This document shows, piece after piece, positions 1-64,000 of a stretch of 64,000 nucleotides of DNA. Within the stretch, counting starts at the first letter, position 1. The number at the start of each line of letters is the position of its first letter. The position numbers and the translations under genes were made by a program. The notes beneath the pieces were generated by a model. It ran no database searches and had not been told where the DNA came from. It saw nothing but the letters and a program-made list of their open reading frames with translations. Source of the DNA: a virus. The stretch is taken from the IMG/VR virus record IMGVR_UViG_3300045988_179268, positions 32,001 to 96,000 of that record; one strand, given 5' to 3'.

Positions 1-176
1 GGTAGCCCTGTTTAGTATTTGCGGGTGTTCCGCGTTCCTGACTTTGTTGGGGCGTGGGGCACCCGCTTTTTTATTGGGGTGCAGATAGTTTCTGCTATAT
101 CTCTTTCTGTAAGCTTTGTTATTTACATCACACTCGCGATTATTTGTTGGAGGGTGTGGGAAGAGAGTCTTTTTAT

Positions 177-2015
177 ATGGCGAATATTTCTAAGCGTAAG
201 GCAGGGGCTACCGCGTTGGCTGTGTCAATGCTGACTGGTACAGCGGTGGCTAATGCGGCTAATATTGTGCCGAAGAACCCGGTTCCTGCTGGTTCGTGTC
301 TTATGAGTCAGTATCAGCCGGGCTTAGGTTGCCCGGACTGGGCAGATGAGTTTGATGGGGCAGAGGTCAATAAGGATTTCTGGAGCGTTTACGACGGCTA
401 TTCTGAGGTGAATCAAGACCCTTATGGTAGGTACACGAAAGATGCCGTAACTGTTAAAGATGGTCAGCTTCATCTAACAACGAAAGTTGGGACTAACGGG
501 CAGAAGGGACAATCTGCCGAGATGAGCACCAACAACAAGGCGGCATTTGAAGACGGGTACTGGGAGTTTAAAGTATCCAGCTATTCAGGCTTTGGGCATG
601 TTGGTGGCTACTTGTATGGTAACGGCAATGTTGCTGGACCTCAGCAGGGAGAAATTGACGGCTACGAGGCGTTCGGTAGCACCAATAAGGACACTCGCAA
701 TGAGGCAGGTAAGAAGGAAAAGTTTGACCAGTCGAACAAGAACCAAAGCATTATCCACTACAGCCAGGGCGCTATTGACGCACAAACAGGTAAGAAAGTA
801 ACTCACGGTAAGGCTACTTGGCTCCCAAATAAGCCTGTCGGTGAACCTGTTGTTGTTGGCATTCTAAAGACTGCTGATGGCGTGAAGATTTTCCGCGACG
901 GTGTTTTAGTTCAGGAGATGAAATCCACTGACCCAAACTACGCTAAAACGTTCCCTGCCGGTCAGCCACTTAACACTACATTGACTGCACGAGTTTCAAA
1001 TGTCTATTGGGGCTTGCAGAGCAACCCCACAGGCGGGATTTCTTTTGATTATGTGCGACACTACCCACTAGTAACAGTATCCCCCACGCCGACCGCATCA
1101 CCATCGGCAACCGTTGAGGCTCCAAAGCCAGTAGCGACAATAGAACCGACTGTTGCGGCACCCACCCCTTCCGCAACAGCTGAACCCAAGCCTTCTACAG
1201 CGACTCCTAGCCCAGTAGAGACTACAGCTACCCCAATTACTTCTCCAACGCCCACACTTAGCGTTGAGCCCACTATGGAGCCTAAGCCAACAGAAAGTAC
1301 CGTAGCGCCTTCCGCAACGCCTACGATTGAAGCTGTAGCACCTACACCAACTACTGATGCACCTAAGCCGGTAGAGACTACAGCTGTTCCAGTACCGTCG
1401 TCTAAGGCAACCCCTACTGAGGATGCGTCTAAGCCTGCTGAGCCGACACCTTCGGCTACGGTAGCTTCGCCATCACCTATTGTGACAGTGACGCCCTCTT
1501 CCGAACCTAGTGTGATGCCTTCCGCGGAGGCTTCTTCTCCGACGGCATCTACCTCACCATCACCTAGTGCGAGTGAAAATGTGTCACCTTCTCCTACAAG
1601 CGGGACTGCTACGGCTGAGGTGACCACTCCAAGCACCCCCATTGCGTCCAGTAGTGAAAAGTCTGGTAATGATTTAGTGCCCGACCCCAGTGCGTCACCG
1701 TCCCAGCAGGCATCGCCTTCGCCTTCTACTGAAAGCCTTATTCCTTCTCCTGAGGGAGATGAAGCGTTAAAGAATAAGAGTGGCGACAGGGTTGTTGATT
1801 CCAGTAACCCCTCTAGCATTAAAGGAAGTGATGCTTTGTCTACATCGAATGATTCGACTGGTAAGCCTAAACAGCCTGTAGTTGCGAAGACTGGTCATGA
1901 TGCCAAATCTGGAGGCTGGGTGACGGCTGGTATCGCGGCAATTGTTGTCGGCGTTATTGCTGTTGCCGGGTGGTTCTTTTTGTTCAAGTCACATAACGAT
2001 AACGACGGTCAGTAA
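177..2015 (+). CDS. Secreted, wall-anchored GH16-like (concanavalin/LamG-fold) glycoside hydrolase with long Pro/Thr/Ser/Ala linker
   Basis: ORF 54..2015. Internal ATG at 177 is preceded by GGAGGGTG and followed by signal peptide MANISKRKAGATALAVSMLTGTAVANA. DEFDG...W and GEIDGYE (ExDxxE) GH16-type motifs. About 300 aa of PT-rich low complexity. C-terminal VAKTG + hydrophobic helix + charged tail (LAxTG-like sorting signal). Confidence 0.7.
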   Translation: MANISKRKAGATALAVSMLTGTAVANAANIVPKNPVPAGSCLMSQYQPGLGCPDWADEFDGAEVNKDFWSVYDGYSEVNQDPYGRYTKDAVTVKDGQLHLTTKVGTNGQKGQSAEMSTNNKAAFEDGYWEFKVSSYSGFGHVGGYLYGNGNVAGPQQGEIDGYEAFGSTNKDTRNEAGKKEKFDQSNKNQSIIHYSQGAIDAQTGKKVTHGKATWLPNKPVGEPVVVGILKTADGVKIFRDGVLVQEMKSTDPNYAKTFPAGQPLNTTLTARVSNVYWGLQSNPTGGISFDYVRHYPLVTVSPTPTASPSATVEAPKPVATIEPTVAAPTPSATAEPKPSTATPSPVETTATPITSPTPTLSVEPTMEPKPTESTVAPSATPTIEAVAPTPTTDAPKPVETTAVPVPSSKATPTEDASKPAEPTPSATVASPSPIVTVTPSSEPSVMPSAEASSPTASTSPSPSASENVSPSPTSGTATAEVTTPSTPIASSSEKSGNDLVPDPSASPSQQASPSPSTESLIPSPEGDEALKNKSGDRVVDSSNPSSIKGSDALSTSNDSTGKPKQPVVAKTGHDAKSGGWVTAGIAAIVVGVIAVAGWFFLFKSHNDNDGQ

Positions 2016-2037
2016 TAAGTAATTTAGTTTTTGTTTT

Positions 2038-2077
2038 GTAGGCGGCGCGAGAGTAATTATGTTCTCGCGCCGCCTAC
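2038..2077 (+). terminator. Hairpin downstream of the GH16-like gene
   Basis: 15-bp inverted repeat GTAGGCGGCGCGAGA / TCTCGCGCCGCCTAC with 10-nt loop; no clear T-tract. Confidence 0.5.
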
Positions 2078-2136
2078 AACTTTTACTGCAAGTAAGATAG
2101 AATTGTTTGTACGGTTTTTACGTTAAGGAGATTTAA

Positions 2137-3237
2137 TTGAATACCCAGAATCCCGTTATCCACATTGTTGCGCATATGAGCGAAGATAGGCGGCGTGTCG
2201 GATTCCTGCCTGTTGCAGGTGGTTCGCTCGATGCTTTGAGTGTCCCCGTTGTCCAGTCAGTTTTTACAGGTAAGTCCATTCCTGATGGTCAGCCTACCAT
2301 TATTGAGGTCATTGATGAGTTGCGTGGTTGCGGGTATGACCGTGCCGATTTTGTTCTTGTTGCTTGGGATGCTCAGCGCATTTTGAGTGAGACTAAACGC
2401 GCAATTCCTGCTTTAAGTGCATTGGTTGGTGGCAAAGTGGTTGAGATGGAGTCCCTAGCTTTGGCTTTTAGCGGGTTGCCGTCAGACTCGCCGTATCGCT
2501 TCGTTCGTCCTGATGGCGGGTTGGCGCTAGTTGATGCTGTTCAGGATGTCTATTCTTTATATAAAGATAACATTATGAACCTTGCCACTTCTTATGATGC
2601 TATGCGCATTAGCGAGCACATCGGAAGCGGGGACGATTCTGACGGTGAAACGTTGAGGTCGCCTGCGTTGCTAGGTATTGGCGGCAAGAAAACGGCTGGC
2701 AAGGACACATTTGCTGGTCTTCTCGGCGATAACTGGGTGGTTATTGGTATGTCTGACCCGTTGTATGAGGTGTTGCTTGAACTTAATCCAAAGATTACAT
2801 ATGAGGCGGATGGTGATGCCGCTAATGTTGTTTATCTTTCCAATTATCTGCATAGTGTATGTGGTGGTGATTGGACTTTGGCTAAGCGAAACTCGGATGT
2901 TCGAGAAATGTTACAGCGGCTAGGCACTAATGTTGTGCGAAATATGGTTGATGAGGATGCCTGGGTGGATATGATGTCTGTCCGTGTGTTGCAACTTCAT
3001 TCTGAGGGCAAGAATGTTGCTGTCACTGGCATTAGGTTCCCCAATGAGCTTGCCCGTATTAAGGATATGGGTGGCAGTTCCGTCTGGGTTGAGAATAATC
3101 GAATCGACTCACCTGATACGCATATTTCTGAGCTATCTCTAATGCCTCGGGATTTCGATTTCACTGTCTACAATAATGGGTCTTTAGATGATTTGAATCA
3201 TTCTGCGAAGCAGGTTGCAGATATGGTTTCCGGCTAG
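2137..3237 (+). CDS. Two-domain protein: unknown N-terminal ~180 aa fused to a phage-type deoxynucleoside monophosphate (dNMP) kinase
   Basis: TTG start after AAGGAG. P-loop LGIGGKKTAGKDTFAG and GIRFPNELARIK resemble phage dNMP kinases (GKxxxGKD ... RFxNE). Confidence 0.6.
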   Translation: MNTQNPVIHIVAHMSEDRRRVGFLPVAGGSLDALSVPVVQSVFTGKSIPDGQPTIIEVIDELRGCGYDRADFVLVAWDAQRILSETKRAIPALSALVGGKVVEMESLALAFSGLPSDSPYRFVRPDGGLALVDAVQDVYSLYKDNIMNLATSYDAMRISEHIGSGDDSDGETLRSPALLGIGGKKTAGKDTFAGLLGDNWVVIGMSDPLYEVLLELNPKITYEADGDAANVVYLSNYLHSVCGGDWTLAKRNSDVREMLQRLGTNVVRNMVDEDAWVDMMSVRVLQLHSEGKNVAVTGIRFPNELARIKDMGGSSVWVENNRIDSPDTHISELSLMPRDFDFTVYNNGSLDDLNHSAKQVADMVSG

Positions 3238-3369
3238 ATTTTATTCACAAGAGTAAATATTTACTAGCATTTTCTTTTTGAAACCTCGTGTATTTTGCAA
3301 CAAACTCAAGTTTTAGTGAATAAATATTCACAACGACTAGTTTGGTTGCCTATCAGATGAGGAGCTTTT

Positions 3370-4953
3370 TTGGCTATTGACACTAACCGATTACCAGATG
3401 AGGGGAAGCCCACCGACGGAGTGAAACGCGCGCCCGCGCCTTCGGTGGGCGACTTGAATAATCCTGCCAATGTTGCGGAGATGTACACCCATATTCGCGC
3501 ATCTCATGGTGAAAAGATTCGCCTAAGTGAGCAGATGCGTAAATCTAAGGTTATGAAGTCGCCGGACAGTATTGACGAAATCTTCTACACTGCGCCACCT
3601 AAACGCGCCTACCCACTGTCGCCTGACCACCCAATTTTTTTGCGCGGCGCTGAGCTAGGTATCGACGTGCTTTCTGACCGTCTTTACAAGATAGTTTTAT
3701 CCACATATACGAAGGGGCTTTATACAGAGGATGAAGTGGATTGTTTCACTACTGCCCCTAGTGGTAAGCCTCCCAAGTTGCTGTGGGACATTATTGATGA
3801 AGCCCGCATCCCTGAGTGGGCTAAATCTAGGTTCTTCTTCCCCTCAGGCAAGCGCCGCAAACGCGCCGCCGCCATGTTGCCGCTCCCCACAGTATCGCCG
3901 GAGGAATCACAGGAAGGTGTGCGCCCTGTTACTCCAGAGGAGGCTTACTTCGGGGCACCTGAGGAGAGGCTGGTTGAGGAGCTACTTCCTTGGGATACGT
4001 CTTCTTTCGATAGCAAACTTTTCATCCCTGGGCTACACGGTCAGCATAAGGTCATGAGGAACAGGTATAGAGGCTTAATTGACTCTGTAGACGCAACTAT
4101 TACATTGGGTAACATGTTGCGTCTTGCCCCATTCTTGCAGATGGGCGATAACTCTGGTGACGAGTATAAGAACGTTTCGCCTGTGATTGAAAATGCGGTG
4201 CTTATGAATGAGGTGTGGGCGCGAGGCAGATTGTCGGCTGTGCCTTTCGTGAATCTCATTGGGGCTAATGAGATGCTTTACCTGAATCTGCCAAAGTCTC
4301 AGGCGGATAATTATTTGAAAGACACGGCTGAGGGTGTCAATTTTGTTCGTGAGGGTTGGCTAACCGATGAAAAGCGTAATCCGGCGGCTTTCAGATATTA
4401 TGTTGCAGTGGAAGCCGACGGCAGGTTGATTACTCATGCTGGGCTTTCCTATGGCGAGTGGGTAAATATTGGTCGCCCACAGACGGCGCGGCAAGCCGCA
4501 TACGCGCTCAACATGAAGTATCTAGGGACTTTGTACCAGGGAGAATGTCTGCGTCTCGGCAATGGGGTTAATTTTGCCGCAAACCCTATTATGGCTCATT
4601 CCATTGCAGAAGTGTATAGTTCGTGGATGTCCACGCCAGAACGTTGCCCGTTCCCTCAACTTCATGGGTCTATTTCCTTGCGTGACGCTACAGGACACGA
4701 AGTCTTGAGTACGTATCTTCATCCGATGTATTATGCGGAAAAGATGCGTTATCATCGTTGGGGTACCAGTATTACGTTAAATGGAACGCCGTTCTATGCT
4801 GTAGAGGGTCCCCGCAAGTCTCTGATTAAGCTTGACGATTATCAGAGGGGGTTCGGCGCTTATGTTCAAAGCACTCATAAGAAGCACGCTCAAGCTATCT
4901 ATCATCCCAATGTTCCGACACTGGTTAGTGCTGACGGAATGACGATTCTTTAA
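3370..4953 (+). CDS. Hypothetical protein (527 aa)
   Basis: Long ORF, TTG start 7 nt after GATGAGGAG. Only weak resemblance (LITHAGLSYGEW) to one metallophosphatase motif; no full motif set. Confidence 0.55.
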   Translation: MAIDTNRLPDEGKPTDGVKRAPAPSVGDLNNPANVAEMYTHIRASHGEKIRLSEQMRKSKVMKSPDSIDEIFYTAPPKRAYPLSPDHPIFLRGAELGIDVLSDRLYKIVLSTYTKGLYTEDEVDCFTTAPSGKPPKLLWDIIDEARIPEWAKSRFFFPSGKRRKRAAAMLPLPTVSPEESQEGVRPVTPEEAYFGAPEERLVEELLPWDTSSFDSKLFIPGLHGQHKVMRNRYRGLIDSVDATITLGNMLRLAPFLQMGDNSGDEYKNVSPVIENAVLMNEVWARGRLSAVPFVNLIGANEMLYLNLPKSQADNYLKDTAEGVNFVREGWLTDEKRNPAAFRYYVAVEADGRLITHAGLSYGEWVNIGRPQTARQAAYALNMKYLGTLYQGECLRLGNGVNFAANPIMAHSIAEVYSSWMSTPERCPFPQLHGSISLRDATGHEVLSTYLHPMYYAEKMRYHRWGTSITLNGTPFYAVEGPRKSLIKLDDYQRGFGAYVQSTHKKHAQAIYHPNVPTLVSADGMTIL

Positions 4954-5055
4954 ACTCTCTGCTATATATGTTATGCGAAAAACGCAAGCATCTGGCAAGA
5001 TGTCAGGTGTCCAAATCGAGTTTTGCGCATATGTGTGTATTGTGAATTGCCTAAA

Positions 5056-5097
5056 GGGGCGTTCAGACCATTGTTAGGTATATGGTCTGAACGCCCC
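5056..5097. terminator. Bidirectional hairpin between convergent genes
   Basis: Perfect 16-bp inverted repeat GGGGCGTTCAGACCAT / ATGGTCTGAACGCCCC, 10-nt loop. Confidence 0.7.
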
Positions 5098-5122
5098 TTC
5101 CGGTTCGTATAACAGGATTTTG

Positions 5123-5956
5123 TTATGCTACTGGTTCTGCTACCACCACATGATTATCAGTGTAAGTCCAGGTGCCATTTTTATAGGTTCCGTGGCACGT
5201 CGCCATGATAAGTTTGCGGGAGCCGTTCTTATCGGTCACGTCCCACCATTTGCTCAAATCGACCTGTGGGACTTTAGGCTCAATACGGGTTACTTTCCAT
5301 GTAGTCATAATTCCGTTCTCGTCCGTGGTGTAGACTGTATTTCCGCGTTCGCAGGCGACAATGGCACTCATGGGGGCGGGGACACCATTTGCCCAGTTTA
5401 CGTGACCCACTAGCAATGTCGTCCCTTTGTTGCTGGTCAGTGGCGCTGAGTCGGTGTAAACGCCGATTCTGTATGTTACAGGGATATTGATTTCTGTCCT
5501 GCCCGTTGTGGGGTTGTCAGTCCCTCCCGTGTATTGGAGTCCAGCGTTAAACCCTACATCTGGGATTCGGATAGTCATAGGGTTGATATTGTTCCAGTCT
5601 AGGTTTTTAGGTTGCTGACCCAATCCGGGGGTTGTATCCTCGGGCATATGGTCGATGCTATCAATATCGCCGCTTGTCTCTGCATGGTAATTTGGGGAGG
5701 CGGTGGTGGCAGTAGTATCGGTAGTAGGTTGTGATGGGGTTGGGGTAATTGAGGCGTTCCCGCTGTTTGACTGCTGAATTTCTGCAATTTGCGAAGCGCT
5801 GGGTGCATTGAATGATTCTGCTTGACGATTCACGTTCTCACGGTTTACTGAGTCAAAGTAGTATCCTGCACCGCCACCTAATGCGCTTGCGGCGGCAACT
5901 ACACCAACACCCTTCAATACATCGCGGCGGCTAGTCTTTTTCTGATTATCGGTCAT
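5123..5956 (-). CDS. Class-F-like sortase (transpeptidase) with Tat-like signal/anchor
   Basis: N-terminal SRRDVLKGVGVVAAASALGG. Sortase catalytic context LLVGHVNW (His) and LIMATCHG (Cys). Thr/Pro-rich linker. Confidence 0.65.
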   Translation of the reverse strand: MTDNQKKTSRRDVLKGVGVVAAASALGGGAGYYFDSVNRENVNRQAESFNAPSASQIAEIQQSNSGNASITPTPSQPTTDTTATTASPNYHAETSGDIDSIDHMPEDTTPGLGQQPKNLDWNNINPMTIRIPDVGFNAGLQYTGGTDNPTTGRTEINIPVTYRIGVYTDSAPLTSNKGTTLLVGHVNWANGVPAPMSAIVACERGNTVYTTDENGIMTTWKVTRIEPKVPQVDLSKWWDVTDKNGSRKLIMATCHGTYKNGTWTYTDNHVVVAEPVA

Positions 5957-6076
5957 GAGTTTCAGGCTTTCCAGGCATCATTTTATGCCTATAAAGATGA
6001 TATAATTATTCACACCATTATAGCTCACGGTACGGTTTTTAAAATCATTTTTCTTTAGAAATTGGAGAGATACGTT

Positions 6077-6697
6077 ATGCCCAAAGAAGACAAGAAGTCC
6101 ACACATTACAACCTGCCCCGCCCAGGTTACGGTAGTGTTTATGGTGGTGCCTCCACTGCCGAAGAGATTGTAAGTTCACTAGAGGCAAGAGAGGAGAATA
6201 ACACCACCTTATCCGTCGAGGAGCTTGAGGCGGAACTTGATGAGCGTGACTTGCATAGTTTAGCTGTTCTGTCTTTGATGATTGTCGAAAGAATGAAGGA
6301 ACTGCGTGCCGCTTTGCTTCGAGAGATGGACGCTAAACGCAAGTATGCGGCGGCAGTGTACGCTTACGATAATGCTTTTACTCTGGCTTGCCGTGAAGTG
6401 AGGTCGGGTGGTCATCTAGAGGATTCAGGTGAAGAAGGCGCTAAAGGTAGGCGTTTAACTGAGACTGAGGTAAAGGAGTACGCCACGCTCATGTGTAAGG
6501 GCTATGCGGTGGATAAGGTCATGGCATCAGATGCGTTGCAGACAGCTTCTACTGAGGTGAATATTATTCGTGGCGAAGTTAGTGCTATCAATAGCCTGAC
6601 TAATAATGAGCGCACCCTGCTAAACACTACGGATGCTGTTTATAAGAACGCGCGGTCAGCACTAAATGCTGACGCACGCAAGAAGAATCACGCCTAA
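6077..6697 (+). CDS. Hypothetical coiled-coil protein
   Basis: ORF 6062..6697. ATG at 6077 lies 7 nt after GGAGAG. Charged heptad-like sequence. Confidence 0.5.
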   Translation: MPKEDKKSTHYNLPRPGYGSVYGGASTAEEIVSSLEAREENNTTLSVEELEAELDERDLHSLAVLSLMIVERMKELRAALLREMDAKRKYAAAVYAYDNAFTLACREVRSGGHLEDSGEEGAKGRRLTETEVKEYATLMCKGYAVDKVMASDALQTASTEVNIIRGEVSAINSLTNNERTLLNTTDAVYKNARSALNADARKKNHA

Positions 6698-6719
6698 TTT
6701 CAAGGATGCTAACTAACTG

Positions 6720-7406
6720 ATGTCGCTCAGCAAGTCTCACATGAATAATGCGGATAGGATGGCTTCTATCCGTTCGTCAGCTGTTTCTGCGCCGCCGCCA
6801 CCAGATACGGAGCATGTTAAGCCACAAGGTAAGACTAGAAGGTTCCCGAGGCTTGTAACGGGTCTATTTGTCGGCATGTTAGTGGTGGCGGGTGCTGGGT
6901 ATGGTGCTTATAAAAGCGGCGTAACACCTGATACGCTCATAAGTAAAGTTTCGCCTACAGTCACCCAGTATCGTGTTGCGGGTGATTCAATGTTGCCCAC
7001 CTTTCAGGACGGGCAGATTCTTCTTTTTGAGAACCCACAGTCGGAACCTATTAATCGTGGCGATATTGTCGTCGCAGAAATGCCTGCCGTATGGCAATAT
7101 GCCAGCGCTACGCAGGGTGTCGTGGTGAAGAGGGTCGCCGCCGCTGAGGGAGACACGGTTTCTGTTATCGCGGGCGCTGTTCATGTAAATGGCGAACAAA
7201 TCACCCCTGTTCAGCCTACTTGCCAAGCAGATGAATATCAGCGTGTCCTTGGTGCTGGTGAGCTTTTTGTACTAGGCGACAATCGTTCCAATTCCCTAGA
7301 CTCTCTTAGTGTTCTCTGTACAGGTAAGGTTGAGGCAGATGCAGATGTACTTGTTCACACTTCCGCCGTTAAAGCCCACGGGAAAACTCCTGTTGTGAAA
7401 GGTTAG
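6720..7406 (+). CDS. lepB: Signal peptidase I (S26 family)
   Basis: TM anchor, GDSMLPTF (Ser box), VVKRVAAAEGDTV (Lys box), VLGDNRSNSLDS (box E). Exact start uncertain. Confidence 0.8.
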   Translation: MSLSKSHMNNADRMASIRSSAVSAPPPPDTEHVKPQGKTRRFPRLVTGLFVGMLVVAGAGYGAYKSGVTPDTLISKVSPTVTQYRVAGDSMLPTFQDGQILLFENPQSEPINRGDIVVAEMPAVWQYASATQGVVVKRVAAAEGDTVSVIAGAVHVNGEQITPVQPTCQADEYQRVLGAGELFVLGDNRSNSLDSLSVLCTGKVEADADVLVHTSAVKAHGKTPVVKG

Positions 7407-7417
7407 GTGACGTTCAA

Positions 7418-8329
7418 ATGAGTAAGGAATTTCAGCGAGTCACCCTCATTGCTGAGCCACATGATTTATTCCGCGACTACCTTACCCGCAAAGCATGTAA
7501 AGAGCTTATGGACTCCAGTGGTGGCGATTTGGTGCGTGCTGGATTGGTGCAAGAAGCTACAGCCGTAGATTTGTTTGGTGGGGTACATGTATATCTCGTG
7601 GAATGCCCCTCAAAGGCAGACGTGGAGATAGCAGTTAAGACCCTTGCTAATTGTAGCGGCGAACCTTGGGGAGGTCTTGTAATCTCAACTGGCGCGCCTA
7701 TGAACTCACTCAGAGGTTTATTGAAGAAAGCCGAAGAGATGAATGTTTCTGTGCTTAAGCCCAAGTCCTCTAAGAATCGTGTACGCAAGGAACTTGAAGA
7801 GACAGGTTTATCTCGTCCTATCGTTAATTTCATGGTTGAACATGCGGGGGAGGATTTAAATCATGTCGTTCCGTTGCTTGATTTCATCTCAACGTTACCT
7901 TTTGATGACAGGAAAAGGCTTACCCTCCAGGAGGTAGACCACTGCATCCCAATTGAGCCAGGGACTCGCGCCCCTTGGGATATTTTAGACGCTTTAGTAA
8001 GGCGTGATGTGGCTAAGGTGATTAGTTCTATTGACCGTGCGGGCGGAGGTTCAACTTTTCCGCTGGCTGTCCTTAAGACAAAACTTTCAGACACTCTAAA
8101 AGTTGCGTCTTACCTGGAATTTAAACCTAAAGCATCTTTGGATGATGTCGTGAAGGCGTTCGATGGTAGCAAATGGAGTTTGAAAGAGCCTTATGCTTTG
8201 GCGCGCAGGGCAGGCTTTCAGGGTATAATGGAGATAGCCAATAGCCTCAGTGCATTCTTAAGGAACCCTAACAGAAACTACTCTGTTGATGAGTTTAAAG
8301 ATTTTTGCCTGGGCTTATGTTTTAAATAA
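7418..8329 (+). CDS. holA: DNA polymerase III delta (HolA)-like clamp-loader subunit
   Basis: Delta-like layout: DLFGGVHVYLV, VRKELEETGLSRPIVNFMVEHAGEDLNHVVPLLDFISTL, LTLQEVDHCIP...PWDILDALVRRD. Confidence 0.5.
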   Translation: MSKEFQRVTLIAEPHDLFRDYLTRKACKELMDSSGGDLVRAGLVQEATAVDLFGGVHVYLVECPSKADVEIAVKTLANCSGEPWGGLVISTGAPMNSLRGLLKKAEEMNVSVLKPKSSKNRVRKELEETGLSRPIVNFMVEHAGEDLNHVVPLLDFISTLPFDDRKRLTLQEVDHCIPIEPGTRAPWDILDALVRRDVAKVISSIDRAGGGSTFPLAVLKTKLSDTLKVASYLEFKPKASLDDVVKAFDGSKWSLKEPYALARRAGFQGIMEIANSLSAFLRNPNRNYSVDEFKDFCLGLCFK

Positions 8330-8371
8330 CGTTTATTCCCATGAGAGATAGATTGCGAGGATTGCACATAT

Positions 8372-10411
8372 ATGACAAAAGGTAAGAAGGGTGCGCAGGA
8401 AGCGCTCACAGCCTCAGAGAAGCCGAAACTGCCTCTCCTGGCTGAGGTGGAAGACCTTAACTTTGAAGAGGCTTACAGTCGTCTTGTAGGCACTGATGAT
8501 AAGGGTGAACTTTACCTTGGTTTTGCTAATGCGTTAGAAGCGGCTACTAGTGCTACAGGTACAAGCCAGTTTGAAGCGCTGGTACGTATCCTTGTAGGTG
8601 AGAACGTCTTCATTGCCGGTGGGCCTGGCACAGGTAAGAGTTCCATTGTTCATTTGGCGTGCCGTGTTTTCGATATGCACGGTGTCGAGTATGAAGTCGC
8701 CGCTTCCACGGGCGCGGCGGCAGAAAACATTAAGGGCGTGACTATCCACAGCCTGTTTGGTGTAGATAAAAATAAGCATTGGGATAGTGAAGGTCGCGCT
8801 TCCTACATGTTCCATAAGTCGGAGCGTTTACGCCAGATTGATACGCTCATCATTGATGAGGTTTCAATGGTGTATGGACAGCTGTGGCAAGAGATGGATG
8901 AATATCTTCGCCGTATCCGCAAAAGCGATAAAGCTTTTGGTGGAATCCAAATTATTGCAGTGGGCGACTTTAACCAGTTGAACGCTGTGCCTGACCGAGA
9001 CTTTGAGCATCAACACTATTCCGGTTTCCCGTTTACCACTCCTGCGTGGGCTGATGCTCATTTTAGGTATTGTTTCTTGACTGAGGCTCACCGTGCAACA
9101 GACCCCGAGTTGGTGCGTATCATTAAGCACATGTCTGCTAACGCTTTAACTCCTCAGGATTTTGAGAGTTTGGCGAAGCGTTCAATTACGCAGGAGGAAG
9201 CGGATGCTCTTGACCGAGAGAATGGCGCTGATGCTGAGCCTACTATCCGAATTTACACTCGCAACATGGAGGTTGCTCAGCATAACGCGAAACGTATCGC
9301 TGAGCTTGACGGCGACTCTTTGATGTTTGAGTCTGAGGCTAAGCTACTAACTCTTGAAGACACGCTTACCCCAACTCAGCTTGCTCAGTGGAAAGCCGTG
9401 AAGAGTAGGGCGGCTAATGAGATTGAGCTTAAGATTGGCACTAAGGTTGTCGCTGATATGCCGACTATGGCGTACCGTGGTGGCAGTGCAGACGATAAGA
9501 ACATTAAGAAGAACTTTTGGGTTGGCGACGAGAGTACCAAGATTTCTAATGGTTCGATGGGGTATGTTCGAGCGTTTTCCACGATTGAAGGCGATGGCTA
9601 CTATACGTCTGTAGATGAGATTCCTGAGGATATTGACGTTTTCCCTGTTGTCCAGTTTGGTAGCGGTCTTTACCTTGTCCCGAACGTCGATAGCACGATT
9701 GAACGTCCTGTTCAGAAAGATGACGGCAAGTGGGTTAGTTCGCCTTATGTCCATAGTTCCATGTTCCCGTTAAAACCGGGTTACGCGATTACAGTTCATA
9801 AGTCTCAGGGGCAGACGTATGACGGCGCTGTTCTGGATTTAAGTTCCTCTTTTACGGAGGGTTTGGGGTATGTGGCTCTTTCGCGCGTGCGCCGTCTGGA
9901 TACGGCTTACATTTTGGGCTCTAACCCAAAGTCGTGGCAGGTTGATGAAGAGTCGGTTTCTATCATGGCTTCCATTACGGCGTGGGCGGCTGAGGACACT
10001 AAGGTTTTCCGTGAGCAAATCACTGATTACGATGACGCTTACAAGGCTTTCGTGTTTTTGGGCAAAAAGAACAATGCGGTCTTATCTGAGGTTCCAGACC
10101 GCATCCTTGTAGCAACACCTAATTCTAAGACAGCTTCTTTGGCGTTAAGCACAGGTGGTTCCACTCCAACAGGTTCCAGCAGTGATACAGGGCTTTCTGG
10201 AACCCCTGTATCCCGTGATTCCTTAAAGCGAGGTTGGATTGTATGCCAGAGACTAGAGCCTCTACATACGTCCACTGCGCCTGATGCGCGTTCTTCCGTG
10301 CCAGCTTTTGAAGATAGGATGGCGCATATCAAGGCGACCGGCGACGCGGATGCTATGGTGGCGCTTATGGTGGACATGATGGAAGAGTATGCTAATTTAG
10401 CTGGGCTTTAA
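8372..10411 (+). CDS. PIF1/RecD-family SF1 helicase
   Basis: Walker A GGPGTGKSS, Walker B LIIDEVSMV, VGDFNQL, YAITVHKSQGQTYDGAVLDL and GYVALSRVRRLD. Confidence 0.8.
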   Translation: MTKGKKGAQEALTASEKPKLPLLAEVEDLNFEEAYSRLVGTDDKGELYLGFANALEAATSATGTSQFEALVRILVGENVFIAGGPGTGKSSIVHLACRVFDMHGVEYEVAASTGAAAENIKGVTIHSLFGVDKNKHWDSEGRASYMFHKSERLRQIDTLIIDEVSMVYGQLWQEMDEYLRRIRKSDKAFGGIQIIAVGDFNQLNAVPDRDFEHQHYSGFPFTTPAWADAHFRYCFLTEAHRATDPELVRIIKHMSANALTPQDFESLAKRSITQEEADALDRENGADAEPTIRIYTRNMEVAQHNAKRIAELDGDSLMFESEAKLLTLEDTLTPTQLAQWKAVKSRAANEIELKIGTKVVADMPTMAYRGGSADDKNIKKNFWVGDESTKISNGSMGYVRAFSTIEGDGYYTSVDEIPEDIDVFPVVQFGSGLYLVPNVDSTIERPVQKDDGKWVSSPYVHSSMFPLKPGYAITVHKSQGQTYDGAVLDLSSSFTEGLGYVALSRVRRLDTAYILGSNPKSWQVDEESVSIMASITAWAAEDTKVFREQITDYDDAYKAFVFLGKKNNAVLSEVPDRILVATPNSKTASLALSTGGSTPTGSSSDTGLSGTPVSRDSLKRGWIVCQRLEPLHTSTAPDARSSVPAFEDRMAHIKATGDADAMVALMVDMMEEYANLAGL

Positions 10412-10510
10412 GGCTGTATTGCGCGCCCTTTGAAAGTTGTGGTATAGTTGGTGTATCCCCTGATTCGAGAGGGGCGCACCAACTATTTCCATTTCAATCA
10501 AGGAGGACAA

Positions 10511-10756
10511 ATGACCCCTAACGCAACCTATCATGACATTAAGACCCATCTGGCTAAGCCTAACGAAATCGAGGCTGTAACCAGCATTGAGGCAAGTAAT
10601 AAGGATTATGTAATTCAGAAGAACGCAAAGAACTTCCTTAAGTCCGGCAAGGAATACGTGAAGCTTTTTGAGGAAGTTCAGGAGAACATGGATAAGCTTA
10701 CCCCTGAGATGTGTGCTGAGATTAAGGCTATTATCGGTCTGGTTCGCGCTTTCTAG
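10511..10756 (+). CDS. Small hypothetical protein (81 aa)
   Basis: ATG preceded by CAAGGAGGACAA inside ORF 10448..10756. Confidence 0.4.
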   Translation: MTPNATYHDIKTHLAKPNEIEAVTSIEASNKDYVIQKNAKNFLKSGKEYVKLFEEVQENMDKLTPEMCAEIKAIIGLVRAF

Positions 10757-10833
10757 CATGGCTTGCCATTTGGTATAATTTTGAACGGGCACCAGTAGGT
10801 GTCCGTTCTTTCCGTCTTTAAAGGGGTTGTACC

Positions 10834-12093
10834 TTGTTCACTGTAGCTCATCTGTCAGACCTGCATCTAGGCTACCGCGATAACGCTTCGCTTAACCGAC
10901 TAGGGGTAGACCCCATTGATGGAGAACTTATTCCTGTTCGTGAGCTTGATGGGTATCTCGCGTGGGAGGAGGCTATTGATGGGATTATTGCTGACGAAGC
11001 AGATGCTGTAGTTATTGCGGGAGATATTGGTCATGAACCTAACCCGTCAAATCGTGCTAGACTTCACATGCAGTTGGGGTTAATGCGCCTCGCTGAGGCA
11101 GGAATCCCTGTCCACAATATTACGGGCAACCATGACACTAATGACGTTAAAGGGGACATTGCTTTTACAGCTTTGTTACATAGACCTGATGCAGGAATCT
11201 ATTCCCACGCAAATCCCTACCAGATGTATAAGCTGAACGACGACATTGCGTTACATATGGTGAGTCACCACATGTACACAGAGAATGTTGATGTCATGAA
11301 GCAGGTCAATCCAGTTAAGGGCGCTATCAACATTCTTACCACACATGGTTCTCTGATTGACCCGCTTCTCAAAGAGCGTATCCGTGTTAATGATACTGTG
11401 CGCGAAGTCGTCATCCCTGATTCTTTCCTTTATGCTGATTGGGATGCCATGATGCTTGGGCATATCCATGAGCGAGGTTTTGTTGGAGATGAGAGTAACG
11501 GTATCTTTTACAATGGTTCACTTATTAGGCGCGGCTTTTCTGACGCTAAGGGCGCTTTAGGGCGTGGCTACACGCTATGGCATATTGCCCCTGACGGGTC
11601 TGTGACCCGAGAGATGAAGTCCGTGAGGCAACGTCCACAGGAAGACCTACCGCCGATTTACGCCGAGGGGATGGACTCAGCAACTCTCACAGAGGCTATC
11701 CTTTCCAACCTCCCAGATTTAGCGGACGGCGTTGAGTATAACCAGGATGATGCACCTATCCTGCGTCAGAGGGTTTTTGGTGCCACGCCATCAGTTTTTG
11801 CTACCCGCGACCAAGCACTTATTGATGATGCCGCCCGTTTTGCGCTATCATATAATCTTGCGCCTCGCGCTTCTAAAGAAGAGAAACCCGATACATCTAC
11901 ATCTGAGGATGCTGTCGAAATTCCGCAGATTCAGACTGGAGGGCTAGGCGCTGTCTACAACTCATGGACAGAACGCTCTGAAACACTGAACAGTATTACA
12001 GACCCGGAAGTTCGACAGAGGGTCACTAGCCTAGCCGAGTCTTATTTGAAGCGCGGCGAGGAGCGTGTCTTCGAGAAGAGCGTTTCCAACTAA
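10834..12093 (+). CDS. sbcD: SbcD/Mre11-like nuclease (calcineurin-like phosphoesterase)
   Basis: HLSDLHLG, AGDIGHEP, GNHD, GHIHERG in canonical order. No adjacent SbcC/Rad50. Confidence 0.7.
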   Translation: MFTVAHLSDLHLGYRDNASLNRLGVDPIDGELIPVRELDGYLAWEEAIDGIIADEADAVVIAGDIGHEPNPSNRARLHMQLGLMRLAEAGIPVHNITGNHDTNDVKGDIAFTALLHRPDAGIYSHANPYQMYKLNDDIALHMVSHHMYTENVDVMKQVNPVKGAINILTTHGSLIDPLLKERIRVNDTVREVVIPDSFLYADWDAMMLGHIHERGFVGDESNGIFYNGSLIRRGFSDAKGALGRGYTLWHIAPDGSVTREMKSVRQRPQEDLPPIYAEGMDSATLTEAILSNLPDLADGVEYNQDDAPILRQRVFGATPSVFATRDQALIDDAARFALSYNLAPRASKEEKPDTSTSEDAVEIPQIQTGGLGAVYNSWTERSETLNSITDPEVRQRVTSLAESYLKRGEERVFEKSVSN

Positions 12094-12133
12094 CTTTATA
12101 ACCACTTAACATTTAACGAGGAGAATTAACTTT

Positions 12134-12973
12134 ATGGACAACTTTTTCGATTACCTATTCGAGGACTTCTATAGCCACCTGGAAGCCTCTACTCGCATTG
12201 CATTTGCGGGTGACTGGCATATGAATCTGGAGCGAGTGGACAAGGTTCTTGATAGAGTAGAACGAATGGGTGCAGATGTCGTTCTGCATGTTGGGGATTT
12301 TGGGTATTTCCCTGCCCTTGAAGACTATGACGCTTTCATTTCCAGGGTAACTGCCCGCGCCAAGCTTCATAATTATTTCATTGTTTTCATTGAGGGTAAC
12401 CATGAGCAGTACACTAATAGCCGGTACCCCCGCTGGCAGAGTGAGACTGTTCTGACACGTGATGGGTTGAACACGCTTCGCAATAAAGCAGATGAGAATG
12501 GTTTCGTCTTAGTATCGCCCCGTGTTCTGTGGGCGACTCGCGGAGCAACCGCAAAAATTGGAACCGCTGGGGGTAAGCGCGGTGTAAGCTTCATTGGATG
12601 TGGTGGCGCAGGAAGTATCAACCGTGAGTTTGAGCAGATGCGGCGCTTCTGGTCACCTGATGAGCGTGTCACCGCTGATGACGTAGCGGCTGTCAAGCGT
12701 GGCGCTGAGCGTCTGGATGGCATTGTGGACATTATGCTGACTCATGATGCCCCTAGCGGCGCACCTGTGCCCAAGAGTCGCATTAAAGGCTCCCTGGATA
12801 AGGTTCAGGCGCATGTCCTTAAGGAAGCAGAGGAGACTCGCAAGAACATTGCTGAGGCTGTCTCTGTCGCGAAACCCTCCGTGCTATTTCACGGGCATTG
12901 GCATGTGCGTAACAACGGAACTAATGTCCCTATCGACACTAATTCTGGTCGCACAGTAATCCCTTCGGTTTAG
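12134..12973 (+). CDS. Metallophosphoesterase
   Basis: FAGDWHMN, HVGDFG, EGNHE, LTHDAP, HGHWH motifs. Possible frameshifted 3' extension (see findings). Confidence 0.7.
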   Translation: MDNFFDYLFEDFYSHLEASTRIAFAGDWHMNLERVDKVLDRVERMGADVVLHVGDFGYFPALEDYDAFISRVTARAKLHNYFIVFIEGNHEQYTNSRYPRWQSETVLTRDGLNTLRNKADENGFVLVSPRVLWATRGATAKIGTAGGKRGVSFIGCGGAGSINREFEQMRRFWSPDERVTADDVAAVKRGAERLDGIVDIMLTHDAPSGAPVPKSRIKGSLDKVQAHVLKEAEETRKNIAEAVSVAKPSVLFHGHWHVRNNGTNVPIDTNSGRTVIPSV

Positions 12974-13122
12974 TCTCTTGGGGATGAGTTGCGTGCAGGA
13001 GACAACCTTTGTTTTACTGATACGCATCTGTGGGACTGCGATGCAGATGAGTTAAACAAGCGCCTTATTCAAGGCGATTTGTGGGTCTAATAATGGTAAT
13101 CTGAACTTTAAGGTTTTAAGCT

Positions 13123-13272
13123 ATGTCTCTTAAGAATATGTACGCTTATTTAGGTAAGCTTCTTTGCCGTGTTGGTGCTCACCATTGGGATGGTTGCGCT
13201 TTCGCTTACGCATCACAATGTGAGCGTTGCTTCAAACTATCGCCTGGTAGTGAGAAGCATTTTAAATCTTGA
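13123..13272 (+). CDS. Possible Cys/His-rich micro-protein (49 aa)
   Basis: ATG ORF MSLKNMYAYLGKLLCRVGAHHWDGCAFAYASQCERCFKLSPGSEKHFKS in an otherwise empty gap. Weak SD (AAGG). Confidence 0.25.
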   Translation: MSLKNMYAYLGKLLCRVGAHHWDGCAFAYASQCERCFKLSPGSEKHFKS

Positions 13273-13310
13273 TTTGTCAGACTTGACGTTGTTGAATAAA
13301 GGAAGTTTTT

Positions 13311-13865
13311 ATGTCTAAGCCACTTATCCCTGCTTTGCCGAAAAAGATTCGCCCTGATGAGGAGTTTGAATCACGTGCTTTACGTCAGTTCCACGATGTT
13401 TTTGGGCACCGAAACGGCTTCACTGACCCGCTGGACATGGATAGTTTGGAGGGGAAGAAAGAGCTTGTTCGACGCTTCAACTTCTTAGGTGAGGAGTTTG
13501 CGGAGCTTGGAGGGGCTATTTTTGATGAAGTTGATAGGCTGTTCCTTATGGCGGCTATTAACTTCGTCATTAGCCGTCACCGCGTCGAAGACCTAAAGGT
13601 GGATAAGGTGGAAGTTATTGACGCTTTGGGCGACATTCGTTATATTGACAGTGGTATGTTTGTATGCTTCGGCATTCCTCTAGAGTATGCCGCCCGTGAA
13701 ATCCATGCTTCCAATATGTCTAAATTAGGTTCAGATGGTAAGCCCATTTACAGGGAGGACGGTAAAATCCTCAAGGGTGAAAATTACGTCCCCCCGAACC
13801 TCGCGCCTTTACTAGAAGGCAAGACTACAGAGAACATGGAGAACTGGGTGACCGATGATGAGTAA
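13311..13865 (+). CDS. MazG-like nucleotide pyrophosphohydrolase
   Basis: EEFAELGGAI, DALGDIRYIDSG and HASNMSKLGSDGKPIYREDGKILKGENYVPP are typical of phage MazG-like proteins. Confidence 0.65.
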   Translation: MSKPLIPALPKKIRPDEEFESRALRQFHDVFGHRNGFTDPLDMDSLEGKKELVRRFNFLGEEFAELGGAIFDEVDRLFLMAAINFVISRHRVEDLKVDKVEVIDALGDIRYIDSGMFVCFGIPLEYAAREIHASNMSKLGSDGKPIYREDGKILKGENYVPPNLAPLLEGKTTENMENWVTDDE

Positions 13866-15069
13866 GTCTGGTAATGATTCACCCGTGGAGAGCGTTGATG
13901 CCTCTGAGGGGGTTAAGAAATCCTTTAAGGAGCGCCTGCTAAGCTTCGCAGGTAAAGCCAAGGGCGGAGCGGTTAGTTTCCTTGAGGGGTCTTATGGGCG
14001 TTTAGCACTGCCCGCTGTAAGCATTACGCTGTTCTTGTCTTTAATTTCCCCACTAATGCCAGGTATGGCTTGGTGGGCACCTTGGCTTTGGTTCTTCACG
14101 TCAGCGGGGTTCCTTTTCATACTGAGCCGTTCCATAGTAGTTATTAAAGTGTTAGTTACTTTAGCTATTATTGGCTATTGTATGGTGACAATGCACGATG
14201 TGGCTATTTATGCTTCACCGTATAGTGGCTGGGAGTTCTTTGCCGGGTTTTCACCGCTTCTTGGATTAGGAATATCTCTTACGTTGTCCATGTTTGGGAC
14301 TTACGGGATTTCCCGGTGGACTCATCAGCCTCTAGTGGCTATTTTGGCAACTACGGCGGGTGTTATTGTCACGGCGGCGACACTGAATCCTGCTTTGGGT
14401 GGAGCTGTCCTAATGGGCATTTCAGTTCTTACCTCATCCCTATGGTATAGGTATGGCATTAAGATGTTCTATTGGCGTTCTAAAATGCCTTTATTCGTCA
14501 AGCCGAAGCATCTTGAAGCCAAGCTTAAGCGGGAAGCGGCTATAATTAATGACCCGAAAAACAGTAAGACGAAGTATGACTCAGAGTGGTTCTACTACCC
14601 GTATGTAGCGCCTCGTAGTGGTGCGCCGTCACCTGTTTTCGTTATTGGCGACCGTGCTTATTTATTTTTCCCCGTTAGTCTTACAGCGCCTTTTGTTTTG
14701 GAAGAAAAGACGGGTCTTTTTGGGGATAAGGTGAAGTCACGTAAGCTGACGTATAAGGGGAAGCCTGTTGAGCCGTGGCTTTTTGATAAAGTGATTTCCA
14801 GGACACCTCCTGGTGTTATCCCTGTGCTTATGGATGTGCAGAATGCTTGTCCGCCGGATAAACGCAATATTACTTTAGCTATTCCTGATTCGCCTTTGAA
14901 CTCTGCCGGTGAACCTATCCGCTATCTTGAGGTTGGTATTATCAACGCCCGTGAGGTTAATAGTGCGGCAAAGGAACTTCATATCGTTAAACGTGCTGAA
15001 GCTATTTACCATTCGAAGCCGACTTTGGACGAAAAAACGCAGGCTCGTTTGAAGCGTTTAAAAATTTAA
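13855..15069 (+). CDS. Polytopic membrane protein with soluble C-terminal domain, unknown function
   Basis: Start overlaps the MazG stop. Multiple hydrophobic helices in the first ~200 aa. Confidence 0.6.
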   Translation: MMSKSGNDSPVESVDASEGVKKSFKERLLSFAGKAKGGAVSFLEGSYGRLALPAVSITLFLSLISPLMPGMAWWAPWLWFFTSAGFLFILSRSIVVIKVLVTLAIIGYCMVTMHDVAIYASPYSGWEFFAGFSPLLGLGISLTLSMFGTYGISRWTHQPLVAILATTAGVIVTAATLNPALGGAVLMGISVLTSSLWYRYGIKMFYWRSKMPLFVKPKHLEAKLKREAAIINDPKNSKTKYDSEWFYYPYVAPRSGAPSPVFVIGDRAYLFFPVSLTAPFVLEEKTGLFGDKVKSRKLTYKGKPVEPWLFDKVISRTPPGVIPVLMDVQNACPPDKRNITLAIPDSPLNSAGEPIRYLEVGIINAREVNSAAKELHIVKRAEAIYHSKPTLDEKTQARLKRLKI

Positions 15070-15249
15070 TACCCTTTTTCGCTTTGGTGCGGCACCAGAT
15101 GCATGTGCTATTATTGCTAATGTTGGAAGACATGGTACTACCTCCTTTCTTCTAGTGTTAAGTGATTAAGTGGTTAAGAGAGGGCACGTTCCATCATCTT
15201 TTGGGGCGTGTCCTCTCTTATGCTATCTGAGAGAGTATAGGACGATTAC

Positions 15250-16761
15250 TTGATTTCTCCTGAATCATTCGTGAACCTACATACCCACTCAACGTACTCG
15301 ACGTTGGATGGGTTTTCTAGCGTTAGTGAGTACATTAGTCGTGCCGTAGAGGTTGGACAGACCGCTTTAGGTATCACTGACCACGGCAATATGCATGGGA
15401 TTTATGAGCTAATTACTGGGTGCCAGAAAGCTGGGATTACACCTGTTCCAGGTTGCGAGTTTTATGTTGCGCCGCTGAATCCTGATGGTGCTAAGGTTCA
15501 GTCACCCGTTTACTATGGTGAGCCTGGCGCTGATGGTGATGTTTCAGGTAGAGGCAATTATTTGCATTTAACGATGTGGGCTGTCAATGATGAGGGTCTA
15601 CGTAACATGTTTGAGTTGCAGATGTTGGCTTCTTCCCCGGAGCATAAACGTGCAGGGTACCCACGTATTGATTTAGATATGATGCGTGAACATTCCGCAG
15701 GTGTTGTTGTCTCGACGGGCTGTCCGTCAGGTGAGATTTCCACCCGATTCCGCTTAGGTCAAGATGCTGAGGCATATAAGTATGCCGAAACTCTGGTTAG
15801 TATCTATGGGAAAGATAACGTGTTTGTCGAAGTTATGAACCATAACATGACTTCTGACCTTGAACGCGATTTGCTGATGAAGCAGATTAAACTGGCTGAG
15901 ACGCTAGGGTTAAGACTTTTAGCTACGAATGATTGCCATTATGCGCATCATTCTGATGCCCCGCATCATGAGGAGATGCTGGCTATTGGTACTGGTTCCA
16001 CTATGAATGATTTGCCTAAGGAACAAGGTGGGCGAAGGTTCTGCTTTGACGGTGACCAGTATTTCTTGAAGACTGCTGAACAGATGTTAGAGCTTTTCCC
16101 TGAGGATGTTTACCCTGGTGCTGTAACAAATACAGCAGTTCTGGCAGATATGGTGGAGGATTTCTCATTATTTGAGTACAGGTCTGACTTGCGACCCATC
16201 CCGCATATTCCAGCTGACGAAACAGAGGAAAGTTATCTGCGTAGAGTTGTCACGTCTCTTGCGTATGAGCAGTTCCACGATGATGAGGTGAAGTATCGGG
16301 CTGTACTTGATAGGGCGGCTAAAGAGCTTGATGTTCTAGCGTCAGCGAACTATTGCGGTTACATGCTTATTGTTGCTGAGTACGTGAATTGGTTCAGGGA
16401 TAGTTTCAGTGTTCGTAACAGCTCAGGCGACGTTGTGATGAGTGCTGTTGGTATTGCTCGTGGCTCGGCGGGCGGCTCTATTGTTGCTTATTTGTTGGGT
16501 ATTACAGATATTGACCCTATCGAGTACGGGTTGTTTTTTGAGCGTTTCATTTCGGCGGGACGTGTAGACCAGGCTGAAATTTCGGTAGGTGATGGCGCGT
16601 CTGTCGTCCTTCCAGTCTCGGAGAAGGTCAAAGTTCTTACCGAAGATGGGGTTGAGGTTGAGAAGTATATTCACCAGGTAGCAGAAGGTGACTGGGTTTT
16701 GGTTGAACCTGATACGCCTATCGGCAATATTTTTAGCAGTCCCGTTCCGGCTGAGGTCTAG
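15250..16761 (+). CDS. dnaE: DNA polymerase III alpha (DnaE), N-terminal piece: PHP domain and first part of palm
   Basis: FVNLHTHSTYSTLDG, ITDHGNMHG, GCEFY, GSAGGSIVAYLLGITDIDPIEYGLFFERFIS. Ends before the PDxDxDF catalytic motif, with a 65-aa non-DnaE tail. Confidence 0.85.
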   Translation: MISPESFVNLHTHSTYSTLDGFSSVSEYISRAVEVGQTALGITDHGNMHGIYELITGCQKAGITPVPGCEFYVAPLNPDGAKVQSPVYYGEPGADGDVSGRGNYLHLTMWAVNDEGLRNMFELQMLASSPEHKRAGYPRIDLDMMREHSAGVVVSTGCPSGEISTRFRLGQDAEAYKYAETLVSIYGKDNVFVEVMNHNMTSDLERDLLMKQIKLAETLGLRLLATNDCHYAHHSDAPHHEEMLAIGTGSTMNDLPKEQGGRRFCFDGDQYFLKTAEQMLELFPEDVYPGAVTNTAVLADMVEDFSLFEYRSDLRPIPHIPADETEESYLRRVVTSLAYEQFHDDEVKYRAVLDRAAKELDVLASANYCGYMLIVAEYVNWFRDSFSVRNSSGDVVMSAVGIARGSAGGSIVAYLLGITDIDPIEYGLFFERFISAGRVDQAEISVGDGASVVLPVSEKVKVLTEDGVEVEKYIHQVAEGDWVLVEPDTPIGNIFSSPVPAEV

Positions 16762-16782
16762 TTTTTAAAGGCGGTTTTAGGT

Positions 16783-18012
16783 ATGAGTGAAGAAGTTGTA
16801 GAAGAAGTTGCTGTTTCAGTTGTTGAGGAGGCAGATTCCGTTGAGCCTACTCAAGCTCAGCCCACAGAGTACGTTGAGTTTCACAGGAAATATCAGCCGC
16901 GTGTCTGGGATGACTTTATTGGGCAGGAGCATATTGTTGCGCCGTTAAAGCGTGACATTATCGAGAACCGCCGTGTCCAGGGTCGCCTATTTCGTGGCGC
17001 GGCTGGAACTGGTAAGTCTAGCATGGTGAAGGTTTTCACTAAGGCGATGAATTGTGAGGGTCGCCCTGCTGATTCTGCTGACCCGTGCCTTGTGTGTGAT
17101 TCGTGTGTCCGTTTTGATGCGGAGGAGAATGGCGGAATGTATTATTTCGTTGGTTCCGTCACAAGTGGTGTAGATGATGTTCGTGCTATCGTTAATGCTG
17201 GTCGTGTTAAGCAGATGATGAAAGCGCCATACATCATTATGGATGAGTGTCACGCTCTGTCGAAGTTTGCCTGGGATGCGTTTTTGGCATACCTGGAAAA
17301 TAAGGACGACATGGATAGTGTTCCTATTATTTTCTGTACCACGGAGGCGGGCGGCATTAAAGCCTCTATTTCAACCCGTGTCCAAGAGTATAAGTTCAGG
17401 AATATCCCTGTCCCTGTTTTGGAGCAGTATGTTAAGGATATTGCTAGGCGTGAGGGTGTGGAAATCACCGACAATGGTGCTTCTTGGTGTGCTCGTGCCG
17501 CCCAGGGTTCAGCCCGTGGCGCGCTAAAGCGTTTAGAAGAGTATCTGCGTAACCCTGACCTTTACTCTGTTGATGAGTCATTCGCCACAGTCCTCATGAG
17601 AGAGTTCATCCTTGGCGATGTACCTAAGCTTCATAAAGCTTTGGAGTCCGTCAAGCAGATTGACTCAGCCTTACGTGACGGCACAGAGCTTGCGATGAAC
17701 CAGCTGAGGCATTACATTGCGCGGCAGAATAAGGCTACGGTCAGTCTAGGAGATTTGCCTTTTGCCGACTTACCTAAGCAGAACGTAGGTTTGTCTATGA
17801 TGGAGCAGAATCTACCGTCTGATAAGGCAATGAAAGTACTTAAACTTATGGCAGAGACTTTCCACGGATTCTGGAATACTACCGACGAGAATATTATCTT
17901 CGAAATTCTTTGGCTAGACCTTACGGTAAGGATGCATGAACTGCTGGAAGATAGGCGCGCGAAGCAAAAAGAGCTTGAGCTACATCAGAATAATTCACAG
18001 GGGCGGAAGTAA
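16783..18012 (+). CDS. dnaX: DnaX (tau/gamma)-like AAA+ clamp-loader subunit
   Basis: FIGQEHIV, Walker A GAAGTGKSS, Zn module CLVCDSCVRF, Walker B IIMDECHAL, SRVQEYKF sensor. Confidence 0.75.
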   Translation: MSEEVVEEVAVSVVEEADSVEPTQAQPTEYVEFHRKYQPRVWDDFIGQEHIVAPLKRDIIENRRVQGRLFRGAAGTGKSSMVKVFTKAMNCEGRPADSADPCLVCDSCVRFDAEENGGMYYFVGSVTSGVDDVRAIVNAGRVKQMMKAPYIIMDECHALSKFAWDAFLAYLENKDDMDSVPIIFCTTEAGGIKASISTRVQEYKFRNIPVPVLEQYVKDIARREGVEITDNGASWCARAAQGSARGALKRLEEYLRNPDLYSVDESFATVLMREFILGDVPKLHKALESVKQIDSALRDGTELAMNQLRHYIARQNKATVSLGDLPFADLPKQNVGLSMMEQNLPSDKAMKVLKLMAETFHGFWNTTDENIIFEILWLDLTVRMHELLEDRRAKQKELELHQNNSQGRK

Positions 18013-18015
18013 TTC

Positions 18016-20730
18016 ATGGGGACTATTGAGAAACGTATTATTGACGGCAAGACATATGTTCGCGTGGCGGGGAATAAAGTTGTTCAGCCTGGTTCGCCAC
18101 CAGATATTGATACAGACTTCCATACAGCCCATAGGGACGCGGCGTTTGAGCATGTAGCTCAGCTGTATGGGGCTGACCATTCTGCGCGTCTGCCTACTAA
18201 CCAGATGCTTAAAACACGCGCGTCTATCAAAGATGGTGCGCGAGTGTATGGTGTGCCGCCTGCGCAGGCTAACTATGTGACGAGTCTTTTGCCAGATAGT
18301 CTAGGCGTTACCTTCGCTAAGGTGTATGACCCTGAGAGTGACGAGTTTGCGGGTGCTGAGCGTTTCCGTGAAGCTGTCAGCACGCCTTTCTGGGAGAAGC
18401 CTCTAGCTTGTGCTAAAGCTCTTGAGGGGCGTATCCGTGGTCGAGGTGTTCACGCTTGCGGACTTCTGATTTCCTCTAGTCCGCTACAGCATCATGTTCC
18501 CGTTGATACTGCTAAGGATGGCACTGTCGTTGCGGGGTTTGAATATGGTGCCTGCGAGAGCATGGGGCTGATTAAGTTTGACTTCTTAGGGCTGGATACT
18601 GTCGATATTCTTTGCGATGCGGCACGTCTAGCAGTGCAAGCCGGGAAAGATGTGCCTGACTTCCGTAAGATGGTTCGAGAAAGCCGCTTTGATGACGCTG
18701 AGACGTTCCGCTTACTGGGTAAGGGCGATACGGTTGGCATCTTCCAGCTAGGCAACTCTGCTGTTGCTGACCTTTTCACGAAGTTCACCCCTAGCACGCT
18801 GGGTGACATTTCAGCTATTACGGCACTTTATCGCCCTGGGCCAATGAGTGCTGGTAGCCATATCCAGTATGTTGAGCGTCGGGCTGGGCGTGAGGAGATT
18901 AAGCCGATTCATGCTGATTTTGTAGGTTCGCCATTAGATAGCATTCTTGCTGACACTAGTGGTCTGCTGGTTTATCAGGAGCAGGTAATGTCAATTGCCT
19001 CGCTTATCGCCGGTATGACCCCTCAAGAAGGTGACGACTTGCGTCGCGCTATCGGTAAGAAGAAGCACGATTTGATGCTTGCATACGCTGAGCGGTTCAT
19101 TGAGGGTGGCGCGGGTAACGGGTATAGCCGAGAAGCTATGCAGGCGTTGTGGGACAGAATTGTCGGATTCGCTGAGTACGGGTTCAATAAATCGCACTCT
19201 GACGCTTACGCGGCAATGGCTTACCTGGCGTTATACATGAAGGCGCATTTTCCAGCTGAATTTTATGCGGCGGCGATTGCCCGCAAGGTGTCAATGGGTT
19301 CATCTGGCAGAGATAAAGTTCAGGAACTCATTGAGGACGCTAAACGTCGAGGCGTTCGACTTGATGTACCTGACGTTAATTTCTCTAGCGCTGACATTGG
19401 TCTAAACGGTGACGGTAACCTTGCGTTTGGATTCTCAATGCTTAAAGGTGTTGGCTCTAAGGATGCTGAGGTTATTGTTTCTGAGCGTGAGAGGGCTGGA
19501 CTGTACTCAAGTTTCAAGGACTTCGTTGTTCGTAGCTTCAACGCAGGCAAGGTCACTAAAACAACGTATGAGGGGTTAGCTAAGGCTGGCGCTTTTGATG
19601 TGTTCGGTCTTTCTCGCAAAGCCGTCTTGGAAGCAATTCCGGGGTATTTAGATTTACTACGAAAAGAGAGGGCTAAGCTTAGGAGGCAGGCGCTAAAGCT
19701 GGCTAAGGAAACAGGCGTTGAGCCGTCCCCTGATGCTGAGCTTGTCTCTGGCGAATCGTTGCCGGAAGATGAAGCGTTAAGTCGAGATGATTATCCGCTG
19801 GTTGAGCGTCTGCGCCATGAAGCTGAGGTTGCTGGGCAGTATATGACGGGTCATCCGATGGCATCTGTGCCCGAGAGGGTACCTGTGATGCGTGGTTGTA
19901 CTGTGAGTGAGCTTATGGCTTCGGAACAGCCGGTGAAGGGTGCGGTAGTGATGGCGGCTATCGTTGCGTTGGATGACAAGACGCATAAGAAGTTTGGGCG
20001 TAAGGTCATTGCCACTTTGGATGATGGTACGGGCGTTATTGCTGGGTATGTTTCTAATAGCCTTCTTGCGCGGGAGGACTTGTGGGTTGCTGAGCAGAAT
20101 ATTAAGAGTGCTTATATTAATGGTGATGCGATTGATTCGTCTGATGCTTCTAAGGTTGATGCCGCGAATATTCAATCCAGCCCTAAGCTACAGCCGTACC
20201 ACGTCTATTCGCTACATGTGAACTACACCCCGGCGCGTAAGATTGTAAATGATGATGGGGAGGTTAATTACCGTCCACCATATTTGAACATTTTGCACGC
20301 CCGACAGGTTCCGTTGTCTGCTTCGGGAGATATGTGCGCCCGGCTAAGGGTCGATATTTCACGCGGCGGCTCTATGGGGGATGTTGTGAGTAAGTTGCGT
20401 GAAATTGTGGGCGGGCTTCATTCCGCTGATTCCACCCGCCACGTTCCGCTGATGGTTGCGCTTTATGACTCGTCAAAGCCGGGGTGTGGCGTGGACTTGC
20501 CCAGCAAGTTCCTTTATGCGGCGCGTGAGGGCACCTCTAAGGGAGTTTCATGGTCAGATTTGCCTGTTGCTCCAATGGAAGCTTCTACGGCGGCTATGCG
20601 AGATTTAGTGGATAAGATGGATTATGTGGAAGTGCCCATGCGGGTTCCTTTCATGAATGCCACGCGGAATACTTTAGTGAAAGTTTTCGGGGAGGGTTCA
20701 TTTGATTGGGGTCATTTCCTGGTTTCTTAA
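18016..20730 (+). CDS. dnaE: DNA polymerase III alpha (DnaE), C-terminal piece: catalytic aspartates, fingers, HhH, OB region
   Basis: PPDIDTDF 27 aa after the start, LIKFDFLGL, ALYRPGPM, EYGFNKSHSDAYA. ATG lies 3 nt after the dnaX stop. Confidence 0.85.
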   Translation: MGTIEKRIIDGKTYVRVAGNKVVQPGSPPDIDTDFHTAHRDAAFEHVAQLYGADHSARLPTNQMLKTRASIKDGARVYGVPPAQANYVTSLLPDSLGVTFAKVYDPESDEFAGAERFREAVSTPFWEKPLACAKALEGRIRGRGVHACGLLISSSPLQHHVPVDTAKDGTVVAGFEYGACESMGLIKFDFLGLDTVDILCDAARLAVQAGKDVPDFRKMVRESRFDDAETFRLLGKGDTVGIFQLGNSAVADLFTKFTPSTLGDISAITALYRPGPMSAGSHIQYVERRAGREEIKPIHADFVGSPLDSILADTSGLLVYQEQVMSIASLIAGMTPQEGDDLRRAIGKKKHDLMLAYAERFIEGGAGNGYSREAMQALWDRIVGFAEYGFNKSHSDAYAAMAYLALYMKAHFPAEFYAAAIARKVSMGSSGRDKVQELIEDAKRRGVRLDVPDVNFSSADIGLNGDGNLAFGFSMLKGVGSKDAEVIVSERERAGLYSSFKDFVVRSFNAGKVTKTTYEGLAKAGAFDVFGLSRKAVLEAIPGYLDLLRKERAKLRRQALKLAKETGVEPSPDAELVSGESLPEDEALSRDDYPLVERLRHEAEVAGQYMTGHPMASVPERVPVMRGCTVSELMASEQPVKGAVVMAAIVALDDKTHKKFGRKVIATLDDGTGVIAGYVSNSLLAREDLWVAEQNIKSAYINGDAIDSSDASKVDAANIQSSPKLQPYHVYSLHVNYTPARKIVNDDGEVNYRPPYLNILHARQVPLSASGDMCARLRVDISRGGSMGDVVSKLREIVGGLHSADSTRHVPLMVALYDSSKPGCGVDLPSKFLYAAREGTSKGVSWSDLPVAPMEASTAAMRDLVDKMDYVEVPMRVPFMNATRNTLVKVFGEGSFDWGHFLVS

Positions 20731-20750
20731 ACCAGCGGTTTAATCCCTAG

Positions 20751-20789
20751 AAGAGGGGTGTGTAGCTATATTTTCTATACACCCCTCTT
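20751..20789 (+). terminator. Hairpin after dnaE C-piece
   Basis: AAGAGGGGTGTGTAG / CTATACACCCCTCTT, 15 bp with one mismatch. Confidence 0.55.
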
Positions 20790-20833
20790 GTTTCATGTGA
20801 TGCCTATCAATTTTACTGAAAGTTGGTCATTCT

Positions 20834-22216
20834 ATGGCTATCCGCCTTTCGAAGCTTCAAGCTTCCACAGTCGTTCCAGTTCCACCACCAACAACTAACC
20901 CTGATTCCTCTGACGCTATTGATGTAAATGATTTTCCAGTAATTAGTGAAGATAGCGTACCCACTGATACTAGGGAACAGGAAACAGCGGCAAGCGCTTC
21001 CTCGCGCGAATCAGCGTTAGGGGACGCTATATTAGCGAGCCTACAAGGTGACAACTCTCAATTTGGGGTATTTGAAGACTATATTTCAGAGGACGATACA
21101 GAACCTTCATCTGATACTGATTCTTGGGAAGAAGACGAGGAAGACGATGAGTACTACTACTTATCACCTAGTGAACGTGCCGCTTCATCTGTAGCCGAAA
21201 GCTTTAGCCCTGATGATGAAGAGGGAATTGTTAGCTCCGAGATACCCTCAGAAGACGCTTTTTTCGACAGCCTATATGATGAATCTGACTTTGAAGATGA
21301 CGTAGATGAAACTGCTACAGATGACTCTCCTAGCATGGATGATGATTCCATGCTAGGCGACTTCGACATGCCTAGCATCGACGACATTGAACGTGATGAG
21401 GATGATGCATATGTCTTACGTGATGCTAAAGGGGCATATTTCCCGTGGGTGACCGAGTTCTTAGTTAATCTTCCTGAACTGGACGCTATGAATAACCTCC
21501 AGCCAGACGATTACGACTTATGGGAGAAGCTACATGAAGGTGACGAGGACGAAGAGGGTGAAGATTTATCCGACGAGCAAGCACCAACAGCAACTTCCGC
21601 TAGTAGCGCACCAGTAGCTCCTGCGCAGATTGGCGCAGATGAAGATGTTAAAGGCTCACGGAAGCAGGCAAAAGGCGGTATCGCCGCTTTTGCTTTACGT
21701 GCATTAGATGCTGTTGCAGGCGTACTGCACAAGGGTAGCAAAATCCCTATAATTGGGAAGCTCTTCAATAAGGCTATCCCTGGAACCCCTACTGGTCGAG
21801 GTATGGCTGGAGTCGCTATTGCGCTTATTCTGTTCCTTTTGGGAGGTTTCATTAATGGTCAAATCACTGGCGATAGGGTGTTCACCCCATCTGGTACATC
21901 TTCCGTAGAACTTGCAGACAATGGCAAAGTTTCGGTAGCAGGAATTAGCCGCAAAGACGGCGCTTATTACGCGATGGTGAAGAATGAAGGCGCAACTAAT
22001 GCTAACCGTGTTTATGGTTCAGTTCATGCGGCAGGTTCAGAGGCTTATAACCCTATTAGTTGGTTCAATAAAGCTGATTTAGGCACTTGTACGTTTAGGG
22101 TAGATTCTCTTAAGGTGGGTGCTGAGACGCAGGCACCTCTCACCTGTGAAGGCGATGTTTCGGGTAAGGGGTCAATGTCCTTTACTGATTTGATTGTAGA
22201 AAGCGAGGAAGTTTAG
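20834..22216 (+). CDS. Single-pass membrane protein with highly acidic ~270-aa N-terminal region
   Basis: Long D/E-rich tracts, TM MAGVAIALILFLLGGFINGQI, ~120-aa C-terminal domain. Confidence 0.55.
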   Translation: MAIRLSKLQASTVVPVPPPTTNPDSSDAIDVNDFPVISEDSVPTDTREQETAASASSRESALGDAILASLQGDNSQFGVFEDYISEDDTEPSSDTDSWEEDEEDDEYYYLSPSERAASSVAESFSPDDEEGIVSSEIPSEDAFFDSLYDESDFEDDVDETATDDSPSMDDDSMLGDFDMPSIDDIERDEDDAYVLRDAKGAYFPWVTEFLVNLPELDAMNNLQPDDYDLWEKLHEGDEDEEGEDLSDEQAPTATSASSAPVAPAQIGADEDVKGSRKQAKGGIAAFALRALDAVAGVLHKGSKIPIIGKLFNKAIPGTPTGRGMAGVAIALILFLLGGFINGQITGDRVFTPSGTSSVELADNGKVSVAGISRKDGAYYAMVKNEGATNANRVYGSVHAAGSEAYNPISWFNKADLGTCTFRVDSLKVGAETQAPLTCEGDVSGKGSMSFTDLIVESEEV

Positions 22217-22220
22217 GACG

Positions 22221-23354
22221 ATGCCGATTAGTTTTGAGGAGGCTTTTGCCGCGTATGAGAAGCCTTATGTTGAAGAGTCCACTATTGACCCTGGTTTAGT
22301 TCCGAGTGAGAACCCTGAACTGTACGCGCCACTTCTTATGCCGCCTGAGGGTTATTTTGACCATATTGGGGCTACTCGCGCTAGGCGCGCTAAGGAACGT
22401 GTTGATACGGTAGTGGAGCATCTTAAGACTGTCCCACCTGGCGTTGATTTGTCTAAGCCGGGCGCGAAGGCGGCAATTCGAACCTTTGGGGTGCCTGCAA
22501 CCAGTCTATATAACACTCTGGAGTTCCCCCCTAAGGGGTGGGATAAATCAGCTTCTAGTACTAAGAAGGTTAAAGCTGGTATTGAGGGTGAGGAGCTGAC
22601 TGCTAAAGCTTTAGCTCAGTGGGCTGACGACAAGCCGGACGTAGTGATTTGTCATTCTGTCTCGATTCCCCGGAAGGAGGGGGATAACGTAACTTCCGAG
22701 ATTGAGGTTGTTGCTGAGAACGAGGAGACGCAGGAAGAGCTGGAAGAAGAACGCAAGAGTATCACCGGCATTGATGATGAGCTGGGGGTGGTGGACTCGC
22801 CTGACACCGACCATGTTGTCGTTGTAGGTTCTCAGGTGTGGATTATTGACTCAAAAATGTGGAAAGCGGGGATTGACCTGAATGACCCGCGCGCCGTATA
22901 TTCGTTTAAGAAGAAGAGCCAAAAAACTGGCAAGAGCAACTACTCTATAGTTGTTCCTGGGCAGAAGTATCCACGATATGTTCGCATGAAGCAGGCAATG
23001 TATTTGTGGCAGAAGTATATTGGCGGCAGGAAACGCGGGTATGTGCGCGGTATTGTGAACATCCACCCTAAAGAGGTTAAGAACCCTGGTTACAGTAAGC
23101 TTAACCCGGAAGAGCCGGAGTACATTCCGGGCGCGATTCGTTTCTTGCGTGTTGATGAGTGGCATGAGTCTGAGTTTAAGCCTACGGACGCTGACAGGTT
23201 CATTAAGCTATTGGACTCTTTCTATAACGAGATGTCGCCATCCGAGAAAGGGTACATAGACGTTGGCTTAGTGACGCTGGTTGCCCGCACACCCGTCAAG
23301 AAAAGGACTCGTGCTAGTGAGTTCTTCGGGAACAAATTGAACGGCTTCCAGTAG
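22221..23354 (+). CDS. NERD (nuclease-related domain)-like protein
   Basis: GEELTAKAL...VICHSVSIP...DTDHVVVVGSQVWIIDSKMWKAG fits the NERD pattern (DH-hydrophobic strand-D/E-x-K). Confidence 0.5.
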   Translation: MPISFEEAFAAYEKPYVEESTIDPGLVPSENPELYAPLLMPPEGYFDHIGATRARRAKERVDTVVEHLKTVPPGVDLSKPGAKAAIRTFGVPATSLYNTLEFPPKGWDKSASSTKKVKAGIEGEELTAKALAQWADDKPDVVICHSVSIPRKEGDNVTSEIEVVAENEETQEELEEERKSITGIDDELGVVDSPDTDHVVVVGSQVWIIDSKMWKAGIDLNDPRAVYSFKKKSQKTGKSNYSIVVPGQKYPRYVRMKQAMYLWQKYIGGRKRGYVRGIVNIHPKEVKNPGYSKLNPEEPEYIPGAIRFLRVDEWHESEFKPTDADRFIKLLDSFYNEMSPSEKGYIDVGLVTLVARTPVKKRTRASEFFGNKLNGFQ

Positions 23355-23416
23355 CAGGCACTTTCTGCTATGGGTTTTAAGATAGTTTCATTACATATTT
23401 TGAGGAGAATTTACCG

Positions 23417-24118
23417 ATGAGTCTTTACGCGCCGATTCGTAACGAGGCGAAGTATGAGAATGTCCGCAACTGGTTACAGAAGAATTTCAGCTTCATTGCT
23501 GAGGGCTCCCCGGAAGGGTTCTTGCAGGCTTCGGAGTGGATGGGTCTTCGCGGTAATCCTGACCTAAAGAAGGAGGATAGCCTTATTTCGCAGGCTGTCC
23601 GCAAGGTTCCTAACGCTTTCATCAACGTTGAGTGGGTTCCTAATATTTCTTCTTTCCAGGTGAAGTCTGCTGACATGGTTCATGTGGATTCTATGCTTGA
23701 GACTTTGGCTCTGGTTGAGGAGCAGGCACGTCAGGTTCGCCTTATCCTGGAGTTGCAGGATATTTTGCGTGAGTATGAGCCGTCGTCTGCTTGGTTCATT
23801 ACTGAGGTTAATGAGAAGAAGGCTCAGGGCTTTGGTTATAGTTCTTCTCGTGCCCGCTACCACCTGTACACTGCTGGTGATTTACCTGAGGGTGAGAATG
23901 ATGTGACGAATGTTGCACCTAAGCAGTTGGCTTCTTTGGGTAAGTCTGTTGCTGAGGTGTATATTGAGGCTTTGCAGGCTTACAACCCGGAACTTGTTCA
24001 GGAAGATACCCGATTTGAGGGTTTGAAGGGCTATTACTTGCATGTTAATCAGATTCTAGACATTAAGTTCCCCTCGCTGGGCGATAGGGCTGAACTTATC
24101 GCTTCTCTGCTTGACTAA
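23417..24118 (+). CDS. Hypothetical protein (233 aa)
   Basis: ATG after GAGGAG; no recognised motif. Confidence 0.5.
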   Translation: MSLYAPIRNEAKYENVRNWLQKNFSFIAEGSPEGFLQASEWMGLRGNPDLKKEDSLISQAVRKVPNAFINVEWVPNISSFQVKSADMVHVDSMLETLALVEEQARQVRLILELQDILREYEPSSAWFITEVNEKKAQGFGYSSSRARYHLYTAGDLPEGENDVTNVAPKQLASLGKSVAEVYIEALQAYNPELVQEDTRFEGLKGYYLHVNQILDIKFPSLGDRAELIASLLD

Positions 24119-24135
24119 CCCTTTAACTTTTAATT

Positions 24136-24180
24136 AAAGTGGTGGGAGACAGTATTTCATTTATTGTCTCCCACCACTTT
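24136..24180 (+). terminator. Hairpin terminator
   Basis: Perfect 16-bp inverted repeat AAAGTGGTGGGAGACA / TGTCTCCCACCACTTT. Confidence 0.7.
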
Positions 24181-24221
24181 TCTTTATCCAGTGGGCGCAA
24201 GAACTTTTTAAGGACCAACCC

Positions 24222-24704
24222 ATGACTTCAAACTCACCACGCTCTAACTGCCCGAACAACAATAATGGCGTACATGTTGTAACGCACAACACTCCTCTTC
24301 CAAGCAACTTTGTTTTTCAGAGTATTATGAACCCGGAAGCATGGCGTTTCCTCGGTATCGACATTGATAAGGTAGAGAAGGCGACTTATCAGCCTGCGTC
24401 TACAGGCAAGTTTGAGGTGAGTGAAGATGACCTTAAGGTTCTTCGTTTCGCTCAGGATACGATGATGCAACGTTATAAGTTGATGGAAGCTTGCGATGTC
24501 GATGAGTATGCTGATGTACCAACTTCGGAGCTTGCGGATGGTAAGTATACTACTGTCAGACTGTGTGTGCCTTCTGGTTGGCTTTTGCAGGCTCAGGATG
24601 TTGAACTCGTGGAGGGCTCCCGTGAGGATGAAGCCATTAAAATCATTGCCTCTATCGGTAGGCTAGGCGATTCAGCGGGTATAGACCTCATCCTTGCACC
24701 TTAA
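24222..24704 (+). pseudogene. FtsK/SpoIIIE-like fragment, copy A (N-proximal part of motor domain, truncated)
   Basis: Paralogous to 24933..25925 (VVTHNTPLPSNFVFQSIMNPEAWRFLGIDIDKVE, LRFAQDTMMQRYKLME, IGRLGDSAGIDLILAP*). Stops where the conserved QRP motif should follow. Confidence 0.5.
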
Positions 24705-24761
24705 ATAATGTAATTGAACCTGCATTAGTTTACCCACTATTTAGCTACACATCTTTGCTAT

Positions 24762-24797
24762 GGGTGTGGTGACGGCAAAAATGCCGTCACCACACCC
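24762..24797 (+). terminator. Intrinsic terminator
   Basis: GGGTGTGGTGACGGCA-AAAA-TGCCGTCACCACACCC followed by a T-rich run. Confidence 0.75.
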
Positions 24798-24932
24798 ATT
24801 TTCTTTTTCCCTCTTCCTTTTTGAAATGACGGTGACCATACATCTATGTGCCACTAAAACATCTGGAAGTCTCAGGGTGTGAAATGAACTGATTTATGGA
24901 TTATTACACGCCCTGAACTTGGCGGAGGTTTT

Positions 24933-25925
24933 ATGCAGATAGCTAATATTGAAGAAATTGAGCCTGTCCCATCACGATGTTTCATTGTAGGCTCTAGGAA
25001 GCGTCTCTACCGCGCTGGCGGCGACGATGGTGTGTCAATTGTTACGCACAATAGCGTTCTCCAGCGCAACTTTGTTTTCCAGTGCATTATGCGCCCAGAT
25101 TCGTGGCGCTTCCTCGGCATTGACCTTAAAAAGGTTGAGCTTTCGGTCTATCGCCCTTATGTGCCGGTAGTTCTGGGTATCGCTACGACGCTTGAAGACG
25201 CACTTACCGTTCTTCGTTTCTCTCAGCAGACAATGATGCAACGTTATGAGTTGATGGAAACTCATGGTGTTCAGAACTATATTGATTTGCCTGAGCTTGA
25301 GGATGGCGGTTCTCGTCAGCGTGTGATGGTGATGGTGGATGAGGCGGCTGAGCTTCTTTCACCGACTGGTGTTAAGACTGATGAGGGTAAGGCTGATGAC
25401 CTTCTTAAGGGTGAGGCGCTTACTCTCATTGGTTCGATTGCGCGTCTTGGTCGTGCGGCGGGTGTTCACTTGGTTCTGGCTATGCAGAGGCCCGATGCGA
25501 AAATTATCTCTGGTGAGATTCGTTCGAACTTCATGTGTCGTATTGCGGCTGGTGTTTTGACCTCTGCCGCTAGTGCTATGACGCTTGAGTCTGGTGCTGG
25601 TACGACGATTAACCCGAATGTGAAGGGTCGAGGCATGGTTTACCTTAATGGTAAGTTGTATGACTTCCAGGGTTTCTTTGCCGCACCTGAGTTTATTGAT
25701 AACTGGTTGAAGCAGAACGAATCTGCCTCTGAGGGGCATAACGTTTCACAGGAGGTTGTGGACGGTCAGACGATTGTTCATACTGGTGAGACGGATGCCG
25801 AAGGTAACGCTCAGACTATTGTCTTTGGTGAGAAGATTGATGAGGATGAGGTTGTTATGTCTGAATGGGGCGAGGATATGGAAATTATTAGTGAGCATGG
25901 TGACCGTGGCATGGACATCCTCTAA
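24933..25925 (+). CDS. FtsK/SpoIIIE/TraB-like DNA-translocase motor-domain protein, copy B, with non-canonical P-loop and no TM region
   Basis: Walker B VMVMVDEAAELL, GRAAGVHLVLAMQRPDAKIISGEIRSNFMCRIAAGV. The Walker A position reads SIVTHNS. Confidence 0.6.
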   Translation: MQIANIEEIEPVPSRCFIVGSRKRLYRAGGDDGVSIVTHNSVLQRNFVFQCIMRPDSWRFLGIDLKKVELSVYRPYVPVVLGIATTLEDALTVLRFSQQTMMQRYELMETHGVQNYIDLPELEDGGSRQRVMVMVDEAAELLSPTGVKTDEGKADDLLKGEALTLIGSIARLGRAAGVHLVLAMQRPDAKIISGEIRSNFMCRIAAGVLTSAASAMTLESGAGTTINPNVKGRGMVYLNGKLYDFQGFFAAPEFIDNWLKQNESASEGHNVSQEVVDGQTIVHTGETDAEGNAQTIVFGEKIDEDEVVMSEWGEDMEIISEHGDRGMDIL

Positions 25926-25950
25926 CGTAACTTAAAAGGTTTTTGTTTGA

Positions 25951-26002
25951 ATAGTTGAAGCGCCTAGCTGAGAGAACTTACTCAGCTAGGCGCTTCAACT
26001 AT
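25951..26002. terminator. Bidirectional hairpin between FtsK-like gene and recX
   Basis: Perfect 22-bp inverted repeat ATAGTTGAAGCGCCTAGCTGAG / CTCAGCTAGGCGCTTCAACTAT, 8-nt loop. Confidence 0.75.
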
Positions 26003-26004
26003 TT

Positions 26005-26499
26005 TCAGTTATTTTTGAGGTTTTCTCCAGCGTCACGAATTGCTGTAGCCGCTGTTTCCTCGTCATAACCACGACGGATTAGCTTACCCATGATGCGGTT
26101 AATTGCTTTGTCTAGGTTCCAGTTTTCTGCCATCTCAGCTTTATCAAGCTCTTTCGATAAATAAGATGTTGCTAGGCTGACCGCGTTATCAAAATCAGAT
26201 TCAGCAGACCCTAACTCTTGGCATACTTCCTCAATGATACTTGGCGAGACACCTTCGTGCTCCAACGTCATTTTCAGTAAATTCGTTGATTTACCTTTAC
26301 GCTGGTTACTGTAGAAAGCCTCTTCCACGTATCGTTTATCGTTCAAGTACCCTTCGGCGGTCAGTTCCTCAATGATGTCAATAATCTCTTCGGGTGACAC
26401 TCCGAGTGAATCAAGTTCATTGATGATGCGCTGTGTAGGGGCATCTTTCTTAGCTAGACGCTTTTTAAGTTTCTCGATGCTGACGGCGGCGATTGACAT
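26005..26499 (-). CDS. recX: RecX-like RecA regulator
   Basis: Directly downstream of recA on the same strand. Repeated helical RecX-like segments (YLNDKRYVEEAF..., LEHEGVSPSIIEEV). Confidence 0.6.
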   Translation of the reverse strand: MSIAAVSIEKLKKRLAKKDAPTQRIINELDSLGVSPEEIIDIIEELTAEGYLNDKRYVEEAFYSNQRKGKSTNLLKMTLEHEGVSPSIIEEVCQELGSAESDFDNAVSLATSYLSKELDKAEMAENWNLDKAINRIMGKLIRRGYDEETAATAIRDAGENLKNN

Positions 26500-26619
26500 T
26501 ATGATATTCCCCTTCTTCTTATGGGCACTTTAGAGGCGGCAAACATTCTAGGTAGTTTCCTGTAAAAGTATATCTTCCTATCACAATGTTTGCCGCCTCT
26601 TTTGCGGGTTATTTATGGG

Positions 26620-27819
26620 TTACTCGATGTCGAGGAAGTCACCGATAAATCCCTCATCACCATCTGTGTCAGGTGCTTCATTTTCCTGCGCTTGCTCAGG
26701 AAGCTGGTAGGTGTCGGGGTGGTAATCAATAACTGGACCCTCAAACTTGCTAGAGTAGAGCACGTAGTCCTGGTCTGGCAAGAGGTGCGCGGCAACCTGA
26801 TTACCAATTTCTAGAGTGGTTTCGTAGTTCTCAGGCTGTGATAGTGCCTGAATGAACTTGGAGCGGGACTGTTCCTTAACCTGGAAGTCTACAGGGTTAG
26901 GGTAGGAGTACCATGAGCCGCCCTTGTGGACAACATTAAACTCCACAGCAAGGTCTACGAGGCTTGCAATTGCGGACACGCCTTCACCGTACATGATGTC
27001 AAACTCTGCCTGTTTGAACGGTGGAGCCATCTTGTTCTTCACAATCTTTGCGCGAGTGCGGTTACCGATGGGGTTAGCACCTTCTTTAAGGGTTTCGATG
27101 CGTCGGATGTCGATGCGGACAGACGCATAGAACTTAAGAGCCTTACCGCCAGTGGTGGTTTCAGGGGAGCCGAAGAATACACCAATCTTCTCTCGAAGCT
27201 GGTTGATGAAGATTGCGGTGGTGCCGGTTGCGTTGAGGCGACCAGTAATCTTGCGTAGCGCCTGGCTCATGAGTCGCGCCTGTAGACCGACGTGGGAGTC
27301 GCCCATGTCGCCTTCAATTTCGGCGCGGGGGACAAGCGCGGCTACGGAGTCGAGGATAACGATGTCGATAGCACCGGAGCCTACAAGCATGTCCATGATT
27401 TCGAGTGCCTGCTCACCAGTGTCAGGCTGGGAGACGAGGAGGTTGTCGATGTCTACGCCTAGCTTTGCGGCGTAGATGGGGTCAAGTGCGTGCTCTGCGT
27501 CAATGAACGCGGCTACGCCGCCTGCTTTCTGGACGTTTGCTACTGCCTGGAGTGCGACGGTGGTCTTACCGGAGGATTCGGGACCGTAGATTTCGATGAC
27601 GCGCCCCTTGGGTAGACCACCGATTCCTAGTGCCGCGTCAAGGGAGGGTGCGCCTGTGCTGATGGCTTCAACACGGTTCACGTTCTGGTCTAGGCGCATA
27701 ACGGCACCCTTACCGTAGTTCTTTTCAATCTGCCCCATGACAGCTTCGAGGGCTTTCAGCTTGCCTTCTTCGGTGCTGTGCTTGGTGGGTGCGACACTAT
27801 TTTTGGATACCCTAGCCAT
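26620..27819 (-). CDS. recA: RecA recombinase with ~45-aa C-terminal extension
   Basis: [19 protein letters not shown], Walker [44 protein letters not shown]. Confidence 0.95.
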
Positions 27820-27985
27820 AGAGGTTGAGTCCCTTCCTTTGATAATTATCTGTAGTGGTTGCCGCCGCCCTGTTATGGGACTTATGGCGGGTGCTTGGCA
27901 CTTATATCAGTTTAGCATCCCTACAAAGGAACTACCCACTCTTTTTGGAGTGCTTTTTTAAAAGTCAGAGGGATATAATTCATAC

Positions 27986-28774
27986 ATGAGCAATGCAGAT
28001 GTGAAGAAAACTGATTTAGATATTTCCGTTCCAGAGCCGCCCACAGCTGAGATGGTTCTTTTCCCGTGGATGCATACCGACTATTGGGGGCAGTCCTGGC
28101 TGTTGGTGGTATGTTTTCATGTTGCCGCGATACTAGGGGTTTTGTCTGGAGTTTTTAGTTTAGCGAACCTTGGGTCGATGGACGGGGTGACATTAGCTGT
28201 TTATGCGGCATGTTTCGCAACGGTTGGTTTTGCGCGCGTTGCCTTTGGCGGCTATCACCTCAGCAAGTACGTTCTGAGGGAAGACGACAGGTTTAAGTGG
28301 TTTGATTTCAGTGTGCGCAATGTGATGCTGGGCGTTGTTATTGGTGCCGTAATGTTAGGCATTTCATGGGTGGGCATGAACCTTTTCTACAGTGCTCACC
28401 CTGAGTTTGTTGGGCAGGCGGCAACTAGCGCTAGTTCTTCGTTGCTGTTGAGTTTACCGGCACAGATTTTGGTGCTGGTTTTGTTTGCGCCACTGTTTGA
28501 GGAACTGGTTTGGCGTGGCGTGGTATTTAGGGGCGTTTTGTCGCTGGGTGCTGAAACTTGGTTTGTTGTTTTGAGCCAAGCGATACTTTTTGCGGCGTTC
28601 CATTTTGGGTTTGCTAACAACTTGACAATGCTTGATTTGGTATCATTCTGGCTTCTTGTGCTTTTCGGCGTGTTCCTTGGAATGGCTCGATGGTTTACAG
28701 GTTCACTTGTGCCTGGTTTAGCGGCGCATATGCTATACAATTTTGGCGCGGTCATGCTTATGGTTGCCGCCTAA
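27986..28774 (+). CDS. CPBP-family (CAAX-type) intramembrane glutamic protease
   Basis: Polytopic, FAPLFEELVWRGVVF (EExxxR), FAAFHF, AAHMLYN. Confidence 0.75.
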   Translation: MSNADVKKTDLDISVPEPPTAEMVLFPWMHTDYWGQSWLLVVCFHVAAILGVLSGVFSLANLGSMDGVTLAVYAACFATVGFARVAFGGYHLSKYVLREDDRFKWFDFSVRNVMLGVVIGAVMLGISWVGMNLFYSAHPEFVGQAATSASSSLLLSLPAQILVLVLFAPLFEELVWRGVVFRGVLSLGAETWFVVLSQAILFAAFHFGFANNLTMLDLVSFWLLVLFGVFLGMARWFTGSLVPGLAAHMLYNFGAVMLMVAA

Positions 28775-28849
28775 GATTTTGTTCTCTTGGTATAATGGAT
28801 TCAGTGTTTTTTATAAGCATTGAATCCATTACTTTTTTGGGAGTGTCTT

Positions 28850-30181
28850 ATGCTTTCTGATTCTCAGGGTAAGGTATTGAAGTTTATCGCAGACCGCCCG
28901 CCTCTAGCTCAGCATTTAGGGGAGCCTCTGCTGACAGGTCGTCGTTTGACTAGAGAAGAGATTTCCGCGCCTTTACCCTCTTTGATTGCGCCTAGCTCTG
29001 CTGGCGTGGTGTCTCCTATGGATATTTTGCGCGCAAATTTGTTGCGTAGGTTGGAGGCGGCGAACCGCGCCATTGGGGTACAGTATATTCCTCCCGCATC
29101 TGCTGTGGGCGAGGTTAAGGCGGTAATGACTCGTGATGCGTTAATCATTGAGGATACCGACCTTTTGCGTAGGTTGGCTAATGCTAAGCTTTCGCCGTCG
29201 TTGGTGATGTCCCTGTATGGGTGTCTTGGAAGTTTCGCTGTGAAACGTTTTTCGTGGGCTTTCGGGATTGGCTCTGATTCTGTTGAGATGAAGCGTGGTT
29301 CAGCGTTTCATGAGGTGTTTGAAAAGTTGATGGCGCTACCGTCGGATGAGCGTTCCTCTGAGCGTGCTGAGGCGCTTACGGGGGAGGTTCTGAAAAGTTC
29401 AGAGTATCAGTTAGTTTCCGATGACCCTGAGCAGATTCAGTGGCTTTCTGAGACTGTCCGCAAAGCTTTTAGTTTCCGCCGACCAGGGGAGGCTCCTGAG
29501 TCGCCGTCGGATACAGTTCTGTTCTCCATGCCTGACGGCAAGTTGCCGCTTGAGGTGCCTATTTCCGGCGCTATTGGTGGTGCTAAGCGTGAGACTTTCG
29601 GTATTATTGACCGCATTAGTGTTGCGCCGGATGGGTCTGTCGTGGTTCAGGATTACAAGACTGGCTCTAAGATGAAGCCGTATAACCTTGCAATTAAGAA
29701 GCGTTCAGGTAAGGATGCGGGTAAGACTATCCCTCGTTTGCCGGAAGTTTCCGTAAGTCGTGAAGGTCTTGAGTCTTGGAGTATCCCTGACGGTTTCCGT
29801 GAGGCTTTCCAGCAGTATAGTTATTTGCTTCTAGCTGAGCAGAACGGGCTGGAAGCTACGAAAGCTGAGCTATTGTTCCCTGCTGTGGACGATGCTTTAA
29901 ATGTGGCTTCGGTGCCCCCTCTCCTATCTTCGCTGGATGACCCGTCGGATGAGGCTGTCGCTTTTGATGCATGGGTGAAAGAAGCTTATGCTACTGCTGA
30001 TGAGAAGGTCGATGAGCTGGCTTCCTCCGGCGTTTTCCCGTTTGCGCCGTCTTTCCTTTGTTCTTGGTGCCCTTTGGCGAAGATGTGCCCTCAGTTCCAG
30101 CCACATGCGGGTAAGGGTGCGGCGGTTGCCGCTGGTCAGCCTGACGTGGTGCCTCATATTGCTCCGCTTACTGCCGAGTAG
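28850..30181 (+). CDS. PD-(D/E)XK nuclease (RecB/AddB/Cas4-like) with C-terminal Cys cluster
   Basis: FGIIDRISVAPDGSVVVQDYKTGSK (D...D-Y-K) and CSWCPLAKMCPQF. ATG at 28850 inside ORF 28820..30181. Confidence 0.65.
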   Translation: MLSDSQGKVLKFIADRPPLAQHLGEPLLTGRRLTREEISAPLPSLIAPSSAGVVSPMDILRANLLRRLEAANRAIGVQYIPPASAVGEVKAVMTRDALIIEDTDLLRRLANAKLSPSLVMSLYGCLGSFAVKRFSWAFGIGSDSVEMKRGSAFHEVFEKLMALPSDERSSERAEALTGEVLKSSEYQLVSDDPEQIQWLSETVRKAFSFRRPGEAPESPSDTVLFSMPDGKLPLEVPISGAIGGAKRETFGIIDRISVAPDGSVVVQDYKTGSKMKPYNLAIKKRSGKDAGKTIPRLPEVSVSREGLESWSIPDGFREAFQQYSYLLLAEQNGLEATKAELLFPAVDDALNVASVPPLLSSLDDPSDEAVAFDAWVKEAYATADEKVDELASSGVFPFAPSFLCSWCPLAKMCPQFQPHAGKGAAVAAGQPDVVPHIAPLTAE

Positions 30182-30246
30182 CGGATATTTTTGCGGGGCG
30201 CGCCCCTAAATCATTTTATTGTTATTTTTTTATGGAGGTTTTTATC

Positions 30247-30447
30247 TTGGGTGTTTCTAATGAGAATGTTGATATGGTCAATAATTTCCCCGTGGTTAAA
30301 TCGAACACTTCGGATAACGCGGTCGGAAATATGACATACCTTAACGGTAAGCTATATAGTTTTAATGGTTTCTGGGCTTCACCTGATTTTATTGATAAGT
30401 GGTTACATGATGAACCTGCAACAGATAAGGCACATCCCGAATCATAG
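30247..30447 (+). pseudogene. FtsK-like fragment, copy C (extreme C-terminal segment only)
   Basis: NMTYLNGKLYSFNGFWASPDFIDKWLHDE parallels GMVYLNGKLYDFQGFFAAPEFIDNWLKQNE of copy B. TTG start after GGAGG. Confidence 0.4.
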
Positions 30448-30625
30448 GTCTAGCTTATAATATTGCGCACCATGCGGCACTGTTATAGTGGCTGACTAGC
30501 TGGTATATTTGTTGTGTTGCCCGCTATATAGGGTTTGATGACCTTGTGTTGTGGGCGACATATGCTTTACGCCTTGGTTGAATATTTTTTAGGTTTATTT
30601 CACTCTACTTGTGGAGGTTTTTATT

Positions 30626-31822
30626 TTGGCTATTTCTAAGAAGAAGGCGGGCGCGGTAGTTGCTTTAGCTGTTGTAGCTGGCGCACCGTTCGCACCCCTG
30701 ATTGCTGATGAGCTTGAGACTCCCCCTGCACCTGTGGCATCTGAGGCTGACACATCTAATATTGCTGTTGGGGCGCTTGCGCCGTATGCGGCGGAGGCTG
30801 ATGGTGGTACGGTTTATTCTTCCGCGCTTGATGCACGTTTCCGTGTAGAGAAGGCTCAGGCTTCCTCTGGTAGTGCTTACACGGATATTGTGTTGGTGAA
30901 CACTTCTGACGTGGTAAGTACTCACACGTGGGTTCCTCTTGATTCTTTGCGCGACAGCTTGCCGGAAGGTTCCACGTTCGGTTCCGTCTCTGGCGGTTCA
31001 GGTGAGATTGCTAAGGGTTCCGCTTTAGTGGAAAGCAATATTGCGCCTGCTGAGTTAGTTGAGGCTGATAAGGATTACTGGTATGTCCCGAATCTGATTT
31101 CGGGTGGCGAGGCACGTCTCTCTGTTGTGCAGAAGGTTGAGCCTACTCCTGCGCCTACTCCTGACCCAACACCAGAGCCTACCCCTGAGAAGTCTGAGGA
31201 GCCAGCGCCCACCCCATCACCTGAGAGTCCTGCGCCTTCGGATGAAGCTACAACTCCTACCCCTGAGAAGTCTGAGGAGCCAACCCCTGCGCCTGTAGAG
31301 GATAAGAAGGCTAACACTCCTGCTCCTGCGGCGGCGGAAGTTTCCGCTAAGGCTGACGCTGTATATAAGGCTCCTAGCCCACTGTCTGTACCGGATGATA
31401 ATGCTACTCGCCATGATGCGGCTGGGCGTGTCGTCAGTACTGCGCCTGTTGTAGACATCAAGAAGGATGCGGACACAGGTAACACTGTCACTACGTTTGA
31501 AGATGGTGGCGCAGTGACGACGACTTCTGCCGGTGAGGTTGTTGAGAGCACTCTTGGGTCTACTGTGACGACTACGGGTGAGCCTGTTGTTTCTGCTGTG
31601 CCGGTGGCTACTGTCAGTAACGCTAGTGTTACGTCTTCGTCTGGCAAGTCTTCTACTGCTAATTCGGTGAAGGGGCAGACGTTGCGTACTGGCGCGGCTG
31701 GTGTGGCTAACCTGCCTGCTATTACTCCAGCGGCTATTCCGTTGGGTCTGGCTGGCGGTTCACTAGTGTTGGCTGGTACTCTTATTGGTGCTTCTGCTTT
31801 GAAGAACCGTAAGCGTGACTAG
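30626..31822 (+). CDS. Secreted surface protein with Pro/Thr-rich region and C-terminal sorting-signal-like tail
   Basis: TTG 8 nt after GGAGG. Signal peptide AISKKKAGAVVALAVVAGAPFA. Exact 27-bp repeat (PTPEKSEEP) at 31178..31204 and 31256..31282. C-terminal TLRTG...hydrophobic...KNRKRD. Confidence 0.65.
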   Translation: MAISKKKAGAVVALAVVAGAPFAPLIADELETPPAPVASEADTSNIAVGALAPYAAEADGGTVYSSALDARFRVEKAQASSGSAYTDIVLVNTSDVVSTHTWVPLDSLRDSLPEGSTFGSVSGGSGEIAKGSALVESNIAPAELVEADKDYWYVPNLISGGEARLSVVQKVEPTPAPTPDPTPEPTPEKSEEPAPTPSPESPAPSDEATTPTPEKSEEPTPAPVEDKKANTPAPAAAEVSAKADAVYKAPSPLSVPDDNATRHDAAGRVVSTAPVVDIKKDADTGNTVTTFEDGGAVTTTSAGEVVESTLGSTVTTTGEPVVSAVPVATVSNASVTSSSGKSSTANSVKGQTLRTGAAGVANLPAITPAAIPLGLAGGSLVLAGTLIGASALKNRKRD

Positions 31823-31834
31823 CTAAATTTTGTT

Positions 31835-31878
31835 GAAGCGCCTGCTTTCACGCTGTTGTGGTGTGAGGCAGGCGCTTC
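31835..31878 (+). terminator. Hairpin between surface-protein and sortase genes
   Basis: 11-bp inverted repeat GAAGCGCCTGC / GCAGGCGCTTC, 22-nt loop; weak T-tract. Confidence 0.4.
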
Positions 31879-31903
31879 GTTATCATTTTATGAGGTGAGA
31901 AGT

Positions 31904-33265
31904 GTGAAGGATTTCCGTTCGTGGCTGGCTAAGCCTAATGAGGCTGTTGATGGTGATAATGATAAGTCGGACGTTGAGAAGCCTGTTTGGTGGAAGCGTA
32001 AGTCTGTTGTTGCGTCGGCGGTGGCTGGCTGTGTCGGGTCTACACTTTTCTTCACTGGGTGGGGTGTTCATTTAGGTGATTCTACCTATCTGACTCGCAC
32101 ATATGGGGTTGTGGGTTCTGCCGCTGATGGCATGTATAGTGGACTGGATGACTTTTTCGGGTTTAAGGCTCAGATTAAAGGGGATGATGGGCGAGGTGGC
32201 GTTGTCACTTATGCTGGTAGCGACAGCATGGGCGTGACGGATAAGGGGTTGCTGTACGCCCCTAAGCCTTCCACTGAGTTTAAGAATGAGTCATGCCCTA
32301 CATACCCGGCAGGCGTGAATGGCTCCTCTGCTGATGCACCTAAAAGTGTGGGGGATAGGGTGGCGGGGTGGTGGGCTCCGTCGTTAAGGTCGAGGACTCA
32401 GGTTGTTCAGGGTGCCCAGGTTACGCCTTCGGGGTTCAGTAATAATGCTGTGACGTTGCCTGCCGCGCCCAATGGTGTCTGGTATGCCTCCGGGTCGCCG
32501 TTAAGTTCTAATGAGGGTGCTTCCATTCTTGCTGGGCATATTAATCTCAACGATGGTTCATTGTCGCCGTGGGGTTATTTGCATAGGCTTGATAAGTGTT
32601 CCCATATTTATATGAATGACGAGCATGGTAATCGTCATGAGTTTGTTGTGACCGGCATGTACCTAGTGAAGCAGGAAGATTTAGCTTCACATAGTGAGCT
32701 GTGGCGTAAAGACGGTGATAAGAAAGCGTATTTCATCACTTGCTCCGGCAGTTCTGTTGGTACTGACGGTACGCAGGAAGCGTCCTCAACTTTCTTATTC
32801 AATTACGAATATAATTTGGTTGTTGAGGGCACCCCGGTTGATGGTTCTTACCCGAAGCCTACCGCTTCCCCTAGCGCTACAACTCGCACACCTGTTGTGA
32901 CTGAGGTCCCAGCTACGGTTACTGAAACTCCTAGTGCCTCTCCGTCGCACACTGCTGAACCTAGTACGCAGGCTCCCGCTCCTGCAACCGAAGCCCAGCC
33001 TCCTGCTGAGTCTGCGCCTGTAGTGACGAGTGACCCGGCGGCTGTTCCTCATGTTGAGGCTACACCGGCGGTTGCGGCTAACAATAACGCGGATAAGAGT
33101 TCGAGTTCTAACGCGGCAGTTGCGCCCATCACAAGGGATACTGCTACTGCTAAGCCTGCTCCGGCGGCTACACGTTCAACGTCCACTGCAACACCTAATA
33201 ATAAGCCTTCCGCTTCGGCATCGCCAAGCCCTAAGCCTTCTGCTTCTAAATCGGCTAACCGTTAA
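31904..33265 (+). CDS. Class-F-like sortase with long Pro/Ala/Thr/Ser C-terminal tail
   Basis: GTG after GAGGTGAG, TM VVASAVAGCVGSTLFFTGWGV, SILAGHINL (His), AYFITCSGSS (Cys). Confidence 0.6.
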   Translation: MKDFRSWLAKPNEAVDGDNDKSDVEKPVWWKRKSVVASAVAGCVGSTLFFTGWGVHLGDSTYLTRTYGVVGSAADGMYSGLDDFFGFKAQIKGDDGRGGVVTYAGSDSMGVTDKGLLYAPKPSTEFKNESCPTYPAGVNGSSADAPKSVGDRVAGWWAPSLRSRTQVVQGAQVTPSGFSNNAVTLPAAPNGVWYASGSPLSSNEGASILAGHINLNDGSLSPWGYLHRLDKCSHIYMNDEHGNRHEFVVTGMYLVKQEDLASHSELWRKDGDKKAYFITCSGSSVGTDGTQEASSTFLFNYEYNLVVEGTPVDGSYPKPTASPSATTRTPVVTEVPATVTETPSASPSHTAEPSTQAPAPATEAQPPAESAPVVTSDPAAVPHVEATPAVAANNNADKSSSSNAAVAPITRDTATAKPAPAATRSTSTATPNNKPSASASPSPKPSASKSANR

Positions 33266-33283
33266 AAGTTGGGGTTAGATAAG

Positions 33284-33336
33284 CCACCTAACGCTATGTC
33301 TTTAGAAAGTATCTTTAGACCGTTAGGTGGTTTTTT
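33284..33336 (+). terminator. Intrinsic terminator immediately upstream of the vWA gene
   Basis: CCACCTAACG / CGTTAGGTGG stem followed by TTTTTT. The 3' arm contains the only SD-like sequence (AGGTGG) for the ATG at 33341. Confidence 0.6.
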
Positions 33337-33340
33337 CTTT

Positions 33341-34138
33341 ATGGCACATGAACAGATTGCGTTGCTGGATGCTAACGATAAGGTTGAGATTGCTCAGAGG
33401 CAGTTCGTGAAGAATCGTGAGCCTCGTTGCCCTGTTGTGATGATTTATGACTGCTCTCATTCTATGTTTATGGGTGACCGCCCTATGATTGATGAGTTGA
33501 AGCGCGGGCATGAGCTGTTACAGGTTGAGCTTCTTGAGGATGTTGTTGCGTCTGAGCGTGCTGACATGTCTTACATTATGTATGGTACTGAGGTTGCTCC
33601 GCCTACTATGTTCGCTACCCCTGGTGAGTGTGATGATGCCACTCAGGAGAAGGACAGGTTTAATAAGCTTGATTTTCAGGACATGGAGTTTACGTCTACA
33701 AATAAGGCGATTTTAGCGGCTATTGATGCTGTGGAGGAACGTCTCAAGCATTACGGCAACAGTGTCCCTCATTATGCGCCGATGATTTTCTTGATTACGG
33801 ATGGTCAGAGCAATGATGATAACGACATGTATGAGCCGGATGTTACGATGCGTCAGGCGGCAGTGAACGCTCTCCGTAGTAGGGTTGCACCGAATGGTAA
33901 GTGGACGTTTATGCCTATCTATATTTCTACGGGTTCCGCGTCGGTTGATGCTGAGATTCGTGATTCGTTGTCGATTTACCCGGTGGCTCCTGCGCCTCAG
34001 CCTGTGGCTTTGAAGCCTGGTAGTTTGATGGAGTTTTTCAGGTGGGTTTCTGCGTCTATGCAGAAGCGTTCGGCTTCACGCACTGAGGAAGCGGTGGCGT
34101 TCCCTGATGCTTCAAGTTGGGTTATGCCGGGAGCATAA
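33341..34138 (+). CDS. von Willebrand factor A (TerY-like) protein
   Basis: MIDAS DCSHS (VVMIYDCSHSM) and IFLITDGQSND. Confidence 0.7.
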   Translation: MAHEQIALLDANDKVEIAQRQFVKNREPRCPVVMIYDCSHSMFMGDRPMIDELKRGHELLQVELLEDVVASERADMSYIMYGTEVAPPTMFATPGECDDATQEKDRFNKLDFQDMEFTSTNKAILAAIDAVEERLKHYGNSVPHYAPMIFLITDGQSNDDNDMYEPDVTMRQAAVNALRSRVAPNGKWTFMPIYISTGSASVDAEIRDSLSIYPVAPAPQPVALKPGSLMEFFRWVSASMQKRSASRTEEAVAFPDASSWVMPGA

Positions 34139-34184
34139 GGTATCCTTGACTGAATTGTTCTGTGTATTTTGGAAGGCGTGATTT

Positions 34185-35069
34185 ATGAGTGATGCGTTTT
34201 TGTATGACTGGTGTTTAGTGTCTGGTCGTTCCGTCCCGAAGCCTGTTTATCATGACGAGGAAACTAACCAGGATGCTTATGGTTCGTGGTGTGATGAGGC
34301 TGGGCGTGCTGTGATTGTTGCATGTGATGGGGCTGGTTCGTTGGCTAAGTCTCGCATTGGGGCACGCATTGTCGCTGACACTATTGTTTCTGAGGGGCGC
34401 GCCGCGCTTGAGAGGTTCACCCCTTCGGGTGATGCCTCTGAGGATGCTGAGGCTTTACGTGAGAGTATTCTTGCCGCGCTTGCTATGGCAATGAACACGG
34501 TGTGGGGTGCGCAGGATTCCGATGAGATGGGATGTACTGTTGCGGCGGCTATGTTCTGCGAGGGCGCATTTGCGTATGTAACTTTGGGCGATGCGTTTGT
34601 TCTGGTTGGCGATTATGCTGGTTCTACCCCTAAGTATCAGTCTCATGTCGAGATGTGGGATGCTCCAAATATTACGACGTTTACCACATCTGATAACCCG
34701 TACATATTAGTGTCCTGTGGTACGGGCGCTACTTGGTGTATGGTTGCTTCGGATGGGATGAAGAATCCTTTGGTTCGGGCGGCGACAGCTGACAGTGATG
34801 AGGCTATTGAGGAATCGTTGTTCCGTGAGGGTGATGATGGCGAACCTCCTCTGTATCTGGTGTTGTTCTCTTCAAAGCATACTGACGACTTTTTAGCCCA
34901 TTTGGAGCGTGAGAAGTATCTTGACGATGATACTACGTTTGTTATGGCTGGTTGTTTGAATAAGCCTGCTGATGGGTCTTTAAGGATGATTACTGAGTCT
35001 GCTAAGGCGAAGCTTGTCCCTGGTGATTATGGGTTCGTTGAACGTCTCCAGCTGGGCTTAGATAGTTAA
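34185..35069 (+). CDS. PP2C-family Ser/Thr phosphatase-like protein
   Basis: NQDAYG, VIVACDGAGSLAKSRIGARI, MGCTVAAAM, VTLGDAFV, VASDGM; PP2C-like Asp-containing strands in order. Confidence 0.6.
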   Translation: MSDAFLYDWCLVSGRSVPKPVYHDEETNQDAYGSWCDEAGRAVIVACDGAGSLAKSRIGARIVADTIVSEGRAALERFTPSGDASEDAEALRESILAALAMAMNTVWGAQDSDEMGCTVAAAMFCEGAFAYVTLGDAFVLVGDYAGSTPKYQSHVEMWDAPNITTFTTSDNPYILVSCGTGATWCMVASDGMKNPLVRAATADSDEAIEESLFREGDDGEPPLYLVLFSSKHTDDFLAHLEREKYLDDDTTFVMAGCLNKPADGSLRMITESAKAKLVPGDYGFVERLQLGLDS

Positions 35070-35151
35070 TTTTTGTCATGAGGGTGCTCACCTGTTCTAC
35101 CTTTCCGGTGGGCAGGGTGGGTACCCTCATCTTTTTTGAGGGGAGTTATTT

Positions 35152-37086
35152 TTGGCTGATTATATTGCCCGCTTAGCGGATGGGAAATCTTTCCCTGTTA
35201 GGCTGGAAGATTCACCGTTAGGTCGTGGTGGTGAAGGCGCTGTTTATGCCGTAAGTTCTGTAGGTTCTTCAACGTTGGGGTCTGCACATGATTTGGTAGG
35301 GAAGATTTACCACCATGACGAGTCTAAGCACGCACAGCGTGAAGCTAAGTGTTTGGCGATGGTTGCGAGTGTACCTCAGACTGATTCGATTGTGTGGAAC
35401 TTAGGTAACTTGTATGACACGAATGGCGAATTTGCGGGCTTCTTAATGAAGAGGTTGCAGATGGATGTTTACCGTAGTTTCATGGAGGTAGCTCATACTC
35501 GACATAGGCGCAAACGTTTCCCCGAGTGGTCTGTTATGCACGCCCTTCTTATGGCTAGAAACCTCGCTGTAGCTATTGACGCTGTACATACTGCCGGGCA
35601 TATGGTTGGCGATGTGAACGAGTCGAATGTTCTTGTGGCTAAGGACGCTACTGTGCGTATCGTGGACGCGGATAGCGTTCAGATTAGCGCGGGGGATAAG
35701 GTGTACCCCTGCGTGGTGGGTAAGCCTGAGTTTACTGCGCCTGAGATTGGCGAGGGTAGTTATGCGGAGGAACGCAACCGTAGAACTGTCGCTACGGACA
35801 TGTTCGCTTTTGTGGTGATGCTCTTTAATGCTTTAATGGGTAGGGCTCACCCAACAACTTGTAATTACAAAGGTGAGCATAAGGATGTTACAACGCTGAT
35901 TGATATGGGGGTTTACCCTACCTTTGTTCCAAAGTTACCGCGTGGTTTTTCGAAGTTGGATGAGCTGGAGTATGAGGCTATCCCGAGTAGGGTTCATGAC
36001 GTGATTGGGCGGGGTTTGTCTAGTGACCCTGCTAAGCGTCCAAGTTTCGATGAAGTTATCGCTGTTTTTGACGAGTTGTTTAAACGTGACGATGATGGGT
36101 ATGTTAATCTAACGCAGTGTTCTGTGTCGCCTTTGCATTGGTGGGATGCGCGTGATGGGGCTTCTTGTCCTATGTGTCGTTTCGCTTCCCGTAAGCCGGG
36201 CGCTGACATTTGGGGTGAGGATAAGTCTGCTGAGGACATGTCAGCTATTCTAGCTAAGGCTGAGAAGAAGCAGGCGAAGCGGAAAACAAAGTCAGCTAAG
36301 ACCACCCCTGGTGTTCAAGCACCTGGTTTGAAGGCTGTCCTCGCGAGGAAGAAAACTGTTGCCCCGCCAATACCAACGGGGCAAGGTACTCAAGGTCAGC
36401 CTTATCAGGGTGCTACACCTGTTCAAGGTGCTACCCAGCAGTCGGGTGCATCTCAGGGGAATACGGCGGCGGGTAGGTTGCCTGGCGCGCCACCAGATGT
36501 GCAGAAAGTGTCGGGCAAGCTTGCTGTCCTTGATGAAGATGGAAATTTGGTTGCCCGACCACCTATCTTAACTCTGGTTAAAGGTGATTCTTACCGTATT
36601 GCTTTTGATGCTTTGTCTGCTGAGAATCCCCGTATTATGCCGTGGGTGTCCTCGTACCGGGCGGTGCCTATTTGGTGGGTGGCGCTCCTTGCGTGTGTTG
36701 TTGCTTCGTTGGCGTGGTGGTTTGCCGCGCCGGGGATTACGGCATGGGTGGTGGCGGCTATTTTTGATGGCGGGGTTCCTGCCCATATCCTGCCTATTGT
36801 TGCGGGTGTCCAGTTTGCGATATGGGCTTTACCTGCGATAGCCGTTGGTTTGAGGTTCTTAAGTGGTCTGGTGTTATGGTGGCGGCGTGCCCGAGAGGTG
36901 AAGGAGAATGGTTATGGGGCGGTCGTTTTTGAGTCTGCCGGTCAAACTATTTTAAGTGTGGCACTTACGTCGCTGGTGTCTGGTATTCTTTTACCTGCAT
37001 TGTTACTCATTAATGTGCTTTTGAAGATAATCTATGAGATAATTTATAGTATCTTTTACTCAGGCGACTCTGCCAACAGGCGTTAG
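35152..37086 (+). CDS. Ser/Thr protein kinase with Zn-ribbon-like segment, Gln/Gly/Pro linker and polytopic C-terminal membrane domain
   Basis: GRGGEGAVYAV, VGKIYH, HMVGDVNESNVLV, IVDADS, GKPEFTAPE, CSVSP...CPMCRF. At least 4 hydrophobic helices after residue ~500. Confidence 0.75.
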   Translation: MADYIARLADGKSFPVRLEDSPLGRGGEGAVYAVSSVGSSTLGSAHDLVGKIYHHDESKHAQREAKCLAMVASVPQTDSIVWNLGNLYDTNGEFAGFLMKRLQMDVYRSFMEVAHTRHRRKRFPEWSVMHALLMARNLAVAIDAVHTAGHMVGDVNESNVLVAKDATVRIVDADSVQISAGDKVYPCVVGKPEFTAPEIGEGSYAEERNRRTVATDMFAFVVMLFNALMGRAHPTTCNYKGEHKDVTTLIDMGVYPTFVPKLPRGFSKLDELEYEAIPSRVHDVIGRGLSSDPAKRPSFDEVIAVFDELFKRDDDGYVNLTQCSVSPLHWWDARDGASCPMCRFASRKPGADIWGEDKSAEDMSAILAKAEKKQAKRKTKSAKTTPGVQAPGLKAVLARKKTVAPPIPTGQGTQGQPYQGATPVQGATQQSGASQGNTAAGRLPGAPPDVQKVSGKLAVLDEDGNLVARPPILTLVKGDSYRIAFDALSAENPRIMPWVSSYRAVPIWWVALLACVVASLAWWFAAPGITAWVVAAIFDGGVPAHILPIVAGVQFAIWALPAIAVGLRFLSGLVLWWRRAREVKENGYGAVVFESAGQTILSVALTSLVSGILLPALLLINVLLKIIYEIIYSIFYSGDSANRR

Positions 37087-37108
37087 AGTGGCTTACGGGT
37101 TTCCAGCT

Positions 37109-37152
37109 AAGTTGGGGGTTGCTTGAGTTTTTAAGTGACCCCCAACTTTTTG
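37109..37152 (+). terminator. Intrinsic terminator after the kinase gene
   Basis: AAGTTGGGGGT / ACCCCCAACTT followed by TTTT. Confidence 0.7.
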
Positions 37153-37165
37153 TAAGGAGTTAATA

Positions 37166-40266
<3,101 letters not shown>

Positions 40267-40302
40267 CGAAGCGCCATTACTTACTGACAAGCCAATATTT
40301 TT

Positions 40303-40336
40303 GAAGGCTGGAAGTTTGCTGTGAACTTCCAGCCTT
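40303..40336 (+). terminator. Hairpin after ligA
   Basis: GAAGGCTGGAAGTT / AACTTCCAGCCTT, 7-nt loop, then TTGCT. Confidence 0.65.
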
Positions 40337-40357
40337 TGCTATATTTATCAAACCGGG

Positions 40358-40386
40358 TTGCAAACATCAGCAATTTTCGGTATAAT
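40358..40386 (+). promoter_or_regulatory. Near-consensus sigma-70-type promoter
   Basis: TTGCAA-17 nt-TATAAT. A second TTGCAA-17-CATACT lies at 40436..40464. Confidence 0.45.
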
Positions 40387-41091
40387 TAACCTTTAATCCA
40401 ACTTGTGCAAGATTGTATGTTTCTGTCATCTATTGTTGCAAAACTTGACGGCTTGTATCATACTATAAGTACAGGCGAGGATGAATCTGATGTAGTTATA
40501 CATTATGCTAATCCAAGCCAATAATCGAATCAATGCTAAAGCATAGTCACTACTACCAGCCCCCCCCTTACAAGACATTTAAATCCATCCACCGTCCTGG
40601 TTGCAATTTTTGTAACCGCCCCATATTTTTTTTTGACGAGATGCAGATTTGAACCGTCTTTACAGGGCATTGAGGCTGGGAGAAGGATTGCCTTAGATAC
40701 TTGGTTCAACTATATATGTAACCCTAAGCGTTCCGCGAGGGGCTAGAGGTGCTGTAGGGTGCCTATAACAGGTTTTGCCTGTTATGAATTAAATGCAATA
40801 TTTAAACCTATCTTATCTCAGTGGTTGTTCCTTTGATTAGGTTCAGCCCGTGTATCTGAACTCATTTCTGAGGAGGATACACTCGGTTCTTCTTCACGCC
40901 CCCACAGTTGGGGATGCACTCTGATTAGCTAATTCATAGAATGGCTGGTCACTTCAAGGGTGTATCGGATTCTGTGGTGAGCCGCCCACGAAGTTGAACT
41001 AGAAATTTAGCCCACTTTACACAAGAAGGGCGGGCGGAGGCGCGTTTGAGCTCTGGGGACGGGGCGAGCGAGGGCACCCTTAAGGAGTATT

Positions 41092-41892
41092 ATGAAGAAC
41101 ATTTCCATTCGTCGTGCCGCTGTAGCTCTTGCACTTGGTGGTCTTTCCGTTGGGGCGCTTGCTGTTCCTTCGGCTAACGCCGCTGATTTGGCTACTTGGG
41201 AAAAACTCGCTCAGTGTGAGTCGGGTGGTAATTGGTCTATCAATACTGGCAACGGTTTCTACGGCGGTTTGCAGTTCACTCAGCAGTCGTGGAATGGTGT
41301 TGGTATGAGTGGTTCGCCGCATACGGCTTCGAAGGAAGCTCAGATTGAAGCGGGCGAACGTCTTCTTGCTTTGCAGGGTTGGGGCGCATGGCCCGCCTGC
41401 ACAGCTAAATATGGTCTTTCTGGCGCGGCAACACCTACGTACACTGATACTGGTGTAGCAAAGTCTGCCGCTTCTACTTCGGCGGTATCTAGCGCCGCTG
41501 TTGTTGCTCCTCAGAGCAATACTCAGACTCCGGTTACTCAGCCGCAGGCTCCTGTGGCTGTTCAGGCTCCAGCTGTTGCTGAGTCCACGCCGGTTGCACA
41601 GGAACCTGTTGTTGAGGCTCCGGCTGTCACTTCTGCTGATGCGGCTTCTACTGCCGCTGTTGAATCCGCACCTGTAACCCCTGTGGTTGAGCCTGCCCCT
41701 GTTGAGACGGTTAAGGCTCCTCGTGTAGCTTCTTCTACTTATCAGGTTGTTGCTGGTGATACGCTGTCTCTTATTGCTAACCGTCTTGGTGTAGCTGGAG
41801 GCTATCAGGCTATTGCGGATGCTAATGTTGATGTAATTTATGATGTGAACCTTATTTTCCCCGGTCAGGTTTTGACTATTCCGGGACAGTAG
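41092..41892 (+). CDS. rpf: Resuscitation-promoting-factor (Rpf) transglycosylase-like domain + Ala/Pro/Val linker + LysM
   Basis: Signal peptide, ATWEKLAQCESGGNWSINTGNGFYGGLQFTQQSW, C-terminal YQVVAGDTLSLIANRLG...IFPGQVLTIP. Confidence 0.85.
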   Translation: MKNISIRRAAVALALGGLSVGALAVPSANAADLATWEKLAQCESGGNWSINTGNGFYGGLQFTQQSWNGVGMSGSPHTASKEAQIEAGERLLALQGWGAWPACTAKYGLSGAATPTYTDTGVAKSAASTSAVSSAAVVAPQSNTQTPVTQPQAPVAVQAPAVAESTPVAQEPVVEAPAVTSADAASTAAVESAPVTPVVEPAPVETVKAPRVASSTYQVVAGDTLSLIANRLGVAGGYQAIADANVDVIYDVNLIFPGQVLTIPGQ

Positions 41893-41979
41893 GGTACAAT
41901 ATTTATATAACATATTTTTGTCCGACTTAGTAAAAATTATATGTTGAGTAGGCGGCTAAGGTTAGTCTACTTTCTCACA

Positions 41980-42023
41980 ACTTGTGCCCCTGAGTTATCG
42001 CAAGGTATCTCAGGGGCACAAGT
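41980..42023 (+). terminator. Hairpin after rpf
   Basis: 15-bp inverted repeat ACTTGTGCCCCTGAG / CTCAGGGGCACAAGT. Confidence 0.6.
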
Positions 42024-42067
42024 GTGTTTAAAAGCCATTTCGCGGGCTTTCCATATGAACACGCACA

Positions 42068-42114
42068 GAGGGTGCCCACCAGAAACTTGCAACGGTTTTC
42101 TGGTGGGCACCCTC
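42068..42114 (-). terminator. Hairpin after the minus-strand Rep-like gene
   Basis: Perfect 18-bp inverted repeat GAGGGTGCCCACCAGAAA / TTTCTGGTGGGCACCCTC. Confidence 0.7.
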
Positions 42115-42134
42115 TAGTTATGGAAGCCCTGCTT

Positions 42135-44726
42135 TTAGTAGTACATGATGGGGTACTCATCAGTAGGCTCAGGCTTAGGGTTCATGATACCGTCCAGGAC
42201 GGGTTTCCTGTCCTTAGCGCCATTTACCCATTTAAGGATAGCGGCGCGCGCCTCAGCTTCCTCATCATTACTGACAGGAGGTAGAGATGCTTCATCAATG
42301 ACTTCTGATTCTACCGGGTCAGCGTTAAAGTTCGCCAGGTACCCATCAAGGGTTTCTTCGGCATCGACATACTTGTAGTGTGCGTCCACTCTATCCCACG
42401 GCGCTAGAGTGGACGCGACGTTCTTAGGCATGTTGGTGCAAATTTCACGCTTCGCAGTGTGGGCAGGGGTGTCCTGACGCGGCGCAGTATCGCTGACGGT
42501 AGTGACAGGCTTCTCCGAAGCAGGGTTCACTACAGGGCGGGCAGGCTCATGTGTGACAGTTTCTTTTACTACCTTAACGTGACGCACAGGCTGAGGCTCG
42601 GGAACACTAACAGGCACCTCGGTGACACTCTTGGGTTTTGCCGGGCGGGTAGCGCGGGTTTCAGCAATGGTGCGCTTGATGTCCTTGCCAAAGTCTTCGG
42701 TGTAGAGGACGCGGCAGTAGTAGTCGTCACCCTTGGTGTATCGGCTTCCTTCGTTGGGGTACATGTACCCGCCGGAGGGTAGCTTAATGCGGACAGGCGG
42801 GAACTTAACACCCTTCTTCCACTCATTGTAATTATTGACGGGGATGATACCAGCCTGGAGTGCGTCAGAGTATGCGTAGTGTTCCGGGGTGTCCGCGTTC
42901 AGGGTAATGATGTAGTCCTCGTCCATGTACTTCTTGAGGAAGTCTTCATCGAGAAGGTCGAAGTTAGCTACAGCAGGGTTCCTGAGTAACGCCTCAGACA
43001 TGTAAACGGTGGAGGGTGCGCCGAAGTTACTGTCCTTACGTTTCGCAGGCTCAGTCTTCGGGGTAGCTTCACTGTTAAGGCGGGGGAGTCCGTCAGTGGC
43101 TACGTGAGGCTCACTCACGGGCTTGTCCTGGTTGGAGGTGTTGTTCTGTACGGCAGGCTCCTGGATAGCGCGTGCGGGGCGTACAGTAACCGGGGTTTCC
43201 CTCGGGGTATCCATGATAGACGGCTGGTTCTTAATGGAAGCTTCCACATAAGCCTGCCAGCTATTAACCTTCTTCATGTTGCCGTTGCGTGCGGAAGCGG
43301 CGTACCTGTCAATAATAGTATCGACAATACGCTCCCAGTCTTCACTAATTGCAGGAAGATAAACGCCAACAGCGCCACTAATCTTAGTAGATAGTAACGC
43401 AAGGTCTACAGCACGGTAAATATTGCCCTTACGGGGTGCGCGGATAGGGATAAGAACCTGCTCATCCTTAGCGGCAGACTCATTCAAAGTCTCACGAGAC
43501 ACAGCGCTACGAACAGCCTTCGAAAGAGTGTCACCTTTCTTCACCGCATGAGGGCGAACAGCCTTAACACCAGAACGATACGCCTGAACCATAAAGCCAG
43601 CAAAGCCCTTACGACCTTTGCCGCCGACAAGGGACACAACATCCTCAGCACCCTCAACCATCAGCAAAGAACGCACCGCATTCACCGCATTACGGTAAAC
43701 ACTACGCATCTTATGAACAGAGGAAGAGAACACGGCGAACTGGCGTGCTAAATGCGACCACGCAACCCACACCTTCGAAGTCTTAATGTTACCGCTACGC
43801 AACGAAGCCGCACGCGCCAACACAAGCGCCAACACATCCAAAGCAACAGCCGAAGAACGAACCAGCTTACTACCCCACATACCAGCAGGAACAGCAACCA
43901 CATTACCACTGTTCACATAGTCAAAGAACTCATCCGAAACACGAACAACCATGAACCCAGACTCATTACCCTCCAAGCTATACATGATGCCCATCGAAGA
44001 ATCCTCAACATCAGCGGCAACACTGAACGCATGAAGAAGCTCCCCACGCCCACCCTCCTGCGCACGCTCAAAAACAGCAGAACGCAAACCAAGGCACATA
44101 CGGAAAGTATCAGCAAAATGGCGGTACCCCTCAGCAGATAAAGCAGGCACACCAGCCAGGCGCGCCAAAGCACGCGGCTGAGAAGGAACCACAAACTCAG
44201 CAGAACCCGTCTCCAACACGCGAGAAGCAATAAACGCTAAGATACGGCGAGCCATAACACCCGAAGGCATCTCCAGAACCTCACCACCGCTAACGCTAAG
44301 AACAGGCGAAGGGACATGCTGTACAACACGTGCCAGCGAAGAACGCTCCCACACACCCTGCTCATTAAAAGCAGAACCAGCAGAGACAGAACGCGCAGAC
44401 ACCGGCAAACCACCATGCACATAAGCAAGCGGCAACATCCAAGCATCACGCTCAACATCTACACCAAGAACATCCTCAACAGACGCAGAATCCGGTAACA
44501 GGCAACCGTCAGAGTCTACAACACCATACGGACTGTAAGAACTACCCTGTTCACGCTTATTCTCAGCATGAGCAAGAACAGCGTCCTTACGTGCCCTCAG
44601 ATACAAAGAATCACCCGTGAAAGTCTTAGCAGACTGCACAGGCACAAAAACAGACGCAGACTCAGGTTCAACAGGAACCATCACCGCGTCTTCAAAATTC
44701 TGAGAGCCCGCCTTAGCGATATTCAC
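42135..44726 (-). CDS. Large protein with possible plasmid RepA/RPA-like initiator (winged-helix) region
   Basis: GTG at 44726 lies 5 nt after GGAAGGAGG (ORF extends to 44795). PSGVMARRILAFIASRVLETGSAEFVVPSQPRALARLAGVP...YRHFADTFRMCLGLRS resembles RepA_C/RPA-type initiators. Adjacent repeat region. Confidence 0.35.
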   Translation of the reverse strand: MNIAKAGSQNFEDAVMVPVEPESASVFVPVQSAKTFTGDSLYLRARKDAVLAHAENKREQGSSYSPYGVVDSDGCLLPDSASVEDVLGVDVERDAWMLPLAYVHGGLPVSARSVSAGSAFNEQGVWERSSLARVVQHVPSPVLSVSGGEVLEMPSGVMARRILAFIASRVLETGSAEFVVPSQPRALARLAGVPALSAEGYRHFADTFRMCLGLRSAVFERAQEGGRGELLHAFSVAADVEDSSMGIMYSLEGNESGFMVVRVSDEFFDYVNSGNVVAVPAGMWGSKLVRSSAVALDVLALVLARAASLRSGNIKTSKVWVAWSHLARQFAVFSSSVHKMRSVYRNAVNAVRSLLMVEGAEDVVSLVGGKGRKGFAGFMVQAYRSGVKAVRPHAVKKGDTLSKAVRSAVSRETLNESAAKDEQVLIPIRAPRKGNIYRAVDLALLSTKISGAVGVYLPAISEDWERIVDTIIDRYAASARNGNMKKVNSWQAYVEASIKNQPSIMDTPRETPVTVRPARAIQEPAVQNNTSNQDKPVSEPHVATDGLPRLNSEATPKTEPAKRKDSNFGAPSTVYMSEALLRNPAVANFDLLDEDFLKKYMDEDYIITLNADTPEHYAYSDALQAGIIPVNNYNEWKKGVKFPPVRIKLPSGGYMYPNEGSRYTKGDDYYCRVLYTEDFGKDIKRTIAETRATRPAKPKSVTEVPVSVPEPQPVRHVKVVKETVTHEPARPVVNPASEKPVTTVSDTAPRQDTPAHTAKREICTNMPKNVASTLAPWDRVDAHYKYVDAEETLDGYLANFNADPVESEVIDEASLPPVSNDEEAEARAAILKWVNGAKDRKPVLDGIMNPKPEPTDEYPIMYY

Positions 44727-45184
44727 GTGCGCCTCCTTCCAAGGTGCCATAGACAAAAAACTTTTTACTAAAACAGCAATAGTGTAACACACCAACGCAA
44801 AACCACCAAAACTAAGAATGCTCCCTTCATAAGATGCATCCCCAACCTTGGCGACAAAACCCAGGATAACATAGAGCCATCCTCATCAGCAAATCTTGCA
44901 ACTACCGCAACAGGTGACCTTAGCCAGCGATACCTAACCACCACCTACTCTTTGCTCCGTTATTTTTAAAAAACGTCAGCAGACTAACAGCCGCCGCCTA
45001 GAACCAGCAAACCCCACAACGGCAGTGCGTAAATCCTCCAAGCCCCGCCCACAAACAAGCCAAACAATCCTCCAAAAACCGCCACCACGGGATAATCTAA
45101 TCAATAATCTATAGTGAAACCCAACAACAAGACCGCCGAACCCCTTACAGGACAAGGGAACCAGCCGCCCCCCGCACTCGTGAC

Positions 45185-45268
45185 AAACTACCAAAAAGTC
45201 ACTCAAACCCCCAAAAACTACCAAAAAGTCACTACCAAAAAACCACTCAGAAAACCCTAAAAAGTCAC
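45185..45268. repeat. Iteron-like direct repeats
   Basis: Exact 19-mer AAACTACCAAAAAGTCACT at 45185..45203 and 45215..45233 (30-bp period). Partial copy AAAAAGTCAC at 45259..45268. AAAAACCACTCAG occurs twice nearby (about 45238 and 45362). Confidence 0.6.
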
Positions 45269-45504
45269 AAGAAAAACCTGGTAGTCAAAACCTCACCCAG
45301 ATAACCTAAATAATTCCCTTAAAGCCACCCGTCAGACCCCACTGACCATTCGAATAACAGCAAAAACCACTCAGGTGCCACTTTTGCTATGGCATATGCG
45401 CGCAACAAAAATATGCCGCGCACCTTTCCGCCTTGAATAACTCAGAGTGGAACCACTAAAATGTAAATGTCCCAACAAAATACGTCTAAGGAGAAACACC
45501 GAAC

Positions 45505-45822
45505 ATGGCAACCCCACAGATTACCGTCTACAGCAAGAACAACTGCATCCAGTGCAAGCAGACCGCACGAGTGCTAGACGGTGCAGGAATCACCTATGAC
45601 ACCTACAAGGTAGACGAACAGCCCGAAAAACTGGAATACATTAAGGGACGCTACCCGAACATCATGCAAGCACCCATCGTGACCATTCGTACCGAACACC
45701 CGGAACGCTACCTCAGCCTCCCCGGAGTTAGCCAGCACGAAAGCGACAAGAACGAAATCTGCTTCGCAGGCTTTATCCCTGACGTTCTCAAGGTAGCAAT
45801 CAGCGAATCCAGCGAACAGTAA
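45505..45822 (+). CDS. nrdH: NrdH-like glutaredoxin
   Basis: ITVYSKNNCIQCKQTARVL (CxxC) and FAGFIPDVL near the C-terminus, with an internal insertion. Confidence 0.6.
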   Translation: MATPQITVYSKNNCIQCKQTARVLDGAGITYDTYKVDEQPEKLEYIKGRYPNIMQAPIVTIRTEHPERYLSLPGVSQHESDKNEICFAGFIPDVLKVAISESSEQ

Positions 45823-45920
45823 CAGCTCCCCACACATCACATGCGGCACCCCGAAGCCATCAGGTAGGCAGGGGTGCCGCATGACTCTCTACGCACACCC
45901 AAAAGAAAGGTTTCGGCATC

Positions 45921-46367
45921 ATGAACAATGTCCCGCCACTCATCCTTGTCGGATACACCGCCCTCACCAACTCCATCAGCAATACCCTCACCTCTATGGC
46001 GGTCACAAACCGCCAAATTGAAGACTGGGCTTCCCAAACCGGGAACGGTAAAAACCGCACCCTTGCCACTAAAGCCGCCGAAGCCACCAATAAGATGAAG
46101 AATCTGCTAGAAGTTACTCAGCCTAAACAGGAAGCCGCCCACCGCGACCACCTGGAGCACGCCTCCCAAGAGCAACAGCAGGAAGACGGAAAGTCCACCG
46201 AAGAACTCATGGTCTTCAACAACCAGTACGACACCATCTTCAACGAATGGAGCCAGGTAGTCGAACAATGGGAAGAAACAAAGAAAGCTAAGCCAGCCAC
46301 GAAAGACGGTCTTCCAGCCCGATTCGGCTACGTCTGCCGACGACATGACTTCGGCACCTACTGCTAA
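45921..46367 (+). CDS. Hypothetical protein (148 aa)
   Basis: ORF on the C/A-rich strand, where stop codons are rare; weak SD. Coding status uncertain. Confidence 0.3.
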   Translation: MNNVPPLILVGYTALTNSISNTLTSMAVTNRQIEDWASQTGNGKNRTLATKAAEATNKMKNLLEVTQPKQEAAHRDHLEHASQEQQQEDGKSTEELMVFNNQYDTIFNEWSQVVEQWEETKKAKPATKDGLPARFGYVCRRHDFGTYC

Positions 46368-46410
46368 ACCACCACACTAACCGCCACCCTCCAGTAAAAA
46401 GGAAACGCAG

Positions 46411-48177
46411 ATGCGCTACAGCCAAGAACTCATCCAGAAAGTACGTGAAGCACACGACATCATCGACGTGTTCCAAAACGCCTTCCGCAACACCAAGAAC
46501 ACAGACGTTCAAATGAGTGGCGTAAACGGCAAAGCTCTCTGCCCCTTCCACGATGAAAACACCCCCTCATTCAACCTAAACACCGTAACTGGCACATACC
46601 ATTGCTTCGGATGCGGCGAATCCGGCGACGTTATCAGCCTCATCATGGAAACCAACGGCGGCAACTTCACTGACGCTATTGAGTACCTGGCAGAAACAGC
46701 GCAACCACCTATCGAGCTACCCAAAAGAAACTCCGACGAAGGCAACGTCACCAGCAATCGCCGCCTCAAAGAAATCACCGCCGCCGCATGGGACTTCTAT
46801 GTCAAGCAATACGCTAACCTGCCTGAGAGCCACCCTGCAAAAGCTCAGGTCACTAAGCGCGCCCTCAACCCAAACCTACCTCACTACGGATATGCCCCCG
46901 GCGGTAACGCACTCACCAAACACCTCACCCAAACCTACACTCCCCACGAGCTAACCCTCGCCGGAGTCTGCGCCCAAAACAAAGACACGGGCGAACTTTA
47001 CGACTTCTGGCGTGACCGCTTGATGTTCGCCATAACAGACATGCACGGAACCCCCGTATCATTCACCGGGCGCGCCCTCAACCCGGACGAAGAACGAAAA
47101 TATGTGAACGGACGCGCAACCCCCATCTTCGAAAAAGAAAAACTTCTCTATAACCCTAACATCGCTCACGCCAACCAGACCGCCCGAGCAACAAAAACCT
47201 GCTACATCGTAGAAGGACAGTTTGATGTCATCTCAATGTACGACAACGGATACACCAATGTGTACGCAACCAGTGGTACAGCCATCACCAACCAGCACAT
47301 CAAAACCCTGCAACGACTAACCGGCGAAACGGGGAACATTATCTACATTCTCGACGGCGACAAAGCAGGAATGAAAGCAACCGCCGCCGCATACCACACT
47401 GCCCCACACGCACAAGCGCAGTCGTGGGCAGTAACCATGCCCCCAAACATCGACCCATGCGACTACCTCCAACAATACGGTCAAACCAACTTCACCAAAC
47501 ACCTCAACACCGCAATCCAGCCGCTCACCAGCGCCGCCCTCAACTACTACGCGAACATCTACAGCCCAACCGCGTTCAACACCCAAACCGCGTTCCTCAC
47601 CGAAGCCGCAAAAATGCTCGCCAACACGCCAACACCAGCCATCAAACAACTCATCATCAACACCACCGCCCAATACACCCACACCAACACCTATCAAGCA
47701 GAAAAAACACTCGAACAACGCGCAACCCAAAACCGTAAACCCACAACTGAAATACCATACGAAGGAAGCGACAACACCACTATCACACACCAGTGGAAAA
47801 CACCCAACGACGAAACGGCATACCATACCACCAAAACCCTCATCGATGCGGGTGACAAACAAACCCTCGCCGCCCGCAAACTACTACACCTCGCCCTCTA
47901 CTACGGCGCATCCCAACGACTAATCCAACCAGAATCCTGGCAAGAACTACCCGCAACCATCCACCAGCTATACAACGAAGCCGTGACACTCTACCAAGAA
48001 GGAAAAACACTACACCCCGACAACTTCACTAACCCACCACTAGCAACCCTACTAGTAGCACCCACCCAAGCGGACAGCACCCATCTCACACCTGAACAAG
48101 TCACACGTGAGTTCGACACAACCCTCAAGATGCTGACCCGCGCAAATATCCGCAAACGCAAAACAGTCCAACGCTAA
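46411..48177 (+). CDS. dnaG: DnaG-type primase (Zn-ribbon + TOPRIM) with Thr/Asn/Gln/Pro-rich C-terminal region
   Basis: CPFHDENTPSFNLNTVTGTYHCFGCGESGDVISL, LMFAITDMHGTPVSFTGR, YIVEGQFDVISM, ILDGDKAGMKA. Confidence 0.85.
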   Translation: MRYSQELIQKVREAHDIIDVFQNAFRNTKNTDVQMSGVNGKALCPFHDENTPSFNLNTVTGTYHCFGCGESGDVISLIMETNGGNFTDAIEYLAETAQPPIELPKRNSDEGNVTSNRRLKEITAAAWDFYVKQYANLPESHPAKAQVTKRALNPNLPHYGYAPGGNALTKHLTQTYTPHELTLAGVCAQNKDTGELYDFWRDRLMFAITDMHGTPVSFTGRALNPDEERKYVNGRATPIFEKEKLLYNPNIAHANQTARATKTCYIVEGQFDVISMYDNGYTNVYATSGTAITNQHIKTLQRLTGETGNIIYILDGDKAGMKATAAAYHTAPHAQAQSWAVTMPPNIDPCDYLQQYGQTNFTKHLNTAIQPLTSAALNYYANIYSPTAFNTQTAFLTEAAKMLANTPTPAIKQLIINTTAQYTHTNTYQAEKTLEQRATQNRKPTTEIPYEGSDNTTITHQWKTPNDETAYHTTKTLIDAGDKQTLAARKLLHLALYYGASQRLIQPESWQELPATIHQLYNEAVTLYQEGKTLHPDNFTNPPLATLLVAPTQADSTHLTPEQVTREFDTTLKMLTRANIRKRKTVQR

Positions 48178-48180
48178 AAC

Positions 48181-48237
48181 GCTCAAATGGGGCTGGTCTA
48201 CAAGTAGCTAAAACTTGTAGACCAGCCCCATTTGAGC
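48181..48237. terminator. Bidirectional hairpin
   Basis: Perfect 25-bp inverted repeat GCTCAAATGGGGCTGGTCTACAAGT / ACTTGTAGACCAGCCCCATTTGAGC, 7-nt loop. Confidence 0.8.
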
Positions 48238-48246
48238 GTATAAAAA

Positions 48247-49440
48247 TTAACGCATCAGCTTAGCGACAGCAACAACTGCATCCACATATTCGTCGCCCAA
48301 ACGTCCATACTCGATAGGGCGAACCATGCCAAACCAAGCAGAAGGAGTCTCTAGGAACCTTACGACCTTCTCCGGTGCCCAACTCAACGCAGATAACTCC
48401 TGAATCAGCCGCGCCGCCGCTGGGCAAATCAGCCATGCATCCACAAATCCATCCATCTCATTTAGAATAGGGGAGAAATTGCACCGCGCAAACTCATACT
48501 CACCATCGACAACATTCATAACAAGCAACTCGCCACGGTCACCCATGCGCCTAACCTCATCAACACTTGCCCCTAAAAGGCGAGATACAGTCCTCTCACT
48601 AACCCAACACAAACTCCAATCAGAAGCCTTCCTGCCAGTGTCCTTGGCGCGGCTAAGTAAAACACTTTCCTGCATATGAAGAGCGTCCGCGACCTGCTCA
48701 AAAGCGTAATCATCGAAGCCGCCGCCAGCAGTCTCAACCACCAAAGCGTCAGCGTTAAACCCAGTGCCAACCAACGCCCTAACAATGCCCGGATTCGGGA
48801 CGTTACCCACCGACGTTACCCGCCAACGCCTTACAGATGAATCGGTGTGCCAAGCCAAAATATGCGCATACACATCAGCGATAACCAACGTCCTCAAATC
48901 CTTATCGCCAGACATCAAAAGCTCAGCTGGAGTGAGGAACCCGTAATCATCCTTCGGGTCAAACAAAAACGAAACAGCCTCCGCCACAGGAACGCCACTA
49001 CGAGCCAAAATCTCAGAACACTCAAATAACTCAGGGTAGAAAACCTCCATGCCCTCACCACAACAAGAGAACTGAGCACGAGGAAACACCAAGCCGCCAG
49101 CCTCTTCGCACTCTTTACCAAGGATGCTACCGTCGTGGTACAAGCGCATCACAACATCCTCAGGCACCCCACGCCCCTTCAAACTATCAACAGTCTCAGC
49201 ATATTTAGACAACTCCAACTCAAAACTCCAAGAATGGGCACCGCCACCCCAAGAATCCCTCAAACGAGAGCTAATCCACTCAGCAGGAAGCCCTAACAAC
49301 TCCACAGCAGGCGCAATATTCGCATACTGCCAATCCACGTCCGGCACCTTCACCAGCCCCAAAGAACGCAACCTCAAAATATCCTCAGCCTTAGGGAACT
49401 TAAAACCCTCAATGTTCCTGTTAAAAACGTCATAAAGCAC
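48247..49440 (-). CDS. Hypothetical protein (397 aa)
   Basis: A long ORF on the G/T-rich (stop-prone) strand is unlikely by chance. Two segments (TPAELLMSGDKD..., ETPSAWFGMVRPIEYGRLGDEYVDAV) vaguely resemble DUF2384-type antitoxin C-domains. Confidence 0.55.
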   Translation of the reverse strand: MLYDVFNRNIEGFKFPKAEDILRLRSLGLVKVPDVDWQYANIAPAVELLGLPAEWISSRLRDSWGGGAHSWSFELELSKYAETVDSLKGRGVPEDVVMRLYHDGSILGKECEEAGGLVFPRAQFSCCGEGMEVFYPELFECSEILARSGVPVAEAVSFLFDPKDDYGFLTPAELLMSGDKDLRTLVIADVYAHILAWHTDSSVRRWRVTSVGNVPNPGIVRALVGTGFNADALVVETAGGGFDDYAFEQVADALHMQESVLLSRAKDTGRKASDWSLCWVSERTVSRLLGASVDEVRRMGDRGELLVMNVVDGEYEFARCNFSPILNEMDGFVDAWLICPAAARLIQELSALSWAPEKVVRFLETPSAWFGMVRPIEYGRLGDEYVDAVVAVAKLMR

Positions 49441-49555
49441 AGCAAATATCCTCTCAAAACAACAACGTTAAGCCACTCACATTGTACCAAATACGCCATT
49501 CGCGCTATAGGGAAAACAGGATAAGAAATGTCGAAGTAGCGAAAGTAAGGATGGA

Positions 49556-52156
49556 ATGAACCAGGAAGCGCTAAATTACCAACGAGAAGGTAATGAGGTG
49601 CCCAATGATAGTCAGAAACCAGCTGAAAACTCGGCTGTAAACGACTTTGTGGGCAATCTGATATACACGCTCATCAAATGGGCGTTCATTATCATCGCCG
49701 TAGTGCTTTGTAGCCCAGCACTCATCGCCGCCACCATCATCATCAGCTGGTCATACTACTACCTGACCCGAAGGAAAATGATGCAAGCCTCCGAAGTGGG
49801 GTTATATATGGGCGGCACGGCGTTAGGCGGGTTACTTCTCTGGTTCATCTTAGATGTCCCGAAGAAGTTTGCCAGCGCCTTCAACTCACTGATGCAAGCA
49901 CCCGGCGAATACCTCTCACCAACAGGGATATTTGACCTTGTTGGCACTTTCAGTACACCCTTCACCATCGCAGGAATCATCCTGGGCGCGCTACTCGGAT
50001 GGGCACTCGCCGCCAAAATCCAATACGACTACAACCATAACGAAGAACTAAAGTACAATGACTCATTCTGGATGAGTGAGAAGAAATTTAAGTACCGCCC
50101 AACCCCAAAACAGCGCCGCAACCGCAACAAACTCGAAGAGGAAATCAGCGAAGGCGCTAACTTCATCCTGCCCAACGAACGCCCAGACATGTCGCCAGGC
50201 GTAGCATACGGCATCAACGAAGAATCAGGCGAAGGCGTATGGTTCACTGTGCCCGAAATTCCCCGCCACGTCATCAAAGTCGGCGCACCTGGTAGTGGCA
50301 AAACTGCAACCACCGAAAGCGAAATTCGCGCCAACGCAAAACTAGGAATCACAAGCATCCTTGTAAACATGAAAGCCGACCTCGGACTTGCCCGAAAACT
50401 AGCGAACTACGCCGCCGAAGAAAACGTAAACTTCTACCATTTTACACAAGGCAACCCCGCCACCGGCGAATACGATAACGCCTACAACCCCCACGGTCCC
50501 GCATACCTTGACCCATTCGCCGGGCTTAAAACAGCTGAAAAGCTGGACATTGCCATCGGCTTCCAGAAATACCAAGACGAGGCTCAGAAATACAAGAACG
50601 ACGTGTGGGCGACCCTCCAGATACTCCTCAAAGCTCTAGACGAACTAGAGGAATACATGAAGGAAAAAGAACGCACTAACCCCGCCGAATATGTCCTCCT
50701 GGCAGACGAACTAGAGCAAGCTGGAATCCCTTGGCATAACGGCGAGTTTAGGCGATTCTGTGGTGCCCTCATGTCCCCCGAAGTGCTACTCAACCACCTA
50801 CCCGAAGGCAACCTCACGGGCGCTGAACTACGCCGCCGAATCCTTGAAGGTGCAAGCGGTAACGTCAAAACATCCTGGGAAACTCCACGTGGCAACGTCA
50901 GCATCATGCTCAACTCAGCATACGGGCGCTGGCTTGGGCTTCCTCAAAATGGGGAGCCCTACATCGACTTTGACAAAATTGTCGCCCCTAACGCAACGCC
51001 GTCCATTGTACTGCTTGATTTCAATGCTGACTCTGAGGTTGAAGTCAGTACCGGCTTCGGTAAGATGCTTGCAAGCCTCCTCACCAGCATGTCATCACAC
51101 CGCCGCCGCGACGACACCCAAAAGCTGAACGTCATCCAAATTTTCTTTGACGAGTTCCAGACCATTCCGCTAACCAGTATCGCAGGTCTGCTGGAAAAAG
51201 CACGCTCCTCAAATGTTGGTATCTCCCTCGGACAGCAGAACCTTGAACAGCTTTACGAAAAGAACGACCCAGCGGCAGTGAACAGCCTCCTAGTGAATGC
51301 AGATACCCTTGTTGTACTAGGCGGCATGAAGGGTGGCGAAACCGCTAAACGCATCGTCACCCTCGCCGGAACCAAAGAAATTAAACGTTACAAAGTGGAC
51401 TCAAAGCGTGAACGTGTCCTTTGGAAGAACCTTATCCAATGGGACGATAACCGCCGCTACTACAAGTCTGTAGAAAAGGTCACCGTCCCCCGCGTCTCCG
51501 AAGAACAGCTCATTAATCTCCGCCGACCTAACCCAGACAAGGGAACCTTCTATACGGAAGGCATGATTATTCGAAAGACCCCGTACATCGACCCCATCAC
51601 AGGTGAAACCCGTGAAAGGATGGACGGCACCCTAACACACATCATCCTCCCTAAACAGGTACTCGAAAAGCTACCCCGCGTACCGTCCGAACCTGTCGTC
51701 CCACCGACTACCACCTACACCCCCAAACACTACCCTAAGCTAAATAAAAAAATCTCAAAGCCTCAACCTAAAACTAGTACTCATGAACAAACCAAAAAAC
51801 AGCAAGCCCCTAAGGTAAGCCCCCAACCAGCCGTGGTAAAGCCTGCACCTAAAGCGCGTCCAGTGGTCACGCCGCCAACAGCCACGCCGCCACCGCCGCC
51901 ACCACAGCCCACAAAAGCTACCCCGCAACCAGCAGGGAACGCTATGAACAAACCAAAGAAACCGCAACTAACCCAAGCCCCCGCGAAAGGACAAAACAAC
52001 GCACAGCCGAAAAAGCCACGGCTAACCCAACCCGCCAAACCCGCCGAAGAAGCACTCCCACCAGTGCAACTCCAACCACGCATCATGCGCGGAGTAATTT
52101 CTGAAAGCGTCCAGACCCGCAAAACCCAACAGACAAAGAAAGACGAGAACCAATAA
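49556..52156 (+). CDS. Type IV coupling protein (VirD4/TraG/TcpA-like) with Pro/Lys-rich C-terminal tail
   Basis: N-terminal TM helices, Walker A VGAPGSGKTATT, Walker B IQIFFDEFQTI, ISLGQQNLEQL. Confidence 0.75.
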   Translation: MNQEALNYQREGNEVPNDSQKPAENSAVNDFVGNLIYTLIKWAFIIIAVVLCSPALIAATIIISWSYYYLTRRKMMQASEVGLYMGGTALGGLLLWFILDVPKKFASAFNSLMQAPGEYLSPTGIFDLVGTFSTPFTIAGIILGALLGWALAAKIQYDYNHNEELKYNDSFWMSEKKFKYRPTPKQRRNRNKLEEEISEGANFILPNERPDMSPGVAYGINEESGEGVWFTVPEIPRHVIKVGAPGSGKTATTESEIRANAKLGITSILVNMKADLGLARKLANYAAEENVNFYHFTQGNPATGEYDNAYNPHGPAYLDPFAGLKTAEKLDIAIGFQKYQDEAQKYKNDVWATLQILLKALDELEEYMKEKERTNPAEYVLLADELEQAGIPWHNGEFRRFCGALMSPEVLLNHLPEGNLTGAELRRRILEGASGNVKTSWETPRGNVSIMLNSAYGRWLGLPQNGEPYIDFDKIVAPNATPSIVLLDFNADSEVEVSTGFGKMLASLLTSMSSHRRRDDTQKLNVIQIFFDEFQTIPLTSIAGLLEKARSSNVGISLGQQNLEQLYEKNDPAAVNSLLVNADTLVVLGGMKGGETAKRIVTLAGTKEIKRYKVDSKRERVLWKNLIQWDDNRRYYKSVEKVTVPRVSEEQLINLRRPNPDKGTFYTEGMIIRKTPYIDPITGETRERMDGTLTHIILPKQVLEKLPRVPSEPVVPPTTTYTPKHYPKLNKKISKPQPKTSTHEQTKKQQAPKVSPQPAVVKPAPKARPVVTPPTATPPPPPPQPTKATPQPAGNAMNKPKKPQLTQAPAKGQNNAQPKKPRLTQPAKPAEEALPPVQLQPRIMRGVISESVQTRKTQQTKKDENQ

Positions 52157-53385
52157 TGGCTATTAAACACGAACGCAACAATAAGCGACAGGTAAATCCA
52201 GTACAGCCCACAGACCAACCTATTACCTTCAACGAAGACGAAGACAGTACCCTATACGCCAAGAATAACAACGGCGGCGGCATCTCAGTTCTAGGCGACC
52301 CAAAATACGTGAACCTAAAGGACAAAGAGAAACGTGGACGCATCGTCTCATACGTCCTAGCAGGACTACTAGCCACATGCTTCATCGGGAACAGTGTATA
52401 CCAGTTCACCCTACCTAAACCGCCGAGCGACGCAAAAATTGCTTCCATCGCACGTTCAGCAGTAGGGGAGACGGGGTTCAACAAGCAAGCAGGCGAAGAC
52501 ATTGCAGTAAGCTACGTCAAAGCATACCTAAGCCTCAAAACAGACGAAACAGCTGAAAAACAGCTTGCCTGGTATCTTACAGGCGACAGTCTCTCATCAG
52601 CCAGCGACCCTGGCACATCGGGGAATATCCGAACAAGCACAGCAAACGCCGCACAGCAAGTTATCGGAACACCGCAAGTGACAAGGATTGCAGTACATAA
52701 AAACTCAGCCCTTGCAACATACCGAGTTGTGGCACTCGTCAAACCTGCCGCCACCGGAACTGGAACCACAGTGAAGGACGCGGCAAAAAACAATAACCAG
52801 AACGCGGAACTTAAACAAATCTCCATGTCTGTCACCGTAGCTTTCGACAAGGACACCTCGAAATACTACATCGCCACACCACACCCTTCTATCGTCCCTT
52901 CACTATCAATGGGCAAGTCCCAAGAACTAGTTAAGAGCAAAGGCATCCCTGGCGCAAAAATTCAAAATAGCGCCGACACTGATGCTGTTATTCAGGGCTA
53001 TTTTAAGGCTTATGTATCAGCAACCCTGGAAAAGCCAGGCGACCTATCACAGTATGTCCTTGATATTAAGAAGGCAACGGTTGCAACAACCGGGTTCGGC
53101 GGTCAGTACACCATCAACACCAACAGCATCAGCTACGAGGCATACCGCCAAGAAAACGGCGACATCATCGCCAAGGTGAACCTTGAGCTAATTGACGAAC
53201 TTGGTGGGAGCACTGACACCGACACCAAAGAGAGTGCGAAGCAGAACATCACCTATCCGGTAACTTACAAGGTGACTCTCGCTAAGCAGTCTAACGGTAA
53301 GTATCTTGTGTCTAACCTCGAACCGGACGTTTACGACACAGACGCTACCAACATTACCAAATACAGTTCTAGTACTAGTGAATAA
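52156..53385 (+). CDS. TcpC/Orf13-like conjugal transfer protein (TM anchor + extracellular repeats)
   Basis: TAATG overlap with the upstream gene. TM IVSYVLAGLLATCFIG. SYVKAYLSLK and QGYFKAYVSAT repeats are typical of a duplicated NTF2-like TcpC architecture. Confidence 0.45.
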   Translation: MAIKHERNNKRQVNPVQPTDQPITFNEDEDSTLYAKNNNGGGISVLGDPKYVNLKDKEKRGRIVSYVLAGLLATCFIGNSVYQFTLPKPPSDAKIASIARSAVGETGFNKQAGEDIAVSYVKAYLSLKTDETAEKQLAWYLTGDSLSSASDPGTSGNIRTSTANAAQQVIGTPQVTRIAVHKNSALATYRVVALVKPAATGTGTTVKDAAKNNNQNAELKQISMSVTVAFDKDTSKYYIATPHPSIVPSLSMGKSQELVKSKGIPGAKIQNSADTDAVIQGYFKAYVSATLEKPGDLSQYVLDIKKATVATTGFGGQYTINTNSISYEAYRQENGDIIAKVNLELIDELGGSTDTDTKESAKQNITYPVTYKVTLAKQSNGKYLVSNLEPDVYDTDATNITKYSSSTSE

Positions 53386-53446
53386 AACTCCCTGATATAT
53401 ATACAGGGACAATACTAGTATCTTAAAGAAATTGGAGTATATAACC

Positions 53447-53728
53447 TTGATTACCTCTATCGTCCTCCCTCTAGCGGCAATTGGTCTTAAGCAATGGATT
53501 TGTGGCATCATCGCAATCGTCGTACTCGCCGTTGCCGCTATCCCAATGATTGATGTCATTAAGCAGAGTAGCGTCAAGAAGGGCGCACTGCTCATCCTCT
53601 GCCTGCTTATGGTTGCGGTTGCTGTGTATGCGGCAATGAACTGGATTATCCCAGATAACGCATTCGTCAATGCCGCCGCCGAAAAGGTGGAGAACTTCGG
53701 TACAGACGCACTAAACCAGACAGCATAG
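53447..53728 (+). CDS. Small three-helix membrane protein (TcpD/TcpE or pilin-like T4SS component)
   Basis: TTG 9 nt after GGAG inside ORF 53432..53728; mostly hydrophobic. Confidence 0.45.
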   Translation: MITSIVLPLAAIGLKQWICGIIAIVVLAVAAIPMIDVIKQSSVKKGALLILCLLMVAVAVYAAMNWIIPDNAFVNAAAEKVENFGTDALNQTA

Positions 53729-53765
53729 CGCACACCATAAAGAAGCATAACTGCTTCTAAACCAA

Positions 53766-53804
53766 AGAAGCCCCTCACCATGAATCCAATGGTGAGGGGC
53801 TTCT
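53766..53804 (+). terminator. Hairpin inside the T4SS block
   Basis: Perfect 16-bp inverted repeat AGAAGCCCCTCACCAT / ATGGTGAGGGGCTTCT. Confidence 0.65.
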
Positions 53805-53868
53805 GATATGAAATATACAGCAAAGAACTAACCCACCAAAGAAAACATTAAAGGAGTAGACAAAACTT

Positions 53869-55380
53869 ATGGCATCTACACTTCCCTTCAACCCACTCAA
53901 GTCACTGCCAGGCGAAAAGAAACTTGCCCGCCCTGAAACTAACACCAAGCCACGAGAACTGGACATCCCCCAGAAAACAATCGCCCGAAACATGGTGTTC
54001 AGCGAAACGGAAGTGTGGGCATTCTACAGAATGTCCAGCGCCCAGTTCGACTTCGAATCAATCGACATGAAGTCAGCACTGCTACACATGTCAGCTGAGG
54101 CATACGCAAGCCTGCTAAACCTTAAAGGCGAATCAGACCCAATCCACATTTTCCCTTTCACCCTGTCTACACCTCTTGACCCTAACGTCTTCCTCGCCAC
54201 ATCCTACAACCAGGCACAGGCGCTAGTGAATCCACAGTACGACAACATCATGAAAATCCAAGCGTCCGTCCTCAAAGACGCTAACATCTCCCTCAAAGAT
54301 GCATACCTCGGTGTGCTTCTTGGGGAACGCAAAAAATTCCAGAAAGTCAGCACGAACTCTGACGAGGAACAAGAAGAGAACAACCTTCAAGACGCAAAGA
54401 AAGCATTCTTCGAAGGTGTTAAGCAAGGCTCAAGATTCCTCAAAGAGAACGCAAAACTGTTCCTCGGCATCTACAGTGAACATGTTTCCGACACCGAAGA
54501 ACGTAACGCCGCTAAACGAGAGAAAGTCATCCAGCGCGCCCTGCGCCACAGCATACTCGCCTGCGAACCTCTCACCCGCGACGAAATCCTACTCGCAACC
54601 AAAAGCCTCGTTCACCCCGGCGCGCCCAGCATCCCCCCGCTAGAAATCGACCCCGGTGAACGAGTCGGAAGCCACCAAATTGCCTACGAATACGCACACC
54701 TCATCGACAACTCTAGGAACACTTGTCTAGTTATCACGCAGGAATACACCAAAGCAACCCTGAAAAAGTACGTTGCAACATTCACCGTGTCACAACTTCC
54801 AGAGGTACTAGAGTTCCCCCGTATGCAACCCTTCGCAGAAATCGCAAACTACGCAGTGCCCAACGCAAGCATTTTCGCTCGCCTAGCAATCGTCCCTAAC
54901 ACCGTCATGGGCGAAGCGTTCAGCTTTGTGCGCCAACAGCACATCCTGGAAGCCGAAGACCTCAAAAAGAGTGACGAAACAATCCAGGAATACGGGCACG
55001 CAGGCGTAACCGAACTACAGAAATCTAACGCCCGCCTCGAAATGCTAATGGACGAGAATGAACGAGTCGGTGCGCCCTGGGTTCGCGGCAGTATCCACAT
55101 CCGCGTGTACGGAGACAGCTACGAAGAGCTAGAAGAACAATTCGAAATACTTAAACAGCAGTACCGAAGCCAAAACATCAGCCTACGCTGGACTCGCAAC
55201 AACCAACTAGAACTATTCATGTCAGCATTCCCCGGCTCAAGCCTCTATGTAGGCGGAATAACGAACAACCACGTTCTCTCGAACCAGTTCACCGGCTACC
55301 TGGGACTCAACTTTGCCGCTAACATCGGTGACGAACTCAAACCGAACGCCCTACGTGACAGCACAGCTCCACGCATCTAA
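53869..55380 (+). CDS. VirB4 N-terminal-domain-like protein without P-loop (SCO6880-family-like)
   Basis: Occupies the VirB4/TcpF position. EVWAFYRMSSAQFDF and the C-terminal NQLELFMSAFPGSS...NHVLSNQFTGYLGL resemble a VirB4 N-domain and linker. No Walker A or B found. Confidence 0.4.
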   Translation: MASTLPFNPLKSLPGEKKLARPETNTKPRELDIPQKTIARNMVFSETEVWAFYRMSSAQFDFESIDMKSALLHMSAEAYASLLNLKGESDPIHIFPFTLSTPLDPNVFLATSYNQAQALVNPQYDNIMKIQASVLKDANISLKDAYLGVLLGERKKFQKVSTNSDEEQEENNLQDAKKAFFEGVKQGSRFLKENAKLFLGIYSEHVSDTEERNAAKREKVIQRALRHSILACEPLTRDEILLATKSLVHPGAPSIPPLEIDPGERVGSHQIAYEYAHLIDNSRNTCLVITQEYTKATLKKYVATFTVSQLPEVLEFPRMQPFAEIANYAVPNASIFARLAIVPNTVMGEAFSFVRQQHILEAEDLKKSDETIQEYGHAGVTELQKSNARLEMLMDENERVGAPWVRGSIHIRVYGDSYEELEEQFEILKQQYRSQNISLRWTRNNQLELFMSAFPGSSLYVGGITNNHVLSNQFTGYLGLNFAANIGDELKPNALRDSTAPRI

Positions 55381-55404
55381 ACCATAAGGAAGGAGAGCCG
55401 AGAC

Positions 55405-56286
55405 ATGGCTCAAGGTCAAGGTAAACAATCTGGCGGGGTGGTGAAAACGTTTTTTGTCGCAATCATCCTCATCGCCATGCTCAGTTCGCCGTACTTCTTC
55501 GGCGTGGCGAAGACTGGGAGCTTCGACCCTAAAACAGCGCTAACTTACACGTTCAACGTGTTTGGCAACGCAGGCGGAAACTGCCTTGAAAGCACCCTCC
55601 TCAGTTCCAAGGAATGCAAGCTTGTTGCCCCCGGCGTAGGCGGAGGCAACGTAGGTACAGGCGCAGGCGGTAAGCTACCCGAAGCGGCGCTACCCAACAA
55701 ACCTGCAAACAAAACCGCTGAGGCAGTTACCGCCTACGGAAAAGCTTTAGATACCCTCAAAGTATCTAAAGCCGAAGACGCAGAGTTTAAAACCGAAGAC
55801 TGGAACGTTTGGGCTATTAACAGTGACGGTTGTACCACCCGTGCAGAAGTCCTGAAAACCCAAGGTAAAGATGTCGCAACTAAAGACGGCGACCCTGCCT
55901 CATGTGACATCACCGCCGGAACTTGGGTCGGCGCTTACGATGGGAACACCTTCACCGTGAAGCCAGGCGAAAACCCCACTGAACTACGTAAGCACATTAG
56001 CGTAGACCCTATCATCTCCAACAAATACGCCAACAGCCACGGCGCTAAAGGTTGGGATGCTGATAAGAAAAGTGCCTTCGCCAACGACACCACCCAGCTA
56101 GTCGTCGCATCCACTGAATCTGCAAAGGCTAAAGATGGTAAATCGCCTGCCGAGTATATGCCTCAAGCAAGCGAACAATGCCACTACTCCCAGATGTGGA
56201 TTGATACAGCCACCAAATACAATCTAAGCATCACTCAGTCTGATAAGAATGCCCTCCAAAAGGGGCTACAGACCTGCAACAGCTAA
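55405..56286 (+). CDS. Secreted DUF1524/HNH-like nuclease-fold protein with altered active-site residues
   Basis: Signal anchor, GCTTRAEVL, CDITAGTWVGAYDG, ISVDPIISN (where the family has IDH), AFANDTTQLV, CHYSQMWIDTATKYNL. Confidence 0.45.
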   Translation: MAQGQGKQSGGVVKTFFVAIILIAMLSSPYFFGVAKTGSFDPKTALTYTFNVFGNAGGNCLESTLLSSKECKLVAPGVGGGNVGTGAGGKLPEAALPNKPANKTAEAVTAYGKALDTLKVSKAEDAEFKTEDWNVWAINSDGCTTRAEVLKTQGKDVATKDGDPASCDITAGTWVGAYDGNTFTVKPGENPTELRKHISVDPIISNKYANSHGAKGWDADKKSAFANDTTQLVVASTESAKAKDGKSPAEYMPQASEQCHYSQMWIDTATKYNLSITQSDKNALQKGLQTCNS

Positions 56287-56397
56287 CTTAGGCACTGAAA
56301 CCCGCCATACCCCAACCCGGCGGGTTTCGGTGTTTCTGCTATAACCTAAAGAACCCGAAAAATACGTCTGCTATATGGAAAAGCTCTGGAGAAGCGC

Positions 56398-59300
56398 ATG
56401 GCACTAAACAAAACTGCCCTCAACACGGCATCAAACAGCAAGGATACGCATCTTAAACAGCGCCGCTACACCCCGGCGGCGTTACTTGCCGCCATCGTAG
56501 CGCTTCTCCTGCTGACCATCTACCTAGCTACCGGAGGTTCCAACACTGCTAAAACGGTGACCCTAGCCCCCGGTCCATCGCCAGCTGTAACTATCACCGA
56601 AACCGCAAAAGCAAGCGGTATCGGCATCTTCGGTGGTGCCCAAAATCTTGGGCATGGAATGAACCGCCCAAACGCATGGGAAAACAGTTTCAGCACCATC
56701 CCATTAGACAATAAGCAGGGACGAATCTTCACCCTGAAAGAAGCCGTTGGTGGAAACTTAAAATTCACCAACTATGAGGGGGAAGGTGAAGGTGAAGAAG
56801 GGGTTGTCGCCGCTGACCCAGAACGTATGGAAGGCGCACCCAAAACCATTAGCAAAGACTCCGAAAAGCTCACTAAGCTACGCTCAGTGGGCACTATCCT
56901 CGTGGGCGGCGCACTTAACGGTATCGCAGACACCCTAAACGGCGTTACAGGTCTAACCTACGACCTGACCCAGAATTTCGTCACAGCCGCATTCAACCCT
57001 CACACCGTATGTTCCGACCCTAACGATAAAGACTGCGTATTCAACGTCACTAAGCTAGTCTCAGGCGACGGCAAAAACAATAAAGGCATCATCGGAAACG
57101 TCACCGATAGCGTCTACGCCCCGTTCGCAGGTGCCGCCGCACTCATCATCATCGGTGTGGGCGTGTACATTTACGGGCACAAACACAAAAACTTCATGCG
57201 CGCAAGCCTCAACGGACTCTACGTAGTACTTGCAGGCGTACTGGGCTTCGCCGTTCTCTCCAACGCAGGCTTATTCACCAGTATGCCTGTTAGAGTCATG
57301 CAGGAAGTCGGTGGGGCGGCTATGGGTATCACCACCGCCGCTGGCGACGAAGAAACTGGCGCAAGCAAAGACGGCAATACTTCGACAGCATCCGCAATAT
57401 GCAAGTCTAAAGCAGATAACCTCAGCAACTCAGAAAAAACAGTTCTGAACATCAACGCCATGACTTGCACTATTTGGCGTGTCGTAAGGCTAGACCCATT
57501 CGCCCGCGCCCAGTTCGGACGACCCTTCGCACAGCTGGACGTTAAAGACCCAGAAATGGCTGAAATCATCAAAAAGGCTGAGGTAGACCCGAATACTTTC
57601 TGCGTACCCCTGAAAGTTATGGGCACCCCCGCCGACTACCGCAACAAGACCCTGAAACTGGAGGAAAGCAACCACAAAGTCTGTAACGTCGCCGCATACC
57701 AACTGTACCTACAGACAGACGCACAGTTGGGAGACAAAGCTAATGAACGTAAACACGGTGTAGACCCACGGTGGTACAACATCGTCGCTGTCGCGCACGC
57801 AGACGACAGGCTGTGGGACAACTGGTCTTACAGCTGGACATCCGCGTCCAACCGCTTCATGGTGACCACCATCGCCATGCTGTCCTTCGTGCCTATCGCA
57901 ATTGTGATGCTTCTTTTCTCCATCGCATCACTCATTCAGCTGTTCACCGTAGTAATCATGATGATTCTCCTCCCCTTCATCATGATTGCACTAATGGACA
58001 AAAACCGAGGAATGCAAATCGCTAAACGCTACGGCTCCTTCATGGTCGGCGCAGTACTTAGCTTCATCCTCTACAGCACCATCCTCGCCGTTGGTGTCAT
58101 CATCCTATCCGCAATTATCGACAGCGTGGCAGACCTCGCCCTCGTCATGGTCTTCAACATCATTGTCGCCGCCGCACTATGGAAACAGCGCCGCCAGCTT
58201 ATCAGCCTTGTAGAGAACGCAAACCCCATGAGCAACAACTACATGGGTAGCAAGATTGGAAACGTTCTCGACCGACAGAACGCCGCCGGAACCCTCCGAA
58301 GCGGCATGGTTGGCGCACTTAGCGGCGCAAACCTACGCAGTGCATGGCGTAACCGAAACAACGAGAACGCCGAAGGTAAAAAGCCAGGCTTCCTCCGCGC
58401 AGTCAGTAAGAACATGCGTGAAGCTGGTAAGGTTGCCGCTGAGCAGAACATCCTCAGCCGCAAGCCTAACAGCATGGCGGCAACTTCCATCCGCACTCGC
58501 CAGAAGCTTGAAGCAGATAAGATGCAAGAGCTACAGCACTACAACGCCGCAAAGCAGAGCGAGATGGAGACTGTCAGGAGCGACCGTCAGCTTGCCCACA
58601 ACACTGTGGAATACGGTCAGAACGCAACCACAGCACAAGCAAACATCGAGCAGACCGCTGTTGCAGACGCAAACAACGCCGCAAACGTTATGCGTCGCAC
58701 CAACGAGAACATTCAGCGCCTCGTTCTGGAGTTCGCAACCGGCGGCGACGGCTCCGACCGCTTCCAGCGCGAAACCTTCGCAGACATCTTCCGTGCAGAG
58801 CAAGCTATGCAGGCGGCAAGCCATAAGCGTAAGCTGGCTAACATCGTCGGTGACGAGTATGCCGCAATGCAAGCAAGCGCCGAGTACAACCAGGCACGCT
58901 CCCTCAAGGGTCTTTACGAGGAATCCCTCACCCTGCAAGAACGTAGCGCCTACGGCAACGAACTTAACCGCATGTTCCAGGCAGACCCGCTACTCGCCAA
59001 GAGCAAGAGTGCTATCGAGGATGAGTTCGCTCAGGCACGTCAGCGTGACCTCCAAGCAACCGAAGCTGGTATGCAAACCTACCAGGCAACATCTAACGCC
59101 AACAAGTCGCTCACTGGTCTTCTCGACAAGGAACACCAAGAGAAGGCTATGCACTACGCTACAGACGCACGCAAGCGTGCCGAAAACAGCGAAATTGTGA
59201 AGAAGATGAGCGCCGAGGAAGCAACAGCATTCCTTAACAAGACCCACGATGCCGCACTCAAGGAATACCTTGAGAATAACGCACCTGAACAGCGTGAGGG

Positions 59301-60507
59301 TCTTGCACTCAAGATGCCTGAACTTAACCGCCTCGAAATGCCTGTCCACACTCTGTCCACGCCAGAGGAACATAAACAGCGCCTACTGGATGAGCAGGAA
59401 CGCCTACGTCAGGAAAAGGAACGTCAGGAAAAGGAGGCGCAGGAACGCGCACGCCAGGAAAAGGAACGTAAGGAGCGAGAAGCTAAGCATCAGAGGGAAC
59501 AGCAAGAAAATCAGGCATGGGATAAGGAGTTTGAGAACCTGCTGAACAACTCAGGAAACCCCCTCAACCCGCCCACCCAGACGACTAACGAAGGTAATAC
59601 GTCGCAGTCTTCCACCAAGTCCAATAAGGAAGAGAAGCCACCTGTCACTGTGCCCCTGAAAACAAATCCCAACAACAACCTTAATACCAAGAATCTCAAC
59701 AGCGGCAACACACAGAAAACGGAGGAAACCCCTCTAACGGCAACTCAGCCCAATCCAACACCGCTAAACAACCCCACGAAGGGAGGTAACACCCTCAACC
59801 CAAATCAGGCACACAGCGACAAGGAAGAGGTAACGGCTCCCCAGCCGGTACAACCACCCAAACCAGTAGTAGCACCTACGCCCAACGCAAAGGTGGAAAC
59901 AACTCCGAAGTCAATCACTGAGCCTGAAAAAACTAAAGCGAAGGTAGAACCTCAGCCCGCAGAAAAGGTAACGGAAACCCCGGTAGCCGGGAAACCTGCG
60001 AACGCACCTCTACCTAAACCAGAGCCGCCCCTCAAAAAGGAGAAGCCGACGGTAGGTACCCATTCTTCACAGACATCGCCTAAGCCCGCTGAACCTGTGA
60101 AGAAGGAAGAGCCTCAGTCGAAGCCGTCTCCAGAGCCTAAGCCGGAAGCTGCGCCAAAGAAGCAGGAGAAGGTAAACGTGCCACAACAGCCTAAGCCTGA
60201 ACCAAAGCCTACTGTACAAAAACAGGAAGCACCTCAGGCAAATGCTAAGCCAGTGTCACCGAAGGTAGAAGCGCCTAAACCCGCGTCCCCTAAAGCTGAG
60301 ACAGCGCCCATCCCGAAAGTAAGCCCAACACCCGTAAAGGAGGCACCACAGCCGAGGAACCCCCTCAAGCCACAAACTGAACCCGCTGAGAAACCGAAGA
60401 AAAAATTCTTCCGCGCGGCACCGCAACCAATCCGCCCTCAGCAAGACAACGCTCCCAACACACCGAAATATGAAGCACCCACTAGGAGGGTAGATGACAG
60501 CCAGTAA
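56398..60507 (+). CDS. Giant polytopic membrane protein (VirB6/TcpH-like) with coiled-coil and ~350-aa Pro/Lys/Glu-rich tail
   Basis: N-terminal TM, several TM helices around residues 240-300 and 480-600, ERLRQEKERQEKEAQERARQEKERKEREAK, then a PKPEP-type low-complexity tail. Confidence 0.55.
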   Translation: MALNKTALNTASNSKDTHLKQRRYTPAALLAAIVALLLLTIYLATGGSNTAKTVTLAPGPSPAVTITETAKASGIGIFGGAQNLGHGMNRPNAWENSFSTIPLDNKQGRIFTLKEAVGGNLKFTNYEGEGEGEEGVVAADPERMEGAPKTISKDSEKLTKLRSVGTILVGGALNGIADTLNGVTGLTYDLTQNFVTAAFNPHTVCSDPNDKDCVFNVTKLVSGDGKNNKGIIGNVTDSVYAPFAGAAALIIIGVGVYIYGHKHKNFMRASLNGLYVVLAGVLGFAVLSNAGLFTSMPVRVMQEVGGAAMGITTAAGDEETGASKDGNTSTASAICKSKADNLSNSEKTVLNINAMTCTIWRVVRLDPFARAQFGRPFAQLDVKDPEMAEIIKKAEVDPNTFCVPLKVMGTPADYRNKTLKLEESNHKVCNVAAYQLYLQTDAQLGDKANERKHGVDPRWYNIVAVAHADDRLWDNWSYSWTSASNRFMVTTIAMLSFVPIAIVMLLFSIASLIQLFTVVIMMILLPFIMIALMDKNRGMQIAKRYGSFMVGAVLSFILYSTILAVGVIILSAIIDSVADLALVMVFNIIVAAALWKQRRQLISLVENANPMSNNYMGSKIGNVLDRQNAAGTLRSGMVGALSGANLRSAWRNRNNENAEGKKPGFLRAVSKNMREAGKVAAEQNILSRKPNSMAATSIRTRQKLEADKMQELQHYNAAKQSEMETVRSDRQLAHNTVEYGQNATTAQANIEQTAVADANNAANVMRRTNENIQRLVLEFATGGDGSDRFQRETFADIFRAEQAMQAASHKRKLANIVGDEYAAMQASAEYNQARSLKGLYEESLTLQERSAYGNELNRMFQADPLLAKSKSAIEDEFAQARQRDLQATEAGMQTYQATSNANKSLTGLLDKEHQEKAMHYATDARKRAENSEIVKKMSAEEATAFLNKTHDAALKEYLENNAPEQREGLALKMPELNRLEMPVHTLSTPEEHKQRLLDEQERLRQEKERQEKEAQERARQEKERKEREAKHQREQQENQAWDKEFENLLNNSGNPLNPPTQTTNEGNTSQSSTKSNKEEKPPVTVPLKTNPNNNLNTKNLNSGNTQKTEETPLTATQPNPTPLNNPTKGGNTLNPNQAHSDKEEVTAPQPVQPPKPVVAPTPNAKVETTPKSITEPEKTKAKVEPQPAEKVTETPVAGKPANAPLPKPEPPLKKEKPTVGTHSSQTSPKPAEPVKKEEPQSKPSPEPKPEAAPKKQEKVNVPQQPKPEPKPTVQKQEAPQANAKPVSPKVEAPKPASPKAETAPIPKVSPTPVKEAPQPRNPLKPQTEPAEKPKKKFFRAAPQPIRPQQDNAPNTPKYEAPTRRVDDSQ

Positions 60508-61981
60508 CAACCCTATAGAGCCGCCGAATACCCCTGAGAAAACCTCAGTAGTGGACAAGGCAGTGAAGACCGCTGAGACGGCTCAAAAAGTCGCCAAGAC
60601 AGCGAAAAATGTTAGTACTGCAACAACAACAACCGTATCAACCCTAACAAACCCCCTTACATGGGTGGTATTAGGTGTTGTAGCCCTCTTTATCATCCTT
60701 CTTGTCACAGGTATCCCAGCCGCCCAGGTGTGGGGTAAAAATGATAATGCGGATGGATGCTACGGAATTAGCCAGCATAGCGGTAAGAGCAAGTCAGGTC
60801 TGAAACACAGTGAAGACCCGGCAGAAAACGTTCAGAATGTCGCAACCTGGCTATCCTCAACCACTTTTGGTGGTGAATGGGGTAACAAGCCTTTCAGTAC
60901 CAAAATGATTGCCGGACTTATGGGTAACTTTGGGCAAGAGTCCGGGTTTAACTCAGAGCTTACCCAGGGCGGTTCAGGACTCAACTCTAAAATGAGTAAC
61001 GATGAAATGCTCGCCCAAGGTGCCGTATACGGTAAAGCTATCGGCTTCGCGCAGTGGGACGGTGAACGCCGTATCCGACTGGTCGAGTTCGCAAAAGCAA
61101 ACGGCACCCACTGGTCTGACCTCGGAACCCAGATGGACTTCCTTAAAGAAGAACTAGAAGGCGCTGAGGGTGCAAACCTACGTGCCAACGGTTTCATGGA
61201 TGACTCAAAGAGCGTCGCTGAGCTTGTTCAAATCTTTAACGATAAGTTCGAACGTTCAGGTACTCCAAACATGCCGAGGCGTGTCGCATTCGGTGAGGAC
61301 TTCATTAAAGACTTCAAACCGGGCATGAAGTCAGGCGGAAGCTCATCCCTGTCTAAGGGCGGCGGTTCCTGCTTCCTCGGTGGCGAGTCAAGCGCTGACA
61401 TGTCTGGCATCGTTGAGCTTGCGAAAAGTATCGCTTGGGACTCAAACAAGCCAGATGAAGCTAAGAAAATTCCCGTGTCACCATCTGACCCTGACGGTGT
61501 AGAAAACGCAAAGCCCGCATACAAGGAAGCTAAGCGCAAGGCAGAAGAGAAAGGTGGCAAAGACACCCATACGGAACGCGCAGGTGCGGAAGCCCTATAC
61601 GCTAGTTGCGACCGCTTCGTAGCGACCGTAGTCAAGAACACGGTAGACCCTAAAGTTCCGTGGGGAGCAACCGGACAGCAGGCGGAATACTACGCTAACT
61701 CATCCGACTGGAAAGACGTAACAGGTAAGCGTTCTGACCTTCAACCTGGAGACATCCTCATCGCAGGCGGTCCTGGTGGCACTGCTGGACACACCGCTAT
61801 CTTTATCGGTGAGCACGACGGCAAGCCATCTGTCGCTCAAGGCTCCTGGCGTAACGAAGTGGGTGCAATCTACCCCATCGAATACCGCTGGAGCGAAGAC
61901 CTGACCGACCTGTTGGGTCAGAAATACAAAGTCTACAGGTATGTAGGTTCCAACAGTGGAACACCAACCGACAAGGCGTAA
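60494..61981 (+). CDS. Bifunctional cell-wall hydrolase (phage-tail-lysozyme-like domain + NlpC/P60-CHAP-like domain)
   Basis: Overlaps the upstream stop by 14 nt. TM anchor. GLMGNFGQESGFNS...IGFAQWDGERR...MDFLKEELEG. C-terminal SCDRFV (Cys) and GGTAGHTAIFIGE (His). Confidence 0.7.
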   Translation: MTASNNPIEPPNTPEKTSVVDKAVKTAETAQKVAKTAKNVSTATTTTVSTLTNPLTWVVLGVVALFIILLVTGIPAAQVWGKNDNADGCYGISQHSGKSKSGLKHSEDPAENVQNVATWLSSTTFGGEWGNKPFSTKMIAGLMGNFGQESGFNSELTQGGSGLNSKMSNDEMLAQGAVYGKAIGFAQWDGERRIRLVEFAKANGTHWSDLGTQMDFLKEELEGAEGANLRANGFMDDSKSVAELVQIFNDKFERSGTPNMPRRVAFGEDFIKDFKPGMKSGGSSSLSKGGGSCFLGGESSADMSGIVELAKSIAWDSNKPDEAKKIPVSPSDPDGVENAKPAYKEAKRKAEEKGGKDTHTERAGAEALYASCDRFVATVVKNTVDPKVPWGATGQQAEYYANSSDWKDVTGKRSDLQPGDILIAGGPGGTAGHTAIFIGEHDGKPSVAQGSWRNEVGAIYPIEYRWSEDLTDLLGQKYKVYRYVGSNSGTPTDKA

Positions 61982-62035
61982 AGATGTAACCGAACCCAGG
62001 CGGCAAGACGAAGAAAGACAAGGTACCATAGACAT

Positions 62036-63025
62036 ATGGATAAATCTACTAATGACATTAACGACAAGCGCGCTAGTAACCCTTACGCTCGCCGCCTGGG
62101 TCGCCCAGAAAATATTAGCCCCGTAGCCGCACCTGAGGTGCCACCAGGGGGAGAAGGTGATACTGGTAAGACCGAAGGCGAATCCGGCAAGAAGAAGTTC
62201 TCACGCCGCGAAATGTTTCTTGTAGGTGGTGGCGCACTTGCGGCAGTCGCATTACCAGCATTACTTATCGCCCACCCCTGGGAAGCCACAGATAAAGTCA
62301 AAGAGACAGCACCAGCGTCCTTCACTCTCACAGAAGAAGACACCAAGAACGTCACCACGTTCATTGAGTCTTTCCTGAAATCTGCTGGCAACTTTGGTGT
62401 CGATGAGAGTAAGATAACCCCTGCGACTATCCGCAACGTTCGGTACCTCGTAAAGACAAAGAATAGCGGCTATAACGCATATCTGAGAACCCGCGCTGAC
62501 GCATACCGTAGCGTTAGAAGTTCCATCTGGGAAGGTTCACCCGTCTACTACGACGCTGAAACTGTATCCCGATGGAATAAAGAGTCATATTTGGAAGACG
62601 TGCGTATGCCAACTTTCCAAATAAAAGGCGAGGTAAAGGTTCACTTTGAGCCCTCCGGTACGTATTACATTGATAGCGTAGGCACAAGCCACAGAAGGGT
62701 ATCTATAGAGGTTGATTTCACCTCTACCGAAACCGTTCGTGTTCAAGAAGCTGATGGGGTAGGTTCAGATGGTGCTTTCGCTATCTTAGAGAAAGAGCAT
62801 CCTGCTACGGTTAAGATGGAACTCATTGAATCGAACGATAAATGGTACCTCTACTCTCAAAGCGGCACGAAGCAGTACCTTCTAGCTACGTGGGCTGAAT
62901 TTAAGTCTAGCGACTACGCAGAATCCCAAAATGTAGGATTCACTAAAGTTGGCACGATTATCCCAACAGACAGCACGCCTACCCAGCAACCTAGCAGTAC
63001 GCCTTCTAGTACCCCAACGGCATAG
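62036..63025 (+). CDS. Membrane-anchored extracytoplasmic protein, unknown (possibly second TcpC-like)
   Basis: TM MFLVGGGALAAVALPALLIA; TTFIESFLKSAGNF. Confidence 0.45.
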   Translation: MDKSTNDINDKRASNPYARRLGRPENISPVAAPEVPPGGEGDTGKTEGESGKKKFSRREMFLVGGGALAAVALPALLIAHPWEATDKVKETAPASFTLTEEDTKNVTTFIESFLKSAGNFGVDESKITPATIRNVRYLVKTKNSGYNAYLRTRADAYRSVRSSIWEGSPVYYDAETVSRWNKESYLEDVRMPTFQIKGEVKVHFEPSGTYYIDSVGTSHRRVSIEVDFTSTETVRVQEADGVGSDGAFAILEKEHPATVKMELIESNDKWYLYSQSGTKQYLLATWAEFKSSDYAESQNVGFTKVGTIIPTDSTPTQQPSSTPSSTPTA

Positions 63026-63037
63026 CTACATAAAATT

Positions 63038-63084
63038 GAAAAGCACCAGCATAGACACGAAACTGTCTAACGCTGGTGCTTTTC
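63038..63084 (+). terminator. Hairpin terminator
   Basis: GAAAAGCACCAGC / GCTGGTGCTTTTC with an inner AGACA/TGTCT pairing. Confidence 0.65.
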
Positions 63085-63224
63085 GCTACACCTTTTCAGT
63101 TCACAACAATGAAAACTTGCATGAAACTAGTATCTAGGCAATTTTACTGACATAAATATTCACTCTAAAGGCGCGCAGTAAGCACTAAAGGTGCCCACGC
63201 AATACCGGAAGAAATACCTTAAAG

Positions 63225-63632
63225 ATGCTAGTCACAGAAAAAGTCTCTAAAAATAAGTTGCGTGCGCCACAATCTACCTTGCATAATGATGAAATGGAAA
63301 ATAATACAACAGTACCCACGCTATACCTAGCAATTGCCAAAGCAAACCCATACGACACCCCATACGCAACCGTTGAAGAATGCGTTAAATCAACAATGGA
63401 AAACCTGAAAGAATCCCCCGGCAATCCACTCGAAGAGCTAGGGGTGCTTGCCCTCAACGAGGAACAAGACACGCTACAAATCACGCAACCGTACCGACTT
63501 GCAGGCAAAGCAAGGAATACAGCAAGCCTTGCCGCACTCAAAGAAATCATCGAAGACCTACGATTCTGTGGCTACAACACCTCCATAACCACAGAAGACA
63601 CACTCACCTCGTACTCCATCCTCAACGCATAA
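63225..63632 (+). CDS. Hypothetical protein (135 aa)
   Basis: ORF only; weak RBS. Confidence 0.35.
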   Translation: MLVTEKVSKNKLRAPQSTLHNDEMENNTTVPTLYLAIAKANPYDTPYATVEECVKSTMENLKESPGNPLEELGVLALNEEQDTLQITQPYRLAGKARNTASLAALKEIIEDLRFCGYNTSITTEDTLTSYSILNA

Positions 63633-63647
63633 AAGGACGCAACTACA

Positions 63648-64000
63648 ATGGTCGAAAAGTACAACAACTGCCTCATTAACCTCAAGCCGCATTACAGCAA
63701 CGCACAGTTCTATTCATTCCCCATTCAAGAAAGATGGGAGATTCGTATTAGCGACGGAATCTGGATTAACCCACAGAAGCTAGTCGAGACGACTCTCACC
63801 AAAAAAGAGCTTAAAGCAAACCCCGAAATTGTTAAAGAAGCTACTGACTGGCTAGAAAGCCTAGTTGCCAAGAAAAAAGCATACAAATCCCCTAAGGGCA
63901 ACTCATACGCCCTCACGGGGAAAGCAGTGCAAGAGTGGTTCTCCAAAAGACAAGAAAAAGAACCGAAACTACGACTAGGGCTGAAACTGATTGACAAAAA
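63648..64000 (+). CDS. Hypothetical protein, 3'-truncated by the window end
   Basis: ATG after AAGGA. Open frame MVEKYNNCLINLKPHYSNAQF... runs without a stop to position 64000. Not in the supplied track; the 63725..63997 minus ORF is its shadow. Confidence 0.45.
   Translation, partial: MVEKYNNCLINLKPHYSNAQFYSFPIQERWEIRISDGIWINPQKLVETTLTKKELKANPEIVKEATDWLESLVAKKKAYKSPKGNSYALTGKAVQEWFSKRQEKEPKLRLGLKLIDK

Follow-up and report, generated by a model that had tools for sequence, protein, structure and literature searches.

How can a virus make a replicative DNA polymerase from a gene that is broken in its active site? The question is raised by three consecutive genes on the plus strand of the 64,000-nucleotide stretch of DNA analysed here (the window), which is part of a large phage-like genome with IMG/VR viral contigs of 307–361 kb as close relatives. 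The outer two genes, dnaE-N (15250..16761, TTG start, 503 aa) and dnaE-C (18016..20730, 904 aa), were assigned by Pfam and by alignment to DnaE1 of M. tuberculosis (Mtb), and the gene between them, a dnaX-like clamp-loader ATPase of 409 aa (16783..18012), by Pfam and matches to the PDB. The arrangement had been noticed in a preliminary description and is confirmed here as real, down to the gaps of 21 nt and 3 nt read from the sequence. It had also been thought undescribed, and our literature search found no published description of a dnaE-N/dnaX/dnaE-C order.

The 21-nt spacer that follows the TAG stop of dnaE-N (16762..16782, plus strand) contains a purine-rich AAAGGCGG/TAGGT stretch ahead of the dnaX ATG. 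All three ORFs share one frame in the window, separated by TAG plus seven codons and by TAA plus one codon. Neither promoter-like nor terminator-like sites are in excess across 14800–21200, and it is this absence of consensus signals, together with the spacing, that suggests a single operon. Directly 5' of dnaE-N, and outside the polymerase, lies a 404-aa gene without a family match (13855..15069, plus strand). A gene of 363–412 aa, likewise without a Pfam match, occupies the corresponding position in six related loci (L004, L006, L008, L110, L111 and L112), where it is preceded, adjacently or nearby, by a MazG-like PRA-PH gene; Metallophos genes are also found upstream in four of the six.

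The two polymerase ORFs are complementary parts of one DnaE, neither of them complete. In the N ORF, Pfam recognizes a PHP domain (E 5e-35) and positions 2–104 of the 260-position DNA_pol3_alpha palm profile (E 2e-23), whereas the C ORF matches positions 100–260 of the same profile (E 2e-32), followed by DNA_pol3_finger (E 5e-43) and HHH_6 (E 5e-20). DnaE-N thus contributes the PHP domain and the first part of the palm, whose helices bear the GS/NTP-binding motif, and DnaE-C the Mg-binding catalytic DxD strand, the remaining palm segment, thumb, fingers and the HhH β-binding domain, with a C-terminal region that can be aligned to known DnaE only in part. The N ORF aligns with Mtb DnaE1 (7pu7/5lew) over residues 3–418, ending at ...FERFLNPER(T), and Ser 27 of the C ORF pairs with Mtb Ser 418 of SMPDIDIDF in an alignment spanning Mtb residues 418–1056; because of these alignments the halves are taken as complementary and non-overlapping. 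The motifs quoted earlier for the C ORF are all in place, with PPDIDTDF at residues 28–35, YRPGPM at 272–277 and GFNKSHS at 389–395. Its SPPDIDTDF strand (18094..18120, plus strand), aligned to Mtb SMPDIDIDF, carries the first two active-site aspartates, Asp 30 and Asp 32, and the third lies in LIKFDFLGL (residues 185–193; nt 18568–18594, plus strand), aligned to Mtb LLKMDFLGL. The PHP metal-ligand motifs of the N ORF (LHTHS, TDHGN, GCEFY, YLHLT, TGCPSGE and NDCHY) are those of Mtb DnaE1.

The middle gene is a genuine DnaX relative. Its product matches DNA_pol3_delta2 (E 1e-12), AAA and DNAX_ATPase_lid in Pfam, and its best PDB matches are E. coli γ/τ (E 1e-22, over residues 30–259). Following an acidic N-terminal extension, it has a Walker A motif (GAAGTGKSS, 72–80), a zinc module of the form C-X11-C-X2-C-X2-C (91–108), a Walker B motif (IIMDECH, 151–157), an SRC-like ISTRV (196–200) and a sensor-2-like GSARGAL (242–248). 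No τ domains IV–V were detected in the 409-aa protein.

Where exactly is the polymerase cut? The halves abut as ...ERFISAGRV | SPPDIDTDF, 2–3 residues ahead of the catalytic DxD strand. Alignments of bacterial DnaE and Mtb DnaE1 bear out the earlier statement that the ERF...R and PDxDxDF motifs lie close together in the single-chain enzyme, where they are contiguous, and the break does fall between them, in the active-site palm. It is not a bare break, however. N residues 440–503 and C residues 1–26 have no counterpart in bacterial DnaE, which reads ERFLNPERVSMPDIDVDF at this site, and together they correspond to a clade-specific, β-rich insert (~65 aa in unsplit relatives) just before the catalytic strand. 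The cut sits inside this insert domain, and its position there is the new point.

The insert is seen as one piece in six unsplit relatives (P0159, P0161, P0163, P0174, P0176 and P0185), which read ERFLSPGRG-[~60–65 aa]-PGSAPDIDTDF with the insert in the same loop. Its first part aligns to the N tails of the split proteins and its final strand or strands to their C heads. By alignment and AlphaFold2 (AF2) prediction, the window's N tail (residues 440–503; 16567..16758, plus strand) is the insert's N-terminal part, with predicted strands at 441–446, 450–455, 459–463, 469–473 and 482–485 and a less ordered stretch at 486–503; the family consensus at the protein level is xTYxITYDDGTxEExxVS...KYIHQLxxGDxV. 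The C head (residues 1–26, MGTIEKRIIDGKTYVRVAGNKVVQPG; 18016..18093, plus strand), placed by alignment to the unsplit inserts and by AF2, supplies the C-terminal portion of the insert; it has predicted strands at 6–9 and 12–24 and runs directly into the catalytic strand. Modelled alone, an unsplit insert has six strands, the last two (61–64 and 67–78) joined by a two-residue turn. We read these two as a hairpin whose turn is the site of the split. The two pieces differ in charge: N tails have a mean net charge of −8.6 and are negative in 99 of 100 cases, whereas C heads, K-rich throughout the family, average +2.5 and are positive in 83% (−9 and +3 in the window).

To model the joined enzyme, N residues 326–503 and C residues 1–203 were fused artificially into a single chain. 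The chimera is predicted by AF2 to fold as a canonical DnaE palm (mean pLDDT 92), with values of 87–96 for the insert strands, 93–95 for the C head and 70–74 at the artificial junction. Its best Foldseek match is 7pu7 (E 8e-20), and inteins appear in the list after the DnaE/PolC matches. The AF2 models of the insert, by comparison, returned mainly inteins and Hint modules. In the PDB the top matches were inteins and the Hedgehog Hint domain, with probability 1.00 and marginal E-values (4e2u, E 3e-3, TMq 0.54, r.m.s.d. 3.3 Å over 69 columns; 6rpp, TMq 0.57, r.m.s.d. 2.7 Å). The best match in BFVD had E 5.7e-4; many of the BFVD matches are unnamed, and the named ones at the top are mostly proteins that often bear inteins, together with a 'Hint module' and an 'Intein C-terminal splicing region'. 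At E ≤ 1e-3 there was no match in the PDB and one in BFVD. The insert model is thus shaped like a portion of a Hint (intein) module, a likeness that is structural only and of marginal E-value. Its fold is suggestive of descent from an intein. The N-tail sequence profile instead matches an 18-residue hairpin motif of Tudor repeats, and therefore an SH3/Tudor-like or de novo origin may also apply.

A whole clade of large viral contigs has this layout in conserved form, with variable cargo. Homologues of the N half (more than 100 clusters of ~470–515 aa) make up at least 120 clusters, the best 120 of 301 matches, at 43–92% identity to the window ORF and on contigs of up to 727 kb; the homologous C halves have ~790–940 aa and lack PHP. 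The synteny survey proposed earlier covered 12 further loci with separated halves, drawn from independent assemblies in JGI, ENA, Logan and IMG/VR, and every one of them, like the window, has a dnaX-like gene in the interval, which makes 13 in all. Depending on the relative, one to five unrelated genes occupy the interval, the added cargo being DUF4379 in L008, an epimerase, DAO and DUF4379 in L006, and HAD in L111. In two further assemblies (L113 and L114) the break falls at the same turn, yet the halves lie adjacent, overlapping by 14 nt and without cargo, which is an intermediate state. All three genes are under purifying selection, as seen from pN/pS against the 82%-identical relative L004, at which distance synonymous sites are saturated: 0.12/0.74 for N (0.19–0.26/0.76 for its tail), 0.24/0.72 for X and 0.09/0.67 for C (0.21/0.51 for its head).

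Our preferred reading, to which we give a probability of about 75% on sequence and model evidence, is an α-subunit made of two chains, which reassemble non-covalently by means of a split and inactive Hint-like module and are expressed together with their clamp loader. The closest competitor, though unlikely, is that the ORFs encode independent proteins, DnaE-N being a PHP exonuclease or pyrophosphatase that acts as a separate proofreader and DnaE-C a polymerase on its own, without a joint palm. In some DnaE1 enzymes proofreading is done by PHP, and the metal-ligand motifs here look intact. Minimal Pol III modules without PHP have also been described (Iyer et al. 2021, PMC7824862), but the two units of those modules are themselves predicted by their authors to reconstitute one enzyme. 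Moreover, DnaE-N bears a palm segment of ~110 aa, with the GS/NTP-binding motif, which every C half lacks; the fusion model folds as a single canonical palm; and a complementary tail and head would be purposeless. An active split intein, in which tail and head trans-splice the halves into one covalent α chain, is very unlikely, even though the models point to a Hint-like fold, Ser occupies the +1 position and the polymerase family hosts real inteins at other sites. Split inteins have an acidic N fragment and a basic C fragment, as here. Yet the smallest known inteins have roughly 125 aa or more, and tail plus head amount to ~60–90 aa, the insert being about half of a minimal intein. No splicing residues remain in it: its first position may be A, S, N, H, D, P or V, the tails show no evident block-B TxxH, and in place of a terminal HN there is a conserved PG at the end of the insert. 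Conservation of the +1 Ser extends to all DnaE, whether or not the insert is present. The insert has no match to a Pfam Hint or intein family, and its hhalign probability against the family's own inteins, which retain C...HN|S, is ~1%.

Removal of the interruption at the RNA level is extremely unlikely. Group I introns are frequent in phage polymerase genes, and ~16567–18093 could be imagined as a self-splicing intron that carries dnaX and leaves a message for single-chain DnaE; in an unrelated phage dnaE (L028), a group I intron bearing a LAGLIDADG ORF even lies 6–8 codons upstream of this site. The Rfam scan that picks up the L028 intron at E 4.6e-8 finds none in 16300–18400 of the window, however, even at E ≤ 10. 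Both tail and head are conserved at the amino-acid level under purifying selection and occur in the protein of unsplit relatives, and the interval holds different genes in different relatives. Fusion of the three ORFs by stop read-through or frameshifting is just as improbable as the intron. It would suit the shared frame, and stop-codon reassignment occurs in some large phages, but the frame is not conserved (in L004 the TAG is followed by an in-frame TGA and C lies in a different frame; L110 has a 4-nt overlap of X and C) and the window's long ORFs are all open under the standard code. As for mis-assembly, or a dnaE pseudogenised by dnaX insertion, the chance is close to nil: all that speaks for it is that a gene interrupted in its active site can generally be expected to be non-functional, and against it stand the same layout in independent assemblies from four sources, a 98%-identical C-half cluster (P0121) on 48 contigs, pN far below pS in both halves, and catalytic and PHP motifs that are all intact.

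Several known systems resemble the window in part. The single-chain enzymes of Streptomyces phage Eddasa and Saccharomonospora phage PIS 136 (35–39% identity to the window DnaE) and Mtb DnaE1 (7pu7; the best PDB match, 28–29% identical to the palm model when aligned by Foldseek) share its domain order and motifs, but are one polypeptide without the insert before the DxD strand and without a nested dnaX. The L028 intron interrupts the same conserved active-site loop and has an ORF in the interval; unlike the window, which has protein-level tails and no intron signal, it has an Rfam group I match and exons that join seamlessly (LLFER|FLNPHRISMPD). In group 2.2 jumbo phages a minimal C-family catalytic module is likewise split, into an NTP-binding N unit and a Mg2+/template-binding C unit (Iyer, Anantharaman, Krishnan, Burroughs and Aravind 2021, PMC7824862), at what is, going by the text of that paper, the window's functional boundary. 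That version has been reduced to a core that lacks PHP, the fingers extensions and HhH; its genes lie far apart and it occurs alongside a family B replicase, whereas the window has a full-length, PHP-containing DnaE whose halves flank dnaX, with a dedicated insert at the cut.

Cyanobacterial DnaE (Ssp/Npu) is encoded by two genes with a naturally split intein (Caspi et al. 2003, cited in PMC3919608; Novikova et al. 2016, PMC4760082). It shares with the window a two-gene α-subunit, a break in a Hint-shaped module and the acidic N and basic C pieces. As expected from the preliminary description, the sites differ: the cyanobacterial split is in the fingers near FNKSH, which is intact here, and the window's in the loop before the DxD strand. 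The cyanobacterial halves are also far apart in the genome and are joined covalently by trans-splicing, whereas the window halves flank dnaX and their module is about half the size and without splicing residues; the chain probably stays in two pieces. The 'fractured genes' of Dassa et al. (2009, PMC2677866) likewise have halves that lie near each other on a single strand, separated by another gene. They are reported to contain an active split intein, with a homing endonuclease as the gene inserted; in the window, intein motifs are absent and the insertion is the replisome component dnaX, accompanied in some relatives by metabolic cargo.

In the two-chain reading that we prefer, the replicative C-family α-subunit would be made as two polypeptides, DnaE-N and DnaE-C, from a gene broken in the turn of a small β-rich insert domain before the catalytic strand. 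The acidic N tail would dock the basic C head by charge attraction and β-strand complementation. Such non-covalent assembly would restore the insert domain, and hence the palm active site, without a peptide bond, to give what may be an active polymerase. Because the dnaX-like gene is nested with gaps of 21 and 3 nt and without an internal terminator signal, the N, X and C proteins would be co-translated from one message, coupling the amounts of the two polymerase chains to that of the clamp loader.

The dnaE gene of the window is divided between two ORFs with a complete third gene between them, all co-directional on the + strand. The first, dnaE-N (15250-16761, 503 aa, TTG start), encodes the PHP domain and the first part of the palm. 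It is followed after 21 nt by a dnaX-like gene (16783-18012, 409 aa) for an AAA+ clamp-loader ATPase and, after another 3 nt, by dnaE-C (18016-20730, 904 aa), which contributes the catalytic strand, the finger and an HHH_6 domain. In Pfam searches, the N ORF matches PHP (PF02811, E 5e-35) and positions 2-104 of the 260-position DNA_pol3_alpha profile, and the C ORF matches positions 100-260 of the same profile, the finger (PF17657, E 5e-43) and HHH_6 (PF14579, E 5e-20). Against the single-chain DnaE1 of Mycobacterium tuberculosis (7pu7), alignment of the N ORF extends to the end of FERFLNPER(T), with V439 as its last aligned residue, and that of the C ORF begins at S27, equivalent to S418 of SMPDIDIDF. 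Profile coverage and alignments thus identify the two ORFs as complementary pieces of one DnaE. This agrees with the preliminary description, which had assigned PHP and the start of the palm to the N ORF, had the C ORF reach the catalytic PPDIDTDF near its start and continue from there, and expected the halves to be non-overlapping by DnaE profile.

The break cuts the active-site palm, as had also been proposed. The NTP-binding GS motif (ARGSAGGS) is on the N ORF, and the C ORF carries the three catalytic aspartates, D30 and D32 in PDIDTDF and the third in KFDFLGL, so the Pol-beta-like palm is complete only when both ORFs are combined. Fingers and clamp-binding HhH domains of the DnaE type are present in the C ORF. 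A DnaE-type alpha subunit is ordinarily a single polypeptide; here it occupies two ORFs with a complete gene between them, likewise in all 12 further loci with separated halves. The C ORF has no match to the OB fold (PF01336), its alignment to M. tuberculosis DnaE1 ends at about residue 1056 of 1184, and domain assignments end at about residue 680 of 904. Two segments at the break, N residues 440-503 (the N tail) and C residues 1-26 (the C head), are without counterpart in bacterial DnaE. The PHP metal-ligand motifs in 15277-15942 (LHTHS, LDG, TDHGN, GCEFY, YLHLT, TGCPSGE, NDCHY) are those of M. tuberculosis DnaE1, whose PHP domain is a proofreading exonuclease, and the N-half may therefore additionally supply proofreading.

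The gene between the halves was correctly described as DnaX-like. Its product matches DNA_pol3_delta2 (PF13177, E 1e-12), AAA and the DnaX lid in Pfam, and among solved structures it comes closest to E. coli gamma/tau (E 1e-22, over residues 30-259). Walker A (GTGKS), Walker B (MDECH), a zinc module of the form C-X11-C-X2-C-X2-C and an SRC-like STR are all present. Past the lid, where collar domain III and tau domains IV-V would lie, there is no Pfam match, and the PDB alignments end at about residue 259 with some 150 C-terminal residues beyond; neither search recognised anything resembling tau domains IV-V. The three ORFs share one reading frame in the window, with TAG and seven sense codons, then TAA and one codon, between them. 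This common frame is probably due to chance, because it is not kept in L004, an 82%-identical relative in which the TAG is followed by an in-frame TGA and the C ORF lies in another frame.

The layout is not peculiar to the window. A search with the N ORF gave 301 matches, the best 120 of which are N-half clusters, mostly of about 470-515 aa and 43-92% identity; among these 120, a few are 544-580 aa long, nine of 620-880 aa carry an intein, and the contigs that bear them reach 727 kb. The C ORF retrieved C-halves of about 790-940 aa lacking PHP, including one 98%-identical cluster found on 48 contigs. IMG/VR holds an 82%-identical N-half on viral contigs of 306,861 and 360,643 bp, and has further contigs of 82-110 kb; with dnaX as query, it yielded one distant locus only. 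In assemblies from JGI, ENA, Logan and IMG/VR, 12/12 further loci with separated halves (L004/5, L006/7, L008, L011-L015, L110-L112) have a dnaX-like gene in the interval. Some loci carry extra cargo there as well: a 315-aa ORF, an epimerase, a DAO oxidoreductase and a DUF4379 protein in L006, a DUF4379 protein in L008 and a HAD hydrolase in L111. In comparison with the 82%-identical relative, synonymous change has reached saturation (pS 0.67-0.76) and pN is 0.12 for the N ORF, 0.24 for the dnaX-like gene and 0.09 for the C ORF; tail (0.19-0.26) and head (0.21) are also well under pS. Mis-assembly and pseudogene decay of the window's dnaE are ruled out by the recurrence of the layout in independent assemblies and the low non-synonymous change.

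The flanks are conserved to some degree. Synteny 5' of dnaE-N is kept in part between the window (13311-15069) and six loci (L004, L006, L008, L110-L112), all of which have a MazG-like PRA-PH gene upstream, adjacent or nearby, and a Pfam-less gene for 363-412 aa immediately 5' of dnaE-N (6/6); Metallophos genes are found upstream in 4/6. On the 3' side of dnaE-C, Pfam-less genes occur in most loci, with one of about 480-580 aa and then one of about 260-380 aa in four, and Rce1-like and FtsK-like genes are in the vicinity in some. Among 50,697 phage records, megablast of the 5.5-kb region found no match, nor did tblastn with the unsplit form of the domain at the break described below; tblastn with the N ORF found only single-chain DnaEs of at most 39% identity, the tail being uncovered in all of them. 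The best 80 matches of the N-tail profile in GTDB genomes include no true member and are dominated by ordinary bacterial dnaE with a FERFLS pattern. Judged from these sequences, the window and its relatives, a clade of large uncultured phages, share a two-gene DnaE that is conserved, looks functional and has a clamp-loader gene nested between its halves.

The position of the break becomes clear from unsplit, single-chain relatives among the C-ORF matches. Five of them (P0159, P0161, P0163, P0174, P0176) are 1292-1299 aa long, and a sixth (P0185, 1549 aa) has an intein too; all have PHP, palm, finger and HHH domains. Their active-site loop reads ERFLSPGRG, then about 60-65 aa, then PGSAPDIDTDF, where bacterial DnaE has ERFLNPERVSMPDIDVDF. 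The initial ~48 residues of this insert match the N tails (consensus xTYxITYDDGTxEExxVS...KYIHQLxxGDxV) and its final strand (xKxIxSIxVxxPG) matches the C heads. Thus, by alignment, dnaE is broken within a lineage-specific insert domain, at the turn preceding its final strand. The C head consists in most members of one K-rich strand, for example MSKKIKSIEVIRPGS, and is longer in the window's subclade, with two predicted strands. When the N-tail profile was run against 1.84 billion representatives, the domain proved confined to DnaE proteins, barring short motif matches: in about 20 clusters it forms the C-terminal part of an N-half, and about 13 unsplit clusters (1221-1788 aa) have it at ~400-475, with one each near 524 and 564.

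An intermediate arrangement is seen in L113:10001-14795 and L114:2047-6715, two independent assemblies of a lineage in which the halves are adjacent, with a 14-nt overlap, in different frames and with no gene between. The split falls at the same insert turn (...GDMIDEEN-stop / MKKIKNIKIVDPGSSPDIDTDF), and the A-rich overlap GAAGAAAATTAAAAAT could in principle permit +1 frameshifting to a full-length chain. The states observed are therefore unsplit, split and adjacent, split with dnaX, and split with dnaX and extra genes. An 11-aa indel before GRGS, present in 99/100 measurable N-halves from the first search, was considered as a marker of a single split origin and dropped, since a second group of N-halves lacks it; it is absent from the L113/L114 lineage.

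We modelled an artificial fusion of window N326-503 and C1-203 with AlphaFold2 from an 86-row alignment. The model has a mean pLDDT of 92 and a pTM of 0.83, and its palm matches solved DnaE (7pu7, E 8e-20). Five strands in the tail (N 441-446, 450-455, 459-463, 469-473, 482-485) and two in the head (C 6-9, 12-24) are predicted with pLDDT 87-96, and the artificial junction has pLDDT 70-74. Modelled alone, the unsplit insert of P0161 forms six strands (pLDDT 85-92); its strands 61-64 and 67-78, which we read as a hairpin, are joined by a two-residue turn, where the split is located.

Foldseek searches of the PDB with the isolated insert returned inteins or Hedgehog Hint domains in 14 of the 15 top matches, including 4e2u (E 3e-3, TMq 0.54, rmsd 3.3 Å over 69 columns) and 6rpp (TMq 0.57, rmsd 2.7 Å). 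Among viral predicted structures, many top matches are unnamed (best E 5.7e-4); those with names are for the most part terminases, RNR, PhoH and a polymerase, protein classes that frequently carry inteins, together with a 'Hint module' and an 'Intein C-terminal splicing region'. For the window chimera, most matches of significant probability after DnaE/PolC are inteins. Across searches, the Hint matches have a probability of ~1.0, TMq 0.5-0.59 and rmsd 2-4 Å over ~60-70 columns, a similarity that spans about half of the Hint domain at marginal E-values and with no sequence-level support. The insert's sole sequence-level resemblance outside DnaE is of another kind: a 49-position motif profile of the N tail ranks long tandem Tudor-repeat proteins at the top (P0241-P0251 and others; Tudor_5, Agenet, SGF29), with matches limited to an 18-residue hairpin, TYxITYDDGTxEE, at profile positions ~5-22. 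Tudor homology was not adopted, because the match is confined to those 18 residues. Pfam gives Tudor fragments for the isolated insert at noise level only, Foldseek returned no Tudor fold for it, and the resemblance is probably motif-level convergence. As modelled, the insert is Hint-like in shape; whether it descends from an intein is, in our estimate, close to an even question, tilted slightly towards no.

Two kinds of mobile element could account for an interruption at this site without a two-chain enzyme. A self-splicing intron would be one, and the active-site loop of dnaE is indeed a target for mobile elements, as seen in an unrelated phage dnaE of ~28% identity (L028:9965-14815, IMGVR_UViG_3300049715_000004), in which a 242-aa LAGLIDADG ORF interrupts the coding sequence 6-8 codons upstream of where the window's gene is broken. 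There, our positive control, Rfam detects Intron_gpI (E 4.6e-8, 38.7 bits, under the family gathering score of 50) and the exons join seamlessly (LLFER/FLNPHRISMPD). The same scan of 16300-18400 in the window, at E<=10, gave noise only and no group I or II intron core, and tail and head are conserved as protein; an intron at the window's break is rejected on both grounds. The other candidate, an active split intein, would fit the Hint-like shape of the insert. Residue 1 of the insert at the break is variable (A, S, N, H, D, P or V), no block B TxxH is evident in the N tails, the head has a conserved PG where an intein would end in Asn, and the only splicing residue present at the break, the +1 Ser, belongs to DnaE. 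No intein or Hint family was matched by Pfam in the N ORF, the C ORF or the isolated insert (the last at E<=10), and hhalign of the insert against the split family's own inteins gave a probability of ~1%. With splicing residues and a sequence match to intein families both absent, an active split intein at the break is also rejected.

Bona fide inteins, carried by many members of the split family, sit at other sites. In nine N-halves (P0018, P0022, P0052, P0067, P0075, P0093, P0100, P0119, P0120), the intein interrupts the GS motif (GRG/C...HN/SVGGS) with canonical C1, HN and +1 S. Intein-bearing C-halves (P0133, P0142, P0152, P0162, L008:11496-15212, L112:12603-16277) have one or more sites, and some of the family's inteins contain endonuclease domains.

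We consider a two-chain, non-splicing DnaE the probable state of this enzyme (about 0.75), as judged from sequence. The two parts of the divided insert carry opposite charge: N tails have a mean net charge of -8.6 and are negative in 99/100 (-0.156 per residue vs -0.036 in the N body), and C heads have a mean of +2.5 and are positive in 83% (+0.172 per residue vs -0.010 in the C body); in the window, the tail is -9 and the head +3. This pattern and the fit of the hairpin geometry suggest that the head strand docks on the final tail strand, thereby completing the insert domain. Docking would set the DxD strand in register with the N-half palm helices, with no peptide bond formed, in a non-covalent two-chain assembly. 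Natural split inteins associate in the same manner. That tail and head act as such a zipper is a mechanism we favour, with less assurance than the two-chain state itself. The intergenic spacing of relatives consists of 4-nt overlaps or similarly short gaps, and a scan for promoter-like and terminator-like sites was uninformative, showing no excess, with counts at or under shuffle expectation. All three genes are probably on one transcript with coupled translation. More tentatively, the insert could be the remnant of a dead intein, domesticated and kept as a self-complementing, charge-steered zipper, whose loop was safe to break, was possibly broken repeatedly, and was then colonised by dnaX and cargo. 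The series of unsplit, adjacent, dnaX-nested and extra-gene states supports this reading, which we rate somewhat below even.

Divided polymerases are known. In the split DnaE of cyanobacteria, an active split intein marks a cut in the fingers near FNKSH and the halves are far apart, whereas FNKSH is intact in the window (C 389-395), in line with the different break site asserted at the outset. In 'fractured genes' (PMC2677866), the split intein is active and the gene between the halves encodes a homing endonuclease. T4-like jumbo phages have a minimal Pol III core (Iyer et al. 2021, PMC7824862) split at the same functional boundary, with NTP binding on one unit and Mg/template binding on the other. 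That core lacks PHP and the other DnaE domains, is encoded by distant genes and accompanies a family B replicase, whereas the window has PHP, fingers and HhH, with halves 1.25 kb apart; no PolB was seen among its scanned ORFs. Passages retrieved from surveys of Pol III alpha and of its inteins (PMC3919608, PMC4760082) mention neither this break site nor this layout. As anticipated, no description of a dnaE-N/dnaX/dnaE-C layout was found in the open-access literature, nor one of natural intein relics. What is new is the cut within a charge-complementary insert domain of predicted Hint-like shape, with dnaX nested.

The genes around dnaE resemble a large module for replication and repair. Upstream are a PIF1-like helicase (8372-10411), two Metallophos genes and a MazG-like gene. 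Cell-like genes at 5123-5956 (- strand), 6720-7406, 26005-27819 (- strand), 38011-40266 and 46411-48177 comprise a TAT-signal sortase, signal peptidase, RecX, bacterial-type RecA (E 3e-137), NAD-dependent ligase and DnaG-type primase. Directly 3' of dnaE-C, the 460-aa ORF 20834-22216 has no family match; its initial ~250 residues are extremely acidic and of low complexity (D, E and S runs), and a hydrophobic segment lies near residue 330. Among the window's genes, none was recognised as capsid or terminase. On the cellular side, DnaE is nearest to that of Actinomycetaceae, a hint of an actinobacterial host. Both base skews flip sharply near 42-44 kb: GC skew is about +0.1/+0.2 over 2000-42000 and -0.1/-0.3 over 42000-64000, and AT skew is about -0.1/-0.3 and then +0.25/+0.4 in these intervals. 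The cumulative GC skew maximum is at ~42 kb; long ORFs are mostly on the + strand on either side. The flip may mark a start or end point of replication, or a module of different history.

A bacterial-type replicative polymerase can, it appears, be built from two chains cut beside the catalytic aspartates, and a whole clade of very large phages retains it. The comparative series, from intact insert to split to split with nested genes, offers a rare stepwise view of fission in an essential enzyme. If the insert is a non-splicing split-Hint zipper, it would exemplify what becomes of an intein after splicing is lost, a natural heterodimerisation module joining an essential two-chain replicase, and zippers of this kind may yield heterodimerisation tags that are small and evolved in nature. 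The obligate nesting of dnaX suggests that polymerase assembly is coupled to clamp-loader supply; if so, the nested gene would tie the stoichiometry of alpha to that of the clamp loader in these phages.

What the first reader, a model, noticed from the sequence alone, without database searches (positions are those of the whole stretch)
16564..18096. Junction peptides of the split DnaE look like a decayed split Hint/intein pair lacking catalytic residues
- The N piece ends with 65 non-DnaE residues (16564..16758): VDQAEISVGDGASVVLPVSEKVKVLTEDGVEVEKYIHQVAEGDWVLVEPDTPIGNIFSSPVPAEV.
- The C piece starts with 27 non-DnaE residues (18016..18096): MGTIEKRIIDGKTYVRVAGNKVVQPGS.
- Both are beta-strand-like. 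The pattern xISxGDG...VLTEDG...I..V.EGD.VLV resembles N-terminal Hint-fold segments.
- The leader MxxIxxRxxxGKxxV..xG resembles the start of C-inteins such as the cyanobacterial DnaE one, as I recall that sequence.
- The catalytic positions are absent: no Cys/Ser at position 1, no TxxH block, no terminal His-Asn.
- The intervening dnaX gene sits where a homing-endonuclease domain would sit in a full intein.
- Hypothesis: a former intein has been reduced to a non-splicing heterodimerisation module that holds the two polymerase chains together.
Basis: inference. Interest (0 to 1): 0.7.

Follow-up and report, generated by a model that had tools for sequence, protein, structure and literature searches.

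The report
Dead intein remnant bridging split polymerase
The two odd peptides at the break in this giant phage's split replicative DNA polymerase are two halves of one small conserved domain that looks like a shrunken, catalytically dead intein, which probably clips the two protein chains together without splicing them.

Summary
ORF 15250..16761 (PHP plus first half of the palm) and ORF 18016..20730 (rest of DnaE) are split between FERFISAGR and PPDIDTDF, the catalytic Asp motif. A clamp-loader gene lies between them.

- **One domain.** The 65-aa tail and 27-aa head form a single domain. Over 300 metagenomic huge-phage homologs carry the same tail. At least 14 unsplit relatives carry tail and head fused as a 54-64-aa insert at the same site. 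Bacterial and actinophage DnaE lack it.
- **Fold.** Two AlphaFold models, the window's tail plus head and a natural unsplit insert, gave Foldseek top lists made up almost entirely of inteins and Hedgehog Hint domains (prob 0.97-1.0, TM 0.5-0.65 on query length). E-values were only 0.0015-0.1.
- **Sequence.** Similarity to inteins is weak (hhalign P about 2e-4). It maps the tail to the block-B lobe and the window's head to block F.
- **Split site.** The gene break falls at the canonical split-intein site.
- **Chemistry.** All splicing residues are absent: Gly/Val at position 1, SxxK in place of TxxH, Pro-Gly in place of His-Asn.
- **Extent.** Only about half a Hint fold remains.

Likely function: non-covalent strand complementation that reassembles the palm. 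This is inferred and was not tested here.

The parts
15250..16761 (+). DnaE N piece (503 aa): PHP domain, first half of the palm, then the tail
   Evidence: PF02811 at residues 10-198; PF07733 positions 2-104 at residues 329-444
16537..16563 (+). FERFISAGR, the last canonical DnaE residues before the insert
   Evidence: aligns with FERFLNPER of bacterial and actinophage DnaE, which continue directly with (V/I)SMPDIDxDF
16564..16710 (+). Conserved core of the tail (VDQAE...GDWVLVEP, 49 aa): five predicted beta strands, matching the block-B lobe of a Hint fold
   Evidence: conserved in the family; pLDDT 88-95; hhalign aligns it to intein positions 49-92
16711..16758 (+). Lineage-specific C-terminal extension of the tail (DTPIGNIFSSPVPAEV), in the position of a linker
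   Evidence: not conserved outside the closest relatives; lower pLDDT; relatives have acidic extensions here
16783..18012 (+). Clamp-loader (DnaX/RFC-like AAA+) gene lying between the two polymerase pieces
   Evidence: PF13177, phrog_5846; it follows the N piece in every split IMG/VR locus examined
18016..18066 (+). First part of the head (MGTIEKRIIDGKTYVRV): a beta hairpin found only in the window's sub-lineage, aligning with the block-F start of C-inteins
   Evidence: hhalign to intein positions 108-131, P = 0.057
18067..18096 (+). Family-wide last strand of the insert (AGNKVVQPG) plus the conserved Ser at the position of the intein +1 residue
   Evidence: x-V-V-x-P-G-S is conserved in split and unsplit members
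18097..18120 (+). PPDIDTDF: resumption of DnaE, catalytic aspartate motif of the palm
   Evidence: identity of the catalytic Asp residues from my own knowledge of E. coli Pol III alpha (D401/D403)
18016..20730 (+). DnaE C piece (904 aa): second half of the palm, then fingers and HhH domains

Best explanation
The tail of the N piece and the head of the C piece are two fragments of one small beta-rich domain. The domain is inserted in the DnaE palm three residues upstream of the catalytic DxD motif.

It is most likely the shrunken, catalytically dead remnant of a mini-intein. What remains is the block-B lobe and the final strand(s) of the Hint fold. The block-A lobe and every splicing residue are gone.

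In an ancestor the remnant became a permanent part of the polymerase, and unsplit relatives still carry it in one piece. Several lineages, including this huge-phage clade, then underwent gene fission in the loop that corresponds to the canonical split-intein / homing-endonuclease site. In the window's lineage the clamp-loader gene now sits in that gap.

The two chains are translated separately and are not ligated. The head strand(s) are proposed to dock onto the five-stranded tail by strand complementation, as split-intein halves do. Together with the palm interface, this would bring the NTP-binding half (GRGS...FERF) and the Mg-binding half (PDIDTDF) into one active site.

- **Shown:** the split; conservation of the peptides; contiguity of the domain in relatives; absence of catalytic residues; a predicted fold that is Hint-like.
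- **Inferred:** intein ancestry; non-covalent assembly through this module.
For: **Split and conservation**
- The break lies at FERFISAGR | ...PGS-PPDIDTDF.
- The tail is conserved in all of the ~120 listed N-piece homologs, out of 323 hits, from contigs up to 727 kb.
- The last head strand is conserved in about 55 C pieces.

**One contiguous domain**
- Tail and head are fused as a 54-64-aa insert in unsplit relatives: P0225, P0227, P0229, P0240, P0242, P0251, P0336, P0341, P0346, P0349, P0356, P0365-P0367.
- DnaE without the insert reads FERFLNPERVSMPDIDxDF.

**Structure**
- Model 1 (window tail plus head): insert core pLDDT 88-95; the pLDDT block covering head residues 91-100 averages 94.
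- Model 2 (natural unsplit P0227 insert, correctly aligned MSA): mean pLDDT 79, with six strands.
- Foldseek against PDB: about 24 of the top 35 hits for model 1 and the top 19 for model 2 are inteins or Hedgehog Hint. Examples are RadA 4e2u (TMq 0.60, rmsd 3.3 A over 69 columns, prob 1.00), TFIIB, PolII, CDC21, DnaB and 1at0.
- Foldseek against BFVD: hits are intein-bearing terminases, RNR and polymerases, plus entries named 'Hint module'. TMq is 0.55-0.65 and rmsd about 2 A over about 62 columns.
- Tudor hits have prob below 0.1. Hfq hits have prob 0.08-0.14 for model 1 and 0.35-0.63 for model 2, at rmsd 8-11 A in both. P-type ATPase A-domain hits have prob mostly below 0.25 (0.47 for the isolated CopA A-domain 2hc8).

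**Sequence**
- hhalign of the insert profile against eight inteins gives P = 1.7e-4 to 6.6e-4. The register is always the same: insert 3-48 to intein 49-92. The invariant Ser falls on the block-B Thr and a Lys on the block-B His.
- hmmsearch of the tail profile against PDB sequences puts the Pab PolII intein (E 0.022) and the gp41-1 intein (E 0.15) at the top.
- The window's head aligns co-linearly to intein positions 108-131. The break therefore falls where natural split inteins are split.

**Context**
- This DnaE family is prone to inteins. Bona fide inteins sit at four other sites.
- Adjacent, translationally coupled pieces in relatives show that the fission is real and has happened in more than one genomic arrangement.
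Against: **Statistics are modest**
- No Foldseek hit reaches E <= 0.001 (best 0.0015).
- hhalign probabilities are 27-50%.
- A more diverse profile (A9) found no intein among PDB sequences.

**Incomplete fold**
- Only about half of a Hint fold is present (TM normalised on the target is about 0.3).
- The block-A lobe is absent.

**Competing sequence match**
- The first hairpin matches Tudor-like repeats as well as or better than inteins. hhalign gives P = 4.6e-6 over 19 columns, and 34 of 71 tails hit Pfam PF21743 below its threshold.

**Evolutionary pattern**
- No homolog with a working intein at this exact site was found.
- The insert is fixed and vertically inherited, unlike typical inteins.

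**Limits of the models**
- Both structures are predictions.
- The MSA of model 1 misaligned one strand.
- The two chains were modelled as a fused chain, not as a complex.
Confidence: 0.6

Rival explanations
1. The insert is a conserved small beta domain of independent origin, for example an SH3/Tudor-like or other hairpin-rich module. It was inserted in the palm and merely resembles part of a Hint fold. The gene later split in one of its loops. It may still hold the chains together, but it has no intein ancestry.
For: - Sequence matches to Tudor-like families on the first hairpin.
- Weak E-values for all intein matches.
- Only half a Hint fold is present.
- The insert is fixed in the clade.
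- No active intein was seen at this site.
Against: - The Tudor matches cover 19-23 residues only. They correspond to the C-terminal end of the Tudor profile but to the N-terminal end of the insert, and they fall below the Pfam thresholds.
- Foldseek ranks Hint domains first in two libraries for two independent models. Tudor hits have prob below 0.1; Hfq hits have prob at most about 0.6 at rmsd 8-11 A.
- The alignment is co-linear with the intein blocks B and F, with SxxK on TxxH.
- The break lies at the canonical split site.
- The insertion point is the kind of catalytic-site position that inteins favour.
Confidence: 0.27
2. The junction peptides are an active, non-canonical split intein. It ligates the two chains into one full-length DnaE.
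For: - Split arrangement at a conserved catalytic site.
- Hint-like fold.
- A Ser at the +1 position.
Against: - Position 1 is Val here and Gly in nearly all relatives.
- There is no Cys in block F or in the head that could support class-3 chemistry.
- The residues before the +1 Ser are Pro-Gly, not His-Asn.
- Block B is SxxK or SEKV, not TxxH.
- The block-A lobe is missing.
- Unsplit relatives keep the insert permanently in frame.
Confidence: 0.03
3. The peptides do not mediate assembly. The large palm interface alone holds the chains together. The insert or its free ends serve another role, such as contacting the clamp loader, SSB partners or DNA.
For: - The insert is also conserved in unsplit enzymes, where no dimerisation is needed.
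- Conserved polar residues Ser, Tyr, His and Gln are present.
- Some tails end in long acidic extensions with an SSB-like ...D-x-IPF tip.
- The clamp-loader gene is linked to the locus.
Against: - The head strand is predicted with high confidence as part of the same sheet as the tail.
- All fissions seen fall in one loop of this domain, not elsewhere in the palm.
- This role is not exclusive of the main explanation.
Confidence: 0.1

Closest known systems
Naturally split DnaE inteins of cyanobacteria (Ssp/Npu DnaE)
   Same: A DnaE polymerase is encoded as two genes. The N piece ends and the C piece begins with Hint-fold fragments. The break falls at the same place within the Hint fold. The window's head aligns with the start of the Npu C-intein.
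   Different: The host-protein site differs (from memory, the cyanobacterial site lies far downstream of the DxD motif). All catalytic residues and the whole block-A lobe are missing here, so no ligation is expected. The remnant is 60-90 aa against about 137 aa.
'Fractured genes': split inteins with a free-standing gene between the halves (Dassa et al. 2009, PMC2677866)
   Same: A phage or metagenomic replication gene is broken inside an intein, and another gene lies between the two halves.
   Different: There the intervening gene is a homing endonuclease and the inteins carry the splicing motifs. Here it is a clamp loader (or nothing, or several genes) and the Hint remnant is dead.
Split minimal Pol III alpha of group 2.2 jumbo phages (Iyer et al. 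2021, PMC7824862)
   Same: Pol III alpha is split into an NTP-binding N part and a Mg/DNA-binding C part, encoded by separate genes in very large phages.
   Different: That enzyme is a minimal version without PHP and its genes lie far apart. No Hint-like junction module is described in the passages I searched.
Degenerate or domesticated Hint domains (HO endonuclease described as a degenerated intein, bioRxiv 10.1101/2020.01.20.913210; Hedgehog Hint)
   Same: A Hint fold is kept after canonical protein splicing has been lost.
   Different: Those keep a complete Hint fold and have an enzymatic or processing role. Here half a fold survives as a structural insert and fission point.
Split family-B polymerases of archaea (Methanothermobacter without an intein; Nanoarchaeum with a split intein) - from memory
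   Same: A replicative polymerase is split at an intein insertion site. One lineage has a split intein and another has none.
   Different: The polymerase family is different. The intein-less case is not reported to retain a Hint remnant.

Membership tests
Intein (Hint-fold protein-splicing element) | Complete Hint fold (about 130 aa or more, two pseudo-symmetric lobes) | tested here: not met
   The insert is 54-64 aa in most members and about 90 aa in the window. Foldseek aligns 60-98 columns to inteins of 125-185 aa (TMq 0.5-0.65, TMt about 0.3). Only part of the fold is present.
Intein (Hint-fold protein-splicing element) | Fold-level similarity to Hint domains | tested here: met
   Inteins and Hedgehog Hint dominate the top Foldseek hits for two models in PDB and BFVD (prob 0.97-1.0). 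E-values are only 0.0015-0.1.
Intein (Hint-fold protein-splicing element) | Block A: Cys/Ser/Thr (or class-specific Ala) at position 1 | tested here: not met
   Val in the window and Gly in almost all relatives. One unsplit member has Cys.
Intein (Hint-fold protein-splicing element) | Block B TxxH | tested here: not met
   An invariant Ser aligns with the Thr. The His position is Lys in most members and Val in the window (SEKV).
Intein (Hint-fold protein-splicing element) | Block G: C-terminal His-Asn (or Gln/Asp) | tested here: not met
   The insert ends in Pro-Gly (or Ala-Gly, Ser-Gly) before the Ser.
Intein (Hint-fold protein-splicing element) | Nucleophile (Cys/Ser/Thr) at +1 of the C-extein | tested here: met
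   Ser is conserved (PGS|PPDID). The same Ser is conserved in insert-free DnaE (VSMPD), so this is not diagnostic.
Intein (Hint-fold protein-splicing element) | Insertion at a highly conserved functional site of the host protein | tested here: met
   Three residues upstream of the catalytic PDxDxDF motif.
Intein (Hint-fold protein-splicing element) | Sporadic distribution among orthologs (mobile element) | tested here: not met
   The insert is present in every member of the clade and absent outside it.
Intein (Hint-fold protein-splicing element) | Protein-splicing activity | not testable with these tools
   Needs expression and mass spectrometry. The chemistry looks impossible from the residues present.
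Naturally split intein | Host gene in two ORFs, broken between blocks B and F of the Hint domain | tested here: met
   Tail aligns to intein 49-92 and head to intein 108-131. The Npu and gp41-1 N/C boundary falls in the same gap.
Naturally split intein | High-affinity association of the N and C fragments | tested here: inconclusive
   Fused-chain AlphaFold models place the head strands with pLDDT up to 94. No two-chain prediction or experiment was done.
Tudor / SH3-like barrel | Full-length match to a Tudor profile or fold | tested here: not met
   Pfam Tudor families match residues 3-25 only and fall below their gathering scores. Foldseek Tudor hits have prob below 0.1.
DnaE (Pol III alpha, PF07733) | PHP, palm with GS and DxD motifs, fingers, HhH | tested here: met
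   All are present, distributed over the two ORFs.

The most novel reading that the evidence does not exclude
A whole clade of huge phages builds its replicative polymerase from two chains. The chains would be joined only by a catalytically dead half-intein, in effect a natural 'split intein without splicing'. It would have been fixed as a structural insert next to the active site and then reused, more than once, as a ready-made fission and assembly point. A bolder variant: the 54-64-aa unit is a free-standing example of the single pseudo-symmetric half from which the Hint fold is thought to have arisen by duplication.
Probability: 0.4. Interest if true: 0.75.

Novelty: new variant of a known kind. 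Interest (0 to 1): 0.62.

Why it matters
Inteins are usually seen either as active selfish elements or as elements that are cleanly lost. If this reading is right, it documents a third fate. The intein decays in place, is kept for a very long time as part of an essential enzyme, and makes the host gene easy to split because its two halves still find each other.

- It would explain how a replicative polymerase can be cut right beside its catalytic aspartates and still work.
- It would give a natural, very small (about 50 + 10 aa) non-covalent pairing tag derived from a split intein.
- It would offer a marker for a large, uncultured group of phages with genomes of roughly 260-730 kb.
- It also raises the question of what the insert does in the unsplit enzymes.

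Tried and rejected
**Searches with the window's own peptides**
- The single window peptides against Pfam and PDB sequences gave nothing useful.
- Megablast of the locus and tblastn of the tail or insert against GenBank phages found no relative carrying the insert. The nearest cultured phages are actinophages with unsplit, insert-free DnaE at 38% identity or less.

**Protein searches**
- A chimeric N-end + C-start query, meant to catch unsplit relatives, missed the C pieces altogether. They were recovered by querying the whole C piece.
- An exhaustive profile search with the tail found the domain only in DnaE N pieces and unsplit DnaE. The other hits were spurious repeat proteins with a Tudor-like hairpin. 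No intermediate with intein motifs turned up.
- The diverse profile A9 against PDB sequences gave no intein hit.

**Structure prediction**
- One MAFFT alignment (A6) was discarded for misalignment. The same flaw affects one strand of A4, the MSA used for model 1.

**Alternative readings considered and rejected**
- Read-through or recoding. The three ORFs share a frame, but TAG is a normal stop here, and relatives use other frames.
- Assembly artefact or pseudogene. Clusters of 111 and 126 member sequences and many independent contigs rule this out.
- Tudor or SH3 identity.

**Phylogeny**
- The NJ tree is crude and has no support values. It was used only to show that split and unsplit forms are interleaved.

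Full report
**1. The observation**

The window holds three consecutive genes on the + strand:
- 15250..16761, 503 aa
- 16783..18012, 409 aa
- 18016..20730, 904 aa

Pfam finds PHP plus positions 2-104 of the Pol III alpha catalytic profile (PF07733) in the first gene. It finds positions 100-260 of the same profile, plus the fingers and HhH domains, in the third. The middle gene is a clamp-loader-type AAA+ protein.

The break lies between FERFISAGR and PPDIDTDF. Insert-free DnaE reads FERFLNPER-(V/I)SM-PDIDxDF. The 65 residues after GR and the roughly 26 residues before S-P-PDID are therefore foreign to DnaE, at exactly the coordinates given. The window's single peptides match nothing in Pfam or among PDB sequences.

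**2. The peptides are conserved, and the family is large and uncultured**

A protein search with the N piece returned 323 hits. The ~120 listed are N pieces of about 480-515 aa, many from contigs of 200-730 kb. Every one examined ends in a homologous tail. The consensus is GRG-aTYrItYDDGTtEEiiVSxxKxV...dG....KYIHQLxvGDxV. One Ser is invariant, and a Gly, a Tyr and a His are nearly invariant.

The window's own proteins occur unchanged on contigs of about 320 kb.

The gene order N piece, clamp loader, C piece recurs in contigs of 266 kb and 343 kb and in IMG/VR viral contigs. Variations exist:
- One 698-kb contig has five genes between the pieces.
- In several contigs the C piece is not within 10 kb downstream.
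- In smaller-genome relatives the two pieces abut or overlap, with a Shine-Dalgarno sequence inside the last tail codons.

No GenBank phage in the collection searched carries the insert. The nearest cultured phages have ordinary unsplit DnaE.

**3. Head peptides**

Most C pieces begin with only about 13 foreign residues, M..KKIKSIEVVKPG-S, which is one beta strand. The window's sub-lineage (P0157, P0189-P0194) has an extra hairpin, ekRvidGKtYVRv, in front of that strand.

**4. Tail and head are one domain**

The C-piece search also returned full-length proteins of about 1,250-1,640 aa from phage-like contigs. In these, tail and head are fused with a short turn.

An example is P0227: FERFLSPGR-GSLYQIEYVSGEVEEIPVSSKKRIYAADESDNKVVYVHELNPGDMVNYKGGKEVIEKVFVKIPG-SAPDIDTDFH.

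The exhaustive profile search added eight more. The insert is thus a contiguous domain of 54-64 aa. In split members it is broken in the loop between the GDxV strand and the last strand.

In a rough neighbour-joining tree, all insert-bearing enzymes form one clade apart from bacterial DnaE. Unsplit forms sit on the deeper branches and are interleaved with split ones. The huge-phage clade that includes the window is uniformly split. This fits an unsplit ancestor with several fissions. The tree has no support values, so re-fusion cannot be excluded.

**5. What fold is it?**

Two AlphaFold2 models were made.

| | Model 1 | Model 2 |
|---|---|---|
| Sequence | Window tail plus head with short flanks | Natural unsplit P0227 insert |
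| MSA | A4; one strand of the other rows was misaligned | A8; checked alignment |
| Confidence | Insert core pLDDT 88-95; head residues 91-100 average 94 | Mean pLDDT 79 |
| Strands | Five in the tail, three in the head | Six |

Foldseek results:
- Against PDB, model 1: about 24 of the top 35 hits are inteins or Hedgehog Hint domains.
- Against PDB, model 2: the top 19 hits are all inteins or Hedgehog Hint domains. They have prob 0.97-1.00 and TM 0.48-0.60 on query length, at rmsd 3.1-5.1 A over 60-82 columns.
- Against BFVD, the top hits are intein-bearing terminases, ribonucleotide reductase and polymerases, and entries named 'Hint module' or 'Intein C-terminal splicing region'. They superpose at about 2 A over about 62 columns.
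- Tudor hits have prob below 0.1. Hfq hits have prob 0.08-0.14 for model 1 and 0.35-0.63 for model 2, at rmsd 8-11 A in both. P-type ATPase A-domain hits have prob mostly below 0.25 (0.47 for the isolated CopA A-domain 2hc8).
- No hit reaches E <= 0.001.
- TM normalised on the target is about 0.3, so the insert equals roughly half of a Hint domain.

**6. Sequence-level tests**

- A profile of 71 tails against PDB sequences ranks the Pab PolII intein first (E 0.022, intein residues 78-120) and the gp41-1 intein second (E 0.15).
- hhalign against eight inteins gives P = 6.6e-4 (tails) and P = 1.7e-4 (whole insert). The register is always the same, insert 3-48 to intein 49-92. The invariant Ser falls on the block-B Thr and a Lys on the block-B His.
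- The long heads of the window's lineage align to intein positions 108-131, the start of block F, with P = 0.057.
- The two alignments are co-linear and leave a gap where natural split inteins (Npu, gp41-1) are split and where homing endonucleases insert.

Against this:
- A more diverse profile found no intein among PDB sequences.
- The first hairpin matches Tudor-like repeats at least as well (P = 4.6e-6, but over 19 columns only). That hairpin is the C-terminal end of the Tudor profile and the N-terminal end of the insert. I read this as a shared hairpin motif, not a shared domain.

**7. Splicing chemistry**

- Position 1 is Val in the window and Gly in nearly all relatives.
- Block B is SxxK (SEKV in the window).
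- The insert ends in Pro-Gly.
- The heads contain no Cys that could act as a block-F nucleophile.
- Only the +1 Ser remains, and that Ser is conserved in all DnaE.
- The block-A lobe is absent.

Unsplit relatives keep the insert in frame. Splicing is therefore very unlikely, and the window's polymerase should exist as two chains.

**8. Context that favours an intein origin**

The insertion point, beside the catalytic aspartates, is typical of inteins. This DnaE family is also intein-prone. Canonical inteins (Cys1 ... His-Asn | Ser/Cys) occur at four other sites, one of them only about 33 residues upstream of the junction. Those proteins still carry the same tail.

**9. Most likely mechanism**

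An intein that entered at GR|S decayed to a half-Hint remnant and became a fixed part of the palm. Its two ends lie close together, as intein termini must, so the palm stays intact. The loop at the former endonuclease / split site tolerates breakage. The strand(s) after the loop can re-dock onto the five-stranded tail, as split-intein fragments do.

Fission happened there, by a stop plus restart in the simplest cases. In the huge-phage clade the clamp-loader gene came to lie in the gap.

Shown:
- the split
- conservation of the peptides
- contiguity of the domain in relatives
- loss of the catalytic residues
- a predicted Hint-like fold

Inferred:
- intein ancestry (my estimate: about 0.6)
- strand-complementation assembly
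- the order of events

The function of the insert in unsplit enzymes is unknown. The conserved Ser / Tyr-x-His-Gln residues suggest it is more than a passive scar.

**10. Comparison with what is known**

The closest systems are:
- the cyanobacterial split DnaE inteins
- the 'fractured genes' with split inteins around a free-standing endonuclease gene (PMC2677866)
- the split minimal Pol III alpha of T4-like jumbo phages, which is cut between the same two subdomains (PMC7824862)
- degenerate Hint domains such as HO

Full-text searches found no description of a dead intein remnant serving as the junction of a split polymerase. It fails the membership test for an intein in four respects: chemistry, the complete fold, the block-A lobe and mobility. 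It resembles a split intein in fold fragment, split position and, presumably, fragment association.

**Verdict**

I rate it a new variant of a known kind, of moderate to high interest, pending a two-chain structure or biochemistry.

Noticed in passing
window 1..43751, + strand genes: All real genes end in TAA (23) or TAG (12). None ends in TGA, although the TGA trinucleotide is common in the window (1,367 occurrences) and never interrupts the long ORFs. This may reflect a host or phage in which TGA is not a normal stop.
   Followed up: partly
window 15250, 16783, 18016: The N piece, the clamp loader and the C piece are all in the same reading frame. They are separated by TAG plus 7 codons and by TAA plus 1 codon. 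Relatives such as L004 use different frames, and TAG is a normal stop here, so this is probably coincidence rather than read-through.
   Followed up: partly
P0045, P0058, P0068, P0089, P0117 (N-piece homologs, C-termini): Some tails continue into 60-100-aa acidic extensions ending in ...SELDSIPF, DLSLIPF, DIASVPF, ELADIPF or DLDRIPF. This is reminiscent of the SSB C-terminal tip (DDDIPF, from memory). Such a free C-terminus is possible only because the gene is split.
   Followed up: no
L041:7960-8025, L042:7950-8010, L043:7980-8025: In smaller-genome relatives the two DnaE pieces abut or overlap by up to 20 nt. A Shine-Dalgarno-like GAGGAGG / AAGGAG sequence is encoded by the acidic last codons of the tail. 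This is simple fission with translational coupling and no intervening gene.
   Followed up: partly
P0018, P0022, P0052, P0067, P0075, P0093, P0100, P0119, P0120; P0184, P0199, P0208, P0218, P0232, P0239, P0251 and others: Canonical inteins, some with endonuclease domains, sit at four other sites of this phage DnaE family. The sites are N-piece residue ~405 (GRG|S) and C-piece residues ~146-155, ~319 and ~392-401 in window numbering.
   Followed up: partly
P0307, P0308, P0309, P0310 (2,000-2,500 aa): Giant repeat proteins with 18-28 copies of a Tudor-like unit (GDRVEARYKGGSKYYKGKISRVNADGSYNIDYDDGDKERRVASSKVRKL) are hit by the tail profile through one hairpin. They are unrelated to the finding, but they explain the Pfam Tudor matches.
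   Followed up: partly
L002:8687-14590 (698-kb contig): Between the N and C pieces lie an unknown gene, an NAD-dependent epimerase, a DAO-family oxidoreductase, the clamp loader and a DUF4379 protein. The gap between the pieces therefore accumulates cargo genes.
   Followed up: no
window 42000..44000: GC and AT skew switch sign sharply at about 42-44 kb. This coincides with the change from + strand to - strand genes and marks a divergent or convergent transcription boundary.
   Followed up: no
window 10834..15069: Upstream of the polymerase are two metallophosphatase (Mre11-like) genes, a MazG/PRA-PH-like gene and a predicted membrane protein. The same neighbours occur in relatives at 50% identity (L001, L002, L004), so this replication module is conserved.
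   Followed up: no
window 20834..22216: The 460-aa ORF directly after the C piece has a very acidic, Ser/Asp/Glu-rich N-terminal half and a hydrophobic segment. It has no Pfam hit in the relative L001.
   Followed up: no

Follow-up and report, generated by a model that had tools for sequence, protein, structure and literature searches.

A conserved strand-composition switch of terminus-like polarity within an initiator-like gene of a giant oral actinobacterial element

The element and its gene content

The window, by which we mean the whole 64,000-nt stretch of DNA analysed here, is part of a conjugative extrachromosomal element of about 320 kb from an oral actinobacterium. The host is probably Rothia-like, judging from the encoded RecA, which is nearest to that of Rothia (77%), and from the presence of a lysM-Actino RNA. 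Elements of this family are 280-440 kb in size and were found solely in oral metagenomes. No match was obtained in PLSDB by DNA or, for two genes, by protein, nor among the INPHARED phages; the family, with its own replisome and RecA, appears to be undescribed so far. Membership of the Inocles was considered and rejected: the G + C content is about 50%, versus 24-32% for the Streptococcus-linked Inocles (PMC12340149), the host markers are actinobacterial and not those of Streptococcus, and PF13814 (InoC) was absent from the scanned ORFs of the window.

The element carries its own replication genes, namely a split DnaE, a clamp-loader subunit, a primase, a PIF1/RecD-like helicase and a ligase. 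Genes for recombination and break repair include recA, recX, a PD-(D/E)XK nuclease, the PIF1/RecD-like helicase and LigA, together with two Mre11/SbcD-like phosphoesterases and one SMC_N/SbcC-like protein. The DnaG-type primase gene is located at 46411..48177 on the plus strand, followed by a VirD4/TraG-type coupling protein gene (49556..52156, plus strand), which opens a type IV secretion (conjugation) cluster and has TcpC-like and VirB4-like genes as neighbours. No relaxase family was recognised from -5 to +73 kb of the compositional switch described below (the flip), which divides a replication, repair and cargo module from the conjugation module. On either side of it the genes run predominantly in one direction, with 39 of the 44 long ORFs on the plus strand, and gene orientation in the flanks beyond the window is likewise near-uniformly plus.

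The initiator-like gene and its upstream elements

The flip lies inside a minus-strand gene at 42135..44795, the probable true start of which is at 44750 (MAPWKEAH) or 44726 (VNIAKAG). Its product is conserved at 860-890 aa and has 38 homologues, all of them metagenomic, the longer contigs being 195-440 kb; their alignment revealed conserved domains at residues about 115-405, 450-530 and 610-715. Sequence searches of Pfam, PHROG and PDB gave no usable match, and relatives were absent from the GTDB representative genomes. An AlphaFold model of residues 141-410 (pLDDT 72) found its best structural match in domains 2-3 of RctB (E 5.7e-5, TM about 0.5), and the next matches were about 45 RepE54/Rep-iteron entries with E values from 3e-4 to 3e-2. 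By fold alone, the core is predicted to be a tandem winged-helix structure, and on this model the product of the ORF spanning the flip is structurally homologous to RctB and RepE, initiators of the iteron type.

Three iteron-like direct repeats, AGTGACTTTTTGGTAG on the strand of the gene, were found at 45185..45247 (minus strand), about 400-450 bp upstream of the initiator-like gene and about 1.7-2 kb from the flip. The motif has 4 matches in the window against 0.53 expected, a number reached by none of 100 shuffles, and no further iteron clusters were found elsewhere in the window. In lineages L003, L005, L006 and L011 the motif AGTGACTWTTTGGTAG is present in 3-6 copies at the same relative place, and L008 has a diverged form there; iteron-like repeats are thus found in 5 of the 6 other lineages examined (43-76% protein identity), and in the sixth, L010, inserted coding sequence fills the region upstream of the initiator gene.

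An AT-rich element (45092..45122) lies in the interval separating the iterons from the gene, about 1.3-1.9 kb from the flip. It is conserved as read by eye, relatives of it (ACTATAGAT..GATTAGATTA) being recognised, likewise by eye, in most lineages examined, and may serve in unwinding or as a binding site. A T6A5-type A/T tract at 44958..44985, upstream of the gene and shared by the window, L008, L003, L006 and L005, is a further putative functional element. No DnaA box within one mismatch was found near the initiator-like gene in the window; among the lineages examined, perfect DnaA boxes were found in L006 alone, which has two. On the other side of the gene, between the convergent initiator and Rpf/LysM genes, two strong hairpins (inverted repeats with stems of 18 and 19 nt, 41980..42115) look like bidirectional terminators.

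Size, position and reality of the flip

An earlier reading made from the sequence only had described a top strand that is G+T-rich on the left and C+A-rich on the right, and all five of its 60-nt hand counts were exact on recount. Analysis in 2-kb windows gave the same picture. From 1 to 43 kb the top-strand GC skew was +0.05 to +0.24 and the AT skew -0.04 to -0.30, while from 43 to 53 kb the GC skew was -0.19 to -0.35 and the AT skew +0.27 to +0.42; the G/C and A/T components thus move together as a keto skew. In 300-nt windows the sign changed between 43100-43399 (+0.04) and 43200-43499 (-0.04), so that the abrupt reversal which had been placed near 43.3 kb within the ORF was borne out, with a transition of about 0.4 kb.

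When adjacent 5-kb blocks were compared along the whole window, the keto (G+T) skew differed most at 43,300, by 0.496. In 200 shuffles of 100-nt blocks the maximum difference had a mean of 0.118 (sd 0.020) and did not exceed 0.168, placing the observed jump about 19 sd above the shuffles. The maximum-likelihood change point was about 43,450 (support 43,294-43,557), and the cumulative skew was maximal at 43,310, or at 43,184 when third codon positions alone were used. We therefore delimit a flip zone at 43180..43560, corresponding to codons about 410-540 of the initiator-like gene. To its left is an arm (1..43180) with a G+T-rich top strand, nearly all genes on the plus strand and a skew that peaks beside the flip and weakens leftwards; to its right is an arm (43560..64000) with a C+A-rich top strand and genes still nearly all on the plus strand. 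No inverted repeats or hairpins were found within 42900-43900. The fading of the G/C component previously suggested at about 61 kb is real at 61-63 kb, but it is only local, the GC skew returning to -0.13 to -0.15 at 63-69 kb.

A mis-join at the flip, which had been raised as a possible artefact, was checked and excluded: an independent assembly from Logan matches the window at 100% identity over 40414-58177, and the ORF that spans the flip is uninterrupted and conserved in the 38 homologues. The strand-composition flip is confirmed as real.

The bias follows the DNA strand

Third codon positions, split by gene strand, retained the skew, and those of minus-strand genes on both sides agreed that the bias tracks the DNA strand and not gene orientation, as the sequence-only reading had held. 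In the left arm, plus-strand genes had GC3 skews of +0.1 to +0.63. The left-arm controls on the minus strand were recX and recA (26005..27819; +0.09 and +0.39 in top-strand sense) and the sortase gene at 5123-5956 (+0.33), all of them strand-following. In the right arm, plus-strand genes had GC3 skews of -0.25 to -0.68, the primase gene being the most skewed gene of the window (GC3 -0.68, AT3 +0.54). The minus-strand gene at 48247..49440 had a top-strand-sense GC3 skew of -0.38 and an AT3 skew of +0.72, its coding strand thus being G/T-rich. As the right-arm top strand is C+A-rich and the genes there are still on the plus strand, the coding strands and proteins are A/C-loaded, and amino-acid usage moves towards T, N, Q and K.

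No dinucleotide-context signature of mutation bias was found. A deaminase-context signature was rejected, TC depletion being equal in skewed and unskewed DNA. The spectrum of recent SNPs in the right arm, polarised from three 98.7%-identical relatives, showed a 2.9-fold excess of T>C over A>G on the top strand, a modest signal that depends on rooting.

The flip in related lineages

The flip is located inside the same gene in L003 (59% identity), L008 and L009 (76%), L010 (55%) and L011 (48%). Its estimated position spans about 600 bp among lineages, and it is therefore regarded as a zone and not a point. In L005 (47%) it occurs within the gene only, the flanks being otherwise almost unskewed, and no flip is present in L006 (43%), the most distant lineage, although it has the gene, the iterons and the DnaA boxes. 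In both L005 and L006 the skew is patchy from gene to gene, some genes being close to saturation (third-position skews of up to -0.96/+0.95 in L006) beside others that are unskewed. Between lineages, PP2C and kinase orthologues differ in the sign of their third-position skew.

The distance profile combines the window with a walk through IMG/VR relatives by 10-kb steps, which extended from -76 to +59 kb. On the left, the GC3 skew starts at about +0.4 in the 15 kb nearest the flip and drops to about +0.25 at 15-30 kb and about +0.1 at 30-45 kb; in the relatives it reaches 0 by about 48 kb and stays at a flat zero on to -76 kb, and another lineage repeats this decay. On the right, it runs through -0.68, -0.4 and -0.3 and in the relatives is still -0.2 to -0.35 at +59 kb. 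No switch of the opposite sign (origin type) was found from -76 to +59 kb, which covers about 140 kb of a 307-361 kb circle. A search for dispersed sortase paralogues that would sample distant parts of the replicon found orthologues alone.

Interpretation of the flip

According to the usual rule the leading strand is G-rich (reviewed in PMC3269012). A change from a G/T-rich to a C/A-rich top strand is a cumulative-skew maximum and hence terminus-like, and our data uphold the sequence-only reading on this point. The conflict which that reading saw between this polarity and a Rep-like gene beside iterons is also real, and is now stronger with the RctB/RepE-like fold and the iterons in 5 of 6 other lineages.

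The reading we favour, though tentatively, is that the flip marks a fixed zone of fork arrival, stalling or resection beside an initiator-bound origin, recorded by deamination of long-lived single-stranded DNA. Deamination of cytosine and adenine in single-stranded DNA would enrich G+T, on the top strand to the left and on the bottom strand to the right, and the G+T-rich strand runs 5′ to 3′ towards the site on both sides. This geometry fits the lagging-strand templates of forks converging on the site, and equally fits strands left single-stranded by resection of nascent or 5′ strands at a stalled or broken fork; the site is therefore taken as a zone of fork arrival, stalling or termination and not as a canonical bidirectional leading-strand start. 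The peak with its decay over tens of kb would then represent long-lived single-stranded DNA behind forks waiting or being processed at the site. In the right arm, where the skew is stronger and extends further, forks would run head-on into dozens of genes of one orientation. We infer the deamination as cause, the direction of the forks, their stalling or resection and the place of the active origin.

The polarity, the strand-following third-position skew, the distance profile, the keto-type bias, the right-arm SNP spectrum and the break-repair genes support this reading, as does the fact that the stronger arm is the one that would be head-on. The fixed landmark across lineages speaks for it too and counts against a simple antipodal meeting point of forks, since such a point would drift with replicon size. 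Against a fork-arrival zone is the location of the site itself, in an initiator gene by conserved iterons, where an origin is expected. No dif-like site was found within 42-46 kb using a generic pattern, its matches across the window being those expected by chance, and no Tus- or RTP-like terminator protein was recognised in Pfam/PHROG-type scans. Moreover, the genes do not converge at the site, L006 has gene and iterons with no flip, and the patchiness of L005 and L006 fits a simple fork model only if recombination between lineages is invoked.

The main alternative, which we consider rather unlikely, is that the site is an active bidirectional origin, lying within the initiator gene or a short way downstream of the iterons, with inverted skew polarity, its leading-sense strands being C+A-rich. 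This could arise if leading-strand templates stayed single-stranded near the origin, or if the split-DnaE replisome had an unusual error asymmetry. The predicted RctB/RepE-like fold, the iterons, AT-rich element and A/T tract kept across lineages, the DnaA boxes of L006 and the primase gene next door all point to an origin, and the element brings its own polymerase, clamp-loader subunit, primase, helicase and ligase. In most lineages the flip keeps its place within this gene, and the skew peaks at the site and declines outwards, as an origin-proximal effect would; L006 could be a unidirectional variant, with all genes co-directional with replication. However, the polarity opposes a near-universal rule (PMC3269012). 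The flip also lies 1.3-1.9 kb off the AT-rich element, the weaker and shorter arm would be the head-on one, the reverse of expectation, and a skew that stays at zero from -48 to -76 kb is difficult to account for in this way. We know of no mechanism that inverts skew polarity. A specific and unlikely version of this reading is that the flip is the true origin of a 300-kb replicon whose own replisome is asynchronous, with an inverted asymmetry of mitochondrial magnitude: tens of kb of leading-strand template, or one parental strand, would stay single-stranded, and deamination would take synonymous sites near saturation and reshape the proteins.

Less probable is that the discontinuity is the place at which a unidirectional single-strand process both starts and ends, either conjugative transfer from an oriT nick or rolling-circle-like displacement. 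Strand exposure by order of transfer would give a sawtooth profile that jumps abruptly once and elsewhere passes gradually through zero, and the values do fit a single ramp, from -0.68 right of the site through -0.3 at +59 kb and 0 at -76 to -48 kb to +0.4 on the left. The type IV secretion cluster begins 6 kb from the flip, and over at least 135 kb spanning the site the genes keep a single orientation, an arrangement also seen around F-type oriT regions, in which the transferred strand is the template strand. In addition, the analogous Inocles of Streptococcus were lost on liquid culture (PMC12340149), and such elements may rely on frequent transfer. No relaxase or nic-like inverted repeat was recognised from -5 to +73 kb, however, and under standard kinetics, with the DNA displaced first remaining single-stranded for the longest time, the sign would be the opposite one in either arm, so that the fit to transfer needs ad hoc assumptions.

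The sequence-only reading had also offered a linear replicon copied from both ends, the flip being the meeting point of two strand-displacement forks; such a replicon would be protein-primed. Actinobacteria often carry linear plasmids, and both arms have the skew sign expected. The model nevertheless predicts zero skew at the meeting point and a rise towards the ends, whereas the observed skew peaks at the flip and, falling to zero by about 48 kb on the left, is not uniform over the replicon; a transition of 0.4 kb is too sharp, and the flip is about 75 kb inside a 319-kb contig, its offset differing from one contig to another. We regard this alternative as very improbable. Just as improbable is an effect of gene-level codon and amino-acid usage, or of transcription-associated mutation, in two expression modules. 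The flip does separate the replication, repair and cargo genes from the conjugation genes, but gene direction is uniform and the skews are opposite, the switch falls inside one gene, and orthologous PP2C and kinase genes are skewed oppositely between lineages; the third-position and minus-strand controls, in which genes on either side follow the strand and not the coding sense, have already largely refuted it. An assembly chimera, or a recent fusion or inversion of two differently composed DNAs, has only the abruptness of the change in its favour and is scarcely credible, as the independent assembly and the intact ORF run across the site, the same flip is present in lineages of 47-76% identity, a divergence that would erase an inherited difference, and an inversion would have flipped gene orientation too, which is uniform.

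In metagenome-assembled plasmids and giant elements, origins and termini are routinely assigned from skew switches, as in the Inocle study, where both were guessed from GC skew alone (PMC12340149). Here a very strong and conserved switch has a polarity at odds with the gene and the repeats found at that very place. Either elements of this kind cannot safely be annotated from skew, or they stall, end or process replication at their own origin in a hitherto undescribed manner. The bias is also unusually large, with third-position skews of up to 0.7 in the window and about 0.95 in relatives and with proteins visibly rich in A/C-only codons. A bias of this size suggests that single-stranded DNA is exceptionally long-lived in this giant plasmid of a common human oral bacterium.

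Comparison with known systems

The flip shares with a bacterial terminus, a cumulative-skew maximum often found at dif, its sign, its strand basis, the third-position signal and the sharp transition. It differs in lying in an initiator gene by iterons, with no dif-like site and no convergence of genes, and in a magnitude which is several-fold larger, peaks at the site and falls to zero on one side. With mini-F RepE/ori2 and with RctB/ori2 of Vibrio cholerae chromosome 2 the locus shares the tandem winged-helix core (predicted here), the upstream repeats and the AT-rich element. In contrast to those origins, there is no family match at sequence level, the protein is far longer, with additional conserved domains, and the flip is inside the gene and off the iterons. 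The skew polarity is also reversed: at iteron-type origins the cumulative GC skew normally has its minimum, and here the site is the maximum.

The Inocles of oral Streptococcus share the saliva/oral habitat and a similar size, and likewise carry VirB4/VirD4, sortase, S26 signal peptidase, DnaE, RecD-like helicase and NrdH-like genes (PMC12340149). In Inocles, however, ORF orientation is reported to switch at the skew-defined sites (PMC12340149), which is not the case here.

Vertebrate mitochondrial DNA also has a G+T-rich and a C+A-rich strand, near-saturated third positions, as in L006, and distorted amino-acid usage, and its strand asymmetry has been attributed to deamination of long-lived single-stranded DNA (PMC3269012). 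There, one strand is biased all round with no change of sign, whereas here the bias flips at one site of a 300-kb replicon.

The mutation clusters at resected double-strand breaks in yeast and cancer are likewise two-sided: changes of C>T type occur on the 3′-ending strand on each side of the break, the affected strand thereby changing at the break, and decay with resection length. Those clusters are single somatic events, whereas the pattern described here would be an evolutionary steady state at one fixed plasmid site and includes an A>G-type bias.

Skew switch and its strand basis

Analysis in 2-kb windows revealed that the top strand has a GC skew of +0.05 to +0.24 and an AT skew down to -0.30 between 1 and 43 kb, and a GC skew of -0.19 to -0.35 with an AT skew of +0.27 to +0.42 between 43 and 53 kb. 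The sequence-only reading had placed a sign change near 43.3 kb; 300-nt windows located it between 43,100 and 43,500 and change-point estimates at 43,180-43,560, and a recount of that reading's five 60-nt lines gave identical figures for all five. The difference in G+T excess between neighbouring 5-kb blocks reaches its maximum for the whole window, 0.496, at 43,300, against 0.118 ± 0.020 (highest 0.168) after shuffling of 100-nt blocks (n = 200). A Logan contig from an independent assembly matches the window at 100% identity over the switch.

The skew was also found at third codon positions, where the minus-strand genes of both arms agree with the earlier claim that the bias tracks the DNA strand and not gene orientation. 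Plus-strand genes have a GC3 skew of +0.1 to +0.63 in the left arm and -0.25 to -0.68 in the right arm; in the top-strand sense, the minus-strand recA and sortase genes of the left arm have +0.39 and +0.33, and the right-arm minus-strand gene 48247-49440 has -0.38, with an AT3 skew of +0.72. Of 44 long ORFs, 39 are plus-strand, to the left as well as to the right of the switch. Amino-acid usage follows the arms as well, with T, N, Q and K enriched in right-arm proteins and V, S, A and G in left-arm proteins. We conclude that the switch is real, statistically extreme and conserved, and that nothing routine accounts for it; it is a variant of the replication-linked skew switch that is new in form.

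Skew with distance from the switch

The window corresponds to positions 32,001-96,000 of a 319,371-bp JGI contig. A longer profile was built from the flanks of this contig and a stepwise walk along IMG/VR relatives, covering about 140 kb of a 307-361 kb replicon. Left-arm GC3 skew is about +0.4 at 0-15 kb from the switch, falls to +0.25 and then +0.1, and is about 0 between -48 and -76 kb; this decay was repeated in one further lineage. Right-arm GC3 skew is -0.68 at the primase gene, then -0.4 and -0.3. Even at +59 kb it measures -0.16 to -0.35, and a minus-strand gene at that distance shows it to be strand-based. Gene orientation is uniform across the full span of at least 135 kb. Therefore the skew is centred on the switch site with unequal arms, and is not a uniform trait of two replichores.

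Initiator-like gene and upstream repeats

The switch lies within a minus-strand ORF, 42135-44795. Its product aligned over the full length with 38 homologues; residues about 115-405, 450-530 and 610-715 form conserved blocks. The ORF is therefore real and unbroken. Searches of Pfam, PHROG and PDB sequences gave no match to the product. AlphaFold gave a poor model of the full-length product (pLDDT 49.5), yet the top 45 Foldseek matches to this model were all RepE-class initiators. For the model of residues 141-410 (pLDDT 72, pTM 0.69), RctB domains 2-3 were the best match (E 5.7e-5, TM about 0.5), and about 45 RepE54 and Rep-iteron structures came next.

Upstream of the initiator gene, at a distance of about 400-450 bp (45185-45247), are three copies of an iteron-like repeat, AGTGACTTTTTGGTAG; a conserved AT-rich element and a T6A5 tract come after them. 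The related lineages L003, L005, L006 and L011 carry 3-6 copies of the motif at the equivalent position, and L008 has a diverged version; protein identity in these lineages is 43-76%. In lineage L010 an inserted coding sequence fills the upstream region, and this insert (about 9300-9800) resembles by eye the zinc-ribbon C-terminus of a TnpB/IS605-type protein. The Rep-like gene and iteron-like repeats proposed beside the switch are thus supported by fold and comparative evidence, not by family membership. L006, the most distant lineage, has two perfect tandem DnaA boxes (TTATCCACA) at 9766-9790, flanked by the AT-rich element and the initiator gene, and is the only lineage with them and the one without a switch. 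Two SocA/Panacea-domain (antitoxin-type) genes lie between its initiator and Rpf genes (12156-13603), in the L006/L007 lineage only.

Switch in related lineages

When relatives were aligned in orientation by the initiator gene, the switch was found inside this gene in L003, L008/L009, L010 and L011, and third-position switches among relatives fell within residues about 330-540 in window numbering. L005 also switches within the gene, with its conjugation side almost unskewed and parts of the other side opposite in skew. In L005 and L006, the two lineages most distant from the window, gene-sized patches of near-saturated skew adjoin unskewed genes: the L006 TcpC-like gene has GC3 -0.96 and AT3 +0.95, and the PP2C gene has -0.91 and +0.86 in L006 and +0.55 and -0.77 in its L003 orthologue. 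The hyper-skewed genes (L006 3206-4447, 7205-8959 and 16136-18918; L005 14673-16550 and 17559-18362) are almost without G or T at third positions, and their orthologues elsewhere are skewed oppositely. Such patches suggest that hyper-skewed and unskewed DNA form a mosaic made by recombination. Mutational asymmetry is thus very strong and differs between lineages, and recombination appears to have shuffled its products.

Gene content

The window is not ordinary chromosome, and no tRNA genes were found in it. The left arm encodes a dNMP kinase, sortases, an S26 signal peptidase, a PIF1/RecD-like helicase, a MazG-like protein, two Mre11/SbcD-like phosphoesterases (10834-12973), a DnaE split around a clamp-loader gene, RecX, RecA, a PD-(D/E)XK nuclease, NAD-dependent LigA and an Rpf/LysM protein. 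The right arm encodes an NrdH-like glutaredoxin, DnaG primase, a VirD4-type coupling protein, TcpC-like and VirB4-like proteins and a cell-wall hydrolase. Besides RecA, RecX, the nuclease, LigA and the two phosphoesterases, the element has an SMC_N/SbcC-like protein and a small FtsK/SpoIIIE-like ATPase; apart from the phosphoesterases, these genes map to 24933-40266 and to 66139-68409 in the extension beyond the window. This recombination and repair set is unusually complete for a plasmid.

Two ORFs share the DnaE (Pol III alpha) gene: 15250-16761 covers the PHP domain plus ~100 positions at the start of the alpha NTPase domain, and 18016-20730 covers the remainder. A clamp-loader-type AAA gene (16783-18012) lies between them, all three co-oriented, and the start of this arrangement was also seen in a 58%-related lineage. 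A cluster of sortase, VWA-domain protein, PP2C phosphatase and Ser/Thr kinase genes (31856-37086) is kept in every lineage examined. About 70 kb left of the switch, positions 3699-7202 of relative IMGVR_UViG_3300045988_174371 hold a 1167-aa ORF whose N-terminus looks SecA-like by eye; if truly so, the element would carry its own accessory secretion ATPase beside sortases and large surface proteins.

A lysM-Actino cis-regulatory RNA (RF03090, 155 bits, E 4e-38), an actinobacterial regulatory motif here borne by a mobile element, is located at 40873-41091, directly 5' of the Rpf-transglycosylase/LysM gene 41092-41892. Between ligA and this RNA lies a non-coding, AT-richer stretch (40300-40870), within which one independent short-read contig begins, at 40414; the contig of another relative stops within the iteron region. 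Breaks in assemblies seem to occur around this locus.

Mutational bias and nature of the switch site

The G/C and A/T components shift jointly, as G+T versus C+A. Deamination of single-stranded DNA, C>U and A>hypoxanthine, would be expected to give this pattern, and does so in mitochondrial heavy strands (PMC3269012 and general background). No APOBEC-like or DddA-like dinucleotide-context signature was found. Among recent right-arm substitutions between 98.7%-identical relatives, a spectrum of few events that depends on rooting, top-strand T>C was 2.9 times A>G per site, and G>A and C>T rates were alike.

The established rule is that G is in excess on the leading strand, which is equal in sense to the lagging-strand template (PMC3269012). 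The G+T-rich strand points 5'→3' to the site from both sides, so that forks would converge there and may arrive, stall or end; resection of nascent or 5' strands away from a stalled or broken fork would give the same geometry. We tentatively favour a convergent fork-stalling zone, in which we infer fork direction, single-stranded exposure and initiator binding alike. Such a zone would explain why the skew has this sign, why it is highest at the site and decays from there, and why the right arm is the stronger, since forks would copy that arm head-on against dozens of co-oriented genes. It would also explain the heavy recombination and break-repair gene content. Alone, it leaves its own place in the initiator gene unexplained; candidate reasons are origin-proximal termination, a barrier built by initiator-DNA complexes, and forks that run head-on into transcription of the sole oppositely oriented gene.

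The paradox raised by the sequence-only reading, terminus-like polarity against an origin-like gene and repeats, stands. The main rival to the stalling zone, that the site is an origin with inverted skew polarity, agrees with the position, fold, iterons and outward decay, but we consider it less likely: the polarity rule is near-universal, the switch lies 1.3-1.9 kb off the AT-rich element, the arm that would be head-on is the weaker one, and there is a flat zero-skew region. A transfer-linked sawtooth could produce the measured skew values, but would require unusual kinetics, and no relaxase or oriT was recognised between -5 and +73 kb. A linear replicon copied from its ends, codon or transcription effects, an inversion and a chimera are effectively excluded.

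Relation to known elements

Relatives were found in metagenomes only, the labelled examples being human oral and HMP samples, with longest contigs of 195-440 kb; PLSDB, INPHARED and GTDB representatives contained no similar element. We found no published description of this giant oral actinobacterial element family, which is apparently undescribed. The element shares habitat, size and many gene types with the Inocles, giant extrachromosomal elements of oral Streptococcus. However, Inocles are Streptococcus-linked with 24-32% GC (PMC12340149), whereas the element has about 50% GC, a RecA nearest to that of Rothia (77%) and then other Actinomycetes, and the lysM-Actino RNA. These three features rule out Inocle membership, and the family is therefore distinct from the Inocles, though analogous to them.
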